Positions 1-64,000 of a stretch of DNA of 64,000 nucleotides are shown here, piece by piece. The notes under the pieces were generated by a model. That model was not told where the DNA came from. It saw nothing but the letters and a program-made list of their open reading frames with translations, and did not search any database. The stretch spans positions 72,957-136,956 of the forward strand of contig JAGLYZ010000001.1 of the NCBI GenBank assembly GCA_023131895.1, given 5' to 3'. The translations under genes were made by a program, and so were the position numbers. Numbering within the stretch: the stretch's first letter is position 1; each line of letters opens with the position of its first letter. Source of the DNA: Candidatus Parcubacteria bacterium. GTDB lineage: Bacteria > Patescibacteriota > Minisyncoccia > Minisyncoccales > JAGMDC01.

Positions 1-330
1 ATTACCATGGTAGGCAGGTTTTTAAGAACCACTCACTTAGATGAATTTCCCCAGTTCTGGGGTATTTTAAAGGGGGATTTAAGTTTTGTTGGTCCTAGGC
101 CGGAATGGGAGAAATTAAGTGGAATTTTTGAGAAAGAAATTCCTTTTTATCAACAACGGTATTTAGTGAGGCCAGGATTTACTGGGTGGGCGCAAATACA
201 TTATCCAGCTTCTACCTCTGTTGAAGAGGCGAAAGAAAAATTTCAATACGACCTTTATTATATTAAAAATCGTTCTTTCTTTTTGGACTTGGCTATTTTA
301 TTCAAAACCATTCAGCTTATTTTTAGATAA
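1..330 (+). CDS. Polyprenyl-phosphate sugar transferase (bacterial sugar transferase family), C-terminal part; 5' end lies outside the window
   Basis: Frame is open from the window edge. LDEFPQFWGILKGDLSFVGPRPE and GFTGWAQI motifs are typical of WbaP-type initiating sugar transferases. Confidence 0.8.
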   Translation: MTMVGRFLRTTHLDEFPQFWGILKGDLSFVGPRPEWEKLSGIFEKEIPFYQQRYLVRPGFTGWAQIHYPASTSVEEAKEKFQYDLYYIKNRSFFLDLAILFKTIQLIFR

Positions 331-367
331 AATTGACATTTTTTCAGATATTGTTAATATAAAAAAT

Positions 368-1117
368 ATGGAGCAGGGCATGTATCAAAGAGATAATATG
401 GATGAGATTGATTTGATGGATTATATAAAAGTAATTCTGAAAAGAAGAAAAATGATTTTTGGAATTACTATTTTGGCAGTTGCTGTAGCAGCTGGTTTTA
501 GTTATTATATGCCAAAAGTTTATGAAATTAGTACAAGCTTGGAAGTAGGTATAATGGAAAAACAAGGAAAGGATAGCTTTGAATTGATTGAGGAGCCGAG
601 TCAGATAGTTGCAAAAATAGAGAGCGATGCTTATGGAGTTTTAATTAGAGAACAATTGCAAATTTCAGAACAGGATTATCCTAAAATGAAAACAGAAAAT
701 CCGAAAAACACAAATTTGGTAGTAATGAAAATAGAATCTAACGAACCAAAGTTAGCTAAAACAATTTTAGAAGAAATTGATAATTTAATTTTAAAAGAAC
801 ATCAAGAAAAGTTAGATAAGAAAAAATCAGAGATTAAGGAAAACATAGAGGAAATTCAAGCAGAATTAAATTTCTTGGAGACAAAAAAATACTATTCAGA
901 AGGAATTGCTCAATTACAAATCAAACTTGTAAATTTGAAAAATCAGACGAATACCATCCAAATAACAAAAGTAGTGAAAAAGCCCATAATTCCGGAACAA
1001 CCAGTAAAACCAAGACCTTTGTTAAATATAGTTATTGTAGCTGTTTTAGGCTTGTTTGTTGGAACATTTTTAGCTTTTTTCAAAGAAATGTGGGAAAAAG
1101 AGAAAAATTTAGCTTAA
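368..1117 (+). CDS. Wzz-like polysaccharide chain-length determinant / co-polymerase protein
   Basis: ATG at 368 avoids overlap with the upstream gene. N-terminal DEIDLMDYIKVILKRRKMIF followed by a TM segment, a long coiled-coil periplasmic region, and a C-terminal TM after a proline-rich stretch. Confidence 0.6.
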   Translation: MEQGMYQRDNMDEIDLMDYIKVILKRRKMIFGITILAVAVAAGFSYYMPKVYEISTSLEVGIMEKQGKDSFELIEEPSQIVAKIESDAYGVLIREQLQISEQDYPKMKTENPKNTNLVVMKIESNEPKLAKTILEEIDNLILKEHQEKLDKKKSEIKENIEEIQAELNFLETKKYYSEGIAQLQIKLVNLKNQTNTIQITKVVKKPIIPEQPVKPRPLLNIVIVAVLGLFVGTFLAFFKEMWEKEKNLA

Positions 1118-1153
1118 AACAAATAGTAATTCGATATATTATCCTATAGAAAA

Positions 1154-1180
1154 ATTACTGAATTATTCAGTAATTTTTTT
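1154..1180 (+). terminator. Intrinsic terminator after the wzz-like gene
   Basis: Perfect hairpin ATTACTGAAT/ATTCAGTAAT followed by a T7 run. Confidence 0.7.
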
Positions 1181-1253
1181 ATTTCAGCCGCAAAAATGCC
1201 TTGCTGCTTTTAGTATCCCGCTTTGATTTAAATCGAGGCTGGTTTTTATAAAG

Positions 1254-1331
1254 CAAAAAACCCCGGAAACCGGGATCTTTTGCCGACAAAGAATGGAGCT
1301 CCTTTGATTTCTCATAGGAACCACACTCACT
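1254..1331 (-). ncRNA. Candidate ~78-nt small RNA of unknown class
   Basis: Minus-strand TTGACA (1366-1361), 17-nt spacer, TAACAT (1343-1338). Ends in a CCCGG-TTT-CCGGG hairpin plus T6. No convincing ORF. Confidence 0.3.
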
Positions 1332-1374
1332 AATTTAATGTTAGCAAATTCAAACTTTTATGTCAACCCCGATA

Positions 1375-2541
1375 CTACGAGGACTGTCCTTGTAGTGTTA
1401 ATAAAACTGATTTTATCATTTTAATTATTTCTTTGATGTCTTTTTTCTGAAAGTGATTTTGCAAAGGGAAATTAATAATCCTCTGGCTGATATCAACTGT
1501 ATTAGGAAATTGACGCAAATCTAATTTATATTTTTTCTGCGCTTCTGGATTAAGGATTATTGGCTGGTGCCACATTCTCGTACAAAAGATGCCTTTTTTT
1601 TGCAGCCCTTTTATAAAATCGTTTCTTTTTTCTTTTATTTTTTTTGGCATTAAAGCAGATAAGTAGCCAAAACTATTGTTTTTTGATTTTTGCGTTTCAA
1701 AGCCCAAGGACTTAAGTTCTTTTTGAAAAAAGCTGGCCAGTTTAATTCTTTTTTTTAAGTTTTTTTGATGTTCTTCAAAAAAACAGGAAAACAAATTTAA
1801 AGAAACCTGGTTAATTCCTCCAATTTTAAACAGTTTTTCTTTTCTAATCATTTTTGGAGCGATTTTACTGCCGAATTTTTTAAAGATATATGCCCAGAAA
1901 GGGAAGCAGTTTAAAAAAGAAAGAATATCCCTGAAAGAAAAACTAGTTTTTTCCAATTCAATTTCCCAGTCATTCGGGCAGACCAGCATTCCGCCTCTTA
2001 TAGTAGGCAGAGATTTGTATAAACTGAACAAGGCGGCATCACCGAAATTTCCAAGATAAGTTTCATTTTGCTTTGCTCCCAAGCTATGGGCGCAGTCCTC
2101 AATTATTTTCAGATTGTGTTTTTTGGCAATCGCTGTAATCTTTTTTATATTATTCGGAAGTCCGTAGATATGCGGAACAAAAACAGCTTTTGTCTTAGGA
2201 GTGATTTTCTTTTCTATTGTTTCAATTTTGATATTAAAACTTTTGATATCAGCATCTATAAAAATCGGTTTGATATTATATTTTTTAAAAATAGGAAAGA
2301 AAATGTCGCAAACATAAGCAGGAAAAAGGATTTGGCTGTCTCTTAAATTCATTTTTTCAATTATAATCCTGAAAGCTGATCTTCCCATATCAGTGAAAAT
2401 AATTTGTTTTTCTGGAAAACAAAAAGAAAGCTTTTTATTTAAAGCTTTTAAATCAGCGGACTGTAAAAAAGAAAAAAAGATTTCCTTAAGTTTTTTTTTC
2501 TTTAAATTTATTTGCGGATGGACAAAATACATTTTCATCAT
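1375..2541 (-). CDS. DegT/DnrJ/EryC1/StrS-family PLP-dependent sugar aminotransferase
   Basis: Family-typical length and motifs (IIEDCAHSLGAK, FSLYKSLPT with the candidate PLP lysine). Start placed at the MMKMYF ATG pair at 2541 rather than the longest ORF. Confidence 0.7.
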   Translation of the reverse strand: MMKMYFVHPQINLKKKKLKEIFFSFLQSADLKALNKKLSFCFPEKQIIFTDMGRSAFRIIIEKMNLRDSQILFPAYVCDIFFPIFKKYNIKPIFIDADIKSFNIKIETIEKKITPKTKAVFVPHIYGLPNNIKKITAIAKKHNLKIIEDCAHSLGAKQNETYLGNFGDAALFSLYKSLPTIRGGMLVCPNDWEIELEKTSFSFRDILSFLNCFPFWAYIFKKFGSKIAPKMIRKEKLFKIGGINQVSLNLFSCFFEEHQKNLKKRIKLASFFQKELKSLGFETQKSKNNSFGYLSALMPKKIKEKRNDFIKGLQKKGIFCTRMWHQPIILNPEAQKKYKLDLRQFPNTVDISQRIINFPLQNHFQKKDIKEIIKMIKSVLLTLQGQSS

Positions 2542-2585
2542 TGAATATGATAGCATATTAAATAAAAGTTTGCTATAATAAAAAT

Positions 2586-2640
2586 GGCCGGGAGCCAAGC
2601 ACTCACTAAAGACTTAGAATTGGAGTCAACTCTCCCGGCC
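2586..2640 (+). promoter_or_regulatory. GC-clamped hairpin in the degT/murB divergent intergenic region (murB leader)
   Basis: GGCCGGGAG pairs with CTCCCGGCC (9 bp) around a 37-nt loop, followed by TTTT. Preceded by an extended -10 TGCTATAAT at 2569-2577. Confidence 0.3.
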
Positions 2641-2654
2641 TTTTAAAACTAAAA

Positions 2655-3548
2655 ATGAAAAGTTTAAAGTTTAAAAAAAATGTTCAATTGAAGAATTACA
2701 CTACCTTTAAGATTGGCGGACCAGCGAAATATTTTTATATTGCCAAAACTGCAAATGACTTAATCAAAGCAATTAAGGCAGTAAAAGAACTAGGGCTGGA
2801 TTTTTTTATTTTAGGCAAAGGAAGCAATATTTTAGCAGCAGACAAAGGATATGATGGATTAGTGATTAAAATCCAAAGTCCAAATTATTCCAAATTATTC
2901 CAAATAAAAACCAAATTTCAAAATCCAAAAATTTATGTTGAAGCTGGGATGCCTTTATCTTTACTGGTTTCTAAAACAGCAGAGAAAGGACTAACTGGTA
3001 TGGAATGGGCAATAGGAATTCCAGGCACTGTTGGCGGTGCAATTAGGGGCAATGCCGGCGCTTTTGAACAATCAATTTCTGATATTGTTAAAAAAGTAAA
3101 ATGTTTGGATATTAAAAATTTAGAATCCAAAACTTTGAAAAATAAGGATTGTAAATTTAAATACAGGGATAGTATTTTTAAGCATAAGAAAAATTTGATT
3201 ATTCTTTCAGCGGAAATTGAAATGAAAAAAGGTGATAAAAAAGAAATTAGAAAAAGAGCAATGGAAAACCTAAAATGGAGAAAACACAACCAGCCCTTGG
3301 ATTTTCCTTCAGCTGGTTCTATATTCCAAAACCACAAGAGACATTCTGCTGGCTGGCTGATTGAACAATGCGGCTTAAAAGGAAAGAAAGCTGGCAAAGC
3401 CCAAATTTCTAAAAAACATGCTAACTTTATTGTCAATTTAGATAATGCCAAAGCTGAAGATGTTTTGAAATTAATAAATTTAGCAAAGAAAAAAGTAAAA
3501 CAAAAATTCGGCATTGAATTAAAAGAAGAAATAGAATATTTGGAATAA
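2655..3548 (+). CDS. murB: UDP-N-acetylenolpyruvoylglucosamine reductase
   Basis: NYTTFKIGGPAKYF, FILGKGSNIL, GIPGTVGGAIRGNAGA and PSAGSIFQN motifs of the MurB FAD-binding and C-terminal domains. Confidence 0.9.
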   Translation: MKSLKFKKNVQLKNYTTFKIGGPAKYFYIAKTANDLIKAIKAVKELGLDFFILGKGSNILAADKGYDGLVIKIQSPNYSKLFQIKTKFQNPKIYVEAGMPLSLLVSKTAEKGLTGMEWAIGIPGTVGGAIRGNAGAFEQSISDIVKKVKCLDIKNLESKTLKNKDCKFKYRDSIFKHKKNLIILSAEIEMKKGDKKEIRKRAMENLKWRKHNQPLDFPSAGSIFQNHKRHSAGWLIEQCGLKGKKAGKAQISKKHANFIVNLDNAKAEDVLKLINLAKKKVKQKFGIELKEEIEYLE

Positions 3549-3700
3549 TTAAAAATTTTATAGTTATCCACATTGACAAAGTTTTTTAAAATGAAAAAAT
3601 AAAGTAATAAATTTAAATGGCAAATACAAGTCGAGTATTTGTCCTAGATAAAACTAGCTGTTCTTAAAAAACGCAAAATGTGATTTTTAAGATAATTAAG

Positions 3701-3796
3701 ATGGCTAAGAAAAAAAAGAAGAAGAAGAAGAAATAAATTTCTTCTCCAACCCCCTCCTTTTCGCGCTTGCGCAAAAGAAGGGGGTTGTTTTTTTTG
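3701..3796 (+). promoter_or_regulatory. Mini-ORF MAKKKKKKKKK (3701-3736) followed by a strong terminator-like hairpin, directly upstream of secA
   Basis: ATG GCT (AAR)9 TAA, then AACCCCCTCCTTTT...AAAAGAAGGGGGTT hairpin plus T8 (3748-3796). No good SD for the mini-ORF. Confidence 0.3.
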
Positions 3797-3821
3797 AGAA
3801 AAATACTAAAATTAAGTTATT

Positions 3822-6356
3822 ATGAAAATTTTATCAAAACTATTCGGTGATGCTAATGAAAAATATTTAAAAAAGATTCAACCAATTGTTGATGAGATAA
3901 ACAGCCTTGAATTGCAATTCAAGGATTTTTCTAATGAAAAGCTTCGTTCAAAATCAGAAGAATTCAAAGAAGAATTAAAAAAAGGCAAGACGCTTGATGA
4001 TATATTGCCAAGAGCTTTTGCATTAGTGCGAGAGGCGGCAAAAAGAACTTTAAATCAAAGGCATTTTGATGTCCAAATAATCGGCGGCATTGTTTTACAC
4101 CAAGGTAAAATCGCGGAAATGAAAACTGGAGAAGGAAAAACATTAGCTTCTACTCTGCCAATTTATTTAAATGCTTTAACAGATAAAGGCGTTCATGTGG
4201 TAACAGTTAATGATTATTTAACTAAAAGAGATACTGTCTGGATGGGGCAGATATACGACTTTCTTGGGTTGTCAGTTGGGTGCATTGTTCATGATACTGC
4301 TTATATTTATGATCCTAACTTTGGCAAGTCAGAAATCTCAAACAATGAAAGAGATGAAGAAAGAGATATTCTTGGCGGTTTTAAAGTGAGTGAGAGTTAC
4401 TTGCGTCCATGTTCAAGGAAGGATGCATACCAAGCAGATATTACTTATGGCACCAACAATGAATTTGGTTTTGATTGTTTAAGGGATAATATGGTTTATG
4501 AATTAAAAGACAAAGCTCAGCGAGAATTTGATTTCGCGATTGTTGATGAAGTTGATTCAATTTTAATTGATGAGGCTAGAACGCCTTTAATCATTTCAGC
4601 TCCTGATATAGAAGCCACAAAAATGTATTCAGAATTTGCCAGTATTATTCCTAAGTTGAATAAAGAAACTGATTATGAAATTGATGAAAAAATGAAAGCA
4701 GTTACTCTTACTGAACCAGGCATTGAAAAAATAGAGAAAATTTTAGGCATGGAAAATATTTATCAAGAAAAAGGCATTAAATATCTGCATCATTTGGAAC
4801 AGTCCTTGCGCGCCCAAGCGCTTTTTAAAAAAGACAAAGATTATGTGGTGAAACCTGCCTCGCCGCAAGGCGGGGACGGGCAAGTTATTATTGTTGATGA
4901 TTTTACCGGCCGCTTGCTTCCAGGCCGTCGTTATTCCGGTGGACTGCATCAGGCGATTGAGGCAAAAGAAGGAGTTGATGTCCAGCCAGAATCAAAAACA
5001 TTAGCTTCAATTACTTTTCAGAATTATTTCCGGCTTTACAATAAGCTAGCTGGAATGACAGGAACAGCAGCCACTTCAGGCGAAGAATTTGACAAAGTTT
5101 ATGGTTTGGAAGTTGTTATTATACCGACAAACAAGCCAATGGTTCGCGAGGTATTGCCGGATAGAATTTATAAAACAGAAAACGGAAAATTTAAATCAGT
5201 TGTGTCAGAGATTAAGAAAAGGCATGAGACAGGCCAGCCAATTCTGGTTGGCACCACTTCTATTGAAAAGAATGAGTATCTTGGCAAGCTGTTAGATATG
5301 GAAGGAATTCCTCATCAGATTTTAAACGCCAAGCATCATCAGAAAGAAGGAGAAATTATTGCCCAGGCAGGCAGATATAAGGCAGTAACTATTGCTACTA
5401 ATATGGCTGGAAGAGGAGTAGATATAATTTTAGGCGGCAATCCTTTTGATAAAGAGGAGGCAGAAAAAGTTATTAAAAGCAATGGTCTTTGCGTTATTGG
5501 CACAGATAGGCATGAAGCGAGGAGAATTGATAATCAGCTTAGGGGCAGGTCTGGAAGGCAGGGTGATCCTGGCTCTTCCCAGTTCTTTGTTTCTTTGGAA
5601 GATGATTTGCTAAGGATTTTCGGCGGAGAAAGAATTCAGAAAATGATGGAAATGCTGAAAATTCCAGAAGACCAGCCAATTGAAGCCAAAATGGTTTCAG
5701 GAGTTATTGAATCAGCGCAGGAAAAAATTGAGGGAATGAATTTTGATTTGAGAAAGCATTTATTAGATTATGATGATGTTTTAAATAAACACAGAGAGGT
5801 AATTTATAAGAAGCGGAGGGAAATCTTAGAAAAAGCTCAAGATTCAAAACTTAAAGCTCAAATTCTGGAAATAGTTAAAAAACAAGGGAAAACAGAAGCT
5901 GATTATGAGAAAAAAGAAAAAGAAATAGGTGAGGAGAATATGAGAAAAGTGGAAAAAATTATTTCTTTGCGAACTTTAGATTTTATGTGGATGGACCACT
6001 TGGAAAATATGGAATATTTGCGCGATTCTGTGCGTTTGCGTGCTTACGGACAGAAAGATCCTTTGGTGGAGTATAAAAACGAAGGGCATAAGATGTTTCG
6101 CCAGCTTCTTAATATGATTGAAGCAAATATTGTGGAAACCCTTTTTAAAGTGAGTTTAACCAAGCCTGAAGAAAAAACTGTTCCTAGTCCAGGGATGGAA
6201 TTCAGCCATCCTTCAAGTTCTGCTCCAGGAGTTTCTTCTGCCCGGCCTTCAGTCCAAAGGCCTTTAGGTAAAAGAAAAAAAATCGGCAGGAATGATCCCT
6301 GCCCCTGTGGATCGGGTAAAAAATACAAAAAGTGCTGCTGGCCCAAATATGGATAA
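3822..6356 (+). CDS. secA: Preprotein translocase ATPase SecA
   Basis: MKTGEGKTL Walker [42 protein letters not shown], and C-terminal zinc motif [13 protein letters not shown]. Confidence 0.97.
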
Positions 6357-6388
6357 AATAATACAAACACCGGGTGTTTGTATTATCG

Positions 6389-6415
6389 ACCGCCTTTCGT
6401 TGAAGGCGGTTTTTT
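6389..6415 (+). terminator. Intrinsic terminator after secA
   Basis: ACCGCC...GGCGGT hairpin followed by T6. Confidence 0.7.
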
Positions 6416-6431
6416 GGTAAAATAAAATAAT

Positions 6432-7082
6432 ATGTTTTTCTTGCCAGCCGGGTGTTCAATTTTAATACTCTTTATTCTTTTTCTACCCATTCTTTTTGTT
6501 TTGGGCTTTTTTCATATTATTACTATTGGATTTGAGAATTTAGGCATTTCGCCGGAAGCAACATTTTTATTGCTTGTTTTAATTTTATTTGGTTCAGTAG
6601 TAAATATTCCTTTGACCAGAAAAAAATTAGTTCAAGTTAAAGAATATAGATTTTTTAGTTTTTTTCATAAGCCAAAGCTAATAGAGCAGGGAATAGCTGT
6701 CAATTTAGGCGGAGGAATAATTCCTTTCCTGCTTTGCATTTTCTTTTTGTCTAAAATTCCATTAGAGCCAGTTTTAGCAGCTACTGCTTTTATGATAATT
6801 ATTTGCTATTATCTGGCTCGGATTGTTCCGGGTAGGGGAATAGCTCTGCCATTTTTTGTTCCACCGATTTTTTCAGCTATTTTTGCCTTAATTTTAGCTC
6901 CGGGATTTGCTGCTCCCTGCGCTTTTGTCTCAGGTGTCTTAGGCGCTTTAATCGGCGCTGATATTTTAAATATTAGAAAAGCGCAAAGATTGAGCCCAGG
7001 CTTTATCTCTATTGGCGGAGCCGGCGTGTTTGACGGCATCTTTTTAGTTGGCATTGTTTCATCTCTCTTAACCAGTTTCTAA
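6432..7082 (+). CDS. Polytopic membrane protein, DUF1614-like
   Basis: About 6 TM segments. C-terminal ISIGGAGVFDGIFLVGI resembles the DUF1614 signature as I recall it. Confidence 0.5.
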   Translation: MFFLPAGCSILILFILFLPILFVLGFFHIITIGFENLGISPEATFLLLVLILFGSVVNIPLTRKKLVQVKEYRFFSFFHKPKLIEQGIAVNLGGGIIPFLLCIFFLSKIPLEPVLAATAFMIIICYYLARIVPGRGIALPFFVPPIFSAIFALILAPGFAAPCAFVSGVLGALIGADILNIRKAQRLSPGFISIGGAGVFDGIFLVGIVSSLLTSF

Positions 7083-7130
7083 AGATTTGACATTTTTGAA
7101 TTAAGAGATACAATAAAATAATATTTAAAT

Positions 7131-8558
7131 ATGTCTAAAAAAAGAATCCGTGTCATTATTGTTCTTATTTTTATCCTGGCTTTTTCAGCAGGAAATTTTG
7201 TGGAGCCGAAATATTGGAATAACACAGCTGATGTTATTAATGCCAAGAAAAATGAGATTAGATATATTGAACGCTTAACTAATATTCCACAAATGCCTGA
7301 AAAGGATTTTGTTTTAGGATTGGATTTGCAGGGAGGCACACACTTGGTCTATGAGGCAGATATGTCTAATATTGAGAAAGATGATTATACTTCTTCTTTA
7401 CAGGGATTAAGGGATGTTATTGAAAGGAGAATTAATCTTTTTGGTATTACAGAGCCAGTTGTGCAAGTCCAGAAAACATCAGGCCATCACCGTTTAATTG
7501 TGGAATTAGCCGGAATAGATGATCCAAGCAAAGCAATTGAAATGATTGGCGAAACGCCTTTTTTGGAATTTAGAGAAGAGAGAGATGATATTGATGAGAT
7601 TATAGCCAAGAGAGAAGAAGTAAATAAATATTTTGCCGAAGGAAAAACCCTTGAAGAAATAGATAATATTGTTGAAAACTGGCATTTAGCTTTTGAAGAA
7701 CCTTTTAAATCCACAGATTTAACTGGAAAATACCTTGAAAAATCAGAATTAGGTTTTGGACAAACAGCTTATGAGCCCTTGATCCTGCTTCAGTTTGACG
7801 AGGAGGGTTCAAGGCTTTTTGAAGAATTAACAGAAAGAAATATTGGCAAGCCATTAGCTATTTATATTGACGATATTATGATTTCCAGCCCTACTGTTCA
7901 GGAAAAAATTTCTGGAGGAAAAGCACAAATTACTGGCAAGTTTACTTTAGATGAGGCAAAAGAGCTTGTCCGCAATCTTTCTGCTGGCGCTTTGCCAGTT
8001 CCAATTGCATTGATTTCCCAGCAAACAGTCGGGCCAATTTTAGGAAAGGCCTCTTTAGAAAAATCCCTGACAGCAGGAATTTACGGTTTTCTGGCAATTT
8101 TGTTGTTTTTAATAGTATTTTACCGGGTTCCTGGAATTTTATCTTCAATTGCTTTAGTTATTTATGTTCTCTTAGTTTTAAGTATATTTAAGCTTATGTC
8201 AGTTACTTTAACCTTGGCTGGTATAGGCGGATTTATTTTATCTATTGGAATGGCTGTAGATGCTAATATCTTAATTTTTTCCAGAATGAGAGAGGAATTA
8301 AGAGAAGGAAAAACTTTTTCCCAGAGCGTAGACCAAGGATTTAATCGGGCTTGGCCATCTATTAAAGATGGAAATTTAACTACTCTGATTGTTGCTTTTA
8401 TTTTATTTGCTTTTGGAACAAGCTTTGTGAAAGGCTTTGCTTTGACTTTGAGTTTGGGGATTCTTTTAAGCATGTTTTCTGCCATTTTTATTACTAAAAA
8501 CTTTTTAGAGTATTTTAAAGGAACACGATTAGAAAAATTTGGCAGATTATGGAAATAG
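7131..8558 (+). CDS. secD: Protein translocase subunit SecD
   Basis: LGLDLQGGTHLVYE, LGPILGKASL, and the C-terminal 6-TM SecD/SecF domain (LAGIGGFILSIGMAVDANILIF). Confidence 0.93.
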   Translation: MSKKRIRVIIVLIFILAFSAGNFVEPKYWNNTADVINAKKNEIRYIERLTNIPQMPEKDFVLGLDLQGGTHLVYEADMSNIEKDDYTSSLQGLRDVIERRINLFGITEPVVQVQKTSGHHRLIVELAGIDDPSKAIEMIGETPFLEFREERDDIDEIIAKREEVNKYFAEGKTLEEIDNIVENWHLAFEEPFKSTDLTGKYLEKSELGFGQTAYEPLILLQFDEEGSRLFEELTERNIGKPLAIYIDDIMISSPTVQEKISGGKAQITGKFTLDEAKELVRNLSAGALPVPIALISQQTVGPILGKASLEKSLTAGIYGFLAILLFLIVFYRVPGILSSIALVIYVLLVLSIFKLMSVTLTLAGIGGFILSIGMAVDANILIFSRMREELREGKTFSQSVDQGFNRAWPSIKDGNLTTLIVAFILFAFGTSFVKGFALTLSLGILLSMFSAIFITKNFLEYFKGTRLEKFGRLWK

Positions 8559-8708
8559 TGCTCGGCAATAAAGTTTTAAAGTACCGGCTGTTCAAATCTC
8601 CAGCGAGATTTGCCAGCCTACGCTCTCGCCTCGCTGCTCCGATTTAAAATCGGAGACCATGCCAGCGAGGCTCCGAGAGTTACTTTAAAACCTTATTGTC
8701 TCGCTCAC
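8558..8708. repeat. MITE/REP-like structured element filling the secD-secF spacer
   Basis: Imperfect terminal inverted repeats GTGCTCGGCAATAAAGTTTTAAAGTA (8558-8583) and TACTTTAAAACCTTATTGTCTCGCTCAC (8681-8708). GC-rich nested hairpins inside, including CTCCGATTTAAAATCGGAG at 8637-8655. Confidence 0.5.
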
Positions 8709-8724
8709 TATTATTCGTAGATTT

Positions 8725-9627
8725 ATGAATTTTCTTAAATACACAAAGATTTATTTTATTTTTTCTGGAATTTTAATTCTTGGTAGTTTGTTTTGTCTTG
8801 GTCTTTTTGGCTTGAAGCCCAGCATTGAATTTACCGGAGGAAGCATTTTAGAAATAGAATATATTGAAGAAAGACCGAGTAACCAGAAAATCCATGACCA
8901 GCTTTCAGAATTTGACTTAGGAAGCATAATAATCCAGCCAACTGGAGAGAAAGGAGTTATTATTAGAACAAAAGATATTACTGAAGAAACTCATCAAACC
9001 ATTATTGAAAAACTTAGAGAGAGCCGAGAATTAGAGCAATTAAGATATGAAAATATTGGGCCGATTATTGGCCAGGAATTAAAAGACAAAACAAAGATTA
9101 TTATTGTCCTGTCTCTTTTGGCTGTTGTCTCATATATTGCTTTTGCATTCAGGAAAGTTCAGAGGCCGATAAAAAGCTGGCAGTATGGATTGGCTTCCTT
9201 AGTTGCTTTAAGCCATGATGTTTTAATACCTTTAGGTGTTTTTGCTATTTTGGGAGAATTTTATGGAGTAGAGATTTCTATTCCTATTATTGTTGCCTTA
9301 CTTACTGTTTTAGGATATTCCATTAATAATACGGTTGTTGTTTTTGACAGAATAAGAGAAAATTTGTTAAGCCCTTATAGAAAAGAGAATTTTGAAGAAA
9401 TAGTTGATATTTCCCTGCATCAAACACTCACCCGTTCAATTAATACTTCATTAACTACTTTATTTGTTCTTTCAGCCATTTTCTTTTTTGGCGGAGAAAC
9501 TTTAAAGTATTTTGCTTTGGCTTTAATGATTGGTATTACAGCTGGGACTTATTCTTCATTATTCTTAGCCAGTCCGGTTCTTGTTTGGTGGCTGAAACAC
9601 CGAGAAAAATTTGACAAAATTAAATAG
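8725..9627 (+). CDS. secF: Protein translocase subunit SecF
   Basis: IEFTGGSILE, the SecD/SecF 6-TM domain, and YSINNTVVVFDRIREN. Confidence 0.92.
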   Translation: MNFLKYTKIYFIFSGILILGSLFCLGLFGLKPSIEFTGGSILEIEYIEERPSNQKIHDQLSEFDLGSIIIQPTGEKGVIIRTKDITEETHQTIIEKLRESRELEQLRYENIGPIIGQELKDKTKIIIVLSLLAVVSYIAFAFRKVQRPIKSWQYGLASLVALSHDVLIPLGVFAILGEFYGVEISIPIIVALLTVLGYSINNTVVVFDRIRENLLSPYRKENFEEIVDISLHQTLTRSINTSLTTLFVLSAIFFFGGETLKYFALALMIGITAGTYSSLFLASPVLVWWLKHREKFDKIK

Positions 9628-9797
9628 TGTGCTATGCTATAAATAGCTTTTTAAAATACTTAAAATATGGAAAGAAAAAAATCTTTGTGGTTAAGAATTG
9701 TTTGCCAATGTAGTTGGTAAGCAGCTCTCGGCCACAAAGATTACAATCCAGTAAGACAGCGAAGACAGAAAAACCGGCCGATAAAAAAATTTAGGAG

Positions 9798-10025
9798 GTG
9801 AAAGAGAAAAAAATGATTGAAAAATTCATGGGCGAGATAAGACAAGGCGAGATAGCTTTAGCTCTCGTGAAAGAAAAAATTGCAAACGAAGGTATTCGTT
9901 TCAATACTTTTAAACGAGGATTGGGAAATATTTCTAAGAAAACGAATATTCCTCAAGACGAGCTAAAACAATTTATAAGAATTCTTCTTGAAGAGCAGAT
10001 AGAGAAGAATTTCGGCAGTCGATAA
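9798..10025 (+). CDS. Small hypothetical protein (start ambiguous: GTG 9798, ATG 9813 or ATG 9828)
   Basis: AGGAGG at 9791-9796. Flanked by long structured untranslated regions. No recognisable family. Confidence 0.4.
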   Translation: MKEKKMIEKFMGEIRQGEIALALVKEKIANEGIRFNTFKRGLGNISKKTNIPQDELKQFIRILLEEQIEKNFGSR

Positions 10026-10242
10026 GAGAAAAAGATAAAAGAGCAAGGTTGAGATGTATATCTCTTAAAAGGGTAATTGTGCTTCCTCTGTAAAGAATTT
10101 ATGCAGAGCAAAGGCAGAACAAGAACCTTACCTCCTTTTTTATTAAAACTAGTTAAACACAAAATGTAAAAAGTAAGGGGGATTTTCATTTTTTCTCCCT
10201 TTTTATTTTTTTCATTTTTGATTATAATTTAAAAAGGACAAA

Positions 10243-10794
10243 ATGATTTCTTTAATTCTTTTTCTAAATTTATTACTTCTGGCGTTTTTGATTATTTTTG
10301 TTAGTTATCTTTTAATTCAATTGTATTTTGCTTCAAGTATGATATTTGGCGCTCCTTTTATGCCTTCTCCAACAGAGAAAGTCAAAAGGATGTTGGAATT
10401 AGCCAGTCCAAGATCCGGAGAGATTCTTTACGATCTTGGCTCTGGAAATGGAAAAATTTTATTTGAAGCGGTAAAACAATACAAAGTGAGAGCTATTGGT
10501 GTTGAGATCAATCCTGTATTAGTTTGGCTTTCTCGTAGAAAGATTAAGAAACTTGGACTGGAGGATAAAATAAAAATTTATCAAGGGAATTTTTTTAAAA
10601 AAAATCTCTCCGATGCTGATATTATTTTGACCTATCTTTGGCAGCCCACTATGGGTCCTTTAGAAAAAAAGCTTCTTTCAGAGCTGAAACCAGGAACTCG
10701 GCTTGTTTCTTTAGCTTTTACTTTTGATAATATTCCTTTTGTAAAATCTGATTCAGAATATTCTTTTATAAGATTGTATCAGATTCCAAGATAA
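10243..10794 (+). CDS. Class I SAM-dependent methyltransferase with N-terminal TM anchor
   Basis: Motif I LYDLGSGNGKILFEA and AIGVEINP. Hydrophobic N-terminus. Confidence 0.7.
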   Translation: MISLILFLNLLLLAFLIIFVSYLLIQLYFASSMIFGAPFMPSPTEKVKRMLELASPRSGEILYDLGSGNGKILFEAVKQYKVRAIGVEINPVLVWLSRRKIKKLGLEDKIKIYQGNFFKKNLSDADIILTYLWQPTMGPLEKKLLSELKPGTRLVSLAFTFDNIPFVKSDSEYSFIRLYQIPR

Positions 10795-10909
10795 AAATTC
10801 CTTGTTAGAAATCCCATTATCTCTTTCTTTAATGAAAGAGATTTTTTACAATATTTATCCACAGAAAAAGATTTGACACTTTTTCTGGAATATGATATAA
10901 AAATGTAAT

Positions 10910-11884
10910 ATGTTTGTTAACTATCAAAAAATTTGTAATGATATTCTTGAATGCTTGCCGCAGGATAGAACAAGAGATATTATAAGCCGACGTTTCGGTT
11001 TTGGAGCAGATAAGAAAGAAACATTGGAATCAATAGGCAAGAGCTATGGGATTACCAGGGAAAGAGTGCGTCAGATAGAGGAAGACGGTTTCAAAAAAGC
11101 CAAGGCGAAAGCAGTTCAGACAGCCCAAAAACCTTTTCAGATTTTTGGCCAAGAATTAGAGAATTCTGGCGGATTAAGAAGAGAAGATTTGCTTTTAGAG
11201 AAACTTGGAGGAAAAAACTTTAAGCCCCAAGTTTTATTTTTATTAACTTTGGGAAAACAGTTTGAAAGATTTTCTGAGACAAATGACCTTCATGCTTTTT
11301 GGAGTATAGATAAAAATTCTTTAAATTCAGCTCAAAAAGCTATAAATGGTTTTGCTAATGAACTCAAAAAGAGAAAGCAGCCATTGTCTTTAAAAGATAT
11401 TAGTTTAGTTAATTATATTGAGCTGTCAAAGCAAGTCCTAAAAGGACCGGACGGTTTATACGGTTTTTCTGATTGGCCGGAAATTAATCCTAAAGGCATA
11501 AAAGATAAAGCATTTTTAGTGATAAAAAGAGAAAACAAGCCATTGCATTTTACTAAAGTAGCAGAGTTTATTGAAACGCAGGAGCAGGAAAAGAAATCAT
11601 GCCTGGTTAAGACAGTTCATAATGAATTGATTAAAGACCAAAGATTTGTTTTAGTGGGCAGGGGACTTTATGCTTTAAAGGATTGGGGATACAATCCAGG
11701 AGTAGTCAAGGATGTAATCAAAAATGTTTTAAAAGAAGCTCAAAAACCACTGCCTTCAAAGGCAATTATTGAGCAGGTTTTATCTCAACGTTTTGTCCAA
11801 AAAAACACTGTTCTTTTGAATCTCCAGAATAAGGAATATTTTCTAAGGGATTCTCAAGGAAAATATACCATCAAAGAAGCATAA
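10910..11884 (+). CDS. DNA-binding protein with sigma-70 region-4-like HTH (N-terminal) and HARE-HTH-like domain (C-terminal)
   Basis: TLESIGKSYGITRERVRQIEEDG is a region-4 type HTH. LHFTKVAEFI...DQRFVLVGRGLYALKDW resembles the HARE-HTH (RNAP delta N-domain) pattern. Confidence 0.55.
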   Translation: MFVNYQKICNDILECLPQDRTRDIISRRFGFGADKKETLESIGKSYGITRERVRQIEEDGFKKAKAKAVQTAQKPFQIFGQELENSGGLRREDLLLEKLGGKNFKPQVLFLLTLGKQFERFSETNDLHAFWSIDKNSLNSAQKAINGFANELKKRKQPLSLKDISLVNYIELSKQVLKGPDGLYGFSDWPEINPKGIKDKAFLVIKRENKPLHFTKVAEFIETQEQEKKSCLVKTVHNELIKDQRFVLVGRGLYALKDWGYNPGVVKDVIKNVLKEAQKPLPSKAIIEQVLSQRFVQKNTVLLNLQNKEYFLRDSQGKYTIKEA

Positions 11885-11887
11885 TAA

Positions 11888-13180
11888 ATGGAAGATCAAA
11901 TTTTTGTAATTTTTAATACCATTTGGAATTTTTTAAGGACTTGGTGGTGGATTATTCTGCCGTTTATTTTAATCAAGCCCTTTTTATTTATTTATCTTTG
12001 GTGGAGAAATCAGGTTTGGTTTGGCAAGATGAGATCTATCGTATTGGAAATAAAACCGCCAAAAGAAGTTCTAAGACCTATTAAGGCAATGGAGACAGTT
12101 TTTAATGGCTTATGGCATTTTTACGACCCGCCTAATTACAGGGAAAAATGGTTTGAAGGAAAAATGCAATTAGGTTTTTCTTTGGAAATTGCCTGTTTTG
12201 GAGGTGAGCCCCATTTTTTTATTAGAATTCCAGAAAATGCTCGTAATTTAGTTGAATCAACGCTTTATTCCCAATATCCTGATTTAGAAATTAAAGAAGT
12301 TGATGATTATACTAAAAAAGTTCCCCAGGATGTTCCAAATAAGGACTGGGAAATATGGGGCACTGATTATGAACAGCTAAAAGATGATATTTATCCCATT
12401 AAGACCTATTCTAAATTTTTTGAAGAAAAACCAGAAATATCAAAGGAAGAAAAAAGAATTGATCCTATGTCTAATCTTTTGGAAGGTATGGCAAAATTTA
12501 AGCCAGGGGAGCAGTTATGGGTTCAAATTATGGCTAAGCCGGTTTCTCATCTTGAAGAAAGTAAAGATTTTATAGAGAAGGCAAAAAAAGAAGTAGATAA
12601 ATTAGTGAACAGGCCAAAACCGTCAGTTTCAAAACCAATAGTTGAAGAAGCAATAGATGTCCTAGTTACTGGCGAGCCGCCAAAAGAAGAAGAAGAAAAA
12701 AAAGAAGGAGGCATTATGCCCGCAATGGAGCTGACGCCCGGGGAGATGAAAGTAGTATCTGCTATTGAAGATAAAATAAGCAAATATGCTTTTGAATGCA
12801 GTATAAGGTTTCTTCAATTAGGAAAAAGGGATGTGTTTTTTTCCCCTAACAAAGCTATTCCAATGGGCTTTTTTGACCTTTTTGGTACAGTTGATCTTAA
12901 TGGATTAAAGCCAATGAGAAGAACCATTACTAAAGTTCATACTGTTTGGCTTTGGTTTTTAGACAATAGAAGGGTTTATGTTCGGAAAAGAAGAATGTTT
13001 AGAAATTTTATTGAAAGATTAGGTCCTTTTTGTCCATGGCCAGGCGGCACTTTTATTCTAAATATTGAAGAATTAGCTTCTTTGTATCATTTTCCAGGTA
13101 GAGGAGTTACAGCTGCGCCTTCTATTTCAAGAGTAGAGGCAAAGAGAGGCGAAGCTCCGATTGAATTACCTACAGAGTAA
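11888..13180 (+). CDS. Membrane-anchored protein of unknown function, translationally coupled to the following VirD4/TraD-like ATPase
   Basis: Two Trp-rich N-terminal TM segments and a large soluble domain. There is a 5-nt gap to the next gene. Confidence 0.6.
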   Translation: MEDQIFVIFNTIWNFLRTWWWIILPFILIKPFLFIYLWWRNQVWFGKMRSIVLEIKPPKEVLRPIKAMETVFNGLWHFYDPPNYREKWFEGKMQLGFSLEIACFGGEPHFFIRIPENARNLVESTLYSQYPDLEIKEVDDYTKKVPQDVPNKDWEIWGTDYEQLKDDIYPIKTYSKFFEEKPEISKEEKRIDPMSNLLEGMAKFKPGEQLWVQIMAKPVSHLEESKDFIEKAKKEVDKLVNRPKPSVSKPIVEEAIDVLVTGEPPKEEEEKKEGGIMPAMELTPGEMKVVSAIEDKISKYAFECSIRFLQLGKRDVFFSPNKAIPMGFFDLFGTVDLNGLKPMRRTITKVHTVWLWFLDNRRVYVRKRRMFRNFIERLGPFCPWPGGTFILNIEELASLYHFPGRGVTAAPSISRVEAKRGEAPIELPTE

Positions 13181-13185
13181 AATTT

Positions 13186-14790
13186 ATGGATATAAATTTT
13201 TTCGGGGAAACAAATTTTCGTAATATTAGGAAAAAATTCGGAATAAAAGCCGATGACAGGCGCCGGCATGTTTATGCTGTGGGAAAAACCGGCATGGGTA
13301 AAACAGTTATGCTGGAGAATATGGCTATTCAAGATATTCAGCAAGGCCATGGGATAGGTTTTGTTGACCCTCATGGCGAAGCATCGGAAAACCTTCTTGA
13401 TTTTGTTCCAAAAAATAGAATTAAAGATGTTATTTATTTTAATCCTGCTGATTTAGATTATCCTATTGCTTTTAATGTTATGGAAGAAGTAGATCCGGAA
13501 AAAAGGCATTTAGTAGCCGGCGGTTTGATGGGCGTTTTTAAAAAAATCTGGCCTGATGTCTGGTCAGCCAGAATGGAATATATTTTAAACAATTGTATTT
13601 TAGCTCTTTTAGAATATCCAGGTTCTACTCTTTTAGGTGTTAATCGAATGCTGGCTGATATTGATTATCGCAAGAAAGTCGTAGAAAAAGTGACTGATCC
13701 AGTAGTAAAAGCGTTTTGGACTCAAGAATTTGCCAGATATAATCAAAGATATGAGACAGAGGCAACCGCTGCTATTCAAAATAAAATTGGCCAGTTTATA
13801 TCCGCGCCTTTAATTAGAAATATTATTGGCCAGACAAAATCAACTATTAATGTGAGGCAGGCAATGGATGAAGGAAAGATTTTAATATTGAATTTATCCA
13901 AAGGGAAAATAGGTGAAGATGCTTCCCGTTTATTAGGGGCTCTTTTAATTACTAGAATACAATTAGCTGCTATGTCCAGAGTTGATGTGCCGGAAGAAAA
14001 AAGAAGAGACTTTTTCCTTTATGTAGATGAATTTCAAAACTTTGCCACTGAATCATTTGTTAATATATTATCTGAAGCGCGTAAATACCGCTTGTCTTTA
14101 ATTTTAGCCCATCAGTACATTACTCAAATGGAAGAAACAGTAAGAGACGCGGTTTTTGGAAACGTGGGCACAATTGTTTCTTTTCGAGTGGGAGCAGAAG
14201 ATGCAGAATTTTTAGAAAAAGAGTTTCTACCAGAGTTTAATGGTTCTGATTTAGTTAATTTGGCAAAATATAATATTTATTTGAAACTAATGATTGATGG
14301 CTTGGCAGGCAGGCCGTTTTCAGCTGAAACCTTATCTCCCGAATCAAAGTTAGAAGAATCAAATAAAGAAGCAATTATTCAGGAATCCAGAAAACAATAT
14401 GGTACAGAAAAAAAATCTGTTGAGGAAAGCATTATTCAGTGGGCAGAGCCCATAGAGGGAGTTGAACCAGTATTGGCAGAACCGCAGGTTCTTTACGATG
14501 CCCAATGCCAGAACTGCAAGAGAATGATAAAAGTTCCTTTTAAACCAGATGGAGTAAGGCCTGTTTATTGCAAAACCTGCCTTGAAAAAATAAAGAGAGG
14601 AGAAAAAGAAGAAGAACCGAAAGACAAAGATATGTCTTTAAGCGAAGCGATAAAACAGGAGCCTGTTTTTTTCCGACCCGGCAAAAGGGAAAAAAATGAA
14701 AGGGAGAAGCGTCCCAAAAAGGAAATAGATATACAAGGATTAAAAGAAGTTTTAAAAGAGTCCCTAAAGAAAGAAGAAGATAAAAAATGA
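13186..14790 (+). CDS. VirD4/TraD/TrwB-like (type IV coupling protein family) P-loop ATPase with C-terminal zinc ribbon
   Basis: Walker A GKTGMGKT, Walker B-like FFLYVDEFQNFAT, RKYRLSLILAHQYITQM, and C-terminal CQNCKRMIKVPFKPDGVRPVYCKTC. Confidence 0.7.
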   Translation: MDINFFGETNFRNIRKKFGIKADDRRRHVYAVGKTGMGKTVMLENMAIQDIQQGHGIGFVDPHGEASENLLDFVPKNRIKDVIYFNPADLDYPIAFNVMEEVDPEKRHLVAGGLMGVFKKIWPDVWSARMEYILNNCILALLEYPGSTLLGVNRMLADIDYRKKVVEKVTDPVVKAFWTQEFARYNQRYETEATAAIQNKIGQFISAPLIRNIIGQTKSTINVRQAMDEGKILILNLSKGKIGEDASRLLGALLITRIQLAAMSRVDVPEEKRRDFFLYVDEFQNFATESFVNILSEARKYRLSLILAHQYITQMEETVRDAVFGNVGTIVSFRVGAEDAEFLEKEFLPEFNGSDLVNLAKYNIYLKLMIDGLAGRPFSAETLSPESKLEESNKEAIIQESRKQYGTEKKSVEESIIQWAEPIEGVEPVLAEPQVLYDAQCQNCKRMIKVPFKPDGVRPVYCKTCLEKIKRGEKEEEPKDKDMSLSEAIKQEPVFFRPGKREKNEREKRPKKEIDIQGLKEVLKESLKKEEDKK

Positions 14791-15812
14791 AAACTTTAAA
14801 AAATTTTAATTTTCAGAATAAGAAAGTTTTATTAAGAACTAATTTTGATGTTCCTTTGTCAGATAGAGGGTCTATCAGGGATGATTTTCGCATTAAGGCA
14901 AGTATTTCCACTATTGAGTATTTAATAAAGAATAGAGCAAAAATTATTGTAATAAGCCATCTTGGCAGGCCGAAAAAAAGAGAAGAAAAATTTAGCTTAA
15001 AACCAGTCGCTAATAGATTAGGAGAATTATTAAATAAAAGAGTAAAATTTGTTGACGGTCTTAGTGTCAAAAAAATAAAATCAGGAGATATTGTTGTTTT
15101 GGAGAATTTGAGGTTTTACAAACAAGAAAAAGAGAATAATTCTCAATTCGCCAAGCAATTAGCAAGATTGAGCGATATTTATATTAATGATGCTTTTGCT
15201 GTTTGCCATCGTGAGCATGCTTCTATTGTCGGCATTCCAAAGTATCTTCCATCAGGTATTGGCTTGCTGATAGAAAAAGAGATAAAAATATTAGACCAAA
15301 TTTTGAAAAATTCTAAAAGGCCTTTTATAACCATAATTGGAGGGAAAAAAGTAGAGACCAAAGTAAAATTTATTGATAAGATATCTGAAATTTCTGATTT
15401 TGTTTTAATCGGCGGCTTAATACCTAAGGAAATAGAAAAGCAGAAAATAAAATTTAAAGAGCCGGAGAAAATTATCTTGCCTGTGGACTGGATAGACAGC
15501 GGTGATATCGGAGAAAAAACAATAAAGATATTTAATGAAAAGATTAAAACAGCAAAAACCATTTTTTGGAATGGTCCATTAGGAAAAACTGAAGAAGAGA
15601 AATTCTCTAAAGCAACAAAAGAGGTTGCCAAAGCTGTTGTTAAAAGCAAAGCTTTTTCAGTAATAGGAGGAGGGGAGACAATTGAGTTTTTAACCAGGAT
15701 TGGCTTAATTAAAAAATTCAGCTTTGTATCCACTGGCGGCGGTGCAATGCTTGATTACATAGTTGACAGTAAATTAGTTGGCCTTGAAGCACTGAAGTTC
15801 TCCAAAAGTTAA
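14787..15812 (+). CDS. pgk: Phosphoglycerate kinase (short form, 341 aa)
   Basis: VLLRTNFDVPL, ISHLGRPK, FWNGPLGKTEEEKF and STGGGAMLDY motifs. ATGA overlap with the upstream gene. Confidence 0.9.
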   Translation: MKTLKNFNFQNKKVLLRTNFDVPLSDRGSIRDDFRIKASISTIEYLIKNRAKIIVISHLGRPKKREEKFSLKPVANRLGELLNKRVKFVDGLSVKKIKSGDIVVLENLRFYKQEKENNSQFAKQLARLSDIYINDAFAVCHREHASIVGIPKYLPSGIGLLIEKEIKILDQILKNSKRPFITIIGGKKVETKVKFIDKISEISDFVLIGGLIPKEIEKQKIKFKEPEKIILPVDWIDSGDIGEKTIKIFNEKIKTAKTIFWNGPLGKTEEEKFSKATKEVAKAVVKSKAFSVIGGGETIEFLTRIGLIKKFSFVSTGGGAMLDYIVDSKLVGLEALKFSKS

Positions 15813-15824
15813 ATTAAAAATAAA

Positions 15825-16176
15825 GAAAGGGCGATGAAAATATATAACATTGCCCTATGATAAAAATAAAAACTATTAAGTTGTGAAGATGCAATTAGCA
15901 AAATGGAATGGTTTTTGGCAGAAGGGAGAGGAATTTTCTGTTTTCGTCTTGATTGATACAGTCATCATTGACCAGTCCTAAAAAATATCAAGATGTTTGT
16001 CAGAATTTTCCAATCTTTCTTCTACCACCCACACTCAGTTCTCTGTTCCGGTGGCACAGTACTTATTTTCTAAAGTTTTCTTTCTTTTCCATTCTTGCCT
16101 TTTGGTGGATAGGTAAGCCCTTAAAACATCGGACATACCCTTGTTTGTGTGCGTAAGACTCCACCAGGTCTTACAC
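15825..16176 (-). ncRNA. Candidate ~350-nt non-coding RNA of unknown class
   Basis: Minus-strand TTGACA (16210-16205), 16-nt spacer, TATAAT (16188-16183). 5' hairpin GTGTAAGAC...GTCTTACGC. No gene downstream on that strand. Weak hairpin plus T-rich tract near 15825-15860. Confidence 0.4.
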
Positions 16177-16254
16177 GTTTTCATTATACACAACTATAAA
16201 ATCTTGTCAACCCCCACTTATAGTTTTGGCAGATTTTATGGCTGAAATTCATAA

Positions 16255-17418
16255 ATGCCTGAAATCAAAAATCTTAAAAAAGCATCTAACAGAATTCTGA
16301 AAGCGATTGAAAATAAAGAAAAAATCATTTTATACGGTGATGCTGATTTAGACGGCACTGGTTCAGTTGTTATTTTAAAAGAAGCTATTGAAGAATTAAG
16401 CGGCAAAGTTTCTGCTGTTTATTTTGTTGACCGAGAAAAAGAGGGTTATGGGATAAACGAGATTGGTTTGGATTTTTTAAAACCATTAGCCCCAGCATTG
16501 CTTATTGGTTTGGATTTAGGCATTACTAATTTTAAAGAAGTAGAAATAGCCAAAAAGATAGGTTTTGAAGTAATAATCATTGATCATCATAAGGTGATTG
16601 GTTCTTTGCCAAAAGCTTCAATTATTGTTGACCCAAAACAAAAAGAAGATAATTATCCCTTTAAAGAATTTGCTGCCACTGGTCTTGTTTATGAATTGGC
16701 CAAAGTGATGCTTAAAGATAAAATGAGTGATTCATTAGATAATCAGTTTTTAGAATTAGTCGCTTTAGCCACTATTGCTGATATGATGATTAGAGAAAAA
16801 GAGAATAAAGAATATATTGAGAAAGGACTTTGGTCGTTAAAATACACAAAAAGATTAGGATTAAAAGTTTTTTTTGAAATTAACTCTTTAAATCCGCCAG
16901 TTGGCGGATTAAAAGAAAGAGAAAAAATTCAAAAAATTGTTTCTGCCTTAAATGTCAGTGAAATTAAAGAACATTTAACAGAAGCATTTTTGCTTTTGAC
17001 TTGCGAGAATAAAAGAAAAGCAAAAAACTTGGCTGAAAAATTCTTGGATAGAAATGAAACAAGACATTTTCAAATAAGAGAAATCACCAGCCAAATAGAA
17101 GAAAAAATATCAGAAAATCCATGTTCAGTGATTTTTGAAGGCGATACTGGCTGGACTAATATTTTAAACGGGTCTGTGGCTTCAAGGATTTGCAACAAAT
17201 ATAAAAAACCAACTTTTATTTACAAGAAAGGAAAAGAAAAAACTACTGGCGCAGTAAGAATGCCTTCAGGAATGGATGCTGTCCAAGCAATGCAAAGCTG
17301 TGAAAAGCTTTTGATTACTTTTGGCGGCCATGCGCCAGCAGCCGGTTTCAGTATTAAAAACGAAAACTTGGAAAAGTTCAAAGAGTGTTTAATAAAATAT
17401 TTTGAGAAATATGAATAA
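16255..17418 (+). CDS. DHH/DHHA1 phosphoesterase, RecJ-like
   Basis: GDADLDGTGS, IIIDHH, and the DHHA1 motif GGHAPAAG. Confidence 0.8.
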   Translation: MPEIKNLKKASNRILKAIENKEKIILYGDADLDGTGSVVILKEAIEELSGKVSAVYFVDREKEGYGINEIGLDFLKPLAPALLIGLDLGITNFKEVEIAKKIGFEVIIIDHHKVIGSLPKASIIVDPKQKEDNYPFKEFAATGLVYELAKVMLKDKMSDSLDNQFLELVALATIADMMIREKENKEYIEKGLWSLKYTKRLGLKVFFEINSLNPPVGGLKEREKIQKIVSALNVSEIKEHLTEAFLLLTCENKRKAKNLAEKFLDRNETRHFQIREITSQIEEKISENPCSVIFEGDTGWTNILNGSVASRICNKYKKPTFIYKKGKEKTTGAVRMPSGMDAVQAMQSCEKLLITFGGHAPAAGFSIKNENLEKFKECLIKYFEKYE

Positions 17419-17854
17419 GATAATTATTTACACAGATGGCGGGTCGCGCGGAAATCCAGGCCCGTCAGCCATAGGAGTAGTAATTTCTGATGAAAAGGGA
17501 AATACATTAAAAGAATATTTCCAGTATTTAGGAGATGGTATTACTAATAACGAGGCAGAATATCAGGCAGTAATTTTTGCTTTGAAAAAGATAAAACTAT
17601 TATTTGGCAAGGAAAAAGCATATAATTCAGAAATTGAGATTAATTCTGATTCTGAATTGTTGGTAAATCAATTAAACGGCAAATATAAGATTTTAGAACC
17701 AAACCTGCAGCCATTGTTTTTAAAAGTTTGGAATTTGAAAATTGATTTTAAAAAACTAACATTTAAATCAATTCCAAGAGAGCAAAATAAAGAAGCAGAT
17801 AGATTAGTCAACCAGGCCTTAGACGCTCAAAACAGCAATAAAAAGCTATTTTAA
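17411..17854 (+). CDS. rnhA: Ribonuclease HI-type RNase H
   Basis: IYTDGGSRGNPGPSAIG, TNNEAEYQAVIFAL and EQNKEADRLVNQAL. ATG at 17411 preferred over TTG at 17402. Confidence 0.8.
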   Translation: MNKIIIYTDGGSRGNPGPSAIGVVISDEKGNTLKEYFQYLGDGITNNEAEYQAVIFALKKIKLLFGKEKAYNSEIEINSDSELLVNQLNGKYKILEPNLQPLFLKVWNLKIDFKKLTFKSIPREQNKEADRLVNQALDAQNSNKKLF

Positions 17855-17860
17855 AAATAG

Positions 17861-17889
17861 TTGACAGATTGTTTTTAGTTTGTTATTAT
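17861..17889 (+). promoter_or_regulatory. Sigma-70-type promoter of rnpB
   Basis: TTGACA, 17 nt, TATTAT, ending about 8 nt before the P1 stem. Confidence 0.7.
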
Positions 17890-17896
17890 AAAAATA

Positions 17897-18300
17897 GTTC
17901 AAGCAGGCAAGGCAATCGCTGAGCATTCAGTTCGCTGAGTGCTTAGAGGAAAGTCCGAACACCCATTCTAAGCAATTTATGTGCTTAGTTTAAAAAGATA
18001 GCGGCTAACAGCCGTCGACCGCAAGGTTAGAGGTGCGAACAGTGACGCCGAAGCTCGAAAGAGCTGAGGCGCCGAGCACTCAGTTTGCTGAGTGCTTGGC
18101 GAATCGAGCACGTAAATTTTATGTGCTCGGGTGAAACGGCTAAATCCTTATCGGGTGCAAGAACAAGCATTTCGGCAATCTCCGGATTTGCCGAAATGAA
18201 AAAGTGGTTCGCTTTAGTCAAGAAGTAATTCTTGGCATAGATAAATGATTGCCTCCCCGCTAAAAGCGGGGAACAGAATTCGGCTTATTGCCTGCTTGGG
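17897..18300 (+). ncRNA. rnpB: RNase P RNA (bacterial)
   Basis: P4 strands GAGGAAAGTCCGAAC and ACAGAATTCGGCTTA. P1 pairing CAAGCAGGCAA/TTGCCTGCTTG. Local GC is higher than the surroundings. Confidence 0.93.
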
Positions 18301-18337
18301 CTTTTTTATTTACAAAAAACAAGTTAAAATAAGATTG

Positions 18338-19021
18338 ATGTATTCTAAAAAAATTGTTATCAGTATAAATGAAGAAAAATGGGCTCGCTATCCCATAAAG
18401 ACGCATTTTATTGAAACAAAAGATAGGCTGGAAGACATTATTGAGAGATATGTTCTTTCTTCTGTTGAGAAAAATGATATTGTTGTTTTATGCCAGAAAA
18501 TTGTTGCCATTATACAGGGCAAAATAGTTTATAAAAAAGATGTCAGTCCGGGAAATTGGGCTGTGTTTTTATCTAGGTTTGCTAAAAAAACTCCTTATGG
18601 TTTTTCAGTAGGCAATCCTTTAAAAATGCAGGTCGCTATTTCATTAGCAGGCCTGCCCAGAATTTTATTAGCAAGTTTTTTAGGAGGTATTGCTAAAATT
18701 TTTGGCATCAGAGGAATCTTTTACAGAGTAGCCGGGCATCAAATAAATCAAATAGACGGGTTTTACGGAGATGCATTTCCTCAATATTCTGAAATGGGTA
18801 TCTTAGGGCTTGAGAATCTTGATGACTTCTGCAATCAATTAAAAGAGAAATATGACGTTTCTTTTGTTGCGGCAGATATAAATGATTTGGGGGGAAATAT
18901 CTTGGGAAAGAGTGATGATTTAAAAGGCAAGGATAAATTATTGCTTCAGCTCTTAAAAGATAATCCTGCTGGCCAGTCAAACCAGCAGACGCCAATAATT
19001 ATTTTGCGAAAAAATGATTAG
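18338..19021 (+). CDS. CofE-like (F420-0:gamma-glutamyl ligase family fold) protein
   Basis: Start moved to ATG 18338 because the longer ORF overlaps rnpB. IVVLCQKIVAIIQGK and DNPAGQSNQQTPIII resemble the CofE-family pattern, recalled from memory. Confidence 0.45.
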   Translation: MYSKKIVISINEEKWARYPIKTHFIETKDRLEDIIERYVLSSVEKNDIVVLCQKIVAIIQGKIVYKKDVSPGNWAVFLSRFAKKTPYGFSVGNPLKMQVAISLAGLPRILLASFLGGIAKIFGIRGIFYRVAGHQINQIDGFYGDAFPQYSEMGILGLENLDDFCNQLKEKYDVSFVAADINDLGGNILGKSDDLKGKDKLLLQLLKDNPAGQSNQQTPIIILRKND

Positions 19022-20405
19022 AAGAGTTTTTAATCTACAAACAAAAAACATTAATTCAGCTGCTTTGATTTTGGGCGTGGCTTTTTTAATCAGCGCTCTT
19101 TTAGGTTTTATTAGGGATCGGCTTTTAGCCGGGAAATTCGGCGCTGGAGATGAATTAGATATCTATTATGCTGCTTTTGAAATTCCGGATTTTTTGACAA
19201 TGGTCTTAATGACAGGCGCTATTTCCGCAGCCATTATCCCTATTTTCAGTGAATATTTAATTTCTTCAAAAGAAAAGGCATGGGAGTATCTTTCTAATCT
19301 TGTTAATTTGTTTTTGTTTATTTTAATAATTGCTTCTCTTATTTTGTTTATATTTGCCCCTCAATTAATTTCTATAATTACCCCTGGTTTTTCCGGTGAA
19401 AAGAAAGAATTAACAATACTTTTAACTAGAATTATGTTTTTAAGCCCGATTATCTTGGGAATGAGCAATATTTTCTCTGCAGTCCTGCGCGTTTTTAAGA
19501 GATTTTTCATTACTTCTTTAGCTCCCATAGTATATAATCTTGGTATTATTTTTGGCATTTTATTTTTTGTTCCCTATATGGGCATTAAAGGTTTGGCTTG
19601 GGGAGTAGTATTTGGAGCTTTCCTGCATTTTTTGATCCAGATTCCGATTTTATTTAAAACAGGATTTAGGCATCAAAAACTTTTTAATTTTTTTGAACCG
19701 AGTTTTAGAAAAACAATAAAACTAACCATTCCCAGATCCATAGGTTTGGCAGCTGCTCAAATTAATTTAGTAGTAGTGACCATAATTGCTTCTACTTTGA
19801 GCGCTGGAAGCATAGCTGTTTTTAATTTAGCTGAAAATCTTTCACGTCCTCTTTTGACATTAGCGGCAATCTCTTTTTCCACTGCTGCTTTTCCCAGTTT
19901 AAGCTTGTCATTCGCTAAAAAGCAAAAAGAAAAATTTGACAAAATTTTTCTCTCTGTTTTTTATAAAATTCTTTTTTTAAGCTTATTTTTAAGTATTCTC
20001 CTTTTTCTTTTTAAAGAAGAAGTAGTCAACATTATTCTGGGAGTGGGGAGGTTCAGTTTGCTTGATGCGCAATTAACTTCTGCTTGTCTGGGAATGCTTT
20101 GTTTCGGCATTTTTGCCCAATCATTGGTTCTTTTAATCGCTAAAACATTTTACGCTGTCCAAAATACTAAGATCCCGGCTTTCACCAGTGTAGCGGCAAC
20201 CCTGTTAAATATTTTTCTTTGCTTTTATTTTGTTCATTTGCTTTCTTTCGCTAATTCTTTCCAGCAGTTTTGGACAGGTTTTCTTAATATTGAGAGTTTA
20301 GCAAATATTCAGGTTATTGGCCTGCCTTTAGCCCTGTCTCTTTCAGCTATTTTTCAACTTGCCTTGCTTTTAATATTTTCAACCAAATTAAAATGGAACC
20401 AATAA
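19014..20405 (+). CDS. murJ: Lipid II flippase MurJ/MviN
   Basis: AALILGVAFLISALLGFIRDRLLAGKFGAG...YYAAFEIPDF N-terminal signature and about 14 TM segments. Confidence 0.9.
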   Translation: MIRRVFNLQTKNINSAALILGVAFLISALLGFIRDRLLAGKFGAGDELDIYYAAFEIPDFLTMVLMTGAISAAIIPIFSEYLISSKEKAWEYLSNLVNLFLFILIIASLILFIFAPQLISIITPGFSGEKKELTILLTRIMFLSPIILGMSNIFSAVLRVFKRFFITSLAPIVYNLGIIFGILFFVPYMGIKGLAWGVVFGAFLHFLIQIPILFKTGFRHQKLFNFFEPSFRKTIKLTIPRSIGLAAAQINLVVVTIIASTLSAGSIAVFNLAENLSRPLLTLAAISFSTAAFPSLSLSFAKKQKEKFDKIFLSVFYKILFLSLFLSILLFLFKEEVVNIILGVGRFSLLDAQLTSACLGMLCFGIFAQSLVLLIAKTFYAVQNTKIPAFTSVAATLLNIFLCFYFVHLLSFANSFQQFWTGFLNIESLANIQVIGLPLALSLSAIFQLALLLIFSTKLKWNQ

Positions 20406-22243
20406 AAAAACAGATTCGCAATTTTGTAATTATTTCGCATGTGGACCATGGCAAATCTACTTTAGCAGACAGGTTTTTAGAACTGACTAATACTGTTCCA
20501 GACAACAAAATGCAGGAGCAGTTTTTAGATATGATGGATTTGGAAAGAGAAAGAGGAATTACAATCAAACTTCAGCCAGTTAGAATGGAATTAGATACAG
20601 ATAGTTTAAAAATTAAAAATTTAAAATTAAAAATTCCAGATTCAAAATTTATTTTGAATCTGGTTGATACTCCTGGACATGTAGATTTTTCCTATGAGGT
20701 TTCCCGCGCGTTAGCGGCTGTAGAAGGAGCTATTTTATTAGTAGATGCTGCGAAAGGAGTCCAGGCGCAAACATTGGCTAATTTAGAATTAGCCAAAAAG
20801 CAGGGATTAGCAATTATTCCAATAATTAATAAAATTGATTTACAGCAAGCGAGAACCGAAGAAACAAAGCAGGAATTAGCTAAGCTCTTAAACATTTCAG
20901 AACAAGACATCCTGTCTATTTCTGCTAAAAAAGGCATTAATATTGAAAAAGTTTTAGAAGCGATAATTGCCAAAGTAAAGCCTCCAGAAATAAATCAGGA
21001 CAGGCCTTTGCGAGCTTTGATTTTTGATTCAAAATTTGATTCTTATAAAGGAGTAATTGCCTATGTCCGAGTTATAGACGGCCAGATCAGCAATGATGAG
21101 AAAATATATTTAATGGCTTCTGAAACTGAATCAAAAATAAAAGAACTCGGTTATTTCAAGCCGGAATTGTCTCCCCAAAAAAAGCTATCAGCTGGTGAAA
21201 TAGGGTATATTGCCACTGGCATTAAAGAACCTGGAAAGGTGAGAGTAGGAGACACCATAACCAAGTTAAAAGTTAAAAGTGAAAAGTTAAAAATTGTTGA
21301 TATTGAGGCGTTGCCGGGTTATAAAGAGCCGAAGCCGGTTGTTTTTATAAGCGTGTATCCAGAGAATAGTGATAGATACGGCTTACTAAGAGAATCTTTG
21401 AACAAATTGAAGCTTAATGATGCTTCTTTGTATTTTGAGCCGGAACATAAGGAGATTTTTGGACAGGGATTCCGCTGCGGATTTCTTGGTTCTCTTCATT
21501 TAGAAATTACAGTAGAACGTCTTCACCGGGAATTTGATTTAGATTTAGTAGTTTTTTCGCCTTCAGTTGTTTATAAAATTATAGATAAAGTGGATAAGGA
21601 AATTTTTGTTTATTCATCAGCTGAATGGCCGGATCTCGCGATAATAAAAGAAATTCAAGAGCCGTATGTGAAGCTGGAAATAATCTGTTTTTCAGACGCC
21701 TTAGGCAATATAATGAAAATCTTAGATGAATTGCAAGGCAGGTATATCAAGACAGAATATCTTGGGTTAAATAAACCGCTATTGACTTATCATATTCCTT
21801 TAAGAGAAGTAATCACTGGTTTTTATGATAAGCTTATGTCTGTGAGCCAAGGTTATGCTTCTATGAATTATGAAATTTTAGGATATGAAAAATCCGATTT
21901 AGTCAAACTAGAAATATTAATAATCGGAAAAAAAGAGGAAGCATTTTCAAGAATCGTTCCAAAAGAAAAAGCATATCCAGAAGCAAGGACATTTTTAAAG
22001 AAAATAAAAGAAGTGCTGCCTCAGCAGCAATTCAGTGTTCCTTTGCAGGCCGTAATTGGCGGCAAGATAATTGCCAGAGAAACAATCAGCTCCAGAGGAA
22101 AGGATGTTATTGCTCCTCTTTACGGCGGCGATTATAGCAGAAAAAGAAAACTTTTGGAAAAGCAGAAAAAGGGGAAAAAGAAACTCAAGGAAAAAGCCCA
22201 GATTAAAATCCCTTCCGATGTTTATCTAAAAGTTTTGAGTTAA
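20393..22243 (+). CDS. lepA: Elongation factor 4 (LepA)
   Basis: IRNFVIISHVDHGKSTLADR, DTPGHVDF, NKIDL, and the LepA C-terminal domain (YDKLMSVSQGYASMNYE). Confidence 0.95.
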   Translation: MEPIKKQIRNFVIISHVDHGKSTLADRFLELTNTVPDNKMQEQFLDMMDLERERGITIKLQPVRMELDTDSLKIKNLKLKIPDSKFILNLVDTPGHVDFSYEVSRALAAVEGAILLVDAAKGVQAQTLANLELAKKQGLAIIPIINKIDLQQARTEETKQELAKLLNISEQDILSISAKKGINIEKVLEAIIAKVKPPEINQDRPLRALIFDSKFDSYKGVIAYVRVIDGQISNDEKIYLMASETESKIKELGYFKPELSPQKKLSAGEIGYIATGIKEPGKVRVGDTITKLKVKSEKLKIVDIEALPGYKEPKPVVFISVYPENSDRYGLLRESLNKLKLNDASLYFEPEHKEIFGQGFRCGFLGSLHLEITVERLHREFDLDLVVFSPSVVYKIIDKVDKEIFVYSSAEWPDLAIIKEIQEPYVKLEIICFSDALGNIMKILDELQGRYIKTEYLGLNKPLLTYHIPLREVITGFYDKLMSVSQGYASMNYEILGYEKSDLVKLEILIIGKKEEAFSRIVPKEKAYPEARTFLKKIKEVLPQQQFSVPLQAVIGGKIIARETISSRGKDVIAPLYGGDYSRKRKLLEKQKKGKKKLKEKAQIKIPSDVYLKVLS

Positions 22244-22283
22244 GGGTGTATTGAAATAATGAGGAAATTTTATTAGGATAAAA

Positions 22284-22388
22284 TTAGAAAAGAGGGGCGA
22301 AGAGGAAGCCAATCATACCTAAAACAACCATGGATATTAAAATAATCCAGATTGCTTTAAAAATTGTTTTTCCTTTAATTTTAGACAT
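22284..22388 (-). CDS. Possible 34-aa single-TM peptide (MSKIKGKTIFKAIWIILISMVVLGMIGFLFAPLF)
   Basis: Below the ORF-track cutoff. Fills an otherwise unexplained 150-nt gap. No SD. Confidence 0.2.
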   Translation of the reverse strand: MSKIKGKTIFKAIWIILISMVVLGMIGFLFAPLF

Positions 22389-22394
22389 TGTTTT

Positions 22395-22787
22395 ATGATA
22401 ACAAAAAAAAGAAAATATGGAAAGAAAGGAGATAATGATTTGCGTTCATTATTGTATTTTCTGTTTTTTTTGATTTTTGTATTTGGGATAATAAGTTATC
22501 TGATTATTTCTAATTGGAATATAACTCAAAAAAGAGCTGAACTTCGCTTGCAAAAGCAAGAATTGCAGAGAGAAGTGCAGGCCTTAGAAGCAAGAAAGGC
22601 GCAGCTGGAGGCTGGAGTTTATCAAACAACCCAAGATGAATATTTAGAGGAGAAAATCAGGGAGCAGGGCTATAAAAAGCAGGGCGAGGAGGCAGTGGTA
22701 ATTAAAAAAGAAATAGAGGATGAAAATCAGGTACAAAAAGAACGAGGTTTTTTAGATAAATTTTTAGAAAAATTTATCGATAAATAG
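22395..22787 (+). CDS. Septum formation initiator family protein (FtsB/DivIC-like)
   Basis: N-terminal TM, coiled coil LQKQELQREVQALEARKAQLE, then EEKIREQGYKKQGEEAVVI. Confidence 0.65.
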   Translation: MITKKRKYGKKGDNDLRSLLYFLFFLIFVFGIISYLIISNWNITQKRAELRLQKQELQREVQALEARKAQLEAGVYQTTQDEYLEEKIREQGYKKQGEEAVVIKKEIEDENQVQKERGFLDKFLEKFIDK

Positions 22788-22808
22788 TCCATATTTAGAT
22801 ATATATGT

Positions 22809-22865
22809 CCAGCCTTCGCTGACTTTGCGGGCTTTGCCCGCCGAAGCCAGCTACGGCTGGCGAAG
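22809..22865 (+). repeat. GC-rich palindromic repeat cluster abutting the tRNA-Gly 5' end
   Basis: CCTTCGC pairs with GCGAAGG. Inner hairpins GCGGGC-TTT-GCCCGC and GCCAGC-TACG-GCTGGC. Shares the GCTACGGC(G/T)GG core with the mnmA inserts. Confidence 0.6.
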
Positions 22866-22936
22866 GCGGGATTAGTATAGTGGCAGTACATGACCTTCCC
22901 AAGGTCAGGGCGCCGGTTCGATTCCGGTATCCCGCT
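22866..22936 (+). tRNA. tRNA-Gly (anticodon CCC)
   Basis: Manual cloverleaf: acceptor GCGGGAT/ATCCCGC, anticodon arm TGACC-TTCCCAA-GGTCA, T-loop TTCGATT. Confidence 0.85.
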
Positions 22937-22940
22937 ATTT

Positions 22941-23012
22941 GCCGGGATAGCTCAGTGGAAGAGCAGCGGTTTCGTAAATCGCAGGTCGAGAGTTCAAATC
23001 TCTCTCCCGGCT
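22941..23012 (+). tRNA. tRNA-Thr (anticodon CGU)
   Basis: Acceptor GCCGGGA/TCCCGGC, D arm GCTC-AGTGGAA-GAGC, anticodon loop TTCGTAA, T arm GAGAG-TTCAAAT-CTCTC, followed by a T-run. Confidence 0.85.
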
Positions 23013-23032
23013 CTTTTTTTCCGATTAATGTT

Positions 23033-23185
23033 TTAGGCAAGGACATTTGTCGGTTCGTTAATTGATAATAATTGTAGCATTTCATTGGGTGTTTTTCCGT
23101 TCAGTCCGCAGTGCTCAAGGTTATTATATTCATCATTCCATACTTTTATTTTTCTTTCCAGTTCTTTTAGATTTCTAAAATCACT
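23033..23185 (-). pseudogene. C-terminal ~50-codon remnant of a DDE (integrase-core/rve type) transposase
   Basis: Minus-strand translation SDFRNLKELERKIKVWNDEYNNLEHCGLNGKTPNEMLQLL matches the W..YN..RPH..L.GKTP.E tail of rve-domain transposases. Truncated by an upstream TGA. Confidence 0.5.
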
Positions 23186-23193
23186 TCAAACTC

Positions 23194-23222
23194 TTGACAA
23201 GATTTTAATGGTATATTATAAT
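23194..23222 (+). promoter_or_regulatory. Consensus sigma-70 promoter
   Basis: TTGACA (23194-23199), exactly 17 nt, TATAAT (23217-23222). Confidence 0.75.
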
Positions 23223-23228
23223 ACAAGC

Positions 23229-24324
23229 GTTAGAGAATAAAAATAGTTTTTTGAAAAAAATAAATAATATAAAGGTTATTAAAGGAGAGAGTAATAACCA
23301 TTAGCCATCAAATTTGATGATTATAATCATGTTTAAATAGGCGACTCTCTCTAAGAGTCGCTTATTTAAATAAAAGTTATACATGGTAGGGAGAGGGATG
23401 AAGAGGAGAGAGTACCCTGGATTTGCGGAGACCAGCAAAATAATGCTGTAGGCAGGAATCGTTAAAGGTTGCTTGCCATTACTACTCTAATCTGGAGTAT
23501 CAAAAAAATCTTCTTCATCCCTTTCCTTAATATAAGAGGAGAGAAATAATAATAGTTCTTTATTCAAAATAGTTCTTTAATACAAGCGATGAACGGGATT
23601 AAGGATTGAGCAATTAAACCCTGAATAAGAGCAATCTTGTATAGGGTAGAGGAGAGAGGTAATCCTTAGTTAGTTCTCGCAAAACAAAAATTAGTAGTGA
23701 GTGTCTGCTTCGGAGTTCTCGGAGCGACGGTTCCGGAGATGAAAGCCTCTACGCTGTTTTTGGCGAAGATGAAGCCGCCTATGGAACTGTAGGTGGCTTG
23801 GAAGGACAGGAAGAAGTGCAGGAAACAACAGAACAACTGGTGGAACGGTACGAAATTCGCGACGGCATCGCCGTAGTGGATGTCAGAGATGTCAGTGATG
23901 ATTACGACCGCACACAGCTTTTAGTGAAAGGAGAACAAATGGCTCCCACGAAGACAGCAGTGCTTTTGGGTAAAAACCCAGAAAGCGAGGAGATAGTCAC
24001 GATAGCGACGATGGACAAGGAACTCAATTTGGTGAACCTGTTTGGTCTGCCAAGCGGAGCGCCATTCAGGATTAGTTTGCCAGTCGCAGCTGGTTGGACA
24101 ATAGAGAAAGTGTTGAAAGCACTTTCTCACTAAAATCAAAATTTTGAAGGAAGTATACTCATTCCTTCCTCCTCTTTATTTTTAAGCTCACAAGACTTGT
24201 CCTGAGCTTGTCGAAGGATTGCGGGTTTAAAAATGAAGAATTCAAAGAGACCAGAAGCGTTCTCGCAGTAGATAAGAAATCTCTCTCCTCTCTGCTGTGA
24301 GAACACTTTTGGTCTTTTCTTTTT
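23229..24324 (+). ncRNA. Candidate ~1.1 kb highly structured transcript (large ncRNA, or a long structured leader plus a small foreign ORF)
   Basis: Bounded by the consensus promoter and a 20-bp hairpin plus T-run (24249-24324). Many long hairpins. The 3' half is GC-richer than its surroundings, as at rnpB. Four GGAGAGAG motifs. Confidence 0.4.
23798..24133 (+). CDS. Doubtful ORF (111 codons from TTG; alternative 64-aa product from ATG 23939 behind AAAGGAG)
   Basis: Open frame in the GC-rich segment. G/C-ending codons differ from all neighbouring genes. No family recognised. Confidence 0.3.
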   Translation: MEGQEEVQETTEQLVERYEIRDGIAVVDVRDVSDDYDRTQLLVKGEQMAPTKTAVLLGKNPESEEIVTIATMDKELNLVNLFGLPSGAPFRISLPVAAGWTIEKVLKALSH

Positions 24325-24447
24325 GGCGATTTTTGCTATAATTGTAAGTGAAGAAGAAATACAAGAATTTATTCTTGTATTTCAACTGAACGAGCAATTA
24401 GAAGGTTCTGCCGAGTAGAGCGAGGTAGGTTCTTATACTAAAATTGT

Positions 24448-25546
24448 ATGAAGGATTTTGAGGAAAACATCAGAAATTTAGAAGATAAAATCCTCTATTT
24501 AGAGGACCGTCTTTGACTTAGCTAAGAAACAGGAAAAAATCAAAGAATTAGAAAAAAAAGCCCAAAGGCCTGATTTCTGGAATGAAAGAGAAAAAGCAGC
24601 TGAAATTTCCCAAGAATTAGCTGATTTGAAAGAAGAAACAGAAAAATTTGAAAAATTTAAAAAGGATTTAGAGGAATTAAAAGAAATAATTAAATTAAAT
24701 GACGAGAGTTTAGAAAAAGAAATTGAAGAAAGAATTTTTCAAATTGAGAAAGAAATAAAAAAACAAGAACAGAGAACTTTTCTTTCTGGCAAATATGACA
24801 AAGGTAATGCCATACTTTCTATTTATTCTGGCGCTGGCGGACAGGATGCCCAGGACTGGGCAACAATACTTTTACGTATGTATAAAAGGTATACTGAAAG
24901 AAAAGGATTTAAAACAAAACTTTTACACCAGTCATTTGGCGAACCAGGCGGTCCAGAAGGAAGAATAGGCACAAAATCAGCGACTTTTGAAATAAAAGGA
25001 AAGTATGCTTATGGTTTTTTGAAAAAGGAAACAGGAGTTCACCGTTTAGTAAGAATTTCTCCTTTTTCTCCGCAAAAACTTCGCCATACCTCTTTTGCCT
25101 TGGTTGAAGTTCTGCCAGAAATTTCAAAAATAGATGAAGAGGAAATGAAGATTAAGCCAGATGACTTAAAAATTGATGTTTTTCGGGCTTCTGGTCCTGG
25201 AGGACAGTATGTCAACAAAAGAGAATCAGCAATCCGCATTACTTATATTCCAAGCAATACTGTGGTGAGCTGCCAGAGTGAACGCTTACAGGGATTGAAT
25301 AGGGGGAAGGCAATGAAATTATTATATGCCAAACTTTATCAATTAAGAGAAAAAGAAAGACAAAAAGAAGTTAAGAAAGCAAAGGGCAAATCAATTTCTG
25401 CTGAATGGGGAAATCAAATCAGGTCATATGTTATTCATCCTTATAAAATGGTAAAAGATTTAAGAACAGATGTGGAAACCTCTAATGTGGAAGATGTTTT
25501 AGACGGAAACTTAGATAAGTTCATTGAGGCAGAAATTAAAAAATAA
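24448..25546 (+). CDS. prfB: Peptide chain release factor 2, with programmed +1 frameshift at 24511-24517
   Basis: ORF0 is MKDFEENIRNLEDKILYLEDRL, then CTT TGA C. The +1 frame continues DLAKKQEKIKELE. SPF and GGQ motifs are present. An SD-like GAGGA lies upstream of the shift site. Confidence 0.93.
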
Positions 25547-25549
25547 ACA

Positions 25550-26230
25550 ATGATTAAATTTGAAAATATAACAAAAATTTATCCGCCAGACAATGCTGCC
25601 CTTAAAAATATTTCTTTAGAGATAAAAGATAAAGAATTTGTTTGTATTGTGGGCAGATGCGGCGCGGGTAAAACAACCATGTTAAAATTGATTTTAGCAG
25701 AGGAAAGGCCTGATTCCGGTAGAATTTTTTTTCAAGAGAAAAATGTTAGTAATATTAAAAGGTGTTATCTTCCAGAATTCCGTAGAGCAATTGGAATTAT
25801 CTTCCAGGATTACAAACTTCTTCCTTCAAGAAATATTTACGAAAATATTGCTTATATAATGGAAGTTATGGGGGTAAGAGACGAGGATATCAAAAGGGAT
25901 GTGCCCCAGGTTCTTGAGATTGTAGGATTGTCTGACAAAGCAGAAAATTTCCCGGTCCAGCTTTCCGGAGGAGAAAAGCAAAGGGTGGCTATTGCCCGCG
26001 CTTTAATTCACAGGCCTAAATTGATAATTGCTGACGAACCAACCGGCAATCTTGACCCCTATCATACACAGGACATAATAAAGCTTTTGGAGAGAATCAA
26101 TGAATTAGGGACAACGATTATTTTAGCCACTCATTACAAGGAGACAGTTAATGGTTTGAAAAAGAGGGTCATTACGTTAGAAGACGGCAGAATAATTAGA
26201 GATGAGGAAAAAGGCCGTTTTATTATTTAA
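25550..26230 (+). CDS. ftsE: Cell-division ABC ATPase FtsE
   Basis: Walker A GRCGAGKTT, LSGGEKQRVAIARAL, IIADEPTGNLD. Adjacent to ftsX. Confidence 0.9.
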   Translation: MIKFENITKIYPPDNAALKNISLEIKDKEFVCIVGRCGAGKTTMLKLILAEERPDSGRIFFQEKNVSNIKRCYLPEFRRAIGIIFQDYKLLPSRNIYENIAYIMEVMGVRDEDIKRDVPQVLEIVGLSDKAENFPVQLSGGEKQRVAIARALIHRPKLIIADEPTGNLDPYHTQDIIKLLERINELGTTIILATHYKETVNGLKKRVITLEDGRIIRDEEKGRFII

Positions 26231-26236
26231 TCAAAA

Positions 26237-27151
26237 ATGCCTATAATAATCTCATTAAAGCGAATATTTAATGCAGGATGGAAAGGTTTTTATAAAAACA
26301 TAGGGCTTTCAATTGCTACAGTTTTTATTTTGGTCTTAGCTGTTTCTTTAGCAACTTCGCTTTTTATTATAAAAGACATCACAAAGCTTGTGATTGCTGA
26401 TTTTCAGGAAAAAGTTGATATTTCTGTTTACTTCAAAGAGGATTGTTTAGAAGAAGATATTTTTGTAATCAAAGAAGAGCTTGAAGCATTCTCTGAAGTA
26501 AAAAAAGTGGAATATGTTTCAAAAGAGCAGGCGCTTGAAGCTTTTAAGCAAAGGCATCAGGATGATGAGGTTTTAATGGGTTCATTGGAAGAATTGGGAA
26601 GAAATCCTTTTTTTGCTTCTTTGAACATTACATCTTGGCAGCCGTCCCAATACGAAGAAGTTGATAATTTTTTAAAAAATGCTGAATTCAACGAAAAAAT
26701 AGCAAAAATTGATTATTTCCAAAAGAAACCAATCATTGAAAAAATATTTTCCATAAGCTATCAAATTAACACAACAGGAATTATTTTGGCTTTGATTGTT
26801 TCTATTATTGCTATTTTAATTGTTTTTAACCATATTAAGCTGGCGATTTTAAATTATCATAAAGAGGTTGAGGTTCAGCGCCTGGTCGGAGCTGCCAATT
26901 GGTTTATAAGGGGACCTTTTGTAATCCAGTCAATACTTGCCGGCATATTTGCCGCTATTATTTGTCTTTTGTTTTTTACTGTAAGTATTTTCTTTTTAAG
27001 TCCTCAAATCGGAGAGATTGTTTCAGGATTTAATCTTTTTGAATATTTTGTAAGCAATTTATTTATTATATTCTTAATACAGCTTTTAACAGGCATTGGC
27101 TTGGGAGTAATCTCCAGTTTAATCGCCATCAGAAAATACCTAAAGGTGTAA
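26237..27151 (+). CDS. ftsX: Cell-division permease-like protein FtsX
   Basis: N-terminal TM, extracytoplasmic domain, and C-terminal 3-TM FtsX domain (EVEVQRLVGAANWFIRGPF). Confidence 0.88.
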   Translation: MPIIISLKRIFNAGWKGFYKNIGLSIATVFILVLAVSLATSLFIIKDITKLVIADFQEKVDISVYFKEDCLEEDIFVIKEELEAFSEVKKVEYVSKEQALEAFKQRHQDDEVLMGSLEELGRNPFFASLNITSWQPSQYEEVDNFLKNAEFNEKIAKIDYFQKKPIIEKIFSISYQINTTGIILALIVSIIAILIVFNHIKLAILNYHKEVEVQRLVGAANWFIRGPFVIQSILAGIFAAIICLLFFTVSIFFLSPQIGEIVSGFNLFEYFVSNLFIIFLIQLLTGIGLGVISSLIAIRKYLKV

Positions 27152-27170
27152 TTCTTGGAAAGCTAAATAT

Positions 27171-27241
27171 TGCCGGGTCGGCTAATGGTAGGCCAAATGC
27201 CCCTGGAGCATTGAATCTTGGTTCGAATCCAAGCCCGGCAG
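27171..27241 (+). tRNA. tRNA-Gln-like gene (anticodon position reads CUG) with a non-canonical anticodon loop CCCUGGA
   Basis: Acceptor TGCCGGG/CCCGGCA with U1-A72 and G73. D arm GGCT-AATGGTA-GGCC. Anticodon stem AATGC/GCATT. T arm CTTGG-TTCGAAT-CCAAG. C occupies positions 32 and 33 instead of the usual U33. Confidence 0.6.
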
Positions 27242-27243
27242 CC

Positions 27244-27274
27244 GTCATATGCTAAGTCAGGTGATTGAGCCGCC
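27244..27274 (+). repeat. Conserved tRNA trailer, copy A
   Basis: GTCATATGCTAAGTCAGGTGATTGAGCCGCC. Recurs at 30184, 37271 and, partially, 39040. Confidence 0.7.
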
Positions 27275-27281
27275 TAAAGGT

Positions 27282-27316
27282 CGCCTCCGCCAATTGGCGG
27301 AAAGGCGGTTTTTTTT
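27282..27316 (+). terminator. Intrinsic terminator after the tRNA and trailer
   Basis: CGCCTCCGCC-AATT-GGCGGAAAGGCGG hairpin plus T8. Confidence 0.7.
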
Positions 27317-27321
27317 AACAC

Positions 27322-27348
27322 TTGACGAACACCCTGAGGGGGTATAAT
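27322..27348 (+). promoter_or_regulatory. Promoter with embedded candidate CsoR-family operator
   Basis: TTGACG ... TATAAT. The spacer contains the G/C-tract pseudo-palindrome ACACCC-TGA-GGGGGTAT (27329-27345). Confidence 0.55.
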
Positions 27349-27377
27349 ATGAAATTATACAATTAGAAAATAAATAT

Positions 27378-27626
27378 ATGAGAAAAAACACAATAATCCA
27401 ACGTTTAAACATTGTCAAGGGTCAAATTGACGGATTGGCTAATCTTATAGAGAGAAAGGAGGATTGCCGCAAAATAACAGAGCAATTTTATGCAATCAAT
27501 GTTGGTCTGAAGAAAGTAATTGAAATGTATTTCAAGGACAATCTATCTTCCTGCCTAAAATCCATCAATCTTAAAAAAAGAAAAACTATTGAGTTTTTAT
27601 TAAAAGAAATAATTAAAAATAAATAA
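27378..27626 (+). CDS. CsoR/RcnR/FrmR-family (DUF156) repressor, CstR-like Cys-Asn-Cys variant
   Basis: IQRLNIVKGQIDGLANLIERKEDCRKI...YFKDNLSSC. Cys30, Asn55 and Cys59 have the CsoR C-25-H-4-C spacing, with the His position occupied by Asn. Confidence 0.75.
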   Translation: MRKNTIIQRLNIVKGQIDGLANLIERKEDCRKITEQFYAINVGLKKVIEMYFKDNLSSCLKSINLKKRKTIEFLLKEIIKNK

Positions 27627-27631
27627 TTTTT

Positions 27632-27964
27632 ATGTCAGATTTAATTTTAACTGATAAAAATTTCTCAGAAGAAGTTTTTAAAAGCCAAAAGCCAGTTTTG
27701 GTTGATTTTTGGGCCGAGTGGTGTGTGCCCTGCCAGATGATATCTCCAATTCTTCAAGAAATTGTTGATGAATTTGGAGAAAAAATAAAAATAGGCAAGA
27801 TTGATGTTGATAAAAACCCTTTAATTTCTGCTACTTTCTCAATAGATGCAATACCAGCATTAATTTTATTCAAGAATGGAAAAATAGTCCAAAGATTTAT
27901 CGGAGTTCAACCAAAGGAGATTATTACAGAAGCTGTTGAGTCTGTTATTGAAAAAGAAAGTTAA
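27632..27964 (+). CDS. trxA: Thioredoxin
   Basis: VLVDFWAEWCVPCQMISP active site, 110 aa, thioredoxin fold pattern. Confidence 0.9.
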   Translation: MSDLILTDKNFSEEVFKSQKPVLVDFWAEWCVPCQMISPILQEIVDEFGEKIKIGKIDVDKNPLISATFSIDAIPALILFKNGKIVQRFIGVQPKEIITEAVESVIEKES

Positions 27965-27974
27965 AACCAATTTT

Positions 27975-28784
27975 ATGACTAAAAAAATTGAAAAAATCAC
28001 AATTTTAGCCGGGATAAATAAATTCGGTAAAAAAGAAAATTTTGAAAAAATTGATATAAAAAAGGGAGAAGTAGTGGCGATTGTTGGCCATACTGGAGCA
28101 GGTAAAAGCCAGTTTCTTTATGATATTGAAAGATTGGCCCAAAAAGACACCAAAAGCCGACGAAAAATTTTAGTCAATGATGAAATTCCTGACAAAGAAA
28201 TAAGGTCTAATCCAAAAAGAAAATTAATCGCTTCATTGGCCCAAAGCATGAATTTTTTAACAGATATATCTGTTAAGGATTTTTTACAGTTGCATTTGGA
28301 ATCTCGCGGGAAGAAACCAAGACAGGGATTGCTTGAAGAAGTAATAGAGGAAGCTAATAAAATTACCGGCGAGGCAATTTCTCCTGAAATGAATTTGTTA
28401 AATTTATCCGGCGGGCAAAGCAGAGCCCTAATGGTTTCTGATGTGGCTAATATCAGCATTTCGCCCATTATTTTAATTGATGAGATAGAAAATGCCGGTA
28501 TTAAAAAAGAAGAAGCAATTAAAATTTTAGTAGAGGAGGGCAAAATTATTTTAATTGTTACCCACGACCCTTCTTTGGCATTAAACGCTGATAAAAGAAT
28601 TATTATCAAAGATGGAGGTATTGTTAAAATTCTAAATACTTCTTTAAAGGAAAAAGGTATTGCCTATTACCTTAATTGGATAGAGGGCTATAGCTTAGAT
28701 ATAAGAGAAAAAATAAGAAAAGGTGAAGAAATTAAAAACATAGAAATATACTGCGAACCAATTAAATCTAAGAATAATCTCTAA
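27975..28784 (+). CDS. Stand-alone ABC-type ATPase with no permease partner
   Basis: Walker A GHTGAGKS, signature LSGGQSRAL, Walker B ILIDEIE, H-loop VTHD. ATG 27975 preferred over the longer ORF. Confidence 0.7.
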   Translation: MTKKIEKITILAGINKFGKKENFEKIDIKKGEVVAIVGHTGAGKSQFLYDIERLAQKDTKSRRKILVNDEIPDKEIRSNPKRKLIASLAQSMNFLTDISVKDFLQLHLESRGKKPRQGLLEEVIEEANKITGEAISPEMNLLNLSGGQSRALMVSDVANISISPIILIDEIENAGIKKEEAIKILVEEGKIILIVTHDPSLALNADKRIIIKDGGIVKILNTSLKEKGIAYYLNWIEGYSLDIREKIRKGEEIKNIEIYCEPIKSKNNL

Positions 28785-28791
28785 AAATAAC

Positions 28792-29604
28792 ATGAAATTT
28801 ATAATTTTTGCCGGAACGCCCGGTTCAGGCAAAACAAGCATAATTAAATATATAATTCAAGAATTAAAAGATGATTTCAAATTGTTTTTCGTTAAGTTTG
28901 ATTGTCTGAAGACATCAGACAACGAACATATTGCTAAAAAATATAAAATTCCTGCCATTAAAAAATTAGCTGGAGAACTTTGCCCAGACCATTATACCGC
29001 TCTGGAAATTCCCAAGATAATTAAAGAGAACCAGGATAAAAATATTATTATTTTAGAAACTGCGGGCCTGTGTCTTCGTTGTTCTCCTTATATTAAAGAA
29101 GGGCTGGGGATCAATATCTTGGATATTACTTCGGGAGATCCTTTTCGCTACGGTCCGATTTTAACCGATGCGGATGTTGTGGCTGTTAGCAAAGGCGATT
29201 TAATTTCCCAAGCGGAAAGAGAAATTTTTAGAGCAAAGATTTTAAAGGTTAACCCTAAAGCAAAAATAGTGGAAGCTAACGGGCTTACCGGAGAAGGAGC
29301 CATTGATATCGTAGAATATATAAAAGCATCATCTTATATTGAAAAAGATAAAAAATTAACACTAAAACATTCTATGCCTTCGGCAATCTGTGGTTATTGT
29401 TATGGAAATAAAATAATTGATGAAAAAGAAACACAAAAAAGATATTTAGCCGGCAAGGAATTGAAAAATTTAGTTCCTAATTTAAATTGCGGAAAATGCG
29501 GATTCAAATCTTGCAATGAGTTTATCAGGGCGGTTTTAGACGGAAATGCAAAAAATGAACAGTGTCCATTTATTAAAAAAAAGGTTGTTGATAAAAAAGT
29601 ATGA
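28792..29604 (+). CDS. G3E-family (HypB/UreG/CobW-like) P-loop GTPase fused to a C-terminal RnfB-type Fe-S cluster domain
   Basis: GTPGSGKTS P-loop, ILETAG, SKGDL. C-terminal CGKCGFKSCNEFIRAVLDGNAKNEQCP matches the C-x2-C-x4-C...CP putative Fe-S domain. Confidence 0.65.
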   Translation: MKFIIFAGTPGSGKTSIIKYIIQELKDDFKLFFVKFDCLKTSDNEHIAKKYKIPAIKKLAGELCPDHYTALEIPKIIKENQDKNIIILETAGLCLRCSPYIKEGLGINILDITSGDPFRYGPILTDADVVAVSKGDLISQAEREIFRAKILKVNPKAKIVEANGLTGEGAIDIVEYIKASSYIEKDKKLTLKHSMPSAICGYCYGNKIIDEKETQKRYLAGKELKNLVPNLNCGKCGFKSCNEFIRAVLDGNAKNEQCPFIKKKVVDKKV

Positions 29605-29876
29605 TAGAGAAAAAACAAAAATTTGAACAATTGCTTGAAGAATATGAAAATTACGCAGAAAAAAACGGTTTTCGTTTAAATCCAGATCGAAAAGTAGTAA
29701 GTTATTTGATTAAAACGTTGCTGGAACGAGAAAGAAAATATGGCAGGAGGTATTGTCCGTGCCGTCGAATTAAGGAAAGCGAAAAAGAAAATAGCAAAAT
29801 TGTTTGTCCTTGCCTTTATTGTAAAAAAGAAATTAAAAAAGACGGACACTGTCATTGCTTTTTATTCGTAAAATAA
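29601..29876 (+). CDS. Ferredoxin:thioredoxin reductase catalytic-subunit-like protein
   Basis: CPCR...CPC...CHC cysteine pattern (YCPCRRIKESEKENSKIVCPCLYCKKEIKKDGHCHCFLF). Confidence 0.8.
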   Translation: MIEKKQKFEQLLEEYENYAEKNGFRLNPDRKVVSYLIKTLLERERKYGRRYCPCRRIKESEKENSKIVCPCLYCKKEIKKDGHCHCFLFVK

Positions 29877-29889
29877 TCTTAATAAAAAT

Positions 29890-30069
29890 ATGAGCAAATT
29901 TAAAATTAATAAATCAAAATGCGCTGGATGTGGAGCTTGCGTTGAAGTTTGTCCTTACGGGGCAATTAAAATTGGGGAAGATGGCAAAGCGGTCATAGAT
30001 GAAAAAAAATGTCAAAATTGTAGCAAATGCAAAGAAATTTGTCCTTTTAACGCTATAATTAAAAAATGA
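29890..30069 (+). CDS. 2x[4Fe-4S] ferredoxin (59 aa, below the ORF-track cutoff)
   Basis: My translation is MSKFKINKSKCAGCGACVEVCPYGAIKIGEDGKAVIDEKKCQNCSKCKEICPFNAIIKK, with two CxxCxxCxxxCP motifs. Confidence 0.85.
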   Translation: MSKFKINKSKCAGCGACVEVCPYGAIKIGEDGKAVIDEKKCQNCSKCKEICPFNAIIKK

Positions 30070-30140
30070 ACTGGTAATTTCAATTTCGATTAAAGGATAT
30101 TAGATTTTTGTTAGACGGGTTCGAACAAACTCTATCATAT

Positions 30141-30214
30141 GGAGCAGGCTAGTGAGGCGTTCGGAAGACCGAGGGGACTAGCTGTCATATACTAAGTCAG
30201 ATGACAGAGCCGCC
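30141..30214 (+). repeat. Degraded tRNA-3'-half-like segment plus conserved trailer, copy B
   Basis: ...GTTCGGAAGACCGAGGGGACTAGCT then GTCATATACTAAGTCAGATGACAGAGCCGCC. CTGTCAT/ATGACAG forms a 7-bp hairpin. Confidence 0.6.
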
Positions 30215-30267
30215 CAGCACTGGGTCATTTTTATCTATCGCCAAAGAGGCGATTTTTTGGTTTGGTC

Positions 30268-30295
30268 TTGACTTTTTTGTTTTTAAAATTAGTAT
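30268..30295 (+). promoter_or_regulatory. Promoter of DUF502 cassette 1
   Basis: TTGACT, 16 nt, TAGTAT. Near-identical copy at 37385-37412. Confidence 0.55.
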
Positions 30296-30335
30296 TAAAA
30301 ATACAGCACATAATATATGAAAAAGAGGTGAGAGG

Positions 30336-30857
30336 ATGAAAAAAAGAATAGGAAAATTTGTTTTTGGGGCTTTAAGGACAGGTATTCTATTATTCATCGG
30401 GATAGGAATACTTGGTTTGGTGATAGATTCAATACTAAAGGGAAACAGTTTTTTTTTAGGTCTGATTCCAGGATTGCAGAATCAACCAATACTTGTCAAA
30501 GCAGGTCTTGGGCTTCTGTTCTTAATAGTCATAGGAGCAGTCATAAACTCCTTGATGAGCAAAGGAAAGCAACACTGAATTTTGACAAGATTGACTTCAG
30601 TAGGACATCTTTCAGAAAACCTATTGAATGCTCAGGTAGTAGGGATTGAGGTATTTCCTGGAAAATATCTTTTGGGCTTTACTAATAACGAAGTGATTTC
30701 CAACCCTAAAGTTAATCTTGTTCCAGTGATGGTCCCGAACACACCTGTTCCCTTTACCGGATTTACCTTTTTGGTAGAGAAAGAGTCCCTGAAAGAAATT
30801 GATATGAAGCCCTATGAAGCATTTGCTGTATTGGCAAGCGGAGGATTTTTAAGATAA
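30336..30857 (+). pseudogene. DUF502-family membrane protein interrupted by a single in-frame TGA (30576-30578)
   Basis: The ORFs at 30336-30578 and 30582-30857 are in the same frame. Together they give the DUF502 architecture (IPGLQNQP..., VPNTPVPFTGFTFLVEKESLKEIDM, LASGGF). Confidence 0.6.
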
Positions 30858-30868
30858 CATTTAAGAGA

Positions 30869-30899
30869 AGCTTAGAATAAAATTCTAAGCTTATTTTTT
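30869..30899 (+). terminator. Terminator of DUF502 cassette 1
   Basis: AAGCTTAGAAT-AAA-ATTCTAAGCTT plus a T-run. A paralogous copy lies at 38055-38092. Confidence 0.7.
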
Positions 30900-30928
30900 A
30901 TTTAAAATTATCGCCAATTGGGCTTGGC

Positions 30929-30982
30929 TTGACAGATATCTCTTTGTTTTGATATACTAAAATAACTTACCACTCGGTAAGT
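30929..30982 (+). promoter_or_regulatory. tetR-operon promoter plus palindromic operator
   Basis: TTGACA (30929-30934), 18 nt, TATACT. Inverted repeat ACTTACC-N4-GGTAAGT at 30965-30982. Confidence 0.55.
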
Positions 30983-31006
30983 AAATCTTAAACTGACTAT
31001 AAAATT

Positions 31007-31606
31007 ATGGCTATTGAAAAACAACAAGAAGATATTATTCAAGGCACCAAAAAACACATTATTGAAGTCGCTGGTAGACTTTTTTCAGAATATAGCTATT
31101 TAGGCGTTTCCATGAGTGATATCGCTAAAAAACTTAATATTACTAAAGCCGCGCTTTATTATCATTTCACAGGCAAGACAGAAGTTTACATGAAAGTGCT
31201 TGATGAAGTTTTTGGCAATTTAAGTTTGTCGCTTGGAGAAGCGTTTAACGAGAGGACAATTAACAAAAAGTTGCATAAGCTTATTAAGAATTATTTAGAT
31301 TTTGGTTTTAAAGAGAAAAATCTTATTAAATCTTTAATGTTGAAAATATCGCCAGCTGATCCCCAGATAGGAAAACACATTATTCAATTAAGAGAACAAA
31401 CTATTAACTTAATTCAACCAGTAATTAAAGAAATGATTGCAAACAAAAAATTAATACAAAAAGTTGATAGCAAATTATTGACTTCTCTGCTTACTGGAAT
31501 GATGGATGGATTACTTTTAGAATACTCATTTTTAGATAAAAAAATTGATTCAGAAAAAGTGTCAAATCAAATTATCGCAGTGTTATTTCAAAATGTCGAT
31601 GAATAA
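31007..31606 (+). CDS. TetR/AcrR-family transcriptional regulator
   Basis: N-terminal HTH FSEYSYLGVSMSDIAKKLNITKAALYYHF. Confidence 0.88.
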   Translation: MAIEKQQEDIIQGTKKHIIEVAGRLFSEYSYLGVSMSDIAKKLNITKAALYYHFTGKTEVYMKVLDEVFGNLSLSLGEAFNERTINKKLHKLIKNYLDFGFKEKNLIKSLMLKISPADPQIGKHIIQLREQTINLIQPVIKEMIANKKLIQKVDSKLLTSLLTGMMDGLLLEYSFLDKKIDSEKVSNQIIAVLFQNVDE

Positions 31607-31628
31607 CAATATAGGATTTTATTAAGTT

Positions 31629-31739
31629 ATGGAATTATTAACTATTACAAACCTTCATCCTCTTGCATTCATTGTATGGACAGCAATGGGAGTAGCTTTA
31701 GTATATTACTGGCTGTCCAGTTTTGGTCTATTTAAGTAA
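31629..31739 (+). CDS. Possible 36-aa hydrophobic peptide between tetR and the GT2 gene
   Basis: MELLTITNLHPLAFIVWTAMGVALVYYWLSSFGLFK. The stop lies 1 nt before the GT2 ATG. Confidence 0.25.
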   Translation: MELLTITNLHPLAFIVWTAMGVALVYYWLSSFGLFK

Positions 31740-31740
31740 A

Positions 31741-32520
31741 ATGTTAAGCATTATTATACCTACCTTAAATGAAGAGGAGTATCTTCCTTTTCTTTTAGGT
31801 TCAATTAAAAAACAGACCTTTCAAGATTATGAGATTATTGTTGCTAATGCAAATTCCAGAGACAAAACCAAACAGATAGCAAAAGAGCAGGGATGTCTAT
31901 TAGTGCAAGGAGGTTTGCCTTCTGTTGGTCGAAATAGAGGAGCTGAGGCTGCTGATGGAGACCTGCTTTTATTTTTAGACGCCGATGTTATTTTACCACC
32001 CAACTTTTTAAAAGAGATTTTAAGAGAATTTAAAACAAGTCAACTTGATATTGCTTCCTGCTTTGTTTCGCCTTTGAGTGATAAAGGAATTGATAATATA
32101 CTTTATGGTTTTGGCAATCTGTATTACGCAATGAGTCAGCATATTGAACCTCAAGCTCCAGGTTATTGCATTTTGATTAAAAAAAAGATACATCAAATAA
32201 TAAATGGTTTTGATGAGAAAATAAAAATAGCCGAAGATTGGGATTATATCAGCAGAGCAAGCAAAGAAGGTAAATTCAGATTTCTTTCTAATGGTAAAAT
32301 TTTTGTGTCTATGAGAAGATTTGAAAGAGACGGAAGGATTAATGTCGCTTTTCAACGAGTAATAGGAACAATATATGTCTTTTTATTTGGAGGAATTAAA
32401 TCCGATGTCCTATTTAAATATTATCGCTTCGGAGATTATCCTGAGAGAGCGCTAAAACCAATTGTTAACTGTTATACAAAGTTTTTTAATCAAGTTAGCG
32501 ATAAATGGTTTAAGGATTAA
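31741..32520 (+). CDS. Family 2 glycosyltransferase
   Basis: LSIIIPTLNEEEYL and LLLFLDADVIL (DxD). ATG 31741 preferred over TTG 31723. Confidence 0.85.
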   Translation: MLSIIIPTLNEEEYLPFLLGSIKKQTFQDYEIIVANANSRDKTKQIAKEQGCLLVQGGLPSVGRNRGAEAADGDLLLFLDADVILPPNFLKEILREFKTSQLDIASCFVSPLSDKGIDNILYGFGNLYYAMSQHIEPQAPGYCILIKKKIHQIINGFDEKIKIAEDWDYISRASKEGKFRFLSNGKIFVSMRRFERDGRINVAFQRVIGTIYVFLFGGIKSDVLFKYYRFGDYPERALKPIVNCYTKFFNQVSDKWFKD

Positions 32521-32522
32521 TT

Positions 32523-33356
32523 ATGGATAAGACAGTATTTAGGCAATCAAAAGGGTATTTCCAAATGTTGAGAATTAAAGATTGGATAAAATCAACCTTT
32601 TGGATTCCGCTTATTGGAGCGGTTTTAGTCCACACTTCTTTGCAAAGTTTTTTTCTTATCGCTATAATTTATTTTTGCGCCACTGCTTATAGTTTTGTTA
32701 TAAATAATTATTTTGATATAGAAATTGACAAAAAACATAAAGAGAAAATTAAAGCAAATACAAATCCGTTGGCTCAAGGCATTATATCTAGAAAAGGCAC
32801 TCTGATGCTTTTAGGAATTTTATTGTTCATTCCTCTTATTTTAGCTATTCGGATGAGTTTTATCGGATTTATTCTTGTATTATTAAGCATTTTTGCCTCT
32901 ACTCTTTATTCTGCGAAACATATTCGGCTTAAAGAAAAACCTGGTTTAGATATAATTATTTCTGGACTTATGTTTGGATTTTTTCCTTTTTTAGCTGGAG
33001 CGACTTTAGCTGGAGGAGGTCTTAATTTTCCTATAATCTTAGTTGGAATTTTGTTTACAATATTAAGCAGCACAGGTCTTTTAGCTCATCAGGCAGTTGA
33101 TTATGAGCAGGATTTAGGAAACACAAAAACTTTTGCCATAAAAATCGGTCTAAAGATGAGTTGTATCTGCTTAATTTTATTTATCGTAGCCTCTTTATTG
33201 TGTTTTGAGTTTATATGCCAATTTTTTACTATTGAGTGGTGGCTTCATTATTCTATACTTATGTTTTTAGCATTTTGCTTTCCTCTTCGCTATATTAAAG
33301 AAATTAAAAATATAATTAAAATATGTTTTTTAAGAGAATCCCCAAATTTGTTTTAG
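32523..33356 (+). CDS. UbiA-family prenyltransferase / polyprenyl-phosphate transferase
   Basis: NNYFDIEIDKKHK (NxxxDxxxD) and a second Asp-rich region HQAVDYEQD. About 8 TM segments. Confidence 0.8.
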   Translation: MDKTVFRQSKGYFQMLRIKDWIKSTFWIPLIGAVLVHTSLQSFFLIAIIYFCATAYSFVINNYFDIEIDKKHKEKIKANTNPLAQGIISRKGTLMLLGILLFIPLILAIRMSFIGFILVLLSIFASTLYSAKHIRLKEKPGLDIIISGLMFGFFPFLAGATLAGGGLNFPIILVGILFTILSSTGLLAHQAVDYEQDLGNTKTFAIKIGLKMSCICLILFIVASLLCFEFICQFFTIEWWLHYSILMFLAFCFPLRYIKEIKNIIKICFLRESPNLF

Positions 33357-34030
33357 AATGTCTGCCAGTTATTTTATTAACTGGAATATACATAAATTTT
33401 GCCAGGCTGGTTGAATTTTTTAAAAGACCCGATTACGATTGGCTTTTAGCTTCTATTGATCGGTTTTTATTTTTTGGGGAACAGCCAAGCTTTCTTTTAG
33501 AAAGATTTATTTCACCTTTTTTAACCGAATATATGAATTTCAGTTATGGATTTTATATTTTTTTATTTCCCATTATCTTAGGGCTATTTTATTTCCAAAG
33601 AAAATATCAGGCGTTTTACTCTTTAAGAAGAGCTTTAATTATAGCCATAATGATTAGTTTTGCCTTTTATTTAGCAGTTCCTGCAGTTGGTCCATATATT
33701 ATTTTTAAGGATTTTTATTCAATTGAATTACAAGGCGGATACATTACTAAAGCCACTCAGAAATTATTAGATTTGTTTCTCTATAATAGAGGTGAATTTC
33801 CCAGCTTGCATGTTGCCCTCAGCGCAATTATTTTATTTTTTAGCTATAAATATTCCCGCAAGTTATTTATTTTTTATTTACCTTTGATACCAAGTCTTTG
33901 GTTTGCCACAATCTATCTTAGGTTTCATTATTTCGTTGATATAATAGCTGGATTTCTTTTAGCTTTTTTTGCTATCTGGTTAAGTTTAAAAATTCAAAAT
34001 AATGATAAACTCAAAAAAAGATGGACATAA
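33323..34030 (+). CDS. PAP2-superfamily membrane phosphatase/phosphotransferase
   Basis: FPSLHVALS and RFHYFVDIIAG motifs (PAP2 C2/C3-like). Polytopic. Confidence 0.65.
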   Translation: MFFKRIPKFVLECLPVILLTGIYINFARLVEFFKRPDYDWLLASIDRFLFFGEQPSFLLERFISPFLTEYMNFSYGFYIFLFPIILGLFYFQRKYQAFYSLRRALIIAIMISFAFYLAVPAVGPYIIFKDFYSIELQGGYITKATQKLLDLFLYNRGEFPSLHVALSAIILFFSYKYSRKLFIFYLPLIPSLWFATIYLRFHYFVDIIAGFLLAFFAIWLSLKIQNNDKLKKRWT

Positions 34031-35058
34031 ATTTTTATCTTATTTTTGAAATTTTATGCGTAGCAGCCTTTCTGCTTATTTTTTTAAGGGCTATTTATCA
34101 AAGAAATAGAGGAACTATTTTTGAACTATTAGCTGCTTTTGCTTTTGGTTTACTTTTAGAGATAATTAATATTTATTTTTTTCACGCTTACTATTACAGT
34201 GATCAATTTTTATTGAGAATTTTTGATGTGCCTATAGCAGTTGGTCTTGGCTGGGCAGTGATTATTTACAGTGCCATGCTTTTGTCAGACCAATATAGGG
34301 TTTCTTGGACAATTAAACCTATTTTTGATGCCTTTACTGCTTTAGTTTTGGATTTGTCTATGGATGCAGTGGCTATTCGGCTACATTTTTGGCATTGGCA
34401 AATTCCTCTTGATCAGGAATGGTATGGTGTCCCTTTTGAGAATTTATTTGGCTGGATCGTTGTTGTTTTTAGTTTTTCTTTTATTATTCGTTTTATCCGC
34501 ACACTCAATCCTAAAAGATTTTTAACTAAAATACTCCAATGCTTTAGTCCTTTAATTACTTACGGTCTTTTTTATCTTGGATTAAATCTTTTTTTGATAT
34601 TAGCCATTGCTCCTTTCCAGATTAATTATTTAGGTGATTGGTCTCACCTTTTTAATCTGTGCTTTAAACACGATATTGCCATTATTTATCATCCCCAAGT
34701 GCAGTTTTGGAAAATGGTTATTTTAATTATCATTATTATAGAGATGGTTAATATTATGGCTTATAAAGTGTTGAAATCCAAAAATATTATTCAATGGCAC
34801 TTTGATGTTCTATCCTTCAGTATTTTAACAGCCATGCATTTATTATTTATGATTAGTTTGGTGATAACTAATATTTATCAAACCTTGCCATTTTTGCTTT
34901 TTATAGCAATTTTTATGTTTTTAGTTCATTTGGCCTTGCACTTTGCGCCATTATTTTTACAAAAAGAAAAACATATCTATTTTTTTAGAAAAATCTCGCC
35001 TCAAATTATTAAGACTAAAAAGCAAATAGAAACTATTATTGAATCTAAGCTAAAATAA
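34021..35058 (+). CDS. DUF422 / carotenoid-biosynthesis-protein-family membrane protein
   Basis: LLLEIINIYF, PIAVGLGWAVIIY, LDLSMDAVAIRLHFWHW and YGVPFENLFGWIVV resemble the PF04240-type pattern, recalled from memory. Confidence 0.5.
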   Translation: MDINFYLIFEILCVAAFLLIFLRAIYQRNRGTIFELLAAFAFGLLLEIINIYFFHAYYYSDQFLLRIFDVPIAVGLGWAVIIYSAMLLSDQYRVSWTIKPIFDAFTALVLDLSMDAVAIRLHFWHWQIPLDQEWYGVPFENLFGWIVVVFSFSFIIRFIRTLNPKRFLTKILQCFSPLITYGLFYLGLNLFLILAIAPFQINYLGDWSHLFNLCFKHDIAIIYHPQVQFWKMVILIIIIIEMVNIMAYKVLKSKNIIQWHFDVLSFSILTAMHLLFMISLVITNIYQTLPFLLFIAIFMFLVHLALHFAPLFLQKEKHIYFFRKISPQIIKTKKQIETIIESKLK

Positions 35059-35074
35059 TTTAAGAATTAGAAAA

Positions 35075-36313
35075 TTGTATATAATAAAAGATTTTAAAGT
35101 TGCATTATTTTTGGGATACAAATCAATTGTAAATGGTCATAAGGGCACCATTGTTTTAATGATTTTCATTCTATCATTGGCTTTTGTTAATTTGGTATTT
35201 GTGGCCTCTATTTTAAATGGCATTACAGATACTATTAATAATCAACTTATTGATAACTCGGTAGCTAATATTATTGTTGATCCCCAAGAGGAGCCAAAAA
35301 GAAAAGACTATATTTTACACGCAAAAGAACTGCGGCAAAGCATTGAAAGTCTGCCAGGTGTGGTTGCAACTATTGCGCACTATAAAATGACCGCTACTTT
35401 TGCCTATGATAAAGATAAAGATGGTGATTTTAAATACGGCACATGGGAAGTCATCGGCATTGATCCAAAAGAAGAACCACTGGTAACTGGAATCTCAAAT
35501 CACATTATTATGGGTCGTTATTTAGAAGGACGAGGAATTGGCGATATTGTCTTAGGTTCTGATATTGCTGGCGGTTACGGAGCGCTTGAAGAATTTAGAA
35601 GTCTTGGGGGTGTAGGGGTTGGTGAAAAAGTAAGACTTAACTTTGGCAATGGAATAACAAGAAAATATACTGTTCAAGGTATTTCCAAAGTGCGATTTAC
35701 TCTTATTGATCAGATAGCTTATATCACCGCAAAAGAAGCAAAGTCAATCCTGCAAACCAGTGATGATAGAGTTTCACAAATCTTGGTTAAGATTGATGAG
35801 ACCGGCAATGAAGATTGGTATATTGAGAAAATTAGAGAAATGGCGCCTAATTTAAAAGTTAGGAAATGGACAGAATATACTAGCATAGTCGGCGATCTTA
35901 CAAAAAGTTTTGATTTAATAGCGGCAATGATCAGCCTTATCGGTTTAGCCGTGGCCGCTGTTACAATTTTTATCTTAATCTATGTCAATGCGATAAATAA
36001 AAGACGCCAAATCGGAATTTTAAAAGCAATCGGCATTAAAGAAAATATCATTATTATTTCTTATATTTTACAGGCATTATTTTATGCAATTTTTGGTATT
36101 GTGTTTGGCTTTATTATAATGTTTTATGCTGTTGAACCGTATTTTATAAATCACCCATTAGCATTTCCTATCGGTGATATCACTTTAACTATTAAAGAAT
36201 TTCAAGTTCTTCAAGGCGTTTTTGGTCTTTTGGGCGCAGCTTTTGTGGCTGGACTTATTCCAGCATGGCGTGCGGCCAGAGAAAATATCTTAAAAGCTAT
36301 TTGGGGAGCATAA
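35075..36313 (+). CDS. ABC transporter permease, MacB/FtsX-like
   Basis: N-terminal TM, large extracytoplasmic domain, and C-terminal FtsX domain (RRQIGILKAIGIKE). TTG start. Confidence 0.8.
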   Translation: MYIIKDFKVALFLGYKSIVNGHKGTIVLMIFILSLAFVNLVFVASILNGITDTINNQLIDNSVANIIVDPQEEPKRKDYILHAKELRQSIESLPGVVATIAHYKMTATFAYDKDKDGDFKYGTWEVIGIDPKEEPLVTGISNHIIMGRYLEGRGIGDIVLGSDIAGGYGALEEFRSLGGVGVGEKVRLNFGNGITRKYTVQGISKVRFTLIDQIAYITAKEAKSILQTSDDRVSQILVKIDETGNEDWYIEKIREMAPNLKVRKWTEYTSIVGDLTKSFDLIAAMISLIGLAVAAVTIFILIYVNAINKRRQIGILKAIGIKENIIIISYILQALFYAIFGIVFGFIIMFYAVEPYFINHPLAFPIGDITLTIKEFQVLQGVFGLLGAAFVAGLIPAWRAARENILKAIWGA

Positions 36314-36321
36314 ATAAAAAT

Positions 36322-37008
36322 ATGAGTATTTACGTTGAAGTAAAAAATTTAAAAAAGATTTATCACGGCAAGGTTCCAACACATGCTTTGAAAGGTGTCA
36401 CTTTTGATGTTAAAGAAGGTGAATTTGTGGCAATCATGGGTAAGAGTGGCGGTGGAAAATCAACATTACTTCACCAGCTGGGACTTTTAGATATTCCCAC
36501 AGAAGGAACATTGTTAATTGATAATACTGAAGTTTTGAAGTTAAGTAATCATCAAAAGACTTTATTTAGACTTCAACGTTTGGGTTATATTTTTCAAGAA
36601 TACGCACTGATTTTTGAATTGACAGCGTTGGAAAATGTTTTATTGCCAGCATTTGCTTTAAATGGCTCACAACAGAGCTATAGAGAAAGAGCAATTGATA
36701 TGCTTGACAAGGTTGGCTTAAAAGAACGAGTAGATCATCGCCCCCATGAATTATCTGGTGGTGAACAGCAAAGAGTGGCGATTGCCAGAGCCTTAATTAA
36801 CAACCCAAAGATTTTGTTTGCTGATGAGCCAATGGCGAATTTAGACACTAATTCTTCAAGACAAATTTTAGAACTTTTCCAAAAATTGAATAAAGAATTA
36901 AGGCAAACAATTGTTATGGTGACACACGAACCAGATGATCAAAAATATGTTGACAGAGTTATTTGGATTAAAGATGGGTTGATTGAAAAGGAAGAGAAAG
37001 TCGTCTAA
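36322..37008 (+). CDS. ABC transporter ATP-binding protein, MacB/LolD-like
   Basis: GKSGGGKSTLL, LSGGEQQRVAIARAL, LFADEPMANLD. ATG 36322 preferred. Confidence 0.9.
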   Translation: MSIYVEVKNLKKIYHGKVPTHALKGVTFDVKEGEFVAIMGKSGGGKSTLLHQLGLLDIPTEGTLLIDNTEVLKLSNHQKTLFRLQRLGYIFQEYALIFELTALENVLLPAFALNGSQQSYRERAIDMLDKVGLKERVDHRPHELSGGEQQRVAIARALINNPKILFADEPMANLDTNSSRQILELFQKLNKELRQTIVMVTHEPDDQKYVDRVIWIKDGLIEKEEKVV

Positions 37009-37270
37009 GAAATTAAATTTGTCACTATACAGTTAAAATAGAAAAGTTTTCTACTGGATAATTTTTTTGCTTAAAAAATAGCGGATAGCAGAATGAGTGT
37101 ACCCGAAATGTCGCTCAACGAAGATGTCAAATGAGGAGGATTTTGAGAAATGGTGAGTAGCAGGGTAGAGCAAAATCTGATATAATGATTTTAAGCTTAT
37201 GGGCTTAAATCTGGGATGTAAATATACTCGGTTTGGCTTTGAATAATCGTTCTAACATCCTTCACGATGG

Positions 37271-37307
37271 TCAGCCATCATATACTAATTCAGGTGACCG
37301 AACCGCG
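37271..37307 (+). repeat. Conserved trailer, copy C
   Basis: TCAGCCATCATATACTAATTCAGGTGACCGAACCGCG. Shares CAGCCATC and GTGACCGAACCGCGTAAAAAAATT with copy D. Confidence 0.6.
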
Positions 37308-37322
37308 TAAAAAAATTAAAAA

Positions 37323-37373
37323 ACCTGTTGATGTTTGACATCAACAAACCGTCTCACCAAAGAGGCGGTTTTT
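37323..37373 (+). terminator. Bipartite terminator repeat, copy 1
   Basis: CCTGTTGATGTTTGACATCAACAA hairpin, then ACCGTCTC-ACCAAA-GAGGCGGT plus T6. Confidence 0.6.
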
Positions 37374-37384
37374 TGTTTTCGGAC

Positions 37385-37412
37385 TTGACTTTTTTGTTTT
37401 TAAAATTAGTAT
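37385..37412 (+). promoter_or_regulatory. Promoter of DUF502 cassette 2
   Basis: TTGACT, 16 nt, TAGTAT. The promoter and 5' UTR are nearly identical to 30268-30335. Confidence 0.55.
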
Positions 37413-37452
37413 TGGAAATACAGTACATAATATATAAAAAAGAGGTGAGAAG

Positions 37453-38060
37453 ATGAGAAAAGAAATAGGAAAATTTGTTTTTGGTGGATTGAAGATCGGG
37501 ATAGTAGTGTTATTGCAATAGGACTGGTAGGTTGGATTATAGGCCTGTTATTAATGGGGATTAATCTTTTTTTAAGATTTATTCCTGGCTGGCAGAATCA
37601 AGGTTTATTGATAAAAACAACCGTAGTATTTCTGGTTTTAATTGCTGCGGGAACGGTTATAAACCTTCTATATCACTACCTAAAGATAAAAATAGATGAA
37701 AGAGAGTCAATGCTGATAGATTGGCTAAAAATTCTGTTTTCTTTCAAGCACATCTCTGAGAATATAAAAAAAGGCATACCCTGTATTGCTGAAATAGGAG
37801 GTGTCTATCTTGTAGGATTTGTTAATGGAGAGTATTTAGACAATCCCGATTTACAGAATGTTCCGGTGTTTGATCCTACTAGTCCAAATGTAACTACAGG
37901 AATTGGCCCGATGGTGCCTAAGAAAAAAGTAAAAAAGCTTGATATAACCAAAGCGGATGCAATGACTTACGTTATAAGTGCAGGGTTTGGGAACACAGAT
38001 AAAGCAATAAAAAGCATAAACGACACCATTGAAGAGTATAAAAGACAAAGAAATGCTTAG
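37453..38060 (+). pseudogene. DUF502-family membrane protein paralog with a frameshift near 37507-37512
   Basis: ATG 37453 gives MRKEIGKFVFGGLKIGIVV (homologous to MKKRIGKFVFGALRTGILL of copy 1), then stops. Homology continues in the -1 frame (VIAIGLVGWIIG...IPGWQNQ...DPTSPNVTTG). Confidence 0.6.
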
Positions 38061-38258
38061 AATTTAGAATAAAATTCTAAGCTTATTTTTTTAATTAAAG
38101 TTATCCATAATTTGGCCTTGACACGATTTTTGAAACATATAAACTGATAATTGCCTACTGGCTAATAAGTTAACCAGTAGATAAGAAAGGAGATAGCTTT
38201 TTTGTAAAAAAATATGGGGGAGTAATTAAGAAGAAAGAAAAATTTTAGGAGGTAAAAA

Positions 38259-38453
38259 ATGTTTCCTGTGTATGATGTAGAGGAATTAAGAGAACTTCTT
38301 GGTATAGAAGAGATAGGAAAAGAGATGCAACGACCATGGGCAAGAGTTTGTATGTTTTTTATAATTCCTCTTGTAATAATAAAAGAGGATATAAAACAAC
38401 TCTTGCACACAAAAGTCAAAAGAAAGAAGATAGAAAACGAGAGACAAAAATAG
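38259..38453 (+). CDS. Small hypothetical membrane protein (64 aa)
   Basis: Strong SD TAGGAGGT 8 nt upstream of the ATG. One TM segment (VCMFFIIPLVII). Confidence 0.5.
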   Translation: MFPVYDVEELRELLGIEEIGKEMQRPWARVCMFFIIPLVIIKEDIKQLLHTKVKRKKIENERQK

Positions 38454-38539
38454 AAAAGAGCATAGACAAAATCTAACTATGCTCTATTTTTTATTAAAGT
38501 ATCTTTTACTCTCAACGGTTTTTTGGTAGAATTGAAATA

Positions 38540-38827
38540 ATGAAAATTTACATAGAGAAAAATAAATTTAATGAAAATTTATATAGCTTTATGAGAGATT
38601 GCGGGTATATGTCTTTTCATGACAGCTATATAAGGCATTTGGCTCCAAGCGGTTATCCACGGTTCCATATTTATACAAGCGAAACAGATGATAAATATAT
38701 TCTCAATCTGCATCTTGATCAAAAGAAACCAAGTTATGGCAGAGAAAGCGCGCATAGCGGAGAATATGACGGACAGGTTGTGGAACAAGAAGCAAGAAAA
38801 ATACAAAACAAGATTGACCAATTTTAA
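38540..38827 (+). CDS. Hypothetical protein (95 aa)
   Basis: Clean ORF with its own intergenic flanks. YPRFHIY...LHLD motif. Family not recognised. Confidence 0.5.
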   Translation: MKIYIEKNKFNENLYSFMRDCGYMSFHDSYIRHLAPSGYPRFHIYTSETDDKYILNLHLDQKKPSYGRESAHSGEYDGQVVEQEARKIQNKIDQF

Positions 38828-38885
38828 AAATGTTTAAGGTCAGGTTTAAAACTATTTAAATTTGACAAAATTATACTAAAATAGA

Positions 38886-39060
38886 GGTCAGGAAAACAGG
38901 GTCAGGAGCCTTTTTGAACTGAAAAGTGAAAAATAGGGGAGACCGAGAGGCATTGTGAGACACTCCTAAAAACGGCTAAATTTTCCCTTAAAGTCTTGGT
39001 TCAAGACCGAGCTTGCCAGCCATCTTGAGCGCGGTTCGTGTGACCGAACCGCGTAAAAAA
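38886..39060 (+). repeat. Non-coding unit D: GGTCAGG direct repeats, structured segment, tRNA T-arm/acceptor-like segment and trailer
   Basis: GGTCAGG at 38886 and 38900. CTTGGTTCAAGACCGAGCTTGCCAGCC (38995-39021) matches the tRNA 3' part at 20 of 27 positions by manual alignment. CGCGGTTCG/CGAACCGCG hairpin. Confidence 0.55.
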
Positions 39061-39132
39061 ATTGCCACCTCGGTAAATTTTCGATATAGTGAAAATATCG
39101 ATAACATAAAACAATCTTATTTTTAAAAACTT

Positions 39133-39387
39133 ATGGGAAAAGAACCAGAACCAAATATCTACGAACAACCTAAAAAAGAGGAATCCAAAATAGGACAACC
39201 CAAAATTGAGGAGGTTAAACTTGAAGGCGGGGGACAAAGAGAAAAAGAGCAAGCGCCGGAAGAAATTGAGGGCGATTACCTTATGATGACCTATTTAGAT
39301 GAGAAGGGAGGTATCGGTGAGGGAATTCCTTTAGAAATTTCCCGTGTTAAAAAAGCGACTTTAAGAAAATCTTTAATAGAAAAATAG
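39133..39387 (+). CDS. Small acidic hypothetical protein (84 aa)
   Basis: ORF only. Low-complexity E/K-rich N-terminus. Confidence 0.4.
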   Translation: MGKEPEPNIYEQPKKEESKIGQPKIEEVKLEGGGQREKEQAPEEIEGDYLMMTYLDEKGGIGEGIPLEISRVKKATLRKSLIEK

Positions 39388-39404
39388 TATCAGTGGAGGG
39401 AAAT

Positions 39405-39629
39405 AGTCAGGAAAATAGTGTCAACTTTGATTTTTCAAAATGCCGTTATACAAAAAATATGTAAATGGATAGAAACGAAAAAAAATATACTCATTAGCAC
39501 TGTCTCATTTTAGCTTAAAACGCATCGACTGAGACGCACCCGCCTTGCCGGCGAGGCAGATCGGTGAAACACTCCCAAAATAGTCGAATTTACCCTTAAA
39601 ACACGGGTTCTAAACCGATTATGGCAGCA
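39405..39629 (+). repeat. Non-coding unit E, paralogous to unit D
   Basis: AGTCAGG...TGTCAAC box. GTGAAACACTCCCAAAATAGTCGAATTTACCCTTAAAACACGGGTTCTAAACCGATTATGGCAGCA aligns with unit D. Carries a GC-rich palindrome insert, CCGCCTTGCCGGCGAGGCAG. Confidence 0.5.
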
Positions 39630-39686
39630 TAGAAATCTGAAGCACAATAAAATTACTTAAAGATTACTTATTATTTTTATCATTTT

Positions 39687-40010
39687 ATGGAATTCAAGAA
39701 TTTACTAAAATTTATAGAAGATGAAGACAAAAGATTGATTAAATATTATGGCTATTCAGATAAAGAAAAAAGAATTCTTGCTAGAACTGTTAAATTAACA
39801 GAAGAATTAGGCGAACTTTGCGATGAGGTTCTCTCTTATAATTCTCTTCAAAGACAAGATAAACTCAATAATAGAGAAGAAGAAAATCTATCTAAAGAGT
39901 TTGCAGATGTTGTTATTACTGCATTTCTTTTAGCAAAAGCAATGGATATTGATATTGAAAAGGCATTGGGAGAAAAAATTGAAGAGATTAAGAAAAGATA
40001 TGAAAAATGA
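39687..40010 (+). CDS. MazG-like nucleoside triphosphate pyrophosphohydrolase domain protein
   Basis: LTEELGELCDEV and EFADVVITAFLLA match the all-alpha MazG EExxE/D pattern. Confidence 0.7.
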   Translation: MEFKNLLKFIEDEDKRLIKYYGYSDKEKRILARTVKLTEELGELCDEVLSYNSLQRQDKLNNREEENLSKEFADVVITAFLLAKAMDIDIEKALGEKIEEIKKRYEK

Positions 40011-40031
40011 TTGTAAACTTTAATCAAAAGA

Positions 40032-40083
40032 CCTGTTGATGTCTGACATCAACAGGACCCATTGCCAAAACGGCGGCTTTTTT
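40032..40083 (+). terminator. Bipartite terminator repeat, copy 2
   Basis: CCTGTTGATGTCTGACATCAACAGG (11-bp stem), then ...GCCAAAACGGCGGC plus T6. Confidence 0.6.
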
Positions 40084-40227
40084 GTATTTTTGGTATTATT
40101 AGAATAATACTCCGGGGGTTGAATTTTATTTCCTTCAAGTTTATACTATAATAAAAGACGAAGTCTATCCTTAAAAAGGTCGAATTAAGAAAAGAATACA
40201 TTTTATAAAATTAAAATAAAAGATAAA

Positions 40228-41328
40228 ATGAAAAAAATTATTGCTATTCTTTTAAGCGCAGGTATTTTATTTACTGTTTTATGCGCGCCTGTTTCTCTTT
40301 CAGCTAAAACAACAAACGATTCTTCTGCTCAGGAACTTATCCAGACATTACAAGAGCAGATTGAAAATTTAAAAACCCAGATAGAAGCATTAATCATAAA
40401 GATAGAATCGTTGGAACAAGCAAGGCTAGAAGCAAGGGAGACAACCAAAGAGATTAAAGGAACCTTAAAATTAATCAGACATTTGCGTGAGGGTATGAGC
40501 GGTGAAGACGTTACGTTGCTGCAAGAAGTATTAGCAACAGACATAGATGTTTATCCTGAAGGACTGGTTACAGGATATTTTGGCCCATTGACAAAAAATG
40601 CAGTAAAAAGATTTCAGAAAATAGCAGGTATTGAACAAGTTGGATTAGTCGGACCAAAAACATCAGCTAGGATTAATGAGTTACTTCTTGTAGGAGCAGG
40701 TAAATCCGGCAAAGTGCCACCCGGTCTTTTAATTGCTCCGGGAATTAGAAAAAAACTCGGCTTTACTCCTCAAGCATTACCCGGACAGGAACTTCCTCCT
40801 GGTATTGCTAAAAAATTGGATGGAGGAACATTCGGAAAAGACACTATGCCGCCTGCTATTTCAAATGTTACAGCAAGTAACATTGACGCTATATCAGCCG
40901 GAATTACCTGGACCACTGACGAGAAAGCAGACAGCAGGGTCTGGTATAGCACTACAACTCCACTTGTTGTTGTAACTGGAACCATGAACGCAATTTCTAC
41001 TCGTTTTGTGTTAAGCCACTATGTCGCATTATCTAATCTCATCTCTGATACTATCTACTACTTTATAGTAAATTCTACTGATAGAGCAGGTAATAATGAC
41101 ATTAGCGAGCAAAAGACATTTACTACATTAACTACAGAAGAGCAGGGATGTATAGATTCTGGAGGAGAAGTATCAACATCAATGTGTTGTAAATCAGCCA
41201 GTGATTTCCCAAATACCTGTGCTATCGGTGCTTGCGGTTGCTCTTCAGAAAATAGTCATGAAGTGAAAGTTTGCAATTGCGAAACTGATAAATGTTTTAA
41301 CGGAACTGCTTGTGTAGACATTGAGTAA
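40228..41328 (+). CDS. Secreted multidomain protein: signal peptide, coiled coil, peptidoglycan-binding domain, FN3-like domain, C-terminal Cys-rich module
   Basis: PG_binding_1-like GEDVTLLQEVL...GYFGPLTKNAVKRFQ. ITWTTDEKADSRVWY...TIYYF is FN3-like. The tail holds about 12 Cys. Confidence 0.7.
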   Translation: MKKIIAILLSAGILFTVLCAPVSLSAKTTNDSSAQELIQTLQEQIENLKTQIEALIIKIESLEQARLEARETTKEIKGTLKLIRHLREGMSGEDVTLLQEVLATDIDVYPEGLVTGYFGPLTKNAVKRFQKIAGIEQVGLVGPKTSARINELLLVGAGKSGKVPPGLLIAPGIRKKLGFTPQALPGQELPPGIAKKLDGGTFGKDTMPPAISNVTASNIDAISAGITWTTDEKADSRVWYSTTTPLVVVTGTMNAISTRFVLSHYVALSNLISDTIYYFIVNSTDRAGNNDISEQKTFTTLTTEEQGCIDSGGEVSTSMCCKSASDFPNTCAIGACGCSSENSHEVKVCNCETDKCFNGTACVDIE

Positions 41329-41540
41329 TATTATCTCTCAATCAGATAATCATCATTCAGACCTTACAGTTATGACTTCTTGCACGAGGCAGCAATTTCG
41401 CTGCCTCGTGCTTTTGTTTTTCATTGAAAAAAACCAAAAAATGAGTTAAATTAAACGTATAAAGCATAAACTCTATTATCAATGTTAGGGAAAATGGGGT
41501 CAACTCTATTTTTTTAGGGAAATTGGCTTAACTTTTTATT

Positions 41541-41939
41541 ATGTTTAAAGAATTTAATGTTTCAACAGAAAATAGGTATCAGTTGATTGATATTACTGAA
41601 AAAGTGGAAGAAATAGTTAAAGAAGGCGGCGTTAAAAACGGCTTGGTTTTTATTTTTGTCCCTCATTCTACGGCCAGCATTATTTTGACCGAGAACGAAG
41701 AAGGATTAAAAAGGGACTGGCTTGAAATCTTCAAAAAGCTAATATCCGGGATTGATTTTCAACACAACAGAATTGATAATAATGCTGATTCTCATATCCT
41801 TTCCGGCTTGGCTGGTCAAGGGAAGATTTTGCCGATTAAAGATGGTAGAACTATAAGAGGGACTTGGCAGCAAATTTTCTTAGTCGAATTTGACGGTCCA
41901 AGAACAAGAAAAATAATAGTAAAAATAATAGAAGGTTGA
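41541..41939 (+). CDS. YjbQ/UPF0047-family protein (secondary thiamine-phosphate synthase fold)
   Basis: VFIFVPHSTASIILTENEEG, NADSHILSGLAG and GTWQQIFLVEFDGPRTRK. Confidence 0.85.
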   Translation: MFKEFNVSTENRYQLIDITEKVEEIVKEGGVKNGLVFIFVPHSTASIILTENEEGLKRDWLEIFKKLISGIDFQHNRIDNNADSHILSGLAGQGKILPIKDGRTIRGTWQQIFLVEFDGPRTRKIIVKIIEG

Positions 41940-42046
41940 AATATGAAATTCGCTGCATTGGATATTTACTATTGGCGGATAAAAAAAAGCAGGAGAATTT
42001 TAATAAATCTCCTTTTTTGATTTCGTTTTTAATTTTGTGGCTATCT

Positions 42047-42316
42047 TTAAGCGTAAAAAGAAAGATCCTTGTCTTTTGTGGTATTTGGGACCAGAGCTAT
42101 TACATTTATATTGAGTCCACATCCAATTTGCTGTCTAGCTAGATAATAACCGGCTAAAAGCGATTTCAAGTCGAACCCTCCTTCTTTAGATAGTTTTTTT
42201 ATATACTCCGAAATTTTGTCTCCTTTCATAAGGGCGATTTTTTCTACTAAATCTTTGAGTTTTTCTTCTTCTTTTCTCTTCAGACCTAATGCCTGCCCTA
42301 CAGTTTCTCCAACCAT
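42047..42316 (-). CDS. Hypothetical protein (89 aa)
   Basis: AAGGAG SD 9 nt upstream of the ATG on the minus strand. A bidirectional terminator lies at 41995-42025. Confidence 0.5.
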   Translation of the reverse strand: MVGETVGQALGLKRKEEEKLKDLVEKIALMKGDKISEYIKKLSKEGGFDLKSLLAGYYLARQQIGCGLNINVIALVPNTTKDKDLSFYA

Positions 42317-42455
42317 TTTTTTTATCTCCTTTTTAAATGTTCAGTAATTTCATAATAAAGTTTTTTTAAAAAATGTCAAGTTTTTAAAACCAAAAGATTG
42401 AAAGAAAGTTAAAAATAAGTTAAATTAAAAGCATAGAGTATAAACTCTATTATCG

Positions 42456-42836
42456 ATGTTAGAGAAAGATTTTGAAAAATTAGTTAAAAAAGCCATTGTG
42501 AGATTACCTAAACATATCCAAAAGAAAATGGATAATGTGGCTATTGTAACCAAGAAAAAACCTTCTCAATATGAATTGGAAAAAACTGGGATAAAAATAG
42601 GAGGAGCGCTTTTAGGGCTTTATCAAGGAGTTCCTAAAATAGCTTGGGGCAGGGGTTTTGGCATGATACTGCCAGATAAAATTACTATTTTCCAGGACTC
42701 AATTGAACAAATGGCTTCTTCGCAGGATGAAATAAAGGAATTAGTTAAAATCGTTGTTTGGCACGAAATTGCCCACCACTTCGGCTTTAATGAAAGCCAA
42801 ATCCGCAAATTAGAGGCCAAGTGGAAAAAGAGATAA
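42456..42836 (+). CDS. Zincin-like metallopeptidase-family protein (DUF1025/Zincin_1 type)
   Basis: C-terminal VVWHEIAHHFGF (HExxH) in a ~125-aa protein. Confidence 0.7.
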   Translation: MLEKDFEKLVKKAIVRLPKHIQKKMDNVAIVTKKKPSQYELEKTGIKIGGALLGLYQGVPKIAWGRGFGMILPDKITIFQDSIEQMASSQDEIKELVKIVVWHEIAHHFGFNESQIRKLEAKWKKR

Positions 42837-42845
42837 TTCAAAGAA

Positions 42846-42897
42846 CCTGTTGATGTTTGACATCAACAGGCCTCATCGCCAAGAAGGCAAGTTTTTT
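42846..42897 (+). terminator. Bipartite terminator repeat, copy 3
   Basis: CCTGTTGATGTTTGACATCAACAGG, then ...CGCCAAGAAGGCAAG plus T6. Confidence 0.6.
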
Positions 42898-43115
42898 GGT
42901 AGAATATAAAAATAGGCCTAGATTTTGTTTTTTACGATGAAAAATAAGAAGTTGACCAGGAATTTTTATATTAGGGAAACCTTGACTTTTGTTTAGGTTG
43001 AGATAAGGTGAATATACCTTAAAAATTTGGGAGAAATCAGATGAAAGAGATTAGTTTATTGAGAGTTGAATTGTTTTAGCGCTCAGTAAATTAAAAACTA
43101 AAGAGGTGATATAAG

Positions 43116-43220
43116 ATGAGTATAAAACAGGAAGCAATAATTCGGGAAATCGTAGGATTGATAGTATGGATGGCAGTTATATTAGGTGTGATATATGGCA
43201 TAAACGGAATGGTAGGTTGA
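43116..43220 (+). CDS. Possible 34-aa single-TM peptide
   Basis: AGAGGTGA SD. MSIKQEAIIREIVGLIVWMAVILGVIYGINGMVG. Followed by an AAGCCCATTATGGGCATTTTTTTT terminator. Confidence 0.4.
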   Translation: MSIKQEAIIREIVGLIVWMAVILGVIYGINGMVG

Positions 43221-43303
43221 TGAAATAAAAAAGCCCATTATGGGCATTTTTTTTATTGCTAAAACCTTTTTTTTATTTAAAGATAGTGTATAATTAAAAA
43301 ACC

Positions 43304-43840
43304 ATGGAACAGATTCAATTATTTATTATTGATATTATTAAAACTTATAGTATAAGTGTTTTTTGGATTTTAGTTTTATTTTTTGGAGCTAGGGTTGTGC
43401 TGAAAAAAATAGTTAGAAAGATGATTAAATTGGTTGAAGATGAAAATTATGAAGATAAATCAGATTCAGAGAAAAGAGCTGAAACATTGGGAGGTATAAT
43501 TATTACCACTGGTAATGTTGTTATCTATATTGTAGTTCTTTTAATGGTTCTAAAGCTTTTTGGCGTGGATATTACTCCGATTTTAGCAGGAGTTGGAATT
43601 ATTGGATTGGCAGTTGGCTTCGGCGCGCAGTCATTAGTTAAAGATTTTGTTTCAGGCCTGTTTATTTTAATTGAAAACCAATATGGCATTGGAGATAAAG
43701 TAAAAATAGGAAGTTTTGAGGGACGAGTTAAAAAAATCACAATGCGCGCTACTGTTTTGCAAGATGATGAAGGCAAGACATTTCACATATCAAACGGTTT
43801 AATTAAGGATGTAGTGAATTTTTCTCAAAGTAAAAAATAG
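43304..43840 (+). CDS. Small-conductance mechanosensitive channel (MscS family, short form)
   Basis: GLAVGFGAQSLVKDFVSGLFILIENQYGIGDKVKIG. Confidence 0.85.
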   Translation: MEQIQLFIIDIIKTYSISVFWILVLFFGARVVLKKIVRKMIKLVEDENYEDKSDSEKRAETLGGIIITTGNVVIYIVVLLMVLKLFGVDITPILAGVGIIGLAVGFGAQSLVKDFVSGLFILIENQYGIGDKVKIGSFEGRVKKITMRATVLQDDEGKTFHISNGLIKDVVNFSQSKK

Positions 43841-43848
43841 TAAAATAC

Positions 43849-44463
43849 ATGAACAAACTCTATACTTTATTAATATTAATAATTTTAATTTCAGGAGGTT
43901 ATTTTTTATTTGCTCCAGATGCGGGAAAGGAAGAAGCTGCGCCTGAAGAAGATAATATCACAACCCAACCTGAGACAAATATGATTGCAATAATGCAAAC
44001 TAATCTTGGTGAGATTAAATTAGAGCTTTTCTTGCTTGATGCGCCGAAAACAGTTGAGAATTTTACTAAGCTTTCCAGAGATGGTTTTTATGACGGTGTA
44101 AAATTTCATCGCGTAATCAAAGGGTTTATGATTCAAAGCGGTGATCCTTTGAGCAAGGATAATTCTCTTAAAGACAGATGGGGGACAGGCGGGCCAGGAT
44201 ATGTTTTTACAGATGAGATTCATTCAAATAATCATAATATTATTGGAACGATTTCTATGGCTAATGCCGGATCAAATACCAATGGCAGCCAGTTTTTCAT
44301 AAATACTGATAATAATAATTTTCTTGATGCCAAACATACTGTTTTTGGTAAAGTTATAGAGGGGATTGATATTGTTGAAAAAATTGAAAATATTGCTACA
44401 GATGGCCGAGATCGTCCAATTGATGATGTGACGATTGAGAGCATTAAGATTGCAGATAATTAA
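43849..44463 (+). CDS. Cyclophilin-type peptidyl-prolyl cis-trans isomerase with N-terminal anchor
   Basis: FHRVIKGFMIQSGDP and ISMANAGSNTNGSQFFI. Confidence 0.92.
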   Translation: MNKLYTLLILIILISGGYFLFAPDAGKEEAAPEEDNITTQPETNMIAIMQTNLGEIKLELFLLDAPKTVENFTKLSRDGFYDGVKFHRVIKGFMIQSGDPLSKDNSLKDRWGTGGPGYVFTDEIHSNNHNIIGTISMANAGSNTNGSQFFINTDNNNFLDAKHTVFGKVIEGIDIVEKIENIATDGRDRPIDDVTIESIKIADN

Positions 44464-44474
44464 ATTTCTAATTT

Positions 44475-45614
44475 TTATCTTCTCCTTAGCTGTTTTTTAA
44501 TTCTTTTCATAGCTTCTCCAATGCCAATTATTACTTTTCTTTCCTTTACTTCGGCAATCAAAATCTTTCCGGAAAAAAACTCTACCAAAAGCGTTATATG
44601 AAAAAGAATTGTGCTTCCAACAGGATTCTTATTTTTTTTAAAATTTATTTTTATTTGCTTGACAGAAGATATTTTATTTATCTTTTGCCCGAATTGTTCA
44701 ATTAAGCTGTATATTTTTTCCATTTCATAATCAGTTGTCGTTTTCAAGGGTTTTCTAAAGATAATAGGAATTTCTCTTTTCGGCCTGAATCCTGCCATAG
44801 CTTTTAAAATAGTACGGATGGAAATTATTCCATAAGGGAAGTTATTTTTATCTACAATAACAATGCTGTTTTTTTCCGCCTCAATCATTCTTTCCAATGA
44901 TTTTTCAATGCCTAAGTGTTTTTTAATTGAAAGAACATTTCTTGTATAGAATTTTATTACAGGGACATCAAACCTGTTTGCTATTTCTTGGTCAAAAGAA
45001 TAATTTATAGGTTTTCCTTTTCTTGTAGATGCTCTTTGCTTTTCAGTCGGTTTCATAAACGCGCTTTCAATATCTTTTCTTGCTATAATGCCATCTAATT
45101 TGTTTTTATCATTGACTAAGACAACACGGGTAGTCGCTTTTTCACGAAGCAGTTTATAAATATCTCGGACATTTGAATTTATTTTAGCTGTTGTAGCTTT
45201 TTCTATTTTTATTTTTTCAGCTATTTGGCTGAAAATATCTGGTTTTTTTGATAATTTATTTATCATATTTTTAGCGCTTACAATTCCATTAATTTCATTC
45301 TTATCATCTGATACAGGAAGGGTGTAAATCCTGGTAGCAGCCATAAAATCAGCGATTTCATAAAAAGGGGTTGAGTTGTTTATACGAGGCGGAACAATAA
45401 TAAGAGATTTAACCTTAGTTGTGTAAGGATATCTTTTTTTAAATAGAGTATAGTATGGCGAAACTAATCCAAGAAATTTATTATTATAATCAAAAACAAA
45501 AACAGGCTCATGACTGCTTTGTATTATAGATAAAGCCGAACCAAGCGTTGTTTCTGGAGAACATTGAGCAATATTTCTCAAGGGAGTAACAAAAGAAAGC
45601 ATAGTGTTGTCCAT
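44475..45614 (-). CDS. Multi-CBS-domain protein with a C-terminal HPF/RaiA (S30AE)-like domain
   Basis: Repeated CBS-pair patterns. The C-terminal ~95 aa (PIIFRKPL...ILFHITLLVEF.SGKILIAEVKE...IGEAMKRIKKQLRRR) follow the ribosome hibernation factor N-domain pattern. The start is uncertain (45614 or 45602) because the longest ORF runs into a TATAAT box. Confidence 0.6.
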   Translation of the reverse strand: MDNTMLSFVTPLRNIAQCSPETTLGSALSIIQSSHEPVFVFDYNNKFLGLVSPYYTLFKKRYPYTTKVKSLIIVPPRINNSTPFYEIADFMAATRIYTLPVSDDKNEINGIVSAKNMINKLSKKPDIFSQIAEKIKIEKATTAKINSNVRDIYKLLREKATTRVVLVNDKNKLDGIIARKDIESAFMKPTEKQRASTRKGKPINYSFDQEIANRFDVPVIKFYTRNVLSIKKHLGIEKSLERMIEAEKNSIVIVDKNNFPYGIISIRTILKAMAGFRPKREIPIIFRKPLKTTTDYEMEKIYSLIEQFGQKINKISSVKQIKINFKKNKNPVGSTILFHITLLVEFFSGKILIAEVKERKVIIGIGEAMKRIKKQLRRR

Positions 45615-45736
45615 ATATTTATTATACCATAAAAACAATTTTTTAAAATGTGTTTTTGTCTTTTAGCAAAGACATTTTTTTGTTATAGCAAATCAGAAGT
45701 TTGGTATATCAGACTAAAGTTTGTTATAATAGCTGA

Positions 45737-46945
45737 ATGTTCTCATTAGTTGGAAAAATTAAAAATCAGTTTGCAGGTATTGAGCCAGTAGCGAAAAAGC
45801 TTTCTTTTTCTCATTTTCTGCTTATGTTTGGTTATAAGCTTTTTTCTCTTTATTTTCCGCTTTTTTTAGTTTGGAAAGGATTATCATTTGCGCAGGTTGG
45901 TTATACATATCTTTTTATATATCTTCCATTGGCTTTTTTCTCGCCAATAAGCGGTTTTCTTTGCTCTCGATTTAATGAAAAAGTTTTGATGATTATTGGT
46001 ATTTTTGGCTATTTTCTTTATTCTTTGGGAATGATTTTAAATGTTAATTTATTTTTCTTTTATCTCTTTCAGGTTCTTTTAGGCATTTCTGCTTCTTTAT
46101 TTTTTGTAAGCTCCAAAAGCTTATTTGTTTCTTTAACTAAAAAAGCCAATGAATCTTTTGCTTGGTTTTATTCAATGCCTATTTACGCAGAGGTATTGGC
46201 GCCGGCAATAGGAGCTTTTTTAATCTGGCAGTTTGGCTTTGTTGGTGTTTTTATTTTTAGCTTTGCTATTCACTTTTTTAATATTTTTTATTCTTCCAAA
46301 TCACTTAAGAAAATAAAAAATTTAAGTAGAGTTCAGCCGGAAAACATTGAAAAAATTAAAAATGATTATTCGTCAATATTTAAAAAAATTAAAGAAAAGG
46401 AAGTAGCGCTTCTTTTAGGACTGGTTTTTCTAACAATTATTCTAACTGGTTTTTACAGGGCATTTTTCGTTCTATATTTAAAAAATCAACTTTTCTGGTC
46501 TCAAAATAAAATTTTACTCTTTATTTCTCTAGTATCAATAGTATTCGTGGTTATTTCCTGGAAATTGATTAAAATTATCGGCGCTCAAAAAAGCAGAACC
46601 AATGTGCTTCAGGGAAGCATTATAAAATCATTAGTAACGATTGTTTTAGGAATTGGTTTTAAATTTTTAACCTTTAACTCGCTTTTTATTGTTAAAATTG
46701 TTGAAAGAATGAGTTATTTAATGATAAATTCCGGCAGAAGCGGTTATTTCGCAAGAAAGTTTAAAAAATTTCCTGAAGAAATTGGAGCCATTGATACGCT
46801 CTTTATTCCTTTAGGAGTGGCTGTTGGTTCTTTGCTAGGCGGTTTTTTGCTGAATTTCTTTTCTTTCGCAGTTATTTTCCAATGGTTTGGAATTTTTCTT
46901 TTAATTTGTACTATTCTTGTCTGGTTTTTAATAAGAAGAGAGTAA
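45737..46945 (+). CDS. MFS-type transporter
   Basis: About 12 TM segments in two 6-TM halves joined by a basic loop. Confidence 0.7.
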   Translation: MFSLVGKIKNQFAGIEPVAKKLSFSHFLLMFGYKLFSLYFPLFLVWKGLSFAQVGYTYLFIYLPLAFFSPISGFLCSRFNEKVLMIIGIFGYFLYSLGMILNVNLFFFYLFQVLLGISASLFFVSSKSLFVSLTKKANESFAWFYSMPIYAEVLAPAIGAFLIWQFGFVGVFIFSFAIHFFNIFYSSKSLKKIKNLSRVQPENIEKIKNDYSSIFKKIKEKEVALLLGLVFLTIILTGFYRAFFVLYLKNQLFWSQNKILLFISLVSIVFVVISWKLIKIIGAQKSRTNVLQGSIIKSLVTIVLGIGFKFLTFNSLFIVKIVERMSYLMINSGRSGYFARKFKKFPEEIGAIDTLFIPLGVAVGSLLGGFLLNFFSFAVIFQWFGIFLLICTILVWFLIRRE

Positions 46946-46949
46946 AAAT

Positions 46950-47708
46950 ATGAAAATTATTTCTTGGAATGTTAATGGAATAAGAGCAGCTTGCAAAAAA
47001 GGTTTTTTGAAATGGCTTAGAAATTCCAAAGCTGATATTGTTTGTCTTCAGGAAACCAAAGCATGGCCAGAGCAGTTAGAACCAAATTTACTAAAGCCAG
47101 ATGGCTATTATTCATACTTTAATTCAGCTTTAAAAAAAGGATATGCTGGGTTAGCTGTCTATACTAAAAGAAAACCTTTAAAAATAGAAACCAAGTCAGG
47201 TATAAAACGATTTGACCAAGAAGGGAGAATATTAAAACTTGAATATCCTGATTTTATTTTAGTCAATCTTTATTTGCCTCACGGCGGAAGGCAAAAAGAA
47301 AATATGGTTTATAAGCTGAAGAGCTATGATGAGCTTTTGAAATATTTTAAAAAAATTAATAAAAAGAAAGTAATACTTGTTGGAGATTTTAATGTTGCTC
47401 ATCAAGAGATTGATTTAGCCAGACCGAAGGACAATAAAAATAATACAATGTTCACCTTAGAAGAAAGAAAAAGAATTGATAAAATTACTGAACTCGGCTT
47501 TATAGACACTTTTAGAAAATTTAATAAAAAGCCGGGAAATTATACTTGGTGGCCATATTATAGAAATGCCAGGCAGAGGAATCTTGGCTGGAGAATAGAT
47601 TATATTTTCACTAGCAAGGCATTAACTTCCAAATTAAAGAAAGCATTTATCCTTAAAAATGTTAAAGGTTCAGACCATTGCCCTATAGGAATAGAAATTT
47701 TACGATGA
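46950..47708 (+). CDS. xth: Exodeoxyribonuclease III
   Basis: MKIISWNVNGIRA, CLQETK, GDFNVAH and GSDHCPI. Confidence 0.93.
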   Translation: MKIISWNVNGIRAACKKGFLKWLRNSKADIVCLQETKAWPEQLEPNLLKPDGYYSYFNSALKKGYAGLAVYTKRKPLKIETKSGIKRFDQEGRILKLEYPDFILVNLYLPHGGRQKENMVYKLKSYDELLKYFKKINKKKVILVGDFNVAHQEIDLARPKDNKNNTMFTLEERKRIDKITELGFIDTFRKFNKKPGNYTWWPYYRNARQRNLGWRIDYIFTSKALTSKLKKAFILKNVKGSDHCPIGIEILR

Positions 47709-48388
47709 AAACCATGAAAGAAATTTCTCTTATTACTGTTTATGATAATTACCAAGTTGAGCCGGAATTCAAAACAGGCTGGGGTTTTAGCTGCCTTGTC
47801 CGCCAAAGCCTTGGCGAAAGCGGATTTAATATTCTTTTTGACACTGGCGCTGACAGTCATACTTTATTCAGTAATATGGAAAAGCTAAAGATTGATCCCA
47901 AGAGCATTGATTTTGTTTTTATATCTCATATGCATGGAGACCATACCGGCGGATTGCAGGATTTATTGGAATTCAACAAAGGTTTAAAAGTATATACTCC
48001 TGATTTATTTTCAGAACCAACAAAAATATTTAAAAATGTATATTCCACGGGCTGGTTAGAGGATTGGGTTAAAGAACAATCTTTAATATTAAACACTGAA
48101 AAAGGATTAGTGATTATTACTGGCTGCGCTCATCCTGGAATTATTAATATTATTAAAAAAGTCAAAGACATGCTTAAAAGAGAGGTTTATTTGGTTTTAG
48201 GCGGTTTTCATTTGTCAGGAACCAGTGATTCTGAACTAAAGGAAATTATAGATGATTTTAAGAGGCTAGAAGTTCAAAAAACAGCACCCTGTCATTGTTC
48301 TGGGGATAGATGCCGGGAATTGTTCAAACAAGAATATAAAAATAACTTTATAGAAAACGGAGTAGGGAAAATAATTAATATACAATAA
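47705..48388 (+). CDS. MBL-fold metallo-hydrolase
   Basis: ISHMHGDHTGG (HxHxDH). ATGA overlap with xth. Confidence 0.8.
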   Translation: MKTMKEISLITVYDNYQVEPEFKTGWGFSCLVRQSLGESGFNILFDTGADSHTLFSNMEKLKIDPKSIDFVFISHMHGDHTGGLQDLLEFNKGLKVYTPDLFSEPTKIFKNVYSTGWLEDWVKEQSLILNTEKGLVIITGCAHPGIINIIKKVKDMLKREVYLVLGGFHLSGTSDSELKEIIDDFKRLEVQKTAPCHCSGDRCRELFKQEYKNNFIENGVGKIINIQ

Positions 48389-48517
48389 ATACAGAATGTT
48401 TAGAGGTTGAACTTCTAAACATTCTTTGCCCGAAGCGTCTTGCTCCTTGGGCTTTTGTTGTGATAGAATAATAAAAAGGTCGAAAAAATTTAAAATTTAA
48501 TTAAAAGTAAAAAAAAT

Positions 48518-49768
48518 ATGAAAAAGATAAAAATAGCATTAGGAGTAGTGGTTATGGGTGTTTTAGTCATTTCGGGAATAACCTTAGCTGCAGCAAACGG
48601 TCAGGTGGGGGAGCGAGTTTATGTTTTAACGGATAATCCAGTAGTAAAAACAATGTTAGGAGTTCATCACGAATTCCCTGGAGTGTTCTCTACCGAAGTT
48701 TCTCCTCAACTGAAAGTGCTAACTGCATTAGGACTGATAAAGACCGAACCAGTTCAGATATATGAAATCACTGGAAAACCTATTTGTGGCGATGGTAAAG
48801 CTCATCCTTCAGAACAATGCGGCGAGCCGAGCTTACCCGATTGTCCAGAAGGACAAATTTGTGAAAACTGTAAATGTGTAGAAGAAACTACAGCGCCAGA
48901 GAGAATTTGCTATCCAAGTGTTCAAAAACCTTGGGGTATTGAAAAAGTGAATGGTGGTTCTGGCGGGACAGATGTGACTGTTGCAGTCTTAGATACAGGA
49001 GTTTACAGAGACCATTTGGATTTAGATGTTAGCTTGTGCAAAAATGCTACAAGAGGAGGCCCAAAATTAAAAGACGGCTGTAATGATTTTCATGGTCATG
49101 GAACGCATACCTCTGGAACAGTAGCGGCTAATGGTGGCGATGATGGCAAGGGAATTTTCGGAGTTGCTCCAGATGTAAATCTATGGCATATAAAGGTTTG
49201 TGTGCCACACCCGATTTATGATGCAATATGTTATGGTGATGACATAGCTAAAGCAATTAGATATGTTGCTAACAAAGGAACAAATATAATTTCTATAAGC
49301 CTTAGTGGGGATACTCAGGATTCAGGGATTAAAGAAGCCATAGATTATGCAGTTGGTGAAAATGTTTTAGTAGTTGCAGCAGCAGGAAATGATGGTCCAG
49401 CTGATGGTTCAATAGATTACCCAGCGGCAAATGCTAAAGTAATAGCCGTTGGAGCAATTGATTCCGCAGAAGCAGTTCCAGACTGGTCATCTCGAGGAAT
49501 AAATGATGGCGATTATATCATAGAAAGAAAAGAAGTTGAGTTTGGTGCGCCAGGAGTGGCTGTAGAATCAACCTGGAAAAATGGCTGTTATAATACTATT
49601 GGTGGAACATCTATGGCAGCTCCTCATATTGCAGGACTGGCAGCAAAGTTGTGGTATACGGATGCAGCCACAACAAGAACAAAGTTGCAAGAACTGGCAA
49701 AACTGCATGATCTACATATAGAAAGCGATGACTCGGCAACCGGATTCGGGCTTCCAGTAGCTCCCTAA
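48518..49768 (+). CDS. Secreted subtilisin-like (S8) serine protease with an N-terminal Cys-rich module
   Basis: Catalytic triad contexts VAVLDTGV, HGHGTHTSGT and GGTSMAAPHIAG. Signal/anchor sequence. CGDGKAHPSEQCGE...CENCKC. Confidence 0.9.
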   Translation: MKKIKIALGVVVMGVLVISGITLAAANGQVGERVYVLTDNPVVKTMLGVHHEFPGVFSTEVSPQLKVLTALGLIKTEPVQIYEITGKPICGDGKAHPSEQCGEPSLPDCPEGQICENCKCVEETTAPERICYPSVQKPWGIEKVNGGSGGTDVTVAVLDTGVYRDHLDLDVSLCKNATRGGPKLKDGCNDFHGHGTHTSGTVAANGGDDGKGIFGVAPDVNLWHIKVCVPHPIYDAICYGDDIAKAIRYVANKGTNIISISLSGDTQDSGIKEAIDYAVGENVLVVAAAGNDGPADGSIDYPAANAKVIAVGAIDSAEAVPDWSSRGINDGDYIIERKEVEFGAPGVAVESTWKNGCYNTIGGTSMAAPHIAGLAAKLWYTDAATTRTKLQELAKLHDLHIESDDSATGFGLPVAP

Positions 49769-49860
49769 TTCACTTGCCAAATTAAAGAAAGACATTTTGA
49801 TTTAACAAAATCCCTTAATAAGGGATTTTGTTTTATTAGGGAATAAGATACAATAAAAAA

Positions 49861-50772
49861 ATGAAGAAAAAAACGATATTGATAATAATAATCTGTTTTA
49901 TTCTTTTTTCAGCAACAATAATTCTGTACCAACAAAACAAGTTGCTTGTCTCTGAGGATAAGGAGACTCAAGATACTGTGATAGTCAATGAGGATGAAAC
50001 AAACTGGCAATGGGCTAGTAAGCAAAAGAAATTATATGAGTTGGCTCCAACAGAGGTTGATTTACTTTTAAAAGAACTCTGGAAGCAATTTCCAGATAAA
50101 GACGAGCGGTTGAAAGCCATAGCTGTTTTGCGGATTGGCATGCCTTATCAAATTGGTTGTTTAGGGGAAGAATCAGGACGAGATAAGGACCCTATTTTTA
50201 GATTAGATAAAGCTGATTGCACGGTATTTGTTTTAACCACTGCTGCTTTGCTTCATTCCCAAGATTTGGAACAAGCAAGAGAAATGATGAAATTTCTAAA
50301 CTATGGGACAGACAAAGAAATAACTTTTGAAAATCGGCTTCATTTTACTACTGATCGTAATATGGTTTCGCATTATTTCTCTGATATTACTGAAGAAGTC
50401 GCTGGTTCTTCTAAAATAATTACCAGAAAAGTGATTTTAAATAAAGTAAAAACAGATGGCAAGCGCTGGATAAATATTGATTGGGAAAAAGAAATGATTA
50501 TAAAATATCTGCACAATGAATATATTACTAAAGAGCTTCTTATTGGTTTGCCTAAATCAGTTGGAATTGCCTTTGTTAAGGAAAAGTATTTTGAGACAGG
50601 GTTAGATGTAGTTCATGAAGGGCTTTTATTTAATGGAGAAATGCTTATCGCCTCAAGTTCAATAGAGAAAAAAGTTGTGGCAGAGGATTTTTATGATTAT
50701 TATTTCGGCGAAGATGGTTCTAGTCCTAAATTTGACGGCATTGTATTATTTGACTTGACCTTATTGCATTGA
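49861..50772 (+). CDS. Membrane-anchored protein, DUF1460 (amidase-like) family candidate
   Basis: GMPYQIGCLGEE...FRLDKADCTVFVLTTAALL resembles the DUF1460 pattern, recalled from memory. Confidence 0.4.
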   Translation: MKKKTILIIIICFILFSATIILYQQNKLLVSEDKETQDTVIVNEDETNWQWASKQKKLYELAPTEVDLLLKELWKQFPDKDERLKAIAVLRIGMPYQIGCLGEESGRDKDPIFRLDKADCTVFVLTTAALLHSQDLEQAREMMKFLNYGTDKEITFENRLHFTTDRNMVSHYFSDITEEVAGSSKIITRKVILNKVKTDGKRWINIDWEKEMIIKYLHNEYITKELLIGLPKSVGIAFVKEKYFETGLDVVHEGLLFNGEMLIASSSIEKKVVAEDFYDYYFGEDGSSPKFDGIVLFDLTLLH

Positions 50773-50789
50773 CAAGCTATATTTAAATA

Positions 50790-52352
50790 ATGGTAAAGAA
50801 GAAGAAAAACAAAAGAATTTTAAAGAAAAAGAAAAGGATTATAAAGATTATAAAGAAAAAACCAGTAAGAAAGCAAAAAGCTCTTAAAAAAACAAAAAAG
50901 AGAGTGATTAAGGTTAAACCTAAAAAAATAAAAAAGAAAAGACAAAAAAAGATTAAATCAGTAATTCCTGAAAATGCTTATCAGACCAAAATAAAAGTAA
51001 TTGGTATTGGAGGAGGAGGCGGCTCTATTATTTCAGAAATTGCTTCACAATTAAAAAAAGCAAGTTTTACAGCAGCAAATACAGATACTCAAGCGCTTAA
51101 AAGGATAAGCAAAAAATGCAGACGTTTTTCTTTTGGCAGAAGCTTGACAGGAGGTTTAGGATGCGGAATGAATCCTGATTTAGGAAGAAAAGCCGCGCAA
51201 CAGGCAGCAGATGACATAAAAAAGATTTTAGATGGAGCAGATCTTTGTATTTTAGTTTCATCTTTAGGAGGCGGAACTGGTTCTGGCGCTTCTCCTGTTT
51301 TTACTCAAGTTTCCCAAGAGCTTAAAAATATTACTTTTGGGATTTTTACTTTGCCTTTTAAATTTGAAGGCGAAAAGAAATTAAAAATTGCTTTAAATTC
51401 CTTAGAGAAAATGAAGCCGAATTTAAATGCTTTTACTGTGATTCCGAATGAAAAGATTTTTAAAATTATTGATAAAAAAACGCCTTTAAAACAATCTCTT
51501 TCTGCCTTAAACAAGATTTTAGAACAAGGATTAGAGGGTTTGATTGAGATGATTTTTTTGCCAGGCCTGATTAATATTGATTGGGCTGATTTAAAGGTAA
51601 TTTTAGAAGGCAGGGGCAAACTATGTTATTTAAACAGTGTTGAGGCCAGAAGCGATGAAGAGCCGGAAGAAATAGTAATGAGGCTTATCCAAAACCCTTT
51701 AAGCGAATATAATCCTGAAAAGGCAGATAAGATTTTATACAATATAACTTCTGATAAGGATTTGAAAATGGATACAGTCCAGCAAATCAGCAAAGCTATT
51801 ACTGGAATTAATAAGAGAGCGAAAATAATTTTTGGCATTTCCCAGCATCCTAATTATAAAAAGAAAATAAGAATAACTTTATTAGCCACTAGCGATGAAA
51901 AAAAAGAGCTAAAGATTAAAAAGAAACAAAACCAAAAAGTAAAAATAGTATCAGAACCGGAAGAAAAACCAGCCGCCTCTAAAAAGGCGCCCGCTTCACC
52001 TCGGCGAAGACGAGGCGAGAGCCTAGCCCCTCCGGGGAGGAAACCAGAAAAAAAACTAAAGAAAAAACAAAAGCCAAAAGTAGCTAAGATCATTTTAGAA
52101 AAACCAAAAGAAAAAATTTTCAAATTAAAGAAGAAAAAACCAAAAAAGAAAAAAGCAGTACAAAGAAAGGTTAAAAAAGCAAAGAAAAAGAAACCGCCTG
52201 CTAAAAGAAAGATAAAAAAACAGGAGAAAACGAGAAAAAATGCTTTGCAATTAAAAAGAGAAGCAGAGGAAGCTGAAAAAGAGCTCTTAGAGGAAGAAAA
52301 AAAATGGGACATCCCTGCTTTTCTTAGAAAAAACACAGGCAATAATCAATAG
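50790..52352 (+). CDS. ftsZ: Cell division GTPase FtsZ with a lysine-rich N-terminal extension and a long basic C-terminal linker
   Basis: KVIGIGGGGGS, LGGGTGSGASPV, and the C-terminal peptide WDIPAFLRK. There is no alternative start between 50790 and the GTPase core. Confidence 0.9.
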   Translation: MVKKKKNKRILKKKKRIIKIIKKKPVRKQKALKKTKKRVIKVKPKKIKKKRQKKIKSVIPENAYQTKIKVIGIGGGGGSIISEIASQLKKASFTAANTDTQALKRISKKCRRFSFGRSLTGGLGCGMNPDLGRKAAQQAADDIKKILDGADLCILVSSLGGGTGSGASPVFTQVSQELKNITFGIFTLPFKFEGEKKLKIALNSLEKMKPNLNAFTVIPNEKIFKIIDKKTPLKQSLSALNKILEQGLEGLIEMIFLPGLINIDWADLKVILEGRGKLCYLNSVEARSDEEPEEIVMRLIQNPLSEYNPEKADKILYNITSDKDLKMDTVQQISKAITGINKRAKIIFGISQHPNYKKKIRITLLATSDEKKELKIKKKQNQKVKIVSEPEEKPAASKKAPASPRRRRGESLAPPGRKPEKKLKKKQKPKVAKIILEKPKEKIFKLKKKKPKKKKAVQRKVKKAKKKKPPAKRKIKKQEKTRKNALQLKREAEEAEKELLEEEKKWDIPAFLRKNTGNNQ

Positions 52353-52358
52353 TAAAAA

Positions 52359-53228
52359 ATGATTAAAAAAGCTGTTATTCCAATTGCTGGTTTAGGAACA
52401 AGATTTCTGCCTTTATCTAAGGCCTCGCCTAAAGAGCTTTTGCCTTTAGTTGATAAACCAGTAATCCAATATATTATTGAAGAAGTTAAAAAGTCAGGTA
52501 TAAGTGATATTGTTTTTGTTATCAGGCCAAAAGGAAAAGAGGTTTTTAATTATTTCCAAAAATCTCCAAAGCTGGAAAAAATATTAAAAGAAAGAAAGAA
52601 AGAAAATTTTTTAGAAGAAGTTAAAAAGCTTACAGAGATTTCTAAAAACATTTCTTTTTCTTGGGTAGTCCAAAAAGAACCATTAGGCGATGGCCATGCT
52701 ATATTACAAGCAAAGAAATTATTAAACAAAGATCCTTTTACGGTTTTATTTCCCGATGATATTATTGATTCAAAAATACCATGTGTCGCCCAAATTGAAC
52801 AGGTTTTTAAAACCTGCCAAAAGCCTGTCATTGCTTTAAAAAAAATGCCTAAGGAAAAACTCCATCGTTACGGTGTAGTAAAAGTAGAAAAAATTGCTAA
52901 TCGCATTTACAAAATTAAAAAGATTGTTGAAAAACCAGGTCCAGATGAGGCACCTTCTGACTTAGTCGTAGTTGGAAGATATATTCATACCCCAGAAGTT
53001 CTTCAGTATTTAGAAAAAGCCAAACCTGGCAAGAAAGGTGAAATATATATGTCTGAAGTTTTAGAAACAATGATAAATGATGGGAAAATAATATATGGTT
53101 ATGAGTTTGAAGGTGAATGGTTAGAATGCGGAAATAAATTAGATTGGTTGAAATCAAATTTTTATCTTTCTTTAAAACATCCTCAGTTTGGTCCAGAATT
53201 AAAAAAATATATAAGAGAAATAGCGTAA
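52359..53228 (+). CDS. galU: UTP--glucose-1-phosphate uridylyltransferase
   Basis: AVIPIAGLGTRFLPLSKASPKELLP and VEKPGPDEAPSDLVVVGRY. Confidence 0.92.
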   Translation: MIKKAVIPIAGLGTRFLPLSKASPKELLPLVDKPVIQYIIEEVKKSGISDIVFVIRPKGKEVFNYFQKSPKLEKILKERKKENFLEEVKKLTEISKNISFSWVVQKEPLGDGHAILQAKKLLNKDPFTVLFPDDIIDSKIPCVAQIEQVFKTCQKPVIALKKMPKEKLHRYGVVKVEKIANRIYKIKKIVEKPGPDEAPSDLVVVGRYIHTPEVLQYLEKAKPGKKGEIYMSEVLETMINDGKIIYGYEFEGEWLECGNKLDWLKSNFYLSLKHPQFGPELKKYIREIA

Positions 53229-54473
53229 ATGAATACTCATACAATAAAATCAATCAAGGCAAGGGAGATATTGGATTCAAGGGGAATTCCTACTATAGAA
53301 GTAGAGCTGATAACTGATATTGGCTCTTTTTTTGCTTCTGTTCCTTCCGGCACTTCCACTGGCAAAAACGAAGCAAAAGAATTAAGAGATGGGGGAAAAA
53401 GATATAATGGCAAAGGAGTATTAAAAGCAGTAGAAAATGTAGAAAAGATTATTGAGCCTGCGTTAAAAGATAAAGATGTTGTTAAACAAAAAGAGATTGA
53501 TGAATTGATGATTAAATTAGACGGGACAGAAGATAAGTCAAGATTAGGCGCTAATGCTGTTTTAGGAGTAAGTATTGCTGTTTGCCGGGCCGGCTCTGCG
53601 GCAAATAATGTACAATTATACAAATACATTTCTCAACTCATCGAGGATAGTTCTCGATGCTCGTTGCCAAAGCCGTGTTTTTTGATGATTGAAGGAGGAG
53701 CACATGCTGGTAATGAATTGGACTTTCAAGAGTTTATGATTCAGCCAAATGAACATAGTTTTTCAGAAAACTTGCAAACAGGAACAGAAATTTATCATAC
53801 GCTTAAAGAGATTTTGGAAAAAGAATATGGAAAACAATCTATTAATGTTGGAATGGAAGGCGGTTTTACACCAGCTTTAAAGTTTCCAGAACAGGCATTG
53901 GAATCAATAGTTAGGGCAATAGAAAAAGCAGGATATAAAGATAAAGTTGGAATTATTTTGGACTGCGCTGCTTCACAGTTTTTCAAAGATAAAAAATACC
54001 AAACTCAAATGGGTGTTTTTGTTAAAGATGGTTTCTTGAGATATTATTCAGATTTAATCTCTAAATATCCTATTACAGGATTGGAGGATCCTTTTTCAGA
54101 AGATGACTGGCAGGGTTTTAGACAAATCACCAAACAATCCGAGAACGGTTCTCGAACTGTTATTATTGGCGATGATTTGTTAGTTACCAACATTAAAAAA
54201 GTAAAGAAAGCAGTTGAAGAAAAGGCTTGCAATGGGATGATTGTTAAGCCAAACCAAATCGGAACTGTTTCTGAAACTTTAGAAGTGGTAAGGCATGCTA
54301 AAGAAAATCATTTTAAGATTTTTGTTAAACATCGGTCCGGAGAAACAAAAGATGATTTTATTGCTGACTTAGCTGTGGGTGTTGGCGCAGACGGAATAAT
54401 GGCTGGAGCTCCGGCTCGCAGTGAGCGATTAGCAAAATACAATCGGTTGCTAAAAATTGAAAAAGAGTTATGA
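53229..54473 (+). CDS. eno: Enolase
   Basis: IKAREILDSRGIPTIEVE, SVPSGTSTG, IKPNQIGTVSET and SHRSGET-like KHRSGETKD. Confidence 0.95.
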   Translation: MNTHTIKSIKAREILDSRGIPTIEVELITDIGSFFASVPSGTSTGKNEAKELRDGGKRYNGKGVLKAVENVEKIIEPALKDKDVVKQKEIDELMIKLDGTEDKSRLGANAVLGVSIAVCRAGSAANNVQLYKYISQLIEDSSRCSLPKPCFLMIEGGAHAGNELDFQEFMIQPNEHSFSENLQTGTEIYHTLKEILEKEYGKQSINVGMEGGFTPALKFPEQALESIVRAIEKAGYKDKVGIILDCAASQFFKDKKYQTQMGVFVKDGFLRYYSDLISKYPITGLEDPFSEDDWQGFRQITKQSENGSRTVIIGDDLLVTNIKKVKKAVEEKACNGMIVKPNQIGTVSETLEVVRHAKENHFKIFVKHRSGETKDDFIADLAVGVGADGIMAGAPARSERLAKYNRLLKIEKEL

Positions 54474-55657
54474 AAAAAATTCTTTTAATTATCATTGATG
54501 GTTTGGGAGACAAACCTATTCCTCAGTTAAATAATAAAACACCCTTAGAATCTGCTGAGACGCTCAACATGGATTTAATGGCTAAAAAAGGTATTTGCGG
54601 TTTGGTAGAAACATTTAGATTCCCTAAAGAGAAAGTGCCTACATCAGAAGGCGCGCATATTGCTTTATTTGGCTATCAAGATTATTTTTTAGGACGAGGC
54701 CCTTATGAGGCAGCTGGTATTGGAATGGAATTAAAGAAAGGAGATGTGGCTTTAAGGGTTAATTTTGGGACTGTTGATGAAAACTTAAAAATTATTGACA
54801 GGCGGGCAGGAAGAATAGAAAAAACCCAGGGATTAGTCAAAGCATTACAGGAAATAAAAATAGACGGCATTAGATTTATAATCAAAAAATCCTATGGCCA
54901 TAGGGCTGTTTTAGTTTTAAGAGGCAAGGGATTGTCAAAGAAAATAAGTGATAATGATCCTCACAAAAAAGGAGTAAGAGTAAAAAATATTATTCCTTTA
55001 GACAAGTCAAAAGAGGCAAAATTTACAGCCGATGTTTTAAATAAATATTTAGAAAAGACCAATCAGATTTTAGAAAAACATGGATTAAATAAAAAAAGAA
55101 AACTGCCAGCTAATTATCTTTTAGTCAGGGGAGCAGGGATGATGGAAAAAATACCCAGTTTTAAAAAGAGATATAATTTAAAAGCAGCTTGTATTGCTGG
55201 AGGCGCGCTTTATAAGGGAGTGGCAAAAATTTTAGGAATGGATTTAATCAAAGTAAGGAGAGCTACTGGTTTTGCTAGCACCAATCTTAAGGGAAAAATT
55301 TTGGCATCTAAAAGCGCTCTGAAAAAATATAATTTTATTTTCTTACATATAAAAGCCACTGATACTTTTTCTCATGATGGTGATTTTCAAGGCAAAAAGA
55401 AATTTATTGAGAAAATCGACAAAGAAATTAAAACTTTATTTGAGCTGAAAAATATTTTAATTGTTATTACTGCTGACCATTCAACCTGTTGCTCTAACAA
55501 AGACCATTGTATTGAGCCGGTACCCATTTTGATTTTTGGCAATGGCAAAGACAATGTAAGACAATTTTCTGAAAATGCTTGTGAAAAAGGAAGAATAGGT
55601 AGAATAAAACAGGTTAATTTAATGAAATATTTGACAATGATTTCAAAGAAAGTATAA
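54470..55657 (+). CDS. apgM: Cofactor-independent phosphoglycerate mutase, archaeal (ApgM) type
   Basis: LLIIIDGLGDKP, the metalloenzyme-superfamily pattern, and ITADHST. Confidence 0.85.
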   Translation: MKKILLIIIDGLGDKPIPQLNNKTPLESAETLNMDLMAKKGICGLVETFRFPKEKVPTSEGAHIALFGYQDYFLGRGPYEAAGIGMELKKGDVALRVNFGTVDENLKIIDRRAGRIEKTQGLVKALQEIKIDGIRFIIKKSYGHRAVLVLRGKGLSKKISDNDPHKKGVRVKNIIPLDKSKEAKFTADVLNKYLEKTNQILEKHGLNKKRKLPANYLLVRGAGMMEKIPSFKKRYNLKAACIAGGALYKGVAKILGMDLIKVRRATGFASTNLKGKILASKSALKKYNFIFLHIKATDTFSHDGDFQGKKKFIEKIDKEIKTLFELKNILIVITADHSTCCSNKDHCIEPVPILIFGNGKDNVRQFSENACEKGRIGRIKQVNLMKYLTMISKKV

Positions 55658-55664
55658 TGAAATT

Positions 55665-56423
55665 ATGAACGATTTTTTTAAAGGAACAAACAAAAATTTA
55701 ATAGCCTTAGCAATAGCTGTTATAGGGATTTTAGTAATTGCTTCAGTGGCTTACACCAATGGATTTTTTGAAAATAACCAAAATCAGAACGAGAACGTTT
55801 TATCTGCTGATGAGGTTTCAGAAAAAGTTATAAATTTTATTAATGAAAATCTTTTAGAAGGGGGAATAATTGCTTCTTTAATAGATATTAGCGAGGAAAG
55901 CAATTTATACAAGATTAAATTAAAAATAGGCGAAGAAGAATTTGATTCTTATATTTCCAAAGATGGAAAGCTTTTATTCCCGCAAGTGATTGATATGGAA
56001 GAAAATCTTTCTCAAGGAGAAAATCAGGAAGAAAAATTAACAATTGGGAACTTTTCAGTTAGTGAAAACGAAATTTGTAAGGAGAACGAAAAACCGATTG
56101 TATATTTTTTTAGTTCTAAAGGTTGTCCGCATTGTACTTGGGAACATCCTATTATAGAAAAAGTAGCAAAGAATTTTGATGGTCATATTGCATTTCATAA
56201 TAATATGGATTCAGATGCAGATATGGGTGTATTCCAACAATACAGCTCAGGAGGTGTGCCAACATTGGTCATAGGATGCAAATATTATAGAGTTGGTTCT
56301 GGAGAAAGCATGGGTGAAGAAGGGGAGTCTAATATTCTAACAGCTTTAATTTGTAAATTAACGCAAAATCAACCTGCTCATATTTGTGAGGAGGTCCAAG
56401 ATTTAATTAATCAAGTTAAATGA
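55665..56423 (+). CDS. Membrane-anchored thioredoxin-fold thiol:disulfide oxidoreductase
   Basis: N-terminal TM and CPHC active site (FFSSKGCPHCTWEHP). Confidence 0.7.
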   Translation: MNDFFKGTNKNLIALAIAVIGILVIASVAYTNGFFENNQNQNENVLSADEVSEKVINFINENLLEGGIIASLIDISEESNLYKIKLKIGEEEFDSYISKDGKLLFPQVIDMEENLSQGENQEEKLTIGNFSVSENEICKENEKPIVYFFSSKGCPHCTWEHPIIEKVAKNFDGHIAFHNNMDSDADMGVFQQYSSGGVPTLVIGCKYYRVGSGESMGEEGESNILTALICKLTQNQPAHICEEVQDLINQVK

Positions 56424-57292
56424 ATTTAATGTATAGCATTGGTATTGACATCGGCGCAACCAATACAAAGTTTGTTTTGTCAAATAAACTTAAAGTTGTA
56501 AAAAAAGAAAAGATTTCTACTCCAAAAAACAAGGAAAAGCTCATTAAGGTTTTAGAGCAAAATATAGAAAATTTAATATCTAATATACCTCAATCAAAAA
56601 TTAAATGTATTGGCATTGGAGTTCCTGGTCCCTTAAATAAAAAAAGGGATTTTATTTTAAATCCGCCTAATTTAAAATATCTTTCTAATTGTCCTTTGGC
56701 TGAAATTATTGAGAAAGATTTGAACATTAAAACCGTGATGGAAAACGATGTGAATTGTTTTGTTTTAGCCGAAATAACATTAGGTTCGGCAAAAGGAGCA
56801 GAAATTGTTGCCGGTATTACTTTAGGAACAGGTGTAGGCGGTGGTATTATATGGAAAAATAAATTTGTTAAAGGTACATTTGGTTCTGCTGGAGAGTTTG
56901 GCTTTATGACAATTAAATTTGACGAAAAAAAACATATTGGTTTTTTAGAGGATTATTGTTCAGAGAAATTTTTTAAAAGAAAAAAAGTTTTTTCAAAAGA
57001 ATTAGAAGAAAAAGCAAAAAAAGGGGATAAACAGGCATTAAAAATTTTTCAAGAATACGGAAAATACTTAGGAATTGGTATTTCTAACATTATTAATATT
57101 TTAGACCCGGAAGTCATTGTAATTGGAGGAGGAATTTCCAAAGCCAATAAATTCTTTATGAAATCAGTAAAAAAAGAAATTCAAAAAAGGGTCCTATCGC
57201 CTTTGTCTAAAAAATTTGTTAAGATAAAAATATCTAAACTTAAAGATTTTAGCGGAGCAATCGGTGCTGCTCTGCTTGTAGAAGATGGATAA
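56420..57292 (+). CDS. ROK-family sugar kinase (glucokinase-like)
   Basis: IGIDIGATNTKF, ENDVNCFVLAE and GTGVGGGII. Confidence 0.85.
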   Translation: MNLMYSIGIDIGATNTKFVLSNKLKVVKKEKISTPKNKEKLIKVLEQNIENLISNIPQSKIKCIGIGVPGPLNKKRDFILNPPNLKYLSNCPLAEIIEKDLNIKTVMENDVNCFVLAEITLGSAKGAEIVAGITLGTGVGGGIIWKNKFVKGTFGSAGEFGFMTIKFDEKKHIGFLEDYCSEKFFKRKKVFSKELEEKAKKGDKQALKIFQEYGKYLGIGISNIINILDPEVIVIGGGISKANKFFMKSVKKEIQKRVLSPLSKKFVKIKISKLKDFSGAIGAALLVEDG

Positions 57293-57542
57293 AAAAAATG
57301 TAAAACTTTATACTACTGATAATTGCTCTTTTTGTTTTACTTTAAGAGAGTTTTTAAAAGAGAGTAATGTAGAATTTGAAGAAATTAGCATATCCCATGA
57401 TGAGAAAAAAAGGGATGAGTTATTGAAAAGGCTGGACGAGAAAGGAATATGGGGTTCTGTACCTATTTTAGATATTAGCGGAGAATTAATTATAGGTTTT
57501 GAGAGAGAAAAAATTTGTAATTTGTTAAATATAAAAGAATAA
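57285..57542 (+). CDS. Glutaredoxin/NrdH-like small redoxin
   Basis: VKLYTTDNCSFCFTLREFL (CxxC) and VPILDISGELIIGF. Confidence 0.8.
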   Translation: MDKKNVKLYTTDNCSFCFTLREFLKESNVEFEEISISHDEKKRDELLKRLDEKGIWGSVPILDISGELIIGFEREKICNLLNIKE

Positions 57543-57612
57543 CAAGCTCAGGAATATAACTTTTAGAAGACGGGTGCTCCTAAAAGTATATTTCCTTCGC
57601 TTACTTATTTCT

Positions 57613-58623
57613 ATGACAAAAATTGCAATAAATGGTTTTGGCCGGATAGGCCGCGCAACTTTTAAAAGGATTTTGGAGAAACATCCTGATTTAAAAGTAG
57701 AAGCGATTAATGATCTAACAGATACAAAGACCTTGGCTCATCTTTTAAAATATGATTCTGTTTACGGTATTTATAGAAAAACAGTGAGAGCCAAAGAGAA
57801 AGCGCTTATAATCAATGGACAAGAAATAAAGATCTTTGCCGAAAAAGAACCAAATAATCTTCCTTGGAAAAAGCTGGGCATAGATATTGTTTTAGAATGT
57901 ACTGGTGTTTTTAGGGACTATGAAGGAGGTAAAAAGCATATTGAAGCCGGAGCTAAAAAAGTAATTATTTCTGCTCCGTCTAAAACGCCGGAAAAAGTTC
58001 CTTCCTATATATTAGGCGTAAATGAAGAAAAATATAATCCAGAAAAAGATGAAATAATGGATATGGGTTCCTGCACCACTAATTGTTTAGCGCCAGTAGT
58101 CAAGGTTCTTCATGACAATTTTAAGATTGTCAAAGGTTTTATGACCACTGTTCACAGCTATACTACTGACCAAAAACTTTTAGATTTGCCTCATAAAGAT
58201 TTGCGCAGGGCAAGAGCAGCTGCTATTAATATTGTTCCTACCACTACTGGAGCTACTAAAGCTATTGGTAAAGTGATACCAGAAGTTGAGGGAAAGTTGG
58301 ATGGTTTGGCAATAAGAGTACCAACGCCAACAGTTTCTATTGTTGATTTAATTTGCGAATTAGAAAAGAAAACAACAAAGAAAGAAGTTAATTCCTGCTT
58401 TAAAAAGGCGGCTCAAAGCAAGGCAATGAAAGGCATTTTAGATATAGAACAAGAGCCATTGGTTTCTTCTGACTATATTGCTAATCCTTTTTCTTCCATT
58501 GTTGATTCTGATTTGACAATGGTTAAGGACAACTTGGTTAAAGTTATTTCTTGGTATGACAACGAATACGGCTATTCCTGCAGAATGGCAGAATTCGCAG
58601 AATTTATCGGCAGGAAGTTCTAA
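57613..58623 (+). CDS. gap: Glyceraldehyde-3-phosphate dehydrogenase
   Basis: KIAINGFGRIGR, SCTTNCLAP and WYDNEYGYS. ATG 57613 preferred. Confidence 0.95.
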   Translation: MTKIAINGFGRIGRATFKRILEKHPDLKVEAINDLTDTKTLAHLLKYDSVYGIYRKTVRAKEKALIINGQEIKIFAEKEPNNLPWKKLGIDIVLECTGVFRDYEGGKKHIEAGAKKVIISAPSKTPEKVPSYILGVNEEKYNPEKDEIMDMGSCTTNCLAPVVKVLHDNFKIVKGFMTTVHSYTTDQKLLDLPHKDLRRARAAAINIVPTTTGATKAIGKVIPEVEGKLDGLAIRVPTPTVSIVDLICELEKKTTKKEVNSCFKKAAQSKAMKGILDIEQEPLVSSDYIANPFSSIVDSDLTMVKDNLVKVISWYDNEYGYSCRMAEFAEFIGRKF

Positions 58624-58723
58624 TTTCTATACATTATTTAAATCAAAAAACTGCGTGAAAATTTACGCAGTTTTTTAGTAAAAAAAATATGGTTTGCCTG
58701 TTTTTTTAACGAGCAAACCCTTT

Positions 58724-59014
58724 TTATCTTTCACTTCTTGTCAAGTCAACCCCATAAAGAGGTTTTTTATATTGACTGACTTTTTTCTCCACATCTTGTG
58801 CTATCCCGCCGTTGTTCATAACTACAATTGTCCTCTTGGTCGCTTCAAGGCTTTCCTTCCAGTCTCTTAGCGCATTTATTTTCGCTTCCAATTCTGCTTT
58901 TTCATCGTTCCAGTTAGGGTTGCCCCAAAATTCGTCTCTGGACACTGCTATTTCTTTATCTGTCTGTGCTAACTGCTCCTCTACATGTTCCAAATCTAAT
59001 CCTATTTTTTTCAT
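58724..59014 (-). CDS. Hypothetical protein (96 aa from ATG 59014)
   Basis: AAGGGGTG SD on the minus strand and its own minus-strand terminator (GGTTTGC...GCAAACC plus T-run). Confidence 0.5.
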   Translation of the reverse strand: MKKIGLDLEHVEEQLAQTDKEIAVSRDEFWGNPNWNDEKAELEAKINALRDWKESLEATKRTIVVMNNGGIAQDVEKKVSQYKKPLYGVDLTRSER

Positions 59015-59234
59015 TTTTATCACCCCTTATCCTTATTTAGGATAACATATAATCCGTAAAATGTCAAGGGTTTTTGGACAAGCCCTAATTCCATATTTAA
59101 CATCTTGCGAACTATTTTATAGTATGAAGCATCACAAAATTGTGTCAATAGGGGATAATTAATATTAAAATTTTGTGATTTGTCTTATTCTATTTTTTTT
59201 GATATACTAATATAAATTGTGATTAAACATCATT

Positions 59235-61163
59235 ATGTTTAAGAAAGGGGATTTGTATTATCCTTCAAAGGAAATTAAGAATAGGGCTTGGTTGAGCGAC
59301 AAAAAGATTTACAAAGAGGCAGAGAAAAACCCGATTAAATTTTGGGAGAATTTGGCTAAGGAAATTTTTTGGTTTAAGAAATGGAAGAAAGCATTTGTTC
59401 ACAAGCCGCCGTATTCTCAATGGTTTGTCAACGGCAAAATAAATATTACATCAAATATCTTTGAAAAAAATAATTTGGGTTGGGAGAAAATTAAAAATAA
59501 GCCAGCCATTATTTGGGAGCCAGAGCCGATTGATGAGAAGCCGAGAATTTTAACTTATAATGAGCTTTCTGGAGAGGTTAACAAATTCGCTAATGCTTTG
59601 GAAAAATTGGGAGTAAAAAAAGGGGATAGAGTAGGAATTTATTTGCCAATGATTCCGGAAGTGATAATATCAATGCTCGCTTGCGCTCGCATTGGCGCTA
59701 TTCACGCAGTTGTTTTTTCTGCTTTTTCTCCTAATGCTTTAAAAATTCGGCTGCAGGATACAGGAGCAAAGATTTTAATTACATCTGATGGATATTATAG
59801 AAGAGGGAAAATAATTGATTTAAAGAAAAACGTTGATCAAGGAATTCAAGAAACAAAAGTGAAAAAAGTTATTGTAGTAGAACGAGCTAAAAATAAAGTT
59901 GATTGGAAAAAGGGCAGGGATTTCTGGTGGCAGGATTTGGTTGAGAAAGAATCTTTTCAATGCGAGCCAAGAGTAATGGACTCGGAAGACACTTTATTTA
60001 TACTTTATACTAGCGGAAGCACTGGCAAGCCAAAAGGAACGGTTCATGCTTGCGGCGGTTATACTGTTCAGGCAAAATACACAGGTAAATGGATATTTGA
60101 TTTGCATGATAATGATATAATGTGGTGCACTGCTGATGTTGGTTGGGTAACAGGTCACACATACGGTGTTTATTCGCCATTATTAAACGGTGTACCTACT
60201 CTAATTTATGAAGGCTCACCTGATTGGCCTAATCTAGATCGTTGGGCACAAATTATTGAAAAACATAAAGTAACTATTTTCTATACTGCTCCTACTGCTA
60301 TTAGAATGTTTAAAAAATACGGCACTCAATTTATTAAAAAGTATAAATTTGATACTCTAAGAATTTTAGGTTCAGTAGGCGAGCCAATTGATGAATCATC
60401 TTGGAAATGGTATTTTAATCAGATAGGCAAAGGGAAATGTCCTATTCTTGATACTTGGTGGCAGACAGAGACAGGCGGTATTCTAATAAGTTCTTTGCCG
60501 GGTATAGGTCCTTTTAAACCTTGTTTTACCGGCTTGCCATTACCTGGTTTGAAATTTGATATCTTAGATGATAAGGGAAAATCCCTGTCTTCCAATAAAA
60601 AAGGTTCATTAGTTCTTTTGTCCCCTTTTACTCCTGGACTTTTGCGAGGGATTTATAAAAATCCAAAAAGGTATTTAAAAACTTACTGGAGCCAGTATAG
60701 TAAAAAGATTTATTTTACCAGCGATGCCGCTTATAAAGATAAAAACGGTTTAATCAGAATTGTTGGCAGAATGGATGATGTGATAAAAGTGGCTGGTCAT
60801 CGTTTATCTACTGGTGAGTTAGAAGATGCTATTTCCAGAATTCCAGACATTTCTGAATGTGCCATAATCGGTATTCCTGATGAGATAAAAGGTGAAGCGC
60901 TTTTATCTTTTGTAGTTTTAAGAAAAGAAAAACCTTTAAAGCAAGTTCAGGAGGAGATAAAAAGGCAGATAAGAAAAGAAATTGGACCCATTGCTTCAAT
61001 TAAAAATGTATATTTAGTTAAAGATTTGCCAAAAACGCGCTCTGGAAAAATTATGCGTCGAATTTTAAAACGATTATTCACCAAAGAAGAATTAGGCGAT
61101 CTTTCTACTTTAGCTAATCCTGAAAGCGTTAAAGAAATTAAAAAAGTCATTAATAAAAAATGA
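59235..61163 (+). CDS. acs: Acetyl-CoA synthetase (AMP-forming)
   Basis: YTSGSTGKPKG, WWQTETGG, and PKTRSGKIMRR at the C-terminus. Confidence 0.95.
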   Translation: MFKKGDLYYPSKEIKNRAWLSDKKIYKEAEKNPIKFWENLAKEIFWFKKWKKAFVHKPPYSQWFVNGKINITSNIFEKNNLGWEKIKNKPAIIWEPEPIDEKPRILTYNELSGEVNKFANALEKLGVKKGDRVGIYLPMIPEVIISMLACARIGAIHAVVFSAFSPNALKIRLQDTGAKILITSDGYYRRGKIIDLKKNVDQGIQETKVKKVIVVERAKNKVDWKKGRDFWWQDLVEKESFQCEPRVMDSEDTLFILYTSGSTGKPKGTVHACGGYTVQAKYTGKWIFDLHDNDIMWCTADVGWVTGHTYGVYSPLLNGVPTLIYEGSPDWPNLDRWAQIIEKHKVTIFYTAPTAIRMFKKYGTQFIKKYKFDTLRILGSVGEPIDESSWKWYFNQIGKGKCPILDTWWQTETGGILISSLPGIGPFKPCFTGLPLPGLKFDILDDKGKSLSSNKKGSLVLLSPFTPGLLRGIYKNPKRYLKTYWSQYSKKIYFTSDAAYKDKNGLIRIVGRMDDVIKVAGHRLSTGELEDAISRIPDISECAIIGIPDEIKGEALLSFVVLRKEKPLKQVQEEIKRQIRKEIGPIASIKNVYLVKDLPKTRSGKIMRRILKRLFTKEELGDLSTLANPESVKEIKKVINKK

Positions 61164-61170
61164 ATCTACT

Positions 61171-61917
61171 ATGAAAACTTTTGTAATCGCTAATTGGAAG
61201 ATGAACCCGAGTACCTTAACTAAAGCTAAGCTCCTTTTTGAAGCTGTTGATAAAGAATTGAGAAATATAAAAAAGGCAGAAGTGGTTATATGTCCGCCGT
61301 TTGTTTATTTACCTGATGTCCAAAATGTAAAATCTAATATAAAACTTGGTGCGCAGGATTGTTTTTGGGAGGATAAAGGTTCTTTCACTGGAGAAGTTTC
61401 TCTTCCAATGCTGAAAAGCTTTGGCTGTAAATATGCTATTATTGGACATTCTGAACGCAGGCAGTTTTTAAATGAAACAGACAGGATGGTAAATAAAAAA
61501 ATAAAAGCAGCTTTAATTAAAAATATGAGGCCTATTTTTTGTTTTGGAGAAAGCAAGAAAGATAAAGGACAAGGAAAAACTCAAACTGTTTTGAAAAAAC
61601 AATTAGAAAATGGTTTAAAAAAAATAAGCAAAAGCGATGTTAAAAAAATTATTTTTGCTTATGAACCTTTATGGGCTATTGGAAGCAACAGGCCATGTTC
61701 TCCAGATGAAGCTAATGTTATAAGGTTCTTTGTAAAGAAAGTTATTGCGCAAAAATATTTTCGTTCAGTTGCTAATGAGATTAAAATTCTTTATGGCGGC
61801 AGTGTAAATAATTCAAATGTTAAAAGTTTCATTAAGCAAGGCGGTTTTAACGGGGTTTTGGTTGGCGGTGCTTCATTAAAACCTAAAGAATTTATCAAAT
61901 TAGTAAAAAATATTTGA
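61171..61917 (+). CDS. tpiA: Triosephosphate isomerase
   Basis: IANWKMN, IIGHSERR, AYEPLWAIGS and GGASLK. Confidence 0.93.
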   Translation: MKTFVIANWKMNPSTLTKAKLLFEAVDKELRNIKKAEVVICPPFVYLPDVQNVKSNIKLGAQDCFWEDKGSFTGEVSLPMLKSFGCKYAIIGHSERRQFLNETDRMVNKKIKAALIKNMRPIFCFGESKKDKGQGKTQTVLKKQLENGLKKISKSDVKKIIFAYEPLWAIGSNRPCSPDEANVIRFFVKKVIAQKYFRSVANEIKILYGGSVNNSNVKSFIKQGGFNGVLVGGASLKPKEFIKLVKNI

Positions 61918-61949
61918 CCTTTTAAAGATGTTTTGTTATTATTTAATAT

Positions 61950-62486
61950 ATGAGAAGTTTAAATCAGGACTTGCTTAAAAACGGTTATTTTTATAACCCA
62001 AGCAGAGGAAATTTACTCCTTAAACAAGTTATTGAGGAGTTGTTTTCTTATATGAAAGAAAAGCCGGAAAGATTTTATGATGTTATTGTTGGTTGCGATT
62101 CTTCTTCACAAGAAGAGCCCAGTTTTCCAGTAGTATTGGTTATTTTGAGGAAGGGTGAGGGGGGAAGGTTTTTTCTTAAAAAAGTTGGATATAAAAACAG
62201 AAAATTTTATAATTATCACCAAAGAATTTTAGAAGAAGTTTATCTTTCCTGCGAGCTGGCTTTATTTTTAAAAGAGGATATAGAAAAAATGGCAAAAGAA
62301 TTGTCTGAGCAGGGATTTAGTTTTTCTAATTACCAATTTCGTTATATTCATGCTGATATTGGAGAGCGCGGTCAAACGCGCGATATGATAAAAGAAGTAG
62401 TGGGGCTTATTCAAGGAAATGGATTTGAGGCCAAAATAAAGCCAGAATCGTTTGTTGCTTCAAGCGTGGCTGATAGATTTACTTAA
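61950..62486 (+). CDS. DUF458 / YkuK-like RNase H-fold protein
   Basis: VIVGCDSS...FPVVLVILRKGEGGRFF...EEVYLSCELA pattern. Assignment recalled from memory. Confidence 0.55.
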   Translation: MRSLNQDLLKNGYFYNPSRGNLLLKQVIEELFSYMKEKPERFYDVIVGCDSSSQEEPSFPVVLVILRKGEGGRFFLKKVGYKNRKFYNYHQRILEEVYLSCELALFLKEDIEKMAKELSEQGFSFSNYQFRYIHADIGERGQTRDMIKEVVGLIQGNGFEAKIKPESFVASSVADRFT

Positions 62487-62497
62487 AAAAATTAAAA

Positions 62498-63685
62498 ATG
62501 AAAAAGCAATCTGCTGACTGGCGGAGAAAAACCAGAGTAGTAGTAGCGATGTCTGGAGGAGTTGATTCTTCAGTAGCAGCTGCTTTATTAAAAAAACAAG
62601 GCCTTGAAGTTCAAGGTGTTTTTTTAAATCTTTTTGATTCAGAAAGTTTTAAAGAATCAGAAAAAAGAGCTAAAAAAATAGCAGGAATTTTAGAAATTCC
62701 TTTTTTTGTTTTAGATTTAAGAAAAGAATTTAAAAAGAAGATAATTGATTATTTTATTAAAGAGCTTCAGCAAGGTAAAACACCAAATCCCTGTGTTTTA
62801 TGTAATAAAGAAATTAAGTTCGGATTTTTTTTAAAAAAGCTTAGAGAACTAAAAATTAGTTTTGATTTCATCGCCACCGGGCACTATGTAAAACTTAAAA
62901 CAAAAAACAAGAAAGCCAAAACTACAAGTCAAAAGTCAAAAGCTACTTACAAATTATTGAGAGCTAAAGATAAAGAAAAAGACCAATCATATTTTCTTTG
63001 GATGCTTAATCAAAAACAATTGAGGCAGATTTTATTTCCTATTGGAAATTATACTAAACAAGAGGTTAAAAATTTAGCTAAGAAATTTAGATTGCCGGTT
63101 TTTTCTTCTGAATCACAGGAAATTTGCTTTATTGGAAAAGATTTAAATGGCTTTCTAAGAAAGAATTTTAAAACTAAAAAAGGCGATATTATAAATACCA
63201 AAGGAGAAATTATCGGAGAACATCAAGGATTGTGCTTCTATACAATTGGCCAGAGAAAAGGCATAGGAGTTGGTGGAGGACCCGCCTCCGCTGAAGCTAC
63301 GGCGGGCAAGCCATATTATGTCTTAGATAAAGATATAAAGAAAAATATTTTAATTGTCACTAAGAACGAAAAGGACTTGCATAAAAAAGAATTAATAGTC
63401 AAAAAAATTAATTGGATTTCTGGAAAAGAGCCCTGCCTTCGCCAAGGCTACGGCGGGCAAGCAAAATTTTCTATAAAAATTAAAGCAAAAATTCGTTATC
63501 GCCACAAATCCGTTGAAGCAAAAATTACAAGGAAGTCGGACTTCCTTAAGGAAGTCCGACTTCCTAAAACTTTCAAAGAATATAAAGTGATTTTTTCACG
63601 CTCTCAGCGAGCCATTACTCCAGGCCAATCAGTAGTTTTTTACCAAAGAAACGAACTCTTAGGCGGCGGAATCATAAAAAGTTAA
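62498..63685 (+). CDS. mnmA: tRNA 2-thiouridine(34) synthase MnmA, carrying three palindromic in-frame inserts
   Basis: VVVAMSGGVDSSVAA PP-loop, NPCVLCNKEIKF, ATGHY, DQSYFL and ITPGQSVVFY. Confidence 0.93.
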   Translation: MKKQSADWRRKTRVVVAMSGGVDSSVAAALLKKQGLEVQGVFLNLFDSESFKESEKRAKKIAGILEIPFFVLDLRKEFKKKIIDYFIKELQQGKTPNPCVLCNKEIKFGFFLKKLRELKISFDFIATGHYVKLKTKNKKAKTTSQKSKATYKLLRAKDKEKDQSYFLWMLNQKQLRQILFPIGNYTKQEVKNLAKKFRLPVFSSESQEICFIGKDLNGFLRKNFKTKKGDIINTKGEIIGEHQGLCFYTIGQRKGIGVGGGPASAEATAGKPYYVLDKDIKKNILIVTKNEKDLHKKELIVKKINWISGKEPCLRQGYGGQAKFSIKIKAKIRYRHKSVEAKITRKSDFLKEVRLPKTFKEYKVIFSRSQRAITPGQSVVFYQRNELLGGGIIKS

Positions 63686-63900
63686 ATGTCACAAAGTAGC
63701 ACGATTGTGCTACTTTGTGATGGGTTTGATATAGTGATATACAAAATCTTACGAAACCGGATTTCGTAAGATTTTGTTTAGAATTTCTATTGACATATTT
63801 TTAGAAATTTGATAGAAACAAAATACCATAAAATGGTGGATCTTTTACATTTGAATATCCCACCGTATGATTATAAAAAGAAAAAGGAGGTTGATGGAAA

Positions 63901-64000
63901 ATGGGAAGAGTTTTTAGTTTGGAAGAAGTAAAAAAAAGAAAGATACCAGAGATTGAGAGTTTTAGGGTTGTGATTGAAGAGGCGAAAGAGAAACTATCTG
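63901..64000 (+). CDS. 5' part of an unidentified CDS running off the window
   Basis: AAGGAGG at 63885-63891. ATG 63901 is open to the window end (MGRVFSLEEVKKRKIPEIESF...). TTGACA-17-TAGAAA lies upstream at about 63790. Confidence 0.45.
   Translation, partial: MGRVFSLEEVKKRKIPEIESFRVVIEEAKEKLS

Follow-up and report, generated by a model that had tools for sequence, protein, structure and literature searches.

The 21 bases at positions 4854-4874 (+ strand) of the window, which is the whole 64-kb stretch of DNA that was analysed, are probably a recent acquisition, namely a copy of a very short, GC-rich and quasi-palindromic non-coding repeat that is spreading at the DNA level through AT-rich Patescibacteria-type genomes. 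We put the probability of this reading at about 0.8. The repeat is designated family B in this work. The copy (CCTGCCTCGCCGCAAGGCGGG) is the 21-nt frame-preserving form of the repeat, and it lies as an in-frame insert in secA where it encodes PASPQGG and is presumably translated and tolerated. A second repeat of 30 nt, designated family A, is a sister family that behaves in MnmA as family B does in SecA. The Rickettsia-like picture put forward in the original prediction holds, but several families had been lumped together in that prediction.

The host gene secA (3822..6356, + strand) of this Parcubacteria MAG encodes a protein of 844 aa that is a 100% match to a Parcubacteria SecA, and the PASPQGG segment corresponds to SecA residues 345-351. 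The G+C content of the insert is 17/21 (81%), compared to 37% for secA and 33.5% for the 64-kb window. In the MAFFT alignment of the 120 closest SecA proteins, the segment is present only in the window's own protein. A short K-D/N-G turn is found at the site in 114 of these 120 homologs and in all solved structures (PDB), none of which has the segment. The alignment of secA DNA with the three closest relatives (82-88% nucleotide identity) exhibits a gapless 21-bp indel exactly at 4854-4874. The absence of the segment from the 119 other closest SecA proteins and from the solved structures supports the claim of a clean, derived 21-bp in-frame insert. Within the preprotein-binding domain, the segment is located at a beta-hairpin tip that is flanked by the strands of residues 341-344 and 354-358. 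On its 3' side the insert is followed by the codons GAC GGG here, where the relatives have GAY/GAA GGT, so that this flank resembles the family tail GGGCAAG.

An identical 21-mer is found at the same codon in a SecA of 68.8% identity that is encoded by an unrelated JGI contig. The insert is conserved at 21/21 positions between the two genes compared to roughly 70% in the flanks (P ~0.001, with the flank figure counted by eye). In a third SecA lineage, this codon is the site of a GC-rich hairpin of different sequence, TCCGCC-N6-GGCGGA.

The insert had been described as hairpin-forming. A 4-bp CGCC/GGCG stem with a GCAA loop can indeed form within a weaker outer stem, but its stability is unremarkable, as the 21-mer folds no better than composition-matched shuffles (z -1.4 to -2.0; 8-20 of 200 shuffles fold equally well). 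The hairpin energies are not significant for any of the intragenic copies. It is therefore the repetition of the element, not its fold energy, that makes the SecA insert more than a chance sequence.

Family B is defined by the consensus CCTGCCTCGCC(G)GCAAGGCGGG, which becomes (R)CCTGCCTCGCC(G)GCAAGGCGGG(Y) when the flanks are included, and exact or near-exact matches to the 21/22-nt consensus were accepted as members. The SecA insert is the 21-nt form. The window contains one other copy, which is the 22-nt form and is located between genes at 39539..39560 (TCTGCCTCGCCGGCAAGGCGGG on the minus strand). It differs from the SecA copy by one substitution and one inserted base (G) and lies on the opposite strand, which agrees with the earlier identification of the unit E copy (39538-39559) as a sibling of the SecA insert. 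At least 126 exact copies on at least 120 contigs were identified in the metagenome scan. This sibling and these exact copies establish that the SecA insert belongs to a GC-rich palindromic repeat that is dispersed. Among the matches listed, 114 of 126 exact copies are on contigs whose GC content does not exceed 55%, and a back-of-envelope estimate of the number expected by chance on such contigs is far below one. Several host contigs encode proteins that are 50-87% identical to proteins of the window, and no family-B copy was found in the relatives' loci L001-L006.

The sites of family B are unrelated to each other. They are mostly intergenic and some are genic, with sharp boundaries, and the density reaches 3 copies per 12 kb with unrelated flanks in the metagenome matches listed. 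The flanks share no common sequence beyond R...Y. The surroundings exhibit no palindromic extension and no target duplication, and flanking direct repeats are no commoner than in shuffled pairings. Among the matches listed, the base preceding the core is C in 107 of 108 copies, and the orientation relative to the local coding strand exhibits no bias (48 vs 36). All six frames of the element are without stop codons. Between genes the 22-nt form dominates, and the 21-nt form is the one inside genes, where it is usually read as PASPQGG. Long ORFs contain 12 of 21 copies of the 21-nt form compared to 10 of 93 copies of the 22-nt form (Fisher p = 1.4e-5, among the matches listed), and nine ORFs among these matches read the copy as PASPQGG.

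Family A is defined as CCCGCCTTCGC-loop-GCTWCGGCGGG-CAAG (30 nt) and is represented by covariance model R1. It corresponds to the core CCNGCCTYCGC...GCTACGGCGGG, which the original prediction had quoted as the core of the family of the SecA insert. The true members score 41-49 bits with this model, namely 48.6 and 46.4 bits for the two mnmA copies and 41 bits for the copy at tRNA-Gly, whereas the SecA insert scores only 12.6 bits (E ~1.2). The copies listed earlier thus do not constitute one family, and the SecA insert belongs to the separate 21/22-nt family B. Family A is present at only 3 of 100 family-B loci among the matches listed. By eye, the SecA insert may be viewed as a family-A-type unit that lost its central hairpin and kept the CAGG tail.

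Two family-A elements of 30 nt are located in mnmA on the plus strand and are read in different frames. Site 1 (63281..63310) is read as PASAEATAGK and site 2 (63432..63461) is read as (P)CLRQGYGGQA. Site 1 is a clean 30-bp indel relative to L130, and its insert is 29/30 identical to the copy in L129 compared to 82% in the surrounding coding DNA. Site 2 is a clean 30-bp indel relative to both L129 and L130. The ortholog alignments of SecA and MnmA thus confirm the presence and absence of the inserts as clean 21-bp and 30-bp indels. The different frames and the clean indels also bear out the claim that the two mnmA segments, together with the tRNA-Gly leader, form a true family at the DNA level. 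Site 1 is filled in 32 of 121 MnmA sequences, which needs at least 21 parsimony changes. A third MnmA loop is filled in a relative by a nested double family-A copy in reverse orientation, where the loop of one unit contains the other. The loops that hold the MnmA inserts have pLDDT values below 50, and the SecA insert lies at a beta-hairpin tip; the expectation that the inserts fall in loops is therefore upheld for both proteins.

The third strong family-A element (22833..22870, minus strand) has a long inner loop and its end overlaps the first 6 nt of the tRNA-Gly(CCC) gene (22865-22937). The composite 22809-22870 that contains this element is a nested palindrome that folds strongly (z -4.4), and a composite that is 93-95% identical adjoins tRNA genes in two Saccharibacteria loci. 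At three loci the family-A end (GGCGGG) coincides with the first 4-6 bases of tRNA genes that start with GCGGG or CGGG, and at a fourth locus it coincides with the 3' end of a tRNA. A possible degenerate copy (47795..47824, minus strand; 21.6 bits, E 0.012) lies in an ORF of the metallo-beta-lactamase fold (47678-48388). The homologs of this ORF are only 4 residues shorter at that position, that is, there is no clean insert.

Family A exhibits covariation between loop positions 12 and 15 (p = 6e-14) and has inner stems of variable length. Adjacent inverted units are found at a few loci (L009, L037, and L125), and the copies in SecA and mnmA are single units. Among the matches listed, the MAGs that contain family A bear the labels of many phyla, some matches are predicted viral contigs, and no protein family recurs beside family-A copies. 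The sole sizeable cluster of neighbouring ORFs belonged to a separate sub-motif, ...GCGAAGCCCGCTTCGG...CGAAGGAAGGTC, that matched the search pattern by accident, and it was rejected. The phage collections yielded no full match to family A and the GC-rich plasmids yielded only partial, chance-level matches, as did the plasmid collections for family B.

Two other GC-rich blocks that had been listed as members belong to neither family. The ftsZ segment (51969-52040 in the original prediction) and the secD-secF spacer gave no hit with the covariance model of the core, and no relatives of either block were found by covariance model or BLAST. The first is a 69-nt block in the FtsZ linker (51972..52040, + strand) that is polymorphic within the species, since strain L132, at 98.5% nucleotide identity, has 24 AT-rich nt there instead. 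The second is a strong hairpin (8596..8684, + strand; z -4.6) in an enlarged secD-secF spacer, which is 166 nt long here and 5-67 nt long in the relatives.

Two explanations that deny the acquisition of a repeat by secA have very low probabilities. That the PASPQGG segment is an ancestral SecA loop lost by the relatives is highly improbable: inserts at this codon are present in two other lineages, as this reading would allow, but the short turn prevails in the close homologs and solved structures, and the segment is far richer in GC than its gene and identical to a repeat at unrelated loci. The ancestral reading is already contradicted, as it presupposes that AT-rich and divergent forms of the loop are found throughout the phylogeny. 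Even less credible is an artefact of assembly or binning. A length of 21 nt is a common k-mer size and all the data come from metagenome assemblies; against this, the exact SecA protein recurs on three assembled contigs, the same insert is found in the unrelated JGI contig, a separate ENA assembly also contains the mnmA inserts, and the inserts are always in frame and in loops.

The mobility of the repeats could be explained by an enzyme that copies the element in trans and recognises it by its hairpin or palindrome, and our best guess, a tentative one, is a REP/RAYT-like single-strand (HUH-type) activity. Selection would then retain an insert only if its length is a multiple of three bases and it falls in a surface loop. 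Such a filter of loop and frame, perhaps with some target preference, might account for the repeated hits on the same SecA codon and the same three MnmA loops. No transposase was found among the ten ORFs checked at 27-42 kb of the window, and no RAYT gene flanked by the repeats was seen within the portion of the 266-kb contig that was read (the 64 kb and about 6 kb more). The secA and mnmA sites and the surroundings of family-B copies exhibit no target duplication and no terminal-repeat architecture. The lack of orientation bias counts against a strictly lagging-strand single-strand mechanism, because such a mechanism is expected to show bias. Less favoured is the bolder view that an unknown sequence- or structure-recognising machinery precisely inserts near-invariant palindromes of 21-30 nt without target duplication, repeatedly at the same codons of essential genes (SecA K|D-G and three MnmA loops) and at tRNA gene ends, in Patescibacteria and, for family A, in bacteria labelled as several other phyla. 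We consider it doubtful; if true, it would represent a targeted mini-insertion system of a new class, beyond REP-like debris filtered by selection.

It is also conceivable, though we would not favour it, that no transposition took place and that the copies were written by replication template-switching or break repair from another copy, primed by microhomology of the GC-rich ends. The exact junction can be shifted by 1-2 bases (C or CC) at each of the two mnmA sites, the family-A end matches the tRNA gene ends at the four loci described above, and the GAC GGG that follows the SecA insert resembles the family tail. The joint absence of target duplications and orientation bias, as well as the nesting of units within the loop of another unit, is consistent with such a process. 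However, microhomologies of 1-2 bases are expected by chance, the family-B flanks share nothing beyond R...Y, and random microhomology is not enough to explain why two divergent SecA genes share the insertion point. Selection could instead maintain the repeats as functional sites, that is, as a motif in DNA or RNA to which a conserved host factor binds (e.g. in the processing or stability of RNA, in chromosome organisation, or in DNA uptake), with the genic copies as by-products. Family-B copies are nearly invariant across many hosts, including their conserved asymmetry, a uniformity that selection on a functional site and recent spread would explain equally well. The conservation of the inserts above their coding surroundings, the repeated occurrence of family A at tRNA gene ends, and its presence under many phylum labels and in predicted viral contigs also agree with a function. 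Placement in SecA and MnmA loops, in several frames and both orientations, is unexpected for a positional function, though; the presence of the repeats is patchy among close relatives, their orientation relative to transcription is unbiased, and the Rfam gathering and E-value scans gave nothing at any copy. We regard a functional site as improbable, and a spreading repeat as the preferred reading.

The literature was searched by DNA words, encoded peptides, and topic, and no description of such repeats in Patescibacteria was found, which is in line with the earlier remark that they had not been described for this kind of genome. According to these results, the tiny, streamlined genomes of Patescibacteria contain active-looking palindromic mini-repeats that remodel essential proteins such as SecA, MnmA, and perhaps FtsZ, whose block is of neither family. 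They constitute a second, independent, and very widespread case of the colonisation of coding sequences, which was mainly known from Rickettsia before. The sequence markers PASPQGG, PAFAKASAGK, LPAEALAKAG, and RRSFSEGG account for many odd low-complexity patches in metagenome proteins. Because identical insertions recur at one codon in divergent lineages, existing metagenomes can be used to test directly whether insertion is targeted or filtered by selection, and the presence/absence polymorphisms are usable as strain markers.

Rickettsia palindromic elements (RPE), reportedly described by Ogata and colleagues in 2000 and summarised in PMC3733652, are among the closest parallels in behaviour. 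The insertions of RPE are mostly lineage-specific and vertically inherited. As with RPE, the repeats in this work are dispersed palindromes found in frame in the ORFs of housekeeping genes and absent from some orthologs, they occupy surface loops and are open in many frames, and the host is a host-dependent bacterium with a small, AT-rich genome. At 21-30 nt, the present elements are shorter than RPE-1 (about 100-150 nt), the host belongs to Patescibacteria, and the same short sequence is shared by many divergent hosts and is found repeatedly at one codon. Yeast mitochondrial GC clusters are likewise short GC-rich palindromic elements that look mobile in a very AT-rich genome and are occasionally in frame (var1), but they belong to a eukaryotic organelle, are unrelated in sequence, and have different proposed mechanisms.

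The analogy with Rickettsia is apt, but in-frame palindromic repeats are not unique to that genus, as intragenic REPs have been documented in Opitutus, Thauera, Xanthomonas, and others (PMC3733652). Intragenic REPs and the repeats in this work are both imperfect palindromes of 20-40 nt in many copies, mostly intergenic with some in frame in genes where they encode about 10 residues, and both occur as single, paired, and nested or grouped copies in several phyla. The REP super-families are defined by a tag, GTAG or CGTC, that is unpaired and located at one end of the repeat (Di Nocera et al., 2013; PMC3733652). Family B has no such terminal tag, and family A has GTAG (complement CTAC) only in the internal loop, in copies with A at W. 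No flanked RAYT gene was seen in the part of the contig that was read, and Patescibacteria are not among the described hosts of REPs (PMC3733652). The REPIN-RAYT system (Bertels & Rainey, 2011; PMC3116915) also consists of short hairpin repeats that behave as non-autonomous mobile DNA, in which near-identical master copies dominate and target duplication is absent. REPINs are inverted REP doublets that are vertically inherited with one cognate RAYT per genome (PMC3116915), whereas single units appear to dominate here and the same unit is found across many hosts. Bacterial MITEs (PMC10969869), including those of Coxiella (PMC5896051), are also small, non-autonomous, and dispersed, and can extend or interrupt ORFs. 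They have IS-derived terminal inverted repeats and target-site duplications and are usually 50-500 bp long (PMC10969869; PMC5896051); these features are absent here, where the filled sites are exactly 21 or 30 bp longer than the empty ones and the junctions are ambiguous by at most 2 nt. As far as tested, families A and B are not sequence relatives of intragenic REPs. Their relation to RPE is best regarded as an analogy of behaviour and not as membership.

The secA gene (3822-6356, + strand) is full-length, and its product is 100% identical to a database Candidatus Parcubacteria bacterium preprotein translocase SecA. The 21-mer at 4854-4874 (+ strand) reads CCTGCCTCGCCGCAAGGCGGG and encodes PASPQGG (residues 345-351). 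Its GC content is 81%, compared with 37% for the gene and 33.5% for the window. In the alignment of the 120 closest SecA proteins, the PASPQGG segment is present solely in the window protein, and the relatives at 88, 87, and 85% identity exhibit DYVVK-(E/D)-GQVIIVDD at this position. Such an insert is also missing from the aligned solved SecA structures of Thermotoga, Bacillus, Mycobacterium, and E. coli. The DNA alignment with three relatives (82-88% nucleotide identity) exhibits a single gapless 21-bp indel precisely at 4854-4874. The SecA 21-mer is therefore a derived in-frame insertion, as had been predicted. The exact window protein is recorded on three contigs, including DAOVNT010000001.1 of GCA_030630045.1, thus an assembly artefact is unlikely. 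In the AlphaFold model (mean pLDDT 67), residues 345-351 form a turn that joins strand 341-344 to strand 354-358, with pLDDT <50 for residues 349-351, and the insert is a predicted beta-hairpin tip in the preprotein-binding domain. Small lineage-specific indels such as SVQRP were also observed in the SecA C-terminal linker (region 6150-6300).

The insert had been described as hairpin-forming. The 21-mer can fold into a GCAA loop closed by a CGCC/GGCG stem (predicted roughly -5 to -9 kcal/mol, varying with the flanks), but composition-matched shuffles reach similar stability (z -1.4 to -2.0). The mnmA copies also fold like shuffles (z -0.2 and -0.4), and of the blocks tested, only two stand out in folding, the leader of tRNA-Gly (z -4.4) and the spacer between secD and secF (z -4.6). 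Folding energy by itself does not set the SecA insert apart.

The original prediction placed all copies in one palindromic family with the core CCNGCCTYCGC. This core is over-represented, where GCTACGGCGGG has 8 matches at <=2 mismatches against 1.6 expected from shuffles. The pattern CCCGCCGWAGC-N3-12-GCGRAGGCNGG was scanned over species-representative genomes and identified at least 120 loci. Among the matches listed, the gap between the arms is 4 nt in 67 of 125, 55 of these 67 gaps are TAAA, CAAG, CGAG, or TGAA, and positions 12 and 15 covary (T-A versus C-G, p = 6e-14). Longer gaps are small palindromes themselves, e.g. GCGC-TTC-GCGC and GCCC-TGC-GGGC. These matches are not noise. The 30-nt unit of this family (family A) is CCCGCC-TTC-GC-loop-GC-TWC-GGCGGG-CAAG, from which the covariance model R1 was made.

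The window was scanned using R1 with filters off. Strong matches were identified at mnmA site 1 (63281-63310, + strand, 48.6 bits), mnmA site 2 (63432-63461, + strand, 46.4 bits), and the tRNA-Gly leader (22833-22870, - strand, 41.0 bits). A metallo-beta-lactamase-fold ORF has a weaker, putative copy (47795-47824, - strand, 21.6 bits, E 0.012), which adds just 4 residues relative to homologs. The SecA insert (4854-4878, + strand) scores only 12.6 bits (E about 1.2), and no match was found in ftsZ 51969-52040 or the secD-secF spacer. These scores split the listed copies, so the list is a real family mixed with other things; the SecA insert is real, but its family assignment needs splitting, and it fits a second family (family B) instead.

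The ftsZ and secD-secF blocks do not belong to the proposed family, since no R1 match and no related copy was found for them. The GC-rich block in the FtsZ linker is real and recent, where 69 GC-rich nt at 51972-52040 stand against 24 AT-rich nt in a strain about 98.5-99% identical at the nucleotide level (L132). The block consists of three small hairpins and is flanked in the window by the direct repeat AAACCAG; it matches neither family A nor B, and no related copy was found. The secD-secF spacer is 166 nt in the window versus 5-67 nt in relatives, and it likewise has no match to family A or B and no related copy found. The FtsZ N-terminus (50790-51000) has a long lysine-rich extension with indels among close relatives.

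Family B was defined from the reverse complement of the SecA insert, CCCGCCTTGC-GGCGAGGCAGG, which is nearly the same as the intergenic CCCGCCTTGCCGGCGAGGCAGA at 39539-39560, so the predicted kinship with the copy in unit E holds. The metagenome scan with CTGCCTCGCC-N0-1-GCAAGGCGGG identified at least 126 exact copies on at least 120 contigs, and 114 of the listed copies are on contigs <=55% GC, where, by our estimate, chance would not produce a GC-rich word of 20 bases. Some contigs have 2-3 copies inside 12 kb, and the sequences surrounding the copies are unrelated to each other. Among the matches listed, 107 of 108 non-redundant copies have C directly ahead of the core, hence the unit is CCTGCCTCGCC(G)GCAAGGCGGG. 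Outside this unit there is merely an R...Y preference. Around the listed copies, no palindromic extension was found, and flanking direct repeats are not above the shuffled control. Few divergent copies are present within the collected family-B loci. Proteins with 50-87% identity to window proteins are encoded on several of the host contigs, which indicates that at least some of family B resides in relatives within Patescibacteria. Predicted viral contigs are essentially free of family B, with a single match on a contig of 72% GC. By eye, its unit looks like family A minus the central hairpin (CCCGCC-TT-GC-GGCG(A)GG-CAGG).

The SecA 21-mer has zero stop codons in all six frames. Among listed copies on AT-rich contigs, 12 of 21 copies of the 21-nt form are inside long open frames versus 10 of 93 of the 22-nt form (Fisher p = 1.4e-5), an excess that a purifying filter acting on DNA-level insertion predicts. 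PASPQGG is the reading in 9 of the 12 genic copies, and the host proteins are otherwise unrelated. Another SecA (contig L312) is only 68.8% identical to the window SecA and farther than any of the 120 closest homologs. Its gene has a 21-mer that is identical and likewise separates the K and D codons; with flanks roughly 70% identical (our count by eye), a 21/21 match has a chance of about 0.001. A third lineage (P0028-32, P0039) exhibits a different GC-rich hairpin, TCCGCC-CCGGAT/CCGTCT-GGCGGA, at the same SecA position. This 18-nt TCCGCC-N6-GGCGGA form lies exactly at the window's family-B codon in Nealsonbacteria-like SecA (L127 2807-2824, L128 1157-1174; peptide SAPDGG/SAPSGG), and no further copy of this hairpin was found in 2.5 Mb of collected sequence.

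Family A in MnmA behaves as family B does in SecA. Both mnmA sites are clean 30-bp indels versus relatives, recur in a separate assembly of this species in ENA, and are read in different frames (PASAEATAGK at site 1, CLRQGYGGQA at site 2). Predicted models place these inserts in inter-strand loops (pLDDT <50). At site 1, the window copy and that of a relative agree at 29/30 positions although the genes are 82% identical (p = 0.02). Of 121 sequences, site 1 is occupied in 32 (chiefly PAFAKASAGK), with at least 21 changes on the neighbour-joining tree versus 28 for random labels, and site 2 and a third site are occupied in 7 each. The third site, VVFY|LPAEALAKAG|KG, is family A reversed, and one relative has a unit nested inside another unit's loop there. 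Other insert peptides occupy the same hot spots in P0135, P0144 (site 3), and P0154 (site 1, double unit PAFAKASAYAKATADKSAGK), and LPRSSPKAMVWG is found in three proteins, which points to additional families of elements and to nesting of insertions. Downstream of mnmA, two relatives have a gap of about 4 kb without genes (L129 12352-17129, L130 13099-17336); it holds a LAGLIDADG ORF in L129 (16011-16487) and could represent an rRNA gene carrying a homing-endonuclease intron.

Among the matches listed, exact family-A copies are in MAGs labelled Azam-, Colwell-, Shapiro-, Morani-, Peri-, and Saccharibacteria, Paceibacterota, Babeliales, Acidobacteriota, Alphaproteobacteria, Bacteroidota, Planctomycetota, Verrucomicrobiota, and Nitrospirota. 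Predicted viral contigs also hold family A, in 76 stretches. In the listed loci <53% GC, 19 of 35 copies are in open frames >=150 codons, in five of six frames. The conserved motif CCCGCCTTCGCGAAGCCCGCTTCGGCGGGCGAAGGAAGGTC was observed in L008, L026, L034, L036, L038, L064, L119, and viral L181, L189, and L194, with loci titled Alphaproteobacteria, Phycisphaerae, Pirellulales, and Ignavibacterium; at least L008, L034, and L038 are also in the largest shared-ORF cluster (12 loci). The motif has no Rfam match and may be an undescribed cis-regulatory RNA, separate from family A, that fits the search pattern incidentally.

Four family-A copies abut tRNA genes (window 22809-22937; L057 6314-6412; L032 2667-2772; L024 6570-6676). 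Three overlap the tRNA 5' end, where the GGCGGG/CCCGCC end covers the first 4-6 nt of tRNA-Gly (window and Colwellbacteria locus) and tRNA-Pro (Saccharibacteria locus), and one overlaps the last 6 nt of the tRNA-Trp 3' end. The 46-nt composite upstream of the window tRNA-Gly is 93-95% identical to composites in two Saccharibacteria loci. This position could reflect target preference or an effect on tRNA leader processing. Near tRNA-Gln (27171-27243), a 35-nt segment beginning in its last bases (27240-27274) has downstream copies at 30180-30214 and 37273-37307. A 142-nt repeat (30253-30394, 37370-37511) and a 61-nt repeat (37316-37376, 40024-40084, 42838-42898) containing the palindrome CCTGTTGATGT-TGACATCAACAGG were also observed, and the second family-B copy falls within this region. 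These repeats look like tandem units bounded by tRNA 3'-end copies, perhaps integrated islands; no integrase is among ten ORFs checked nearby.

The copies sit at unrelated loci with sharp edges and no target duplication, their survival depends on frame, the SecA and MnmA inserts are in loops, a few sites are hit repeatedly, and the sequence is near-invariant. Our preferred reading is that a REP-like element would be copied in trans via its hairpin or palindrome and then be subject to selection. An enzyme step in the copying is a tentative proposal with the odds somewhat against it; no transposase is present in ten ORFs checked, no gene recurring beside the copies was found, and the listed copies favour neither orientation with respect to the coding strand (48 versus 36 for family B, 13 versus 12 for family A). 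The main rival, templated copying primed by GC-rich microhomology, is hinted at by junctions ambiguous by 1-2 nt at the mnmA sites, the overlap of family A with tRNA 5' ends, and the altered codons directly after the SecA insert, and we consider it unlikely. That the repeats are functional sites is more doubtful still: the extreme uniformity of the copies favours it, but it fits poorly with protein-loop copies in multiple frames and both orientations.

The family A and B sequences, their encoded peptides, and such repeats in Patescibacteria are not described in the literature searched, which left most subscription journals outside its coverage; this agrees with the original prediction, which knew of no description for this kind of genome. 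In-frame palindromic repeats are known in Rickettsia, and the predicted analogy is apt at the level of mechanism, through shared behaviour and in-frame copies. REPs inside genes have been described in Opitutus, Thauera, Xanthomonas, and others (PMC3733652). Unlike REPs, the window elements have no terminal GTAG or CGTC tag; they also differ from REPINs in lacking the doublet architecture and from MITEs in lacking MITE repeats and duplications. In their behaviour, the window elements are similar to both Rickettsia palindromic repeats and intragenic REPs.

Follow-up and report, generated by a model that had tools for sequence, protein, structure and literature searches.

In this Parcubacteria genome, tRNA-Thr and prfB are separated by a 1,434-nt interval across which a 12-base segment of the tRNA gene is repeated, raising the question of whether the DNA in between (the islet) was brought in by site-specific integration at the tRNA gene. 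This had been proposed in an initial annotation of the 64-kb stretch of DNA analysed here, called the window below. The stretch from 23028 to about 24325 is read here, with a probability of roughly 0.7, as the decayed remains of mobile DNA within a variable slot between these two genes, with no preserved integrase footprint.

The tRNA-Thr/prfB interval

The native features on both sides of the islet are the following:

22865–22937, plus strand: tRNA-Gly(CCC) (ARAGORN; Rfam 62.8 bits)
22941–23013, plus strand: tRNA-Thr(CGT), intact (ARAGORN; Rfam 68.5 bits)
23014–23027, plus strand: native tRNA trailer TTTTTTTCCGATTA, between tRNA-Thr and the terminus of an insertion sequence (IS), the IS end being placed by DNA alignment
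24334–24517, plus strand: native prfB start region (direct reading, fold, PCRF and RF-1 domains)
24334–24342, plus strand: prfB extended -10 promoter TGCTATAAT
24339–24400, plus strand: prfB 5'-UTR hairpin, followed by the ATG at 24448
24511–24517, plus strand: prfB +1 frameshift site CTT TGA C, a motif present in all relatives

The two tRNAs were the only Rfam families detected at E <=1 on 22000–25500. Across Parcubacteria, tRNA-Gly is found in synteny with tRNA-Thr, and the gene order LepA-DivIC-tRNA-Gly-tRNA-Thr-prfB-FtsE-FtsX-tRNA-Gln is kept in about 25 species. A search for an empty site in relatives, as suggested by the initial annotation, was positive in at least nine related species (loci L002, L008, L009, L014, L018, L019, L021, L022 and L027), in which tRNA-Thr lies 0–100 nt from prfB. 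Therefore, the interval in the window is an insertion, specific to this lineage. The islet DNA showed no similarity to any of 80 related loci, and the relatives compared, with prfB identities of at most 72%, are too divergent for mapping its boundaries at the nucleotide level. Recognisable foreign DNA begins on the left at 23028, 20 nt past the first copy of the 12-mer, and on the right, foreign homology extends to at least 24240 and probably to 24324, i.e. around the second copy.

The tRNA-Thr locus is a recurrent variable slot within the clade, and real partial duplicates of the tRNA-Thr 3' end, 18–55 nt long and mostly reaching ...GGCTC, were found in five relatives. Knowledge of the tRNA-Gly/tRNA-Thr/prfB junction as such a slot in Parcubacteria may aid studies of gene flow and defence in the Candidate Phyla Radiation (CPR).

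The insertion-sequence fragment and the cassette remnant

The foreign DNA beside the tRNA gene consists of one feature:

23028–23185, minus strand: IS481-family end fragment, with the terminus and the last 49 transposase codons (amino acid and DNA alignment)

The codons of this tail, which had been correctly recognised on the minus strand from the start, run from 23179 to 23036 with a stop at 23033–23035, the element being truncated at about 23180–23190. The 49 codons share 81–88% amino acid identity with C-termini of the IS481 family in Patescibacteria, and the matched proteins are named 'IS481 family transposase, partial' by NCBI; in longer partial homologues, the alignment begins only at their residue ~40. 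Pfam rve_3 was detected on the tail with E=0.002, below the gathering score and over 49 C-terminal residues only, the catalytic DDE region being absent. At the DNA level, identity of about 85% to three independent copies (L107, L110 and L111) runs up to a common terminus, at 23028 in the window. The fragment is like IS481 in its rve_3-type end motif and in the terminus held in common with these three copies. An intact IS481 would also have a catalytic core, a second end and a target duplication; all of these are missing here, so that the copy is dead. As the other end has been deleted, no target site duplication can be defined, and the 12-mer does not adjoin the IS terminus. Apparently, an element of the IS481 family landed 14 nt past the end of tRNA-Thr, and only its terminal ~150 nt survive. 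The intact transposase copy that the initial annotation proposed to look for was found neither in the window nor in the 80 related loci, and a second rve gene was also absent from the window. The rve transposase located beside the DHH fragment in L087 was unrelated to the tail.

The features detected between the IS truncation and prfB are:

23194–23222, plus strand: cassette promoter TTGACA-17-TATAAT, 12/12 consensus match (promoter scan)
23229–23268, plus strand: cassette 5' leader, 85% identity over 41 nt to L088 (938–978) and L089 (118–158)
23270–23662, plus strand: AT-rich, hairpin-rich stretch of ~390 nt (folding), with hairpins H1 (23274–23299), H3 (23330–23372), H4 (23387–23529) and H5 (23598–23670)
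23666–24133, plus strand: dead chimeric ORF (HMMER, BLASTP, tblastn and DNA alignment)
24146–24240, plus strand: cassette spacer modules A and B (alignment with eight spacer copies from L085, L087 and L089; folds)
24146–24184, plus strand: module A, a CT-rich terminator hairpin with the end CTCTTTATTTTT
24173–24239, plus strand: module B, a palindrome TTTTTAAGCTCACAAG...CTGAGCTT...AAAAA
24245–24318, plus strand: terminator-like hairpin with a 27-bp stem and one bulge, then a T-run (-41.5 kcal/mol, z = -6.5)

A self-contained gene cassette directly adjoins the IS truncation point, with a consensus sigma-70 promoter, a leader, a Shine-Dalgarno (SD) sequence and terminator and palindrome modules, its intact relatives being found in several unrelated AT-rich metagenomic contigs. 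The foreign, mobile content that the initial annotation had proposed for the islet was borne out by these homologues together with the IS481 fragment. L086 and L091 have the same arrangement CTTGACAA...TATAAT ahead of their full-length DHH genes, and the leader lies about 70–110 nt upstream of the DHH gene in L088 and L089. BLAST matched 24162–24183 to L085 and 24175–24209 to L088/L089 in the spacer modules. The terminal hairpin was compared with a spacer of L085 (1255–1285), in a non-tRNA context, revealing a match of 18/20 positions and an adjacent 11-mer match. With z = -9.3, 24201–24400 is the most structured 200-nt segment of the 64 kb.

The hairpin-rich stretch contains SD-like ARAGGAGAGAR motifs at 23283, 23404, 23537 and 23650, and folding within it gave z-scores of -6.2, -6.3 and -2.7, compared to -10.2 for 23225–23700. 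All GGAGAGAG 8-mers of the window, which are complementary to the 12-mer, fall in this stretch, and no homologue of it was detected in the fetched loci or in the phage collection. Neither its structure nor its GGAGAGAG cluster is specifically predicted by decay, which counts against reading it as debris. Transcription from the strong promoter may still occur and would yield a non-coding RNA rich in hairpins, with its end at the 27-bp hairpin just before the prfB promoter.

The shift in composition reported in the initial annotation was confirmed by both G+C and k-mer deviation. The 400-nt segment at 23701 is the richest in G+C of the 64 kb (0.512, against an average of 0.335 with sd 0.038), and 23.7–24.1 kb is the top tetranucleotide outlier, followed by the RNase P RNA gene. 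This segment behaved as an ORFan in a word-indexed search of 5.8 billion proteins, before an exhaustive HMMER search returned 56 hits, the best of them to proteins of 286–326 aa matched in their C-terminal third only. Its interpretation as a non-coding RNA, for which z = -6 and the lack of a Pfam hit could speak, was ruled out by these 56 homologues, which identified it as the C-terminal third of ~300-aa proteins. A donor rich in G+C was also considered and rejected, as the gene family has 45–58% G+C in the closer relatives even within AT-rich contigs; high G+C is constant in the family and thus by itself no marker of recent import from such a donor. A distant, native-looking branch of the family has 28–31% G+C.

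The ORF in this segment is a chimera. Its head (23714–23794) corresponds to residues 15–41 of a small cassette ORF, with 85% identity to residues 15–41 of P0039 (BLASTP), and continues in the same frame into the last ~113 residues, at the C-terminus, of a phosphoesterase of the DHH family (23798–24133), with 63% identity to residues 198–310 of P0003 (BLASTP). The start position (23666–23668) reads TTA opposite the ATG of L085 in the DNA alignment, no ATG, GTG or TTG precedes 23798 in the open frame, and no trace of the N-terminal DHH domain was detected by tblastn in any frame of the window. The coding part of the cassette is dead: through an internal deletion, the head of the small ORF now runs into the final third of a divergent phosphoesterase of the DHH family, and the catalytic domain is lost. 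The hypothetical protein KAT95_00390, under which 23798–24133 is listed in GenBank, is a pseudogene fragment.

Full-length homologues carry the N-terminal motifs AHGDLDG, VVDIA and WYDHHQGW (DxD, D and DHH) and gave weak Pfam DHH hits, and a PDB profile search revealed marginal similarity to the DHH structure 8a8k (E = 0.001). The conserved C-terminal domain of the family, LFGLPSGAPFRISLP, is kept in the window, without a Pfam DHHA1 hit for any member. Two distant members are fused to Cas10, and Cas10 was the only part of these two proteins recognised by NCBIfam/PADLOC models, none of which matched the family itself. With DxD, D and DHH in the N-terminal part of its full-length homologues, the family would be similar to DHH/DHHA1 phosphoesterases, among them NrN, a phosphodiesterase associated with CRISPR type III (PMC10600005). 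The window copy, in contrast, has no catalytic domain, and no CRISPR-Cas genes were recognised in the window. No cas genes were detected in the inspected contexts of the closest members (L085–L091), in the distant chromosomal group L099 or among the top 25 Pfam families of the large ORFs of the window.

Transposition or illegitimate recombination presumably brought in the cassette and the IS, most of both having then been lost through deletions in which the IS may have had a part. A phage origin was not supported, with no DNA match in 50,697 phage records, no IMG/VR relative and no PHROG hits of the cassette proteins. Parts of the islet were also considered as repeats, and H4 (23387–23529) as a MITE, but no second copy of them was found in the 64 kb. 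The locus is ordinary genomic debris.

The 12-base repeat

A pattern search confirmed that the 12-mer AAATCTCTCTCC is exactly repeated at 22996–23007 and 24277–24288, as first noticed, with no further copy at <=1 mismatch in the 64-kb window. The first copy is made up of the last 4 nt of the T-loop, the 3' strand of the T-stem and the first 3 nt of the acceptor 3' strand; it spans positions 56–67 of the 73 of tRNA-Thr and ends 6 nt short of the tRNA 3' end. Identity stops beyond the 12 nt: the next 6 nt are CGGCTC at the tRNA copy vs. TCTCTG at the second copy, 8 of 10 flanking positions differ and the similarity of the flanks is not above random. A copy of the acceptor 3' end (the 22-mer GTTCAAATCTCTCTCCCGGCTC) was absent from the islet at <=6 substitutions, and local alignment gave no extension of the 12-mer into a gapped, decayed copy of the tRNA 3' half, a possibility that was thus rejected.

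The frequency of such repeats was assayed with controls. Of 41-nt queries drawn at random from the genome, 2.7% had a stretch of >=12 nt directly repeated in the following 1,435 nt, a share that was 0.75% among queries with G+C >=45%. When the tRNA was aligned to random islet-sized segments, the best local alignment attained the observed score in 4.8% of trials. With such control rates of ~1–5%, the repeat is mildly unusual, with a nominal p of about 0.007–0.05, yet not beyond chance, as the initial annotation had cautioned.

The second copy occupies the 16–18-nt loop of the 24245–24318 hairpin, near the right edge of the foreign DNA, and its flanks ATAAGAAATCTCTYTCC...CTTTTCTTTTT recur in L085 without a tRNA there. 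It probably belongs to the CT-rich tract typical of the terminators of the cassette family, and that it matches the tRNA T-stem (CTCTC) is most likely due to coincidence and not to integration.

The rival possibility is that an element recombined with tRNA-Thr through a short AAATCTCTCTCC core, the two copies being attL and attR, and that the integrase and most of the cargo were deleted later. The islet is like the tRNA islands and prophages of tyrosine integrases in that compositionally deviant foreign DNA directly follows the 3' end of a tRNA gene, relatives have an empty site and a segment of the tRNA 3' part is directly repeated near the far end. The repeat is exact over 12 nt, with one copy in the tRNA 3' arm and the other near the right edge of the foreign DNA, and has a chance probability of ~1–5%. 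Moreover, the same tRNA is clearly used for integration in relatives, five of which carry true duplicates of its 3' end, and the similar motif in the L085 spacer could be an attP-like site. Nevertheless, we consider such an integration improbable. An att footprint is expected to include the 3' end of the tRNA in its repeat, which restores an intact tRNA and leaves the acceptor 3' strand on the displaced copy, and to have a tyrosine or serine recombinase gene beside one att site. Unlike in tRNA islands, the repeat here stops short of the acceptor 3' end, and its 12 nt contrast with the 18–55 nt, mostly to ...GGCTC, of the real footprints in relatives. A crossover at the 12-mer would imply an ancestral tRNA ending in ...CTCTC-TCCTCTC, which cannot pair with the 5' acceptor strand GCCGGGA; therefore, the ancestral attB tRNA would have had no acceptor stem and been non-functional. 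The flanks are no more similar than at random, and the islet is devoid of an integrase, none being found among the 25 Pfam families of a non-exhaustive list for the large ORFs of the window; the only recombinase-like sequence in the islet is the 49-codon tail of a DDE transposase, and the longest ORF of 23014–24447 has 111 aa and is the DHH-family fragment. Next to the tRNA, the foreign DNA begins with an IS481 end, the first base of which lies 14 nt beyond the gene, i.e. outside it, and DDE transposases of the IS481 family are not known to leave such repeats. The right copy, in turn, is placed in a hairpin loop inside a CT-rich tract common to the cassette family. Thus, of the integration proposed by the initial annotation, the lineage-specific insertion of mobile material holds, whereas the 12-mer as an att duplication does not.

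The tRNA repeat of this locus should accordingly be left out of any tally of integration sites. As evidence of an att site, a short match of low complexity to a tRNA arm carries little weight, especially when it ends before the acceptor strand; at the same locus, the 18–55-nt duplicates of the relatives serve as a positive control.

Other readings and the cassette family

Another explanation is that 23194–~24325 is a functional, domesticated non-coding unit, i.e. a ~1.1-kb structured RNA or leader acting on the expression of prfB or on the tRNA, in which the GGAGAGAG motifs, complementary to CUCUCUCC in the T-arm of tRNA-Thr and in the loop of the terminal hairpin, would provide the mode of action. 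Its promoter is perfectly consensus, the folding z-scores reach -10.2 (23225–23700) and -6.0 (23660–24330), the most structured 200-nt segment of the 64 kb lies at its end (24201–24400), and all five GGAGAGAG/CTCTCTCC 8-mers of the window cluster in 22996–24288. However, no Rfam match was obtained at E <=1, and 23270–23662 is without a homologue in the searched loci, so that neither conservation nor covariation supports an RNA gene. The G+C-rich part is demonstrably of protein-coding origin, the promoter, leader, SD and terminators are parts inherited from the cassette, and comparable z-scores were obtained in other intergenic regions of the same genome. In addition, the T-arm of a folded tRNA is inaccessible for pairing. 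An RNA unit is thus judged quite unlikely. An assembly chimera or binning artefact, joining unrelated reads between the tRNA and prfB, has a smaller chance still of accounting for the islet. The Logan contigs of SRR13892599 break at 23274 and 24357–24386, on either side of the islet core, but both break points are hairpins, a frequent cause of graph breaks, and Logan L084 (23274–24386) overlaps L083 by exactly 30 nt (k-1). Furthermore, the IS fragment, promoter and leader are continuous to the left of 23274, and two GenBank assemblies (with KAT95_ locus tags and DAOVNT010000001.1) are 100% identical over 8–9 kb across the islet, as is a Logan contig across it. The islet sequence is not an assembly artefact. 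The same breaks were considered as signs of an islet-free haplotype, which was set aside as both coincide with hairpins.

The degraded patch of mobile DNA preferred here contains the remnant of a cassette whose relatives share a common organization. The genes of L085, L088–L091 and L112 each come with a promoter of their own, a 5' hairpin that sequesters the SD, a terminator and a palindromic motif that recurs in the spacers and contains AAGCTC; the same cassette gene was found in differing neighbourhoods. These self-contained genes with their own promoter and terminator are like phage morons or integron cassettes; unlike in the latter, neither an integron integrase nor attI nor a canonical attC core (RYYYAAC/GTTRRRY) was observed, and no RYYYAAC/GTTRRRY pairs were detected by eye in the spacer palindromes of these short contigs (2–5 kb). 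It is conceivable, at rather long odds, that the dead unit is a relic of an undescribed kind of self-contained mobile cassette of AT-rich, Patescibacteria-like genomes, in which the AAGCTC palindromes would be the recombination sites for shuffling. If so, the CT-rich 12-mer site would be part of the machinery and may favour insertion beside a tRNA with a matching T-arm, and the G+C-rich genes of such cassettes would include the divergent DHH-family phosphoesterase that is elsewhere fused to Cas10. The G+C-rich DHH-like cassette, with its conserved spacer modules and occasional Cas10 fusions, provides a modest lead for work on gene flow and defence in the CPR.

The interval between tRNA-Thr and prfB

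The window derives from a Candidatus Parcubacteria MAG with a mean G+C of 33.5%. The genes around the interval studied here, referred to as the islet, are as follows (window positions):

20393-22243, LepA
22395-22787, DivIC-like protein
22865-22937, tRNA-Gly(CCC)
22941-23013, tRNA-Thr(CGT)
1,434-nt gap from tRNA-Thr to prfB (the islet)
24448, ATG of prfB, with the +1 frameshift site CTT TGA C at 24511-24517
after prfB, FtsE, FtsX and tRNA-Gln, in that order

The sole match to the islet ORF in a word-indexed protein search was the 'hypothetical protein KAT95_00390'. Directly upstream of tRNA-Gly, and overlapping its first bases, a G+C-rich stretch of ~60 nt (about 0.55; 22800-22864) carries the inverted repeats CCAGCCTTCGC...GCGAAGGCGGG.

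To compare this locus with those of relatives, prfB was scanned in one genome per species, yielding 80 loci. The order LepA-DivIC-tRNA-Gly-tRNA-Thr-prfB-FtsE-FtsX-tRNA-Gln was kept in about 25 loci of Parcubacteria/Paceibacteria, and the empty site that the initial annotation had proposed to look for was found in at least nine of the 80, in which prfB lies 0-100 nt past tRNA-Thr (L002, L008, L009, L014, L018, L019, L021, L022 and L027). Judged from this gene order, the islet is an insertion. In other species, unrelated ordinary genes occupy the space between tRNA-Thr and prfB or between tRNA-Gly and tRNA-Thr (for instance an 818-aa ORF in L003, or, in L030, L037 and L044, an ORF with a CxxC motif and, after it, a membrane ORF), so that the junction is a variable slot. 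Insertions of 0.6-2.8 kb between tRNA-Gly(CCC) and tRNA-Thr(CGT) were also seen in L004, L006, L017, L021, L011 and L029, both tRNAs thus bordering variable slots. No DNA similarity to the islet was detected among the 80 prfB loci, and as the closest available relative shows only 72% prfB identity, the boundaries of the islet cannot be mapped by alignment.

Fragments of an IS481 element and of a DHH cassette

The islet had been described as foreign, mobile DNA beside a tRNA, with a transposase tail on the minus strand and a shift to higher G+C, and these features were all recovered, as an IS481 end on the left and a dead cassette on the right. The transposase tail, reading SDFRNLKELERKIKVWNDEYNNLEHCGLNGKTPNEMLQLLSINEPTNVLA*, had 27 homologues with 61-90% identity, all of them short because assemblies break inside multicopy IS; one, from Portnoybacteria, bore the name 'IS481 family transposase, partial', and rve_3 was present in several. 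DNA alignment with three independent IS copies (L107, L110 and L111; about 85% identity) placed their shared terminus at 23028, 14 nt past tRNA-Thr. The alignment with longer partial homologues starts only at their residue ~40 (window 23179 to 23036), showing that the IS copy in the window is genuinely truncated near 23180. An intact copy of the transposase was also looked for, but the window contains no other rve gene.

In the right part, G+C is 0.49-0.53 from about 23690 to 24130. The 400-nt segment at 23701 is the G+C maximum of the 64 kb (+4.6 sd) and the 600-nt segment at the same position its strongest tetranucleotide outlier (+5.8 sd), the second-ranked compositional outlier being the RNase P RNA gene (17900-18302). 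The latter, a bacterial class A RNA (Rfam, 125.5 bits), is also a strongly structured window, and a mechanically listed ORF (18245-19021) overlaps its 3' end.

The G+C-rich open frame at 23663-24133 lacks any ATG, GTG or TTG before 23798. Searching 1.84 billion representatives exhaustively with HMMER revealed 56 homologues, the best of which (286-326 aa) were matched only via their C-terminal third (P0002, 69%; P0003, 66%; P0005, 46%). Full-length homologues carry the N-terminal DHH-superfamily motifs AHGDLDG, VVDIA and WYDHHQGW, with weak Pfam DHH matches; no trace of this N-terminal domain was found in the window by tblastn in any frame. Residues 18-44 of the translation show 85% identity to the head region of another small ORF, P0039, which sits ahead of phosphoesterase-like genes in the cassette contigs L085 and L112, and residues 46-156 align to residues 198-310 of P0003, so that a P0039-like head and a P0003-like tail share one frame as an in-frame deletion chimera. 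Aligned at the DNA level, the small ORF of L085 has its ATG opposite a TTA of the window (23666-23668). This TTA is located 6-7 nt past AGAGGAGAGAGG, which is thus the Shine-Dalgarno sequence of the small ORF. On these alignments, the 111-aa protein of the annotation is a fragment of a pseudogene.

The non-coding parts of the islet are, by sequence similarity, cassette-derived as well. A perfect promoter (TTGACA-17-TATAAT, 23194-23222) has counterparts upstream of full-length genes in L086 and L091, and 23229-23268 is 85% identical to a leader in L088 and L089. Past the stop codon, 24146-24240 comprises a CT-rich terminator hairpin ending in CTCTTTATTTTT and a palindrome on TTTTTAAGCTC...GAGCTT...AAAAA; L085, L087 and L089 together provide eight spacer copies that align to this segment. 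In closer relatives the DHH-like gene has 45-58% G+C and the remainder of each contig less, mostly 28-46%; therefore, the G+C shift is a family trait. Every occurrence of two 8-mers in the 64 kb, three of GGAGAGAG and two of CTCTCTCC, falls within 22996-24288, and 23270-23662 holds three further SD-like ARAGGAGAGAR motifs; these may have been left behind by lost cassette heads.

The locus is an ordinary degraded islet, and its origin as debris of mobile elements was given a probability of roughly 0.7. In the most likely history, an IS481 element would have inserted just past tRNA-Thr, a promoter-bearing cassette would then have arrived, and later deletions would have left fragments of both.

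The 12-nt repeat and other readings of the islet

Exact copies of AAATCTCTCTCC lie at 22996-23007 and 24277-24288, as initially annotated, and the window has no further one with up to one mismatch. Of random genomic positions, 2.7% had a direct repeat of at least 12 nt of a 41-nt query within the next 1,435 nt (0.75% where the query had a G+C of 45% or more), and the observed tRNA alignment score was reached by random islet-sized segments in 4.8% of trials. The repeat is thus mildly unusual, yet within reach of chance given the many places open to a reader, in line with the caveat made at the outset.

Its reading as the classical footprint of site-specific integration, with the two copies as att sites, found no support and is unlikely. 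The identity stops 6 nt short of the tRNA-Thr 3' end, with unrelated flanks, and a crossover in the core would imply a pre-integration tRNA ending in ...CTCTC-TCCTCTC, whose 3' acceptor strand would be unable to pair with GCCGGGA. There is no integrase at the islet; the sole recombinase relic is the DDE transposase tail, its terminus 20 nt past the first copy. The second copy occupies the 16-18-nt loop of a hairpin with a 27-bp stem and a T-run after it (24245-24318, -41.5 kcal/mol, z = -6.5); no other 200-nt window in the 64 kb is more structured than the one here. Its context, ATAAGAAATCTCTCTCC...CTTTTCTTTTT, matches a spacer of L085, a contig without tRNA, at 18/20 and the adjoining 11/11 positions, and in terminators of the DHH cassette family the 3' arms are as a rule CT-rich. 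Real footprints differ: five relatives carry duplicates of the tRNA-Thr(CGT) 3' part (18-55 nt), 13-100 nt downstream of the intact gene, that reach ...GGCTC in alignment in all except the L010 copy:

L005, 5065-5119
L010, about 654-740
L030, 4708-4749
L034, 5724-5742
L037, 1164-1181

These resemble genuine scars of integration or excision, which would make tRNA-Thr a recurrent integration site in Parcubacteria. By eye, the tRNA-Thr 3'-half copies of L010 (about 654-740) and L034 (about 5670-5742) are apparently split within the T-loop, where a G+C-rich hairpin (~40 nt) intervenes.

The segment 23225-23700 is strongly structured (z = -10.2), with the hairpins H1 (23274-23299), H3 (23330-23372) and H4 (23387-23529) at z about -6 each, and might be read as part of a functional structured RNA unit. 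Strong hairpins are, however, common in the intergenic DNA of this genome, so structure alone is no evidence for an RNA gene; 23270-23662 had no homologues in all data searched, and this reading is quite improbable. Other strongly structured 200-nt windows (63401-63800, 8501-8700 and 42901-43100; z -5.9 to -7.3) had no Rfam match at gathering threshold. An assembly artefact is a very improbable origin; an identical (100%) sequence is also present in GCA_030630045.1 (contig DAOVNT010000001.1). To either side of the islet core, the Logan contigs of run SRR13892599 are interrupted, L084 covering 23274-24386 and L083 starting at 24357 with a 30-nt overlap. Both break points (23274 and 24357-24386) are at hairpins, and the breaks could reflect a graph artefact or population heterogeneity.

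The DHH cassette family

The cassette family itself is a modest lead worth keeping. In the cassette contigs every gene has its own promoter, an SD-sequestering 5' hairpin just ahead of the ATG and terminator modules. The hairpin is conserved, with an SD-like 3' arm (CCACCACCTCC...GGAGGTGGTGG-aaa-ATG; L086 7940-8000, L089 163-209 and 1270-1316, and upstream of the DHH gene in L090 and L091), which suggests translational control through SD sequestration. The motif AAGCTCTTTAAAAA or the palindrome TTTTTAAGCTC...GAGCTTAAAAA is found repeatedly at the edges of G+C-rich genes within AT-rich contigs (L086 7922; L090 485, 1316, 1380 and 2448; L091 377 and 1473; L088/L089; window 24184), and AAGCTC is several-fold above expectation in L086 and L088-L091 but absent from L085 and L087; such elements may act as regulatory repeats or as sites of recombination. 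L112 (1169-2162) and L085 (2069-3227) share a small leader ORF and its upstream region, followed by a FDHHGEN-containing protein in the former and a DHH-like gene in the latter, which indicates putative module shuffling between cassettes.

The distant relatives P0010 (700 aa) and P0027 (871 aa) have an N-terminal Cas10 fusion (Cas10/Cmr2 palm2 domain; PADLOC Cas10 E = 1e-64), suggesting that the DHH-like family is tied to type III CRISPR signalling. DHH phosphodiesterases of the NrN type are known to partner type III CRISPR systems (PMC10600005). No NCBIfam or PADLOC model matched the stand-alone DHH-like proteins. L087 encodes an intact rve transposase of 334 aa (716-1720; HTH_28, HTH_32, rve and rve_3), situated 350 nt past the 3' end of another DHH gene and unrelated to the IS481 tail of the window.

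Follow-up and report, generated by a model that had tools for sequence, protein, structure and literature searches.

The accessory island between tRNA-Thr and prfB

The window, i.e., the whole 64-kb stretch of Parcubacteria DNA analyzed here, carries an accessory insertion of ~1.3 kb (23014 to ~24311) between tRNA-Thr and prfB. In L005 and L006/L007/L008, the spacer between these two genes is only ~65 nt long and the insertion is absent. Two related lineages are without it, and other relatives have different cassettes at this position: L002 harbors an unlike insert of 1.4 kb, while L170 contains a copy of the RNA described below, followed by csx3, at the same tRNA-Thr site. The tRNA-Thr/prfB site is a hypervariable cassette hot spot in this Parcubacteria genome. 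From 24312 on, the U-run and the –10 box of prfB are ancestral sequence, the ancestral spacer being visible in L005 and L006.

The unit 23194–24324 had been read in the initial annotation as a single RNA of 1.1 kb. It is a mosaic within a decaying island (Table 1). The signs of decay are a transposase fragment, the truncation of a DHH gene and the truncation of the RNA at its 3' end. An independent Logan contig was 100% identical over 23274–24386, which argues against the RNA/DHH junction being an artefact of chimeric assembly.

Table 1. Features of the island, in window coordinates.
Feature	Position	Strand	Basis and remarks
Putative rve-type transposase/integrase, C-terminal fragment (~50 codons)	23040–23190	–	Translation SDFRNLKELERKIKVWNDEYNNLEHCGLNGKTPNEMLQLLSINEPTNVLA*; pseudogene remnant flanked by tRNA-Thr and the promoter
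Sigma-70 consensus promoter	23194–23222	+	–35 TTGACA 23194–23199; 17-nt spacer; –10 TATAAT 23217–23222
Predicted structured noncoding RNA, 507 nt (~510), 3'-truncated	23229–23735	+	Stability, homologues, pair conservation, no Rfam match, no conserved ORF
RNA module H1, hairpin	23274–23299	+	
Purine tract 1, AAGGAGAGAGT	23282–23292	+	Loop of H1; invariant in L170 and L049 despite an extra stem-loop in that loop
RNA module H2	23330–23372	+	CUCUCUC apical tract
RNA module H3, 21-bp helix	23387–23407 with 23509–23529	+	Encloses a multi-hairpin domain, 23412–23500
Purine tract 2, AGAGGAGAGAGTA	23402–23414	+	Apical end of H3 and adjoining internal loop; invariant, three copies
Purine tract 3, AGAGGAGAGAAAT	23535–23547	+	Paired in H4; present in three copies
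RNA module H4	23536–23565	+	
RNA module H5 domain	23586–23680	+	
Purine tract 4, AGAGGAGAGAGGT	23648–23660	+	Internal loop of the H5 domain; invariant, three copies
Closing three-way junction, 5' half only	23697–23735	+	
Piece at the recombination junction; related cassettes have a small ORF whose start is homologous to it	23720–23793	+	86% nucleotide identity to L009 1217–1290 (P0159)
5'-truncated relic, C-terminal DHHA1-like third of a DHH-family phosphoesterase	23798–24133	+	56 HMMER matches
Cassette 3' hairpin, GAAGGAA/TTCCTTC, then CTCCTCTTTATTTTT	24145–24186	+	Weak terminator candidate
Long terminal hairpin, 27 bp, loop AAGAAAUCUCUCUCCUCUCUG, then U-run	24245–24324	+	Fold and homologues

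The promoter that opens the unit, TTGACA-17-TATAAT, had already been recognized in the initial annotation. It agrees with the consensus at all positions (12/12), as no other site in the 64-kb window does. Two further sites depart from the consensus at one position; they lie upstream of rnpB (17861) and of an ORF (10873), and the strength of the present promoter equals that of the promoter before rnpB. Transcription probably starts near 23229. L170 keeps the promoter at the aligned position (TTGACA-17-TACAAT, 5543–5571), and the L002 cassette has a homologous promoter at 12549.

Upstream of the promoter, the minus-strand fragment matched Pfam rve_3 (E = 0.0027, below the gathering score) and PHROG transposase families (E = 0.0017). 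Its tentative assignment as an rve-type transposase agrees with the YN..H..L...TP.E motif. The only possible att-like repeat is the 12-nt AAATCTCTCTCC, common to tRNA-Thr (22996–23007) and the loop of the terminal hairpin (24277–24288), an identity that had been pointed out before. The loop sequence is also found in L002, whose tRNA-Thr is without it, and the transposase fragment is weak. Neither an integrase nor cas10 nor a CRISPR array was found in the 64-kb window. Tandem Repeats Finder detected no array in the portion of the unit that holds the RNA and the ORF (23223–24330); the sole nearby entry had a 21-nt period and lay inside the transposase fragment (23136–23176). The unit is thus free of the tandem direct repeats that mark the antitoxin RNAs of type III toxin–antitoxin systems and CRISPR arrays.

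For the ORF in the 3' half of the unit (KAT95_00390 in GenBank, a hypothetical protein of 111 aa with a frame open from 23663), a word-indexed protein search returned the self match only. The apparent orphan status was overturned by the full HMMER search listed in Table 1, where the best match was P0122 (69% identical, E = 1.8e-44, residues 195–312 of 326). The ORF aligns with the C-terminal ~115 aa of ~300-aa DHH-family proteins, and at the nucleotide level it is 76.7% identical to L010 2869–3175. Inspection of the full-length homologues revealed the HGDxDG (HGDLDG), D (VDIAVN) and DHH (DHHQG) motifs and, after them, a C-terminal domain containing GLPSGAPFRVSLP. Their Pfam DHH match is weak and mostly below threshold, the family being divergent; neither an NCBIfam assignment nor a PDB sequence relative was found for the full-length family. 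P0124 had appeared to be a free-standing C-terminal domain protein of 110 aa and was discarded, since it is cut by the contig end. In a tblastn search with the full-length homologues, the window covered only residues ~176–195 to the C-terminus, and the N-terminal DHH catalytic domain (DxD, D, DHH) was absent from the 64 kb. KAT95_00390 is accordingly corrected to a truncated gene relic. The GC-rich 3' half, which had been counted as RNA, is of protein-coding origin (DHH-family C-termini, E to 1e-44). Conservation of the ORF at the protein level, which the initial annotation had named as the observation that would speak against an RNA, was found for this half.

The cargo of the relatives includes csx3 (Pfam Cas_csx3, 1.8e-22), the gene of the type III CRISPR ring nuclease Csx3/Crn3. 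Some DHH-like proteins of this cargo are fused to Cas10 palm domains. The L170 island also holds a DHH/HD-like ORF. This downstream ORF was considered as a DHH–Cas10 fusion and rejected; its DHH and HD matches are weak, and it has no similarity to P0147.

The cassette-end hairpins (24145–24324) are common to related islands. The first of them (24145–24186) is not significantly stable by itself in the window (z = –0.6), and elements homologous to it come after genes in L010 (3600–3650), L049 and L011. The terminal hairpin (24245–24318) has 13 + 14 pairs, interrupted by a single mismatch, with UUUUCUUUUU downstream; its folding energy is –42 kcal/mol (z = –6 to –7). It has the stable GC-containing stem and the immediate U-run of an intrinsic terminator, and the terminator consensus scan missed it because its loop is longer than 8 nt. 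Homologues in L002 (13190–13290) and L010 (4049–4185) share the conserved base CCAGA(A)G/CUUUUGG and the CU tract. A loose pattern for this hairpin gave 120 chance matches in contigs, and only the match in L162 (L002-like) was real. The closing hairpin and U-run of the initial annotation are therefore present, but they are not part of the RNA, being common to the RNA-less islands L002 and L010.

Fold and conservation of the RNA

Downstream of the promoter, the sequence evidence identifies 23229–23735 as a predicted noncoding RNA that is large and highly structured and belongs to a family not classified before. The plus strand of 23229–23700 (472 nt) folded with an MFE of –148 kcal/mol, compared with –93 kcal/mol for shuffles (z = –12.2). 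The same calculation for the minus strand yielded z = –5.2, and the excess stability was –60 kcal/mol on the plus strand versus –30 kcal/mol on the minus strand. This asymmetry is due to the many G–U pairs and is not expected of DNA palindromes. Among 270 tiles across the window, the RNA was the most over-stable, with the RNase P RNA ranking behind it. The GC content of the folded RNA (~26–38%) is that of the genome background. The premise that the GC-enriched part is the structured part failed: 23700–24130, with ~50% GC, is not the folded portion, and 23700–24140 folds somewhat better than shuffles (z = –3.7).

All features listed in the initial annotation were found, and most are larger than described. 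The 17-bp hairpin at 23332–23370 extends to 19 bp (H2), and the long-range helix extends to 21 bp, including 3 G–U pairs (H3). The hairpin GGTTATTA/TAATAACC displays AAGGAGAGAG in its loop. Decay of palindromic DNA would likewise leave long near-perfect helices; the strand asymmetry speaks against such an origin.

No conserved ORF was found in the RNA. Every frame is interrupted in the window, the L049 ORFs are unlike those of the window, and the concatenated six-frame conceptual peptides had no match among 5.8 billion proteins. The small ORFs that follow each of the SD-like tracts were rejected, as was a leader peptide rich in Ile (MIIIMFK), since neither is kept in L049 or L170. An ORF of 18–31 aa starting with MS(V/A)CFGVLG at 23697 is without an SD, and the three-way-junction helix accounts for its conservation.

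Two homologues of the RNA were found: L170 (647 nt, the same locus in a relative, homologous to the window RNA over 5541–6166) and L049, a metagenome contig. The full RNA of L170 is placed at 5577–6222. L049 is 86% identical to the window RNA over 366 nt. Between genomes, the RNA core is 86% identical, as compared with 76% (nucleotide) for the neighboring divIC. Since L049 and L170 are 97% identical to each other, the three known copies represent two lineages; all three lie in Parcubacteria-type contigs. The homologues also fold with excess stability (z = –10.0 for L049 and –10.7 for L170).

Over the three sequences, 103 pairs were compared: 83 are invariant, 9 are kept with a one-sided change, 7 are kept with two-sided changes, and 4 are broken, three of these at helix ends or loop-closing positions. 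The RNAalifold counts agreed with this tally. In H2, 3 of the 13 pairs are compensatory, and in the H5 domain every pair is kept between the window and L049 (34/34). Hairpins H2 and B have differing sequences, with shape and position the same. The loop of H1 holds an extra stem-loop in L170 and L049, which leaves H1 undisturbed. The check for homologues and covariation proposed in the initial annotation thus produced homologues whose substitutions preserve the helices (three sequences). The consistent changes are mostly G–U to G–C transitions, which are cheap. Three sequences are too few for an R-scape-type statistic, and because they come from two lineages only, the covariation rests on few independent events. 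A predicted closing helix P1 (23229–23238 with 23572–23581) is broken twice in L170 and was rejected.

In L170 and L049, the 3' closure of the RNA is formed by GAGUGC..GCUUCGGUGUUC and GAACACCGAAGC..GCACUC, of which the window retains the 5' strand alone. The homology of the window to both copies ends at 23735, so that 507 nt are kept of an intact length of ~650 nt (L170). The window RNA may be inactive because its 3' domain is missing.

A covariance model of H5, run over the set of loci without L170, matched only the window and L049 copies. Further copies were found neither in viral contigs nor in phage/plasmid records nor among the 5.8 billion proteins. Exact 21-mers of the conserved blocks and back-translated peptide patterns gave no match in IMG/VR, and blastn searches of phage and plasmid collections returned nothing relevant. 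The Rfam 15 gathering scan of the window identified only RNase P and three tRNAs. A permissive Rfam scan of 22950–24450 gave noise only (miRNA-like hairpin matches; GOLLD at 11.9 bits versus a gathering score of 150), and the homologous loci L049, L010, L009 and L011 matched no family. The large-RNA models suggested in the initial annotation (GOLLD, ROOL, HEARO, OLE, raiA and group I/II introns) were run with no match, and no described RNA of this kind was found in the literature.

The purine tracts and their complement

The motif AGGAGAGA occurs four times on the plus strand of the whole window, as previously counted, and all occurrences fall in 23283–23650. They are spaced by 121, 133 and 113 nt, with no unit similarity between the copies. 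The four AGGAGAGA tracts are invariant across the three RNA copies, while the surrounding stems vary. A search of viral contigs with the spacing pattern AGGAGAGA..AGGAGAGA..AGGAGAGA gave 35 matches, which were chance or tandem repeats, none of them related.

Tracts 2 and 4 each have an 11-nt perfect complement at 24281–24291, in the loop of the terminal hairpin, and tract 3 is 92% complementary over 13 nt to 24279–24291. This loop, CTCTCTCCTCT, in which the initial annotation had rightly seen the complement of the motif, is the only complement to the tracts of at least 9 nt on the plus strand of the window. In the 8.7 kb available for L170, no complement of at least 9 nt was found. L002 has the CU-loop hairpin without the RNA; therefore, pairing between tracts and loop is not supported by co-occurrence.

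Interpretation of the locus

With these results in hand, the locus is probably best explained as a mosaic, in which a promoter-driven, stand-alone structured RNA is fused to a DHH relic in a decaying accessory island. The consensus promoter would drive a heavily base-paired, stand-alone RNA. In L170, the intact RNA heads an island with csx3 and the DHH/HD-like ORF at the same site. In the window, a recombination or deletion has taken away the 3' closing helix and joined the RNA to a small-ORF scrap and the C-terminal third of the DHH phosphoesterase gene. As the RNA is fused to the relic, transcription would have to run through the relic to the cassette-end hairpins. Of the large ornate RNA proposed initially, the structured, promoter-driven RNA beside a tRNA and without an Rfam match stands, but its length does not, being ~510 nt here and ~650 nt in the intact form instead of 1.1 kb.

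An unlikely alternative to an independent RNA gene is that the ~500 nt of structured sequence form an exceptionally long 5' UTR, acting in cis as a leader that controls the downstream cassette genes (csx3 in L170 and formerly DHH here). Such a leader could operate by processive antitermination through the cassette-end terminators, by RNase protection or by SD sequestration. In all copies, the RNA is co-oriented with and directly upstream of the cargo genes. Read-through is plausible in L170/L049, where nothing but the poor U-tract CUUAUUAUA comes after the three-way-junction hairpin; the window has no terminator between the RNA and the ORF, and the island offers many terminator-like hairpins for an antiterminator to pass. 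However, csx3 in L170/L049 has its own promoter-like motif (TTGAAA/TTGACA..TACATT) and its own leader of ~150 nt, and this leader is also found ahead of other cassettes that have no copy of the big RNA. In addition, 500–650 nt far exceeds known antitermination and riboswitch leaders, and none of the four SD-like tracts (0/4) precedes a start codon.

It is improbable that the sequence has no RNA function, with the hairpins being decayed cassette junctions or palindromic MITE-like DNA and the similarity of window and L170 reflecting recent shared ancestry or junk transfer. The G–U-derived strand asymmetry, the constant shape and position of H2 and B despite their differing sequences, the invariance of the four tracts amid varying stems, the higher conservation of the RNA core than of the adjacent protein gene and the retention of the consensus promoter in both lineages all argue against this reading. 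On the other side, the island is visibly decaying (transposase fragment, DHH and RNA 3' truncations), the family is very rare (three copies), and strong palindromes also occur elsewhere in the window.

CsrB/RsmZ resemble the present RNA in being strongly promoted (here read from the promoter sequence), noncoding and equipped with several GGA-containing, SD-like repeats. We nevertheless regard as highly improbable a sponge of this type, whose four exposed AGGAGAGAG tracts would titrate a CsrA-type GGA-binding protein or, through the anti-SD, 30S subunits. The four GGA-containing tracts are invariant, including AAAGGAG in a hairpin loop, and the promoter is strong, but only tract 1 occupies a classical short hairpin loop, and two tracts are largely base-paired. 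Conservation spans the whole AGGAGAGAG tract, beyond the GGA and the SD core; the motif is longer than in CsrB/RsmZ, and the RNA is larger and more paired. The 16S 3' end lies outside the window.

That the entire 23194–24324 is one GOLLD/ROOL-type RNA is hardly credible. In its favor, the unit begins with a promoter, ends with a strong terminal hairpin and adjoins tRNA genes, and its 23700–24140 part folds somewhat better than shuffles. For the 3' half, however, the DHH homology of 23798–24133 and the end of RNA homology at 23735 already refute the reading; the terminal hairpin occurs in RNA-less islands, and no match was obtained with the GOLLD, ROOL, HEARO, OLE, raiA and intron models.

ROOL and GOLLD (RF02032) belong to the large ornate noncoding RNAs; phages and mobile elements carry them, frequently next to tRNA genes. 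The present RNA shares with them the size class (~500–650 nt), a multi-domain fold, the lack of an ORF and a variable or mobile island beside tRNA genes. In contrast, the best GOLLD match lies on the minus strand outside the RNA and far below the gathering score, ROOL gives no match, and the RNA has long near-perfect helices of 13–21 bp and repeated purine tracts in three copies only. The hypervariable site, the csx3 and DHH-like cargo of the relatives and the transposase fragment are reminiscent of tRNA-gene accessory islands with type III CRISPR ancillary modules, but the window is without an integrase, cas10 or CRISPR array, and its cassettes have promoters and hairpins of their own as borders instead of known att/attC sites. 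The full-length homologues of the ORF carry the superfamily motifs of DHH/DHHA1 phosphoesterases (NrnA, RecJ, GdpP superfamily), whereas the window encodes the C-terminal third alone.

Returning to the stand-alone RNA of the mosaic, it may possibly represent, as a tentative proposal, a new class of ~650-nt structured RNA in CPR bacteria that heads tRNA-Thr islands with type III CRISPR ancillary enzymes (Csx3, DHH) and works via its four AGGAGAGAG tracts as an RNA–RNA regulator or as a decoy for CU-rich hairpins, ribosomes or defence RNases. More specifically, and with considerable doubt, the molecule might act as RNA, its modular helices displaying the four invariant SD-like AGGAGAGAG tracts for pairing with CU-rich hairpins and thereby modulating island transcripts. 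Candidate partners would be its own H2 apical CUCUCUC, the terminal hairpin loop CUCUCUCCUCU and the CU-rich 3' arms of the cassette terminators; pairing with them would modulate the folding, termination or stability of the island transcripts.

To our knowledge, structured noncoding RNAs longer than 400 nt without known function are rare. Each new large-RNA class (OLE, GOLLD, ROOL, HEARO, raiA) has opened new biology. The present family is known from three copies in two lineages, with the window copy damaged. The locus serves as an illustrative case of a cassette hot spot that is flanked by a tRNA gene and prfB. In genomes as tiny as those of Parcubacteria, it is costly to maintain a noncoding RNA of 650 nt under a consensus promoter. 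The position of the RNA at the head of islands with cyclic-oligoadenylate-degrading enzymes is a hint that it could be connected with type III CRISPR signalling or with counter-defence.

A conserved structured RNA

The initial annotation had read 23194–24324 as one 1.1-kb RNA, and every feature it listed was present in the sequence. A large structured RNA does exist, but it is only half as long as proposed; neither the GC-rich half nor the terminator is part of it. The minimum free energy of 23229–23700 was −148 kcal/mol (z = −12.2), whereas dinucleotide shuffles gave −93 kcal/mol. On the minus strand z was only −5.2, because many of the pairs are G-U. In a survey of 270 tiles of 472 nt covering both strands of the window, the RNA tile displayed the largest excess stability (60 kcal/mol over shuffles; mean 8.8, SD 10), while the RNase P tile reached 47 kcal/mol. 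The hairpin H2, described earlier as 17 bp, actually has 19 bp, and the long-range helix H3 was confirmed, with a length of 21 bp.

The textbook promoter ahead of the RNA matches the consensus at 12 of 12 positions and is the only perfect match in the 64 kb. Two further sites carry one mismatch. One of these directly precedes the RNase P RNA (TTGACA-17-TATTAT), providing an internal yardstick against which strong promoters of noncoding RNAs can be judged in this genome. In L170, a homologous locus, the RNA is preceded by TTGACA-17-TACAAT. The promoter of the RNA is both strong and conserved.

Two homologues were found: L049, retrieved from a metagenome collection via back-translation, and L170, reached through a further LepA relative. 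L049 is 86% identical to the window RNA over 366 nt and 97% identical to L170. The order in L170 is lepA, divIC, tRNA-Gly, tRNA-Thr, promoter, a 647-nt RNA (z = −10.7) and csx3, with the RNA positioned as in the window. Comparison of 103 pairs revealed 83 invariant ones, 9 with a one-sided change that remained paired, 7 compensatory changes and 4 broken pairs, three of the last at helix ends or loop-closing positions. H2 kept its CUCUCUC apex, with both sides changed in 3 of its 13 stem pairs. Hairpin B differs in sequence and has the same shape: an outer stem of 5–6 bp and an inner stem of 4 bp, with a 1-nt bulge on the 3' side. The homologues carry an extra stem-loop in the loop of H1, leaving H1 untouched, and the changes in H3 and H5 were limited to G-U to G-C or A-U to G-U steps. 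These data show that the fold has been conserved at the RNA level. The RNA gene is further supported by four invariant purine tracts, by a core that is 86% identical as compared with 76% for the adjacent divIC gene (nucleotide level), by the lack of a conserved ORF within the RNA, and by covariance-model scans of the window and the homologous loci, which matched it to no Rfam family.

Three copies from two lineages are known, and that of the window is damaged. In L170 and L049, an 18-bp helix closes the three-way junction at the 3' end of the RNA. Only the 5' strand of this helix is left in the window, where the sequence then changes to a piece resembling the cassette locus L009, which indicates a 3'-truncated copy.

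Coordinates of features in the window and in related loci
Feature	Position	Remark
RNase P RNA promoter	17861–17889	immediately 5' of the RNA
RNase P RNA	17900–18302	
lepA	20393–22243	5' end of local gene order
divIC	22395–22787	after lepA, before tRNA-Gly
tRNA-Thr	22941–23013	after tRNA-Gly, directly before the unit
Insert	23014 to ~24311	
Promoter	23194–23222	TTGACA-17-TATAAT
Structured RNA	23229–23735 (+)	
Four purine tracts	23283–23650	all within this range
H2	23330–23372	
H3	23387–23407 with 23509–23529	
Closing helix, 5' strand	23697–23735	
Closing hairpin	24245–24318	
prfB −10 box	24333–24341	TGCTATAAT
prfB	24449–25546	after the unit; classical programmed +1 frameshift site CTT TGA C at 24511–24517
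~150-nt leader	L049 (reverse complement) 730–875 and 1690–1828; L010 900–990; L170 ~6344–6500 and 7303–7471	
Cassette-boundary motif	L009 ~1011; L010 1376 and 1773; L049; L002 12617; L170 5458–5490	
Zinc-ribbon ORF leader	L009 1030–1170; L010 1790–2070	

The GC-rich half and the insertion site

GC enrichment had been taken as a mark of structured RNA. The structured part is the AT-rich 5' half, and the GC-rich half is a gene relic coding for a DHH-family C-terminus. A word-indexed protein search with the relic ORF returned only the self match, while an exhaustive HMMER search retrieved 56 relatives. Residues 46–156 of the open frame (23798–24130) match the C-terminal ~115 residues of 280–330-aa proteins, the best being P0122 (69% identical, E = 1.8e-44). 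The N-termini of full-length relatives exhibit HGDxDG, D and DHH motifs with weak Pfam DHH matches, some of these proteins being fusions with Cas10 palm domains. The DHH N-terminal domain is not encoded anywhere in the 64-kb window. P0124, considered as a stand-alone homologue, was rejected, being cut by a contig end. Segment 23720–23793 shares 86% identity with the beginning of a small L009 ORF, and 3' of the relic the sequence runs collinear, apart from deletions, to the cassette ends of L010, L011 and L049. The protein homology indicates that the GC-rich composition reflects coding DNA of foreign origin rather than a folded RNA. The closing hairpin was corroborated, with 27 pairs and a U-run (−42 kcal/mol, z of about −6 to −7); the prfB −10 box lies directly 3' of it. 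An 11-bp perfect hairpin, GAGAAAGTG TTGAA AGCACTTTCTC (24100–24126), occupies the extreme end of the relic ORF, just 5' of the stop codon.

The window originates from the Candidatus Parcubacteria MAG GCA_030630045.1, and L001 is identical. Syntenic loci were compared among relatives with 75–77% identical LepA. In L005 and L006/L007/L008, only ~65 nt separate tRNA-Thr from prfB, comprising a short terminator hairpin and then TTTTCTTTTTGGCAATTTTTGCTATCAT. The insert of L002/L003 is a different one: it measures 1.4 kb and has two unrelated ORFs, but its promoter (CTCTTGACAA...) and long terminal hairpin are both homologous to those of the window. At this site, L171 has a PIN-like toxin that matches the beginning of the L010 cassette array. 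The window insert starts with a weakly supported ~50-codon rve-type transposase fragment on the minus strand. As this varied content shows, the site is a hypervariable cassette hot spot.

Other elements of the cassettes and the window

The cassettes of L002 are flanked by nested direct repeats (12546–12570 with 13884–13908; 13266–13301 with 13934–13966), one pair being CTCTTGACAAATTTTTCARAGT and the other an TCTTTTCTTTTTGGCAATTTTTGCTATA terminator/promoter block, an arrangement suggestive of cassette gain through recombination at these short shared sequences. Different cassette genes, among them csx3 and an 84-aa ORF, are preceded by a recurrent ~150-nt leader (GCCATCTGGAGACGAGG...GACAGC...AAGATGGTTCATTCTTATTGA...TTTAGGAGGTGATAAGAATG), a candidate cis-regulatory RNA that matches nothing in Rfam. 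The recurrent boundary motif TAG(C/T)ACATT(A/G/C)AAA(GCACTC), often with TTGACA or TTGAAA 5' at promoter spacing, is probably a cassette promoter or operator. The leader of a small zinc-ribbon ORF contains the segments CCTGCTGG, TCAGCAGGAGG (holding the SD) and TCTGCTGGG, which flank variable CCGAAT-like repeats; they could form mutually exclusive helices, and the arrangement looks switch-like.

Elsewhere in the window, positions 8551–8720, between two ORFs, form a compound inverted repeat (~170 nt) that is nearly perfect. Its symmetric strand energies (−78 and −81 kcal/mol) point to a probable DNA-level palindromic element. A perfect-palindrome cluster at 63349–63820, strongly over-stable on both strands, comprises a 16-bp palindrome within an ORF (GGAAGTCGGACTTCC TTAA GGAAGTCCGACTTCC) and then two terminator-like hairpins. 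The GC-rich palindromic segments 22800–22865, 63425–63460 and 8590–8660, one of them just 5' of tRNA-Gly, share CCTTCGC...GGCTACGGC-like words and may represent a family of REP-like repeats.

Purine tracts and the role of the RNA

The motif AGGAGAGA occurs four times on the plus strand of the window, as initially counted, always inside the RNA. Complements of at least 9 nt to the tracts are confined, on that strand, to the loop of the terminal hairpin, where the reported complementarity proved to be an 11-nt perfect match to two tracts; the identity with tRNA-Thr (12 nt) was also real. The RNA lies at the head of the island. In L170 the island is intact, with a DHH/HD-like ORF and a gene for a Csx3 ring nuclease (Pfam 1.8e-22, PADLOC 1e-24). 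The RNA might act as RNA through its AGGAGAGAG tracts, which would most plausibly pair with CU-rich sequences in hairpins of the island; we consider this mode of action rather unlikely. Tract–loop pairing is unsupported by co-occurrence, because L002 has the CU-loop hairpin without the RNA, and no such complement to the tracts occurs in the part of L170 that is available. The RNA could alternatively be a cis-acting leader or antiterminator, or else a sponge for a protein or the ribosome. A non-functional relic is a further alternative.

As far as visible, its working resembles that of ROOL and GOLLD, large ornate RNAs carried by mobile elements, but it is not a member of either, since the covariance models of the Rfam large-RNA scan proposed initially fail. 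The description that fits the RNA best is an unclassified family belonging to the general kind of large ornate RNAs.
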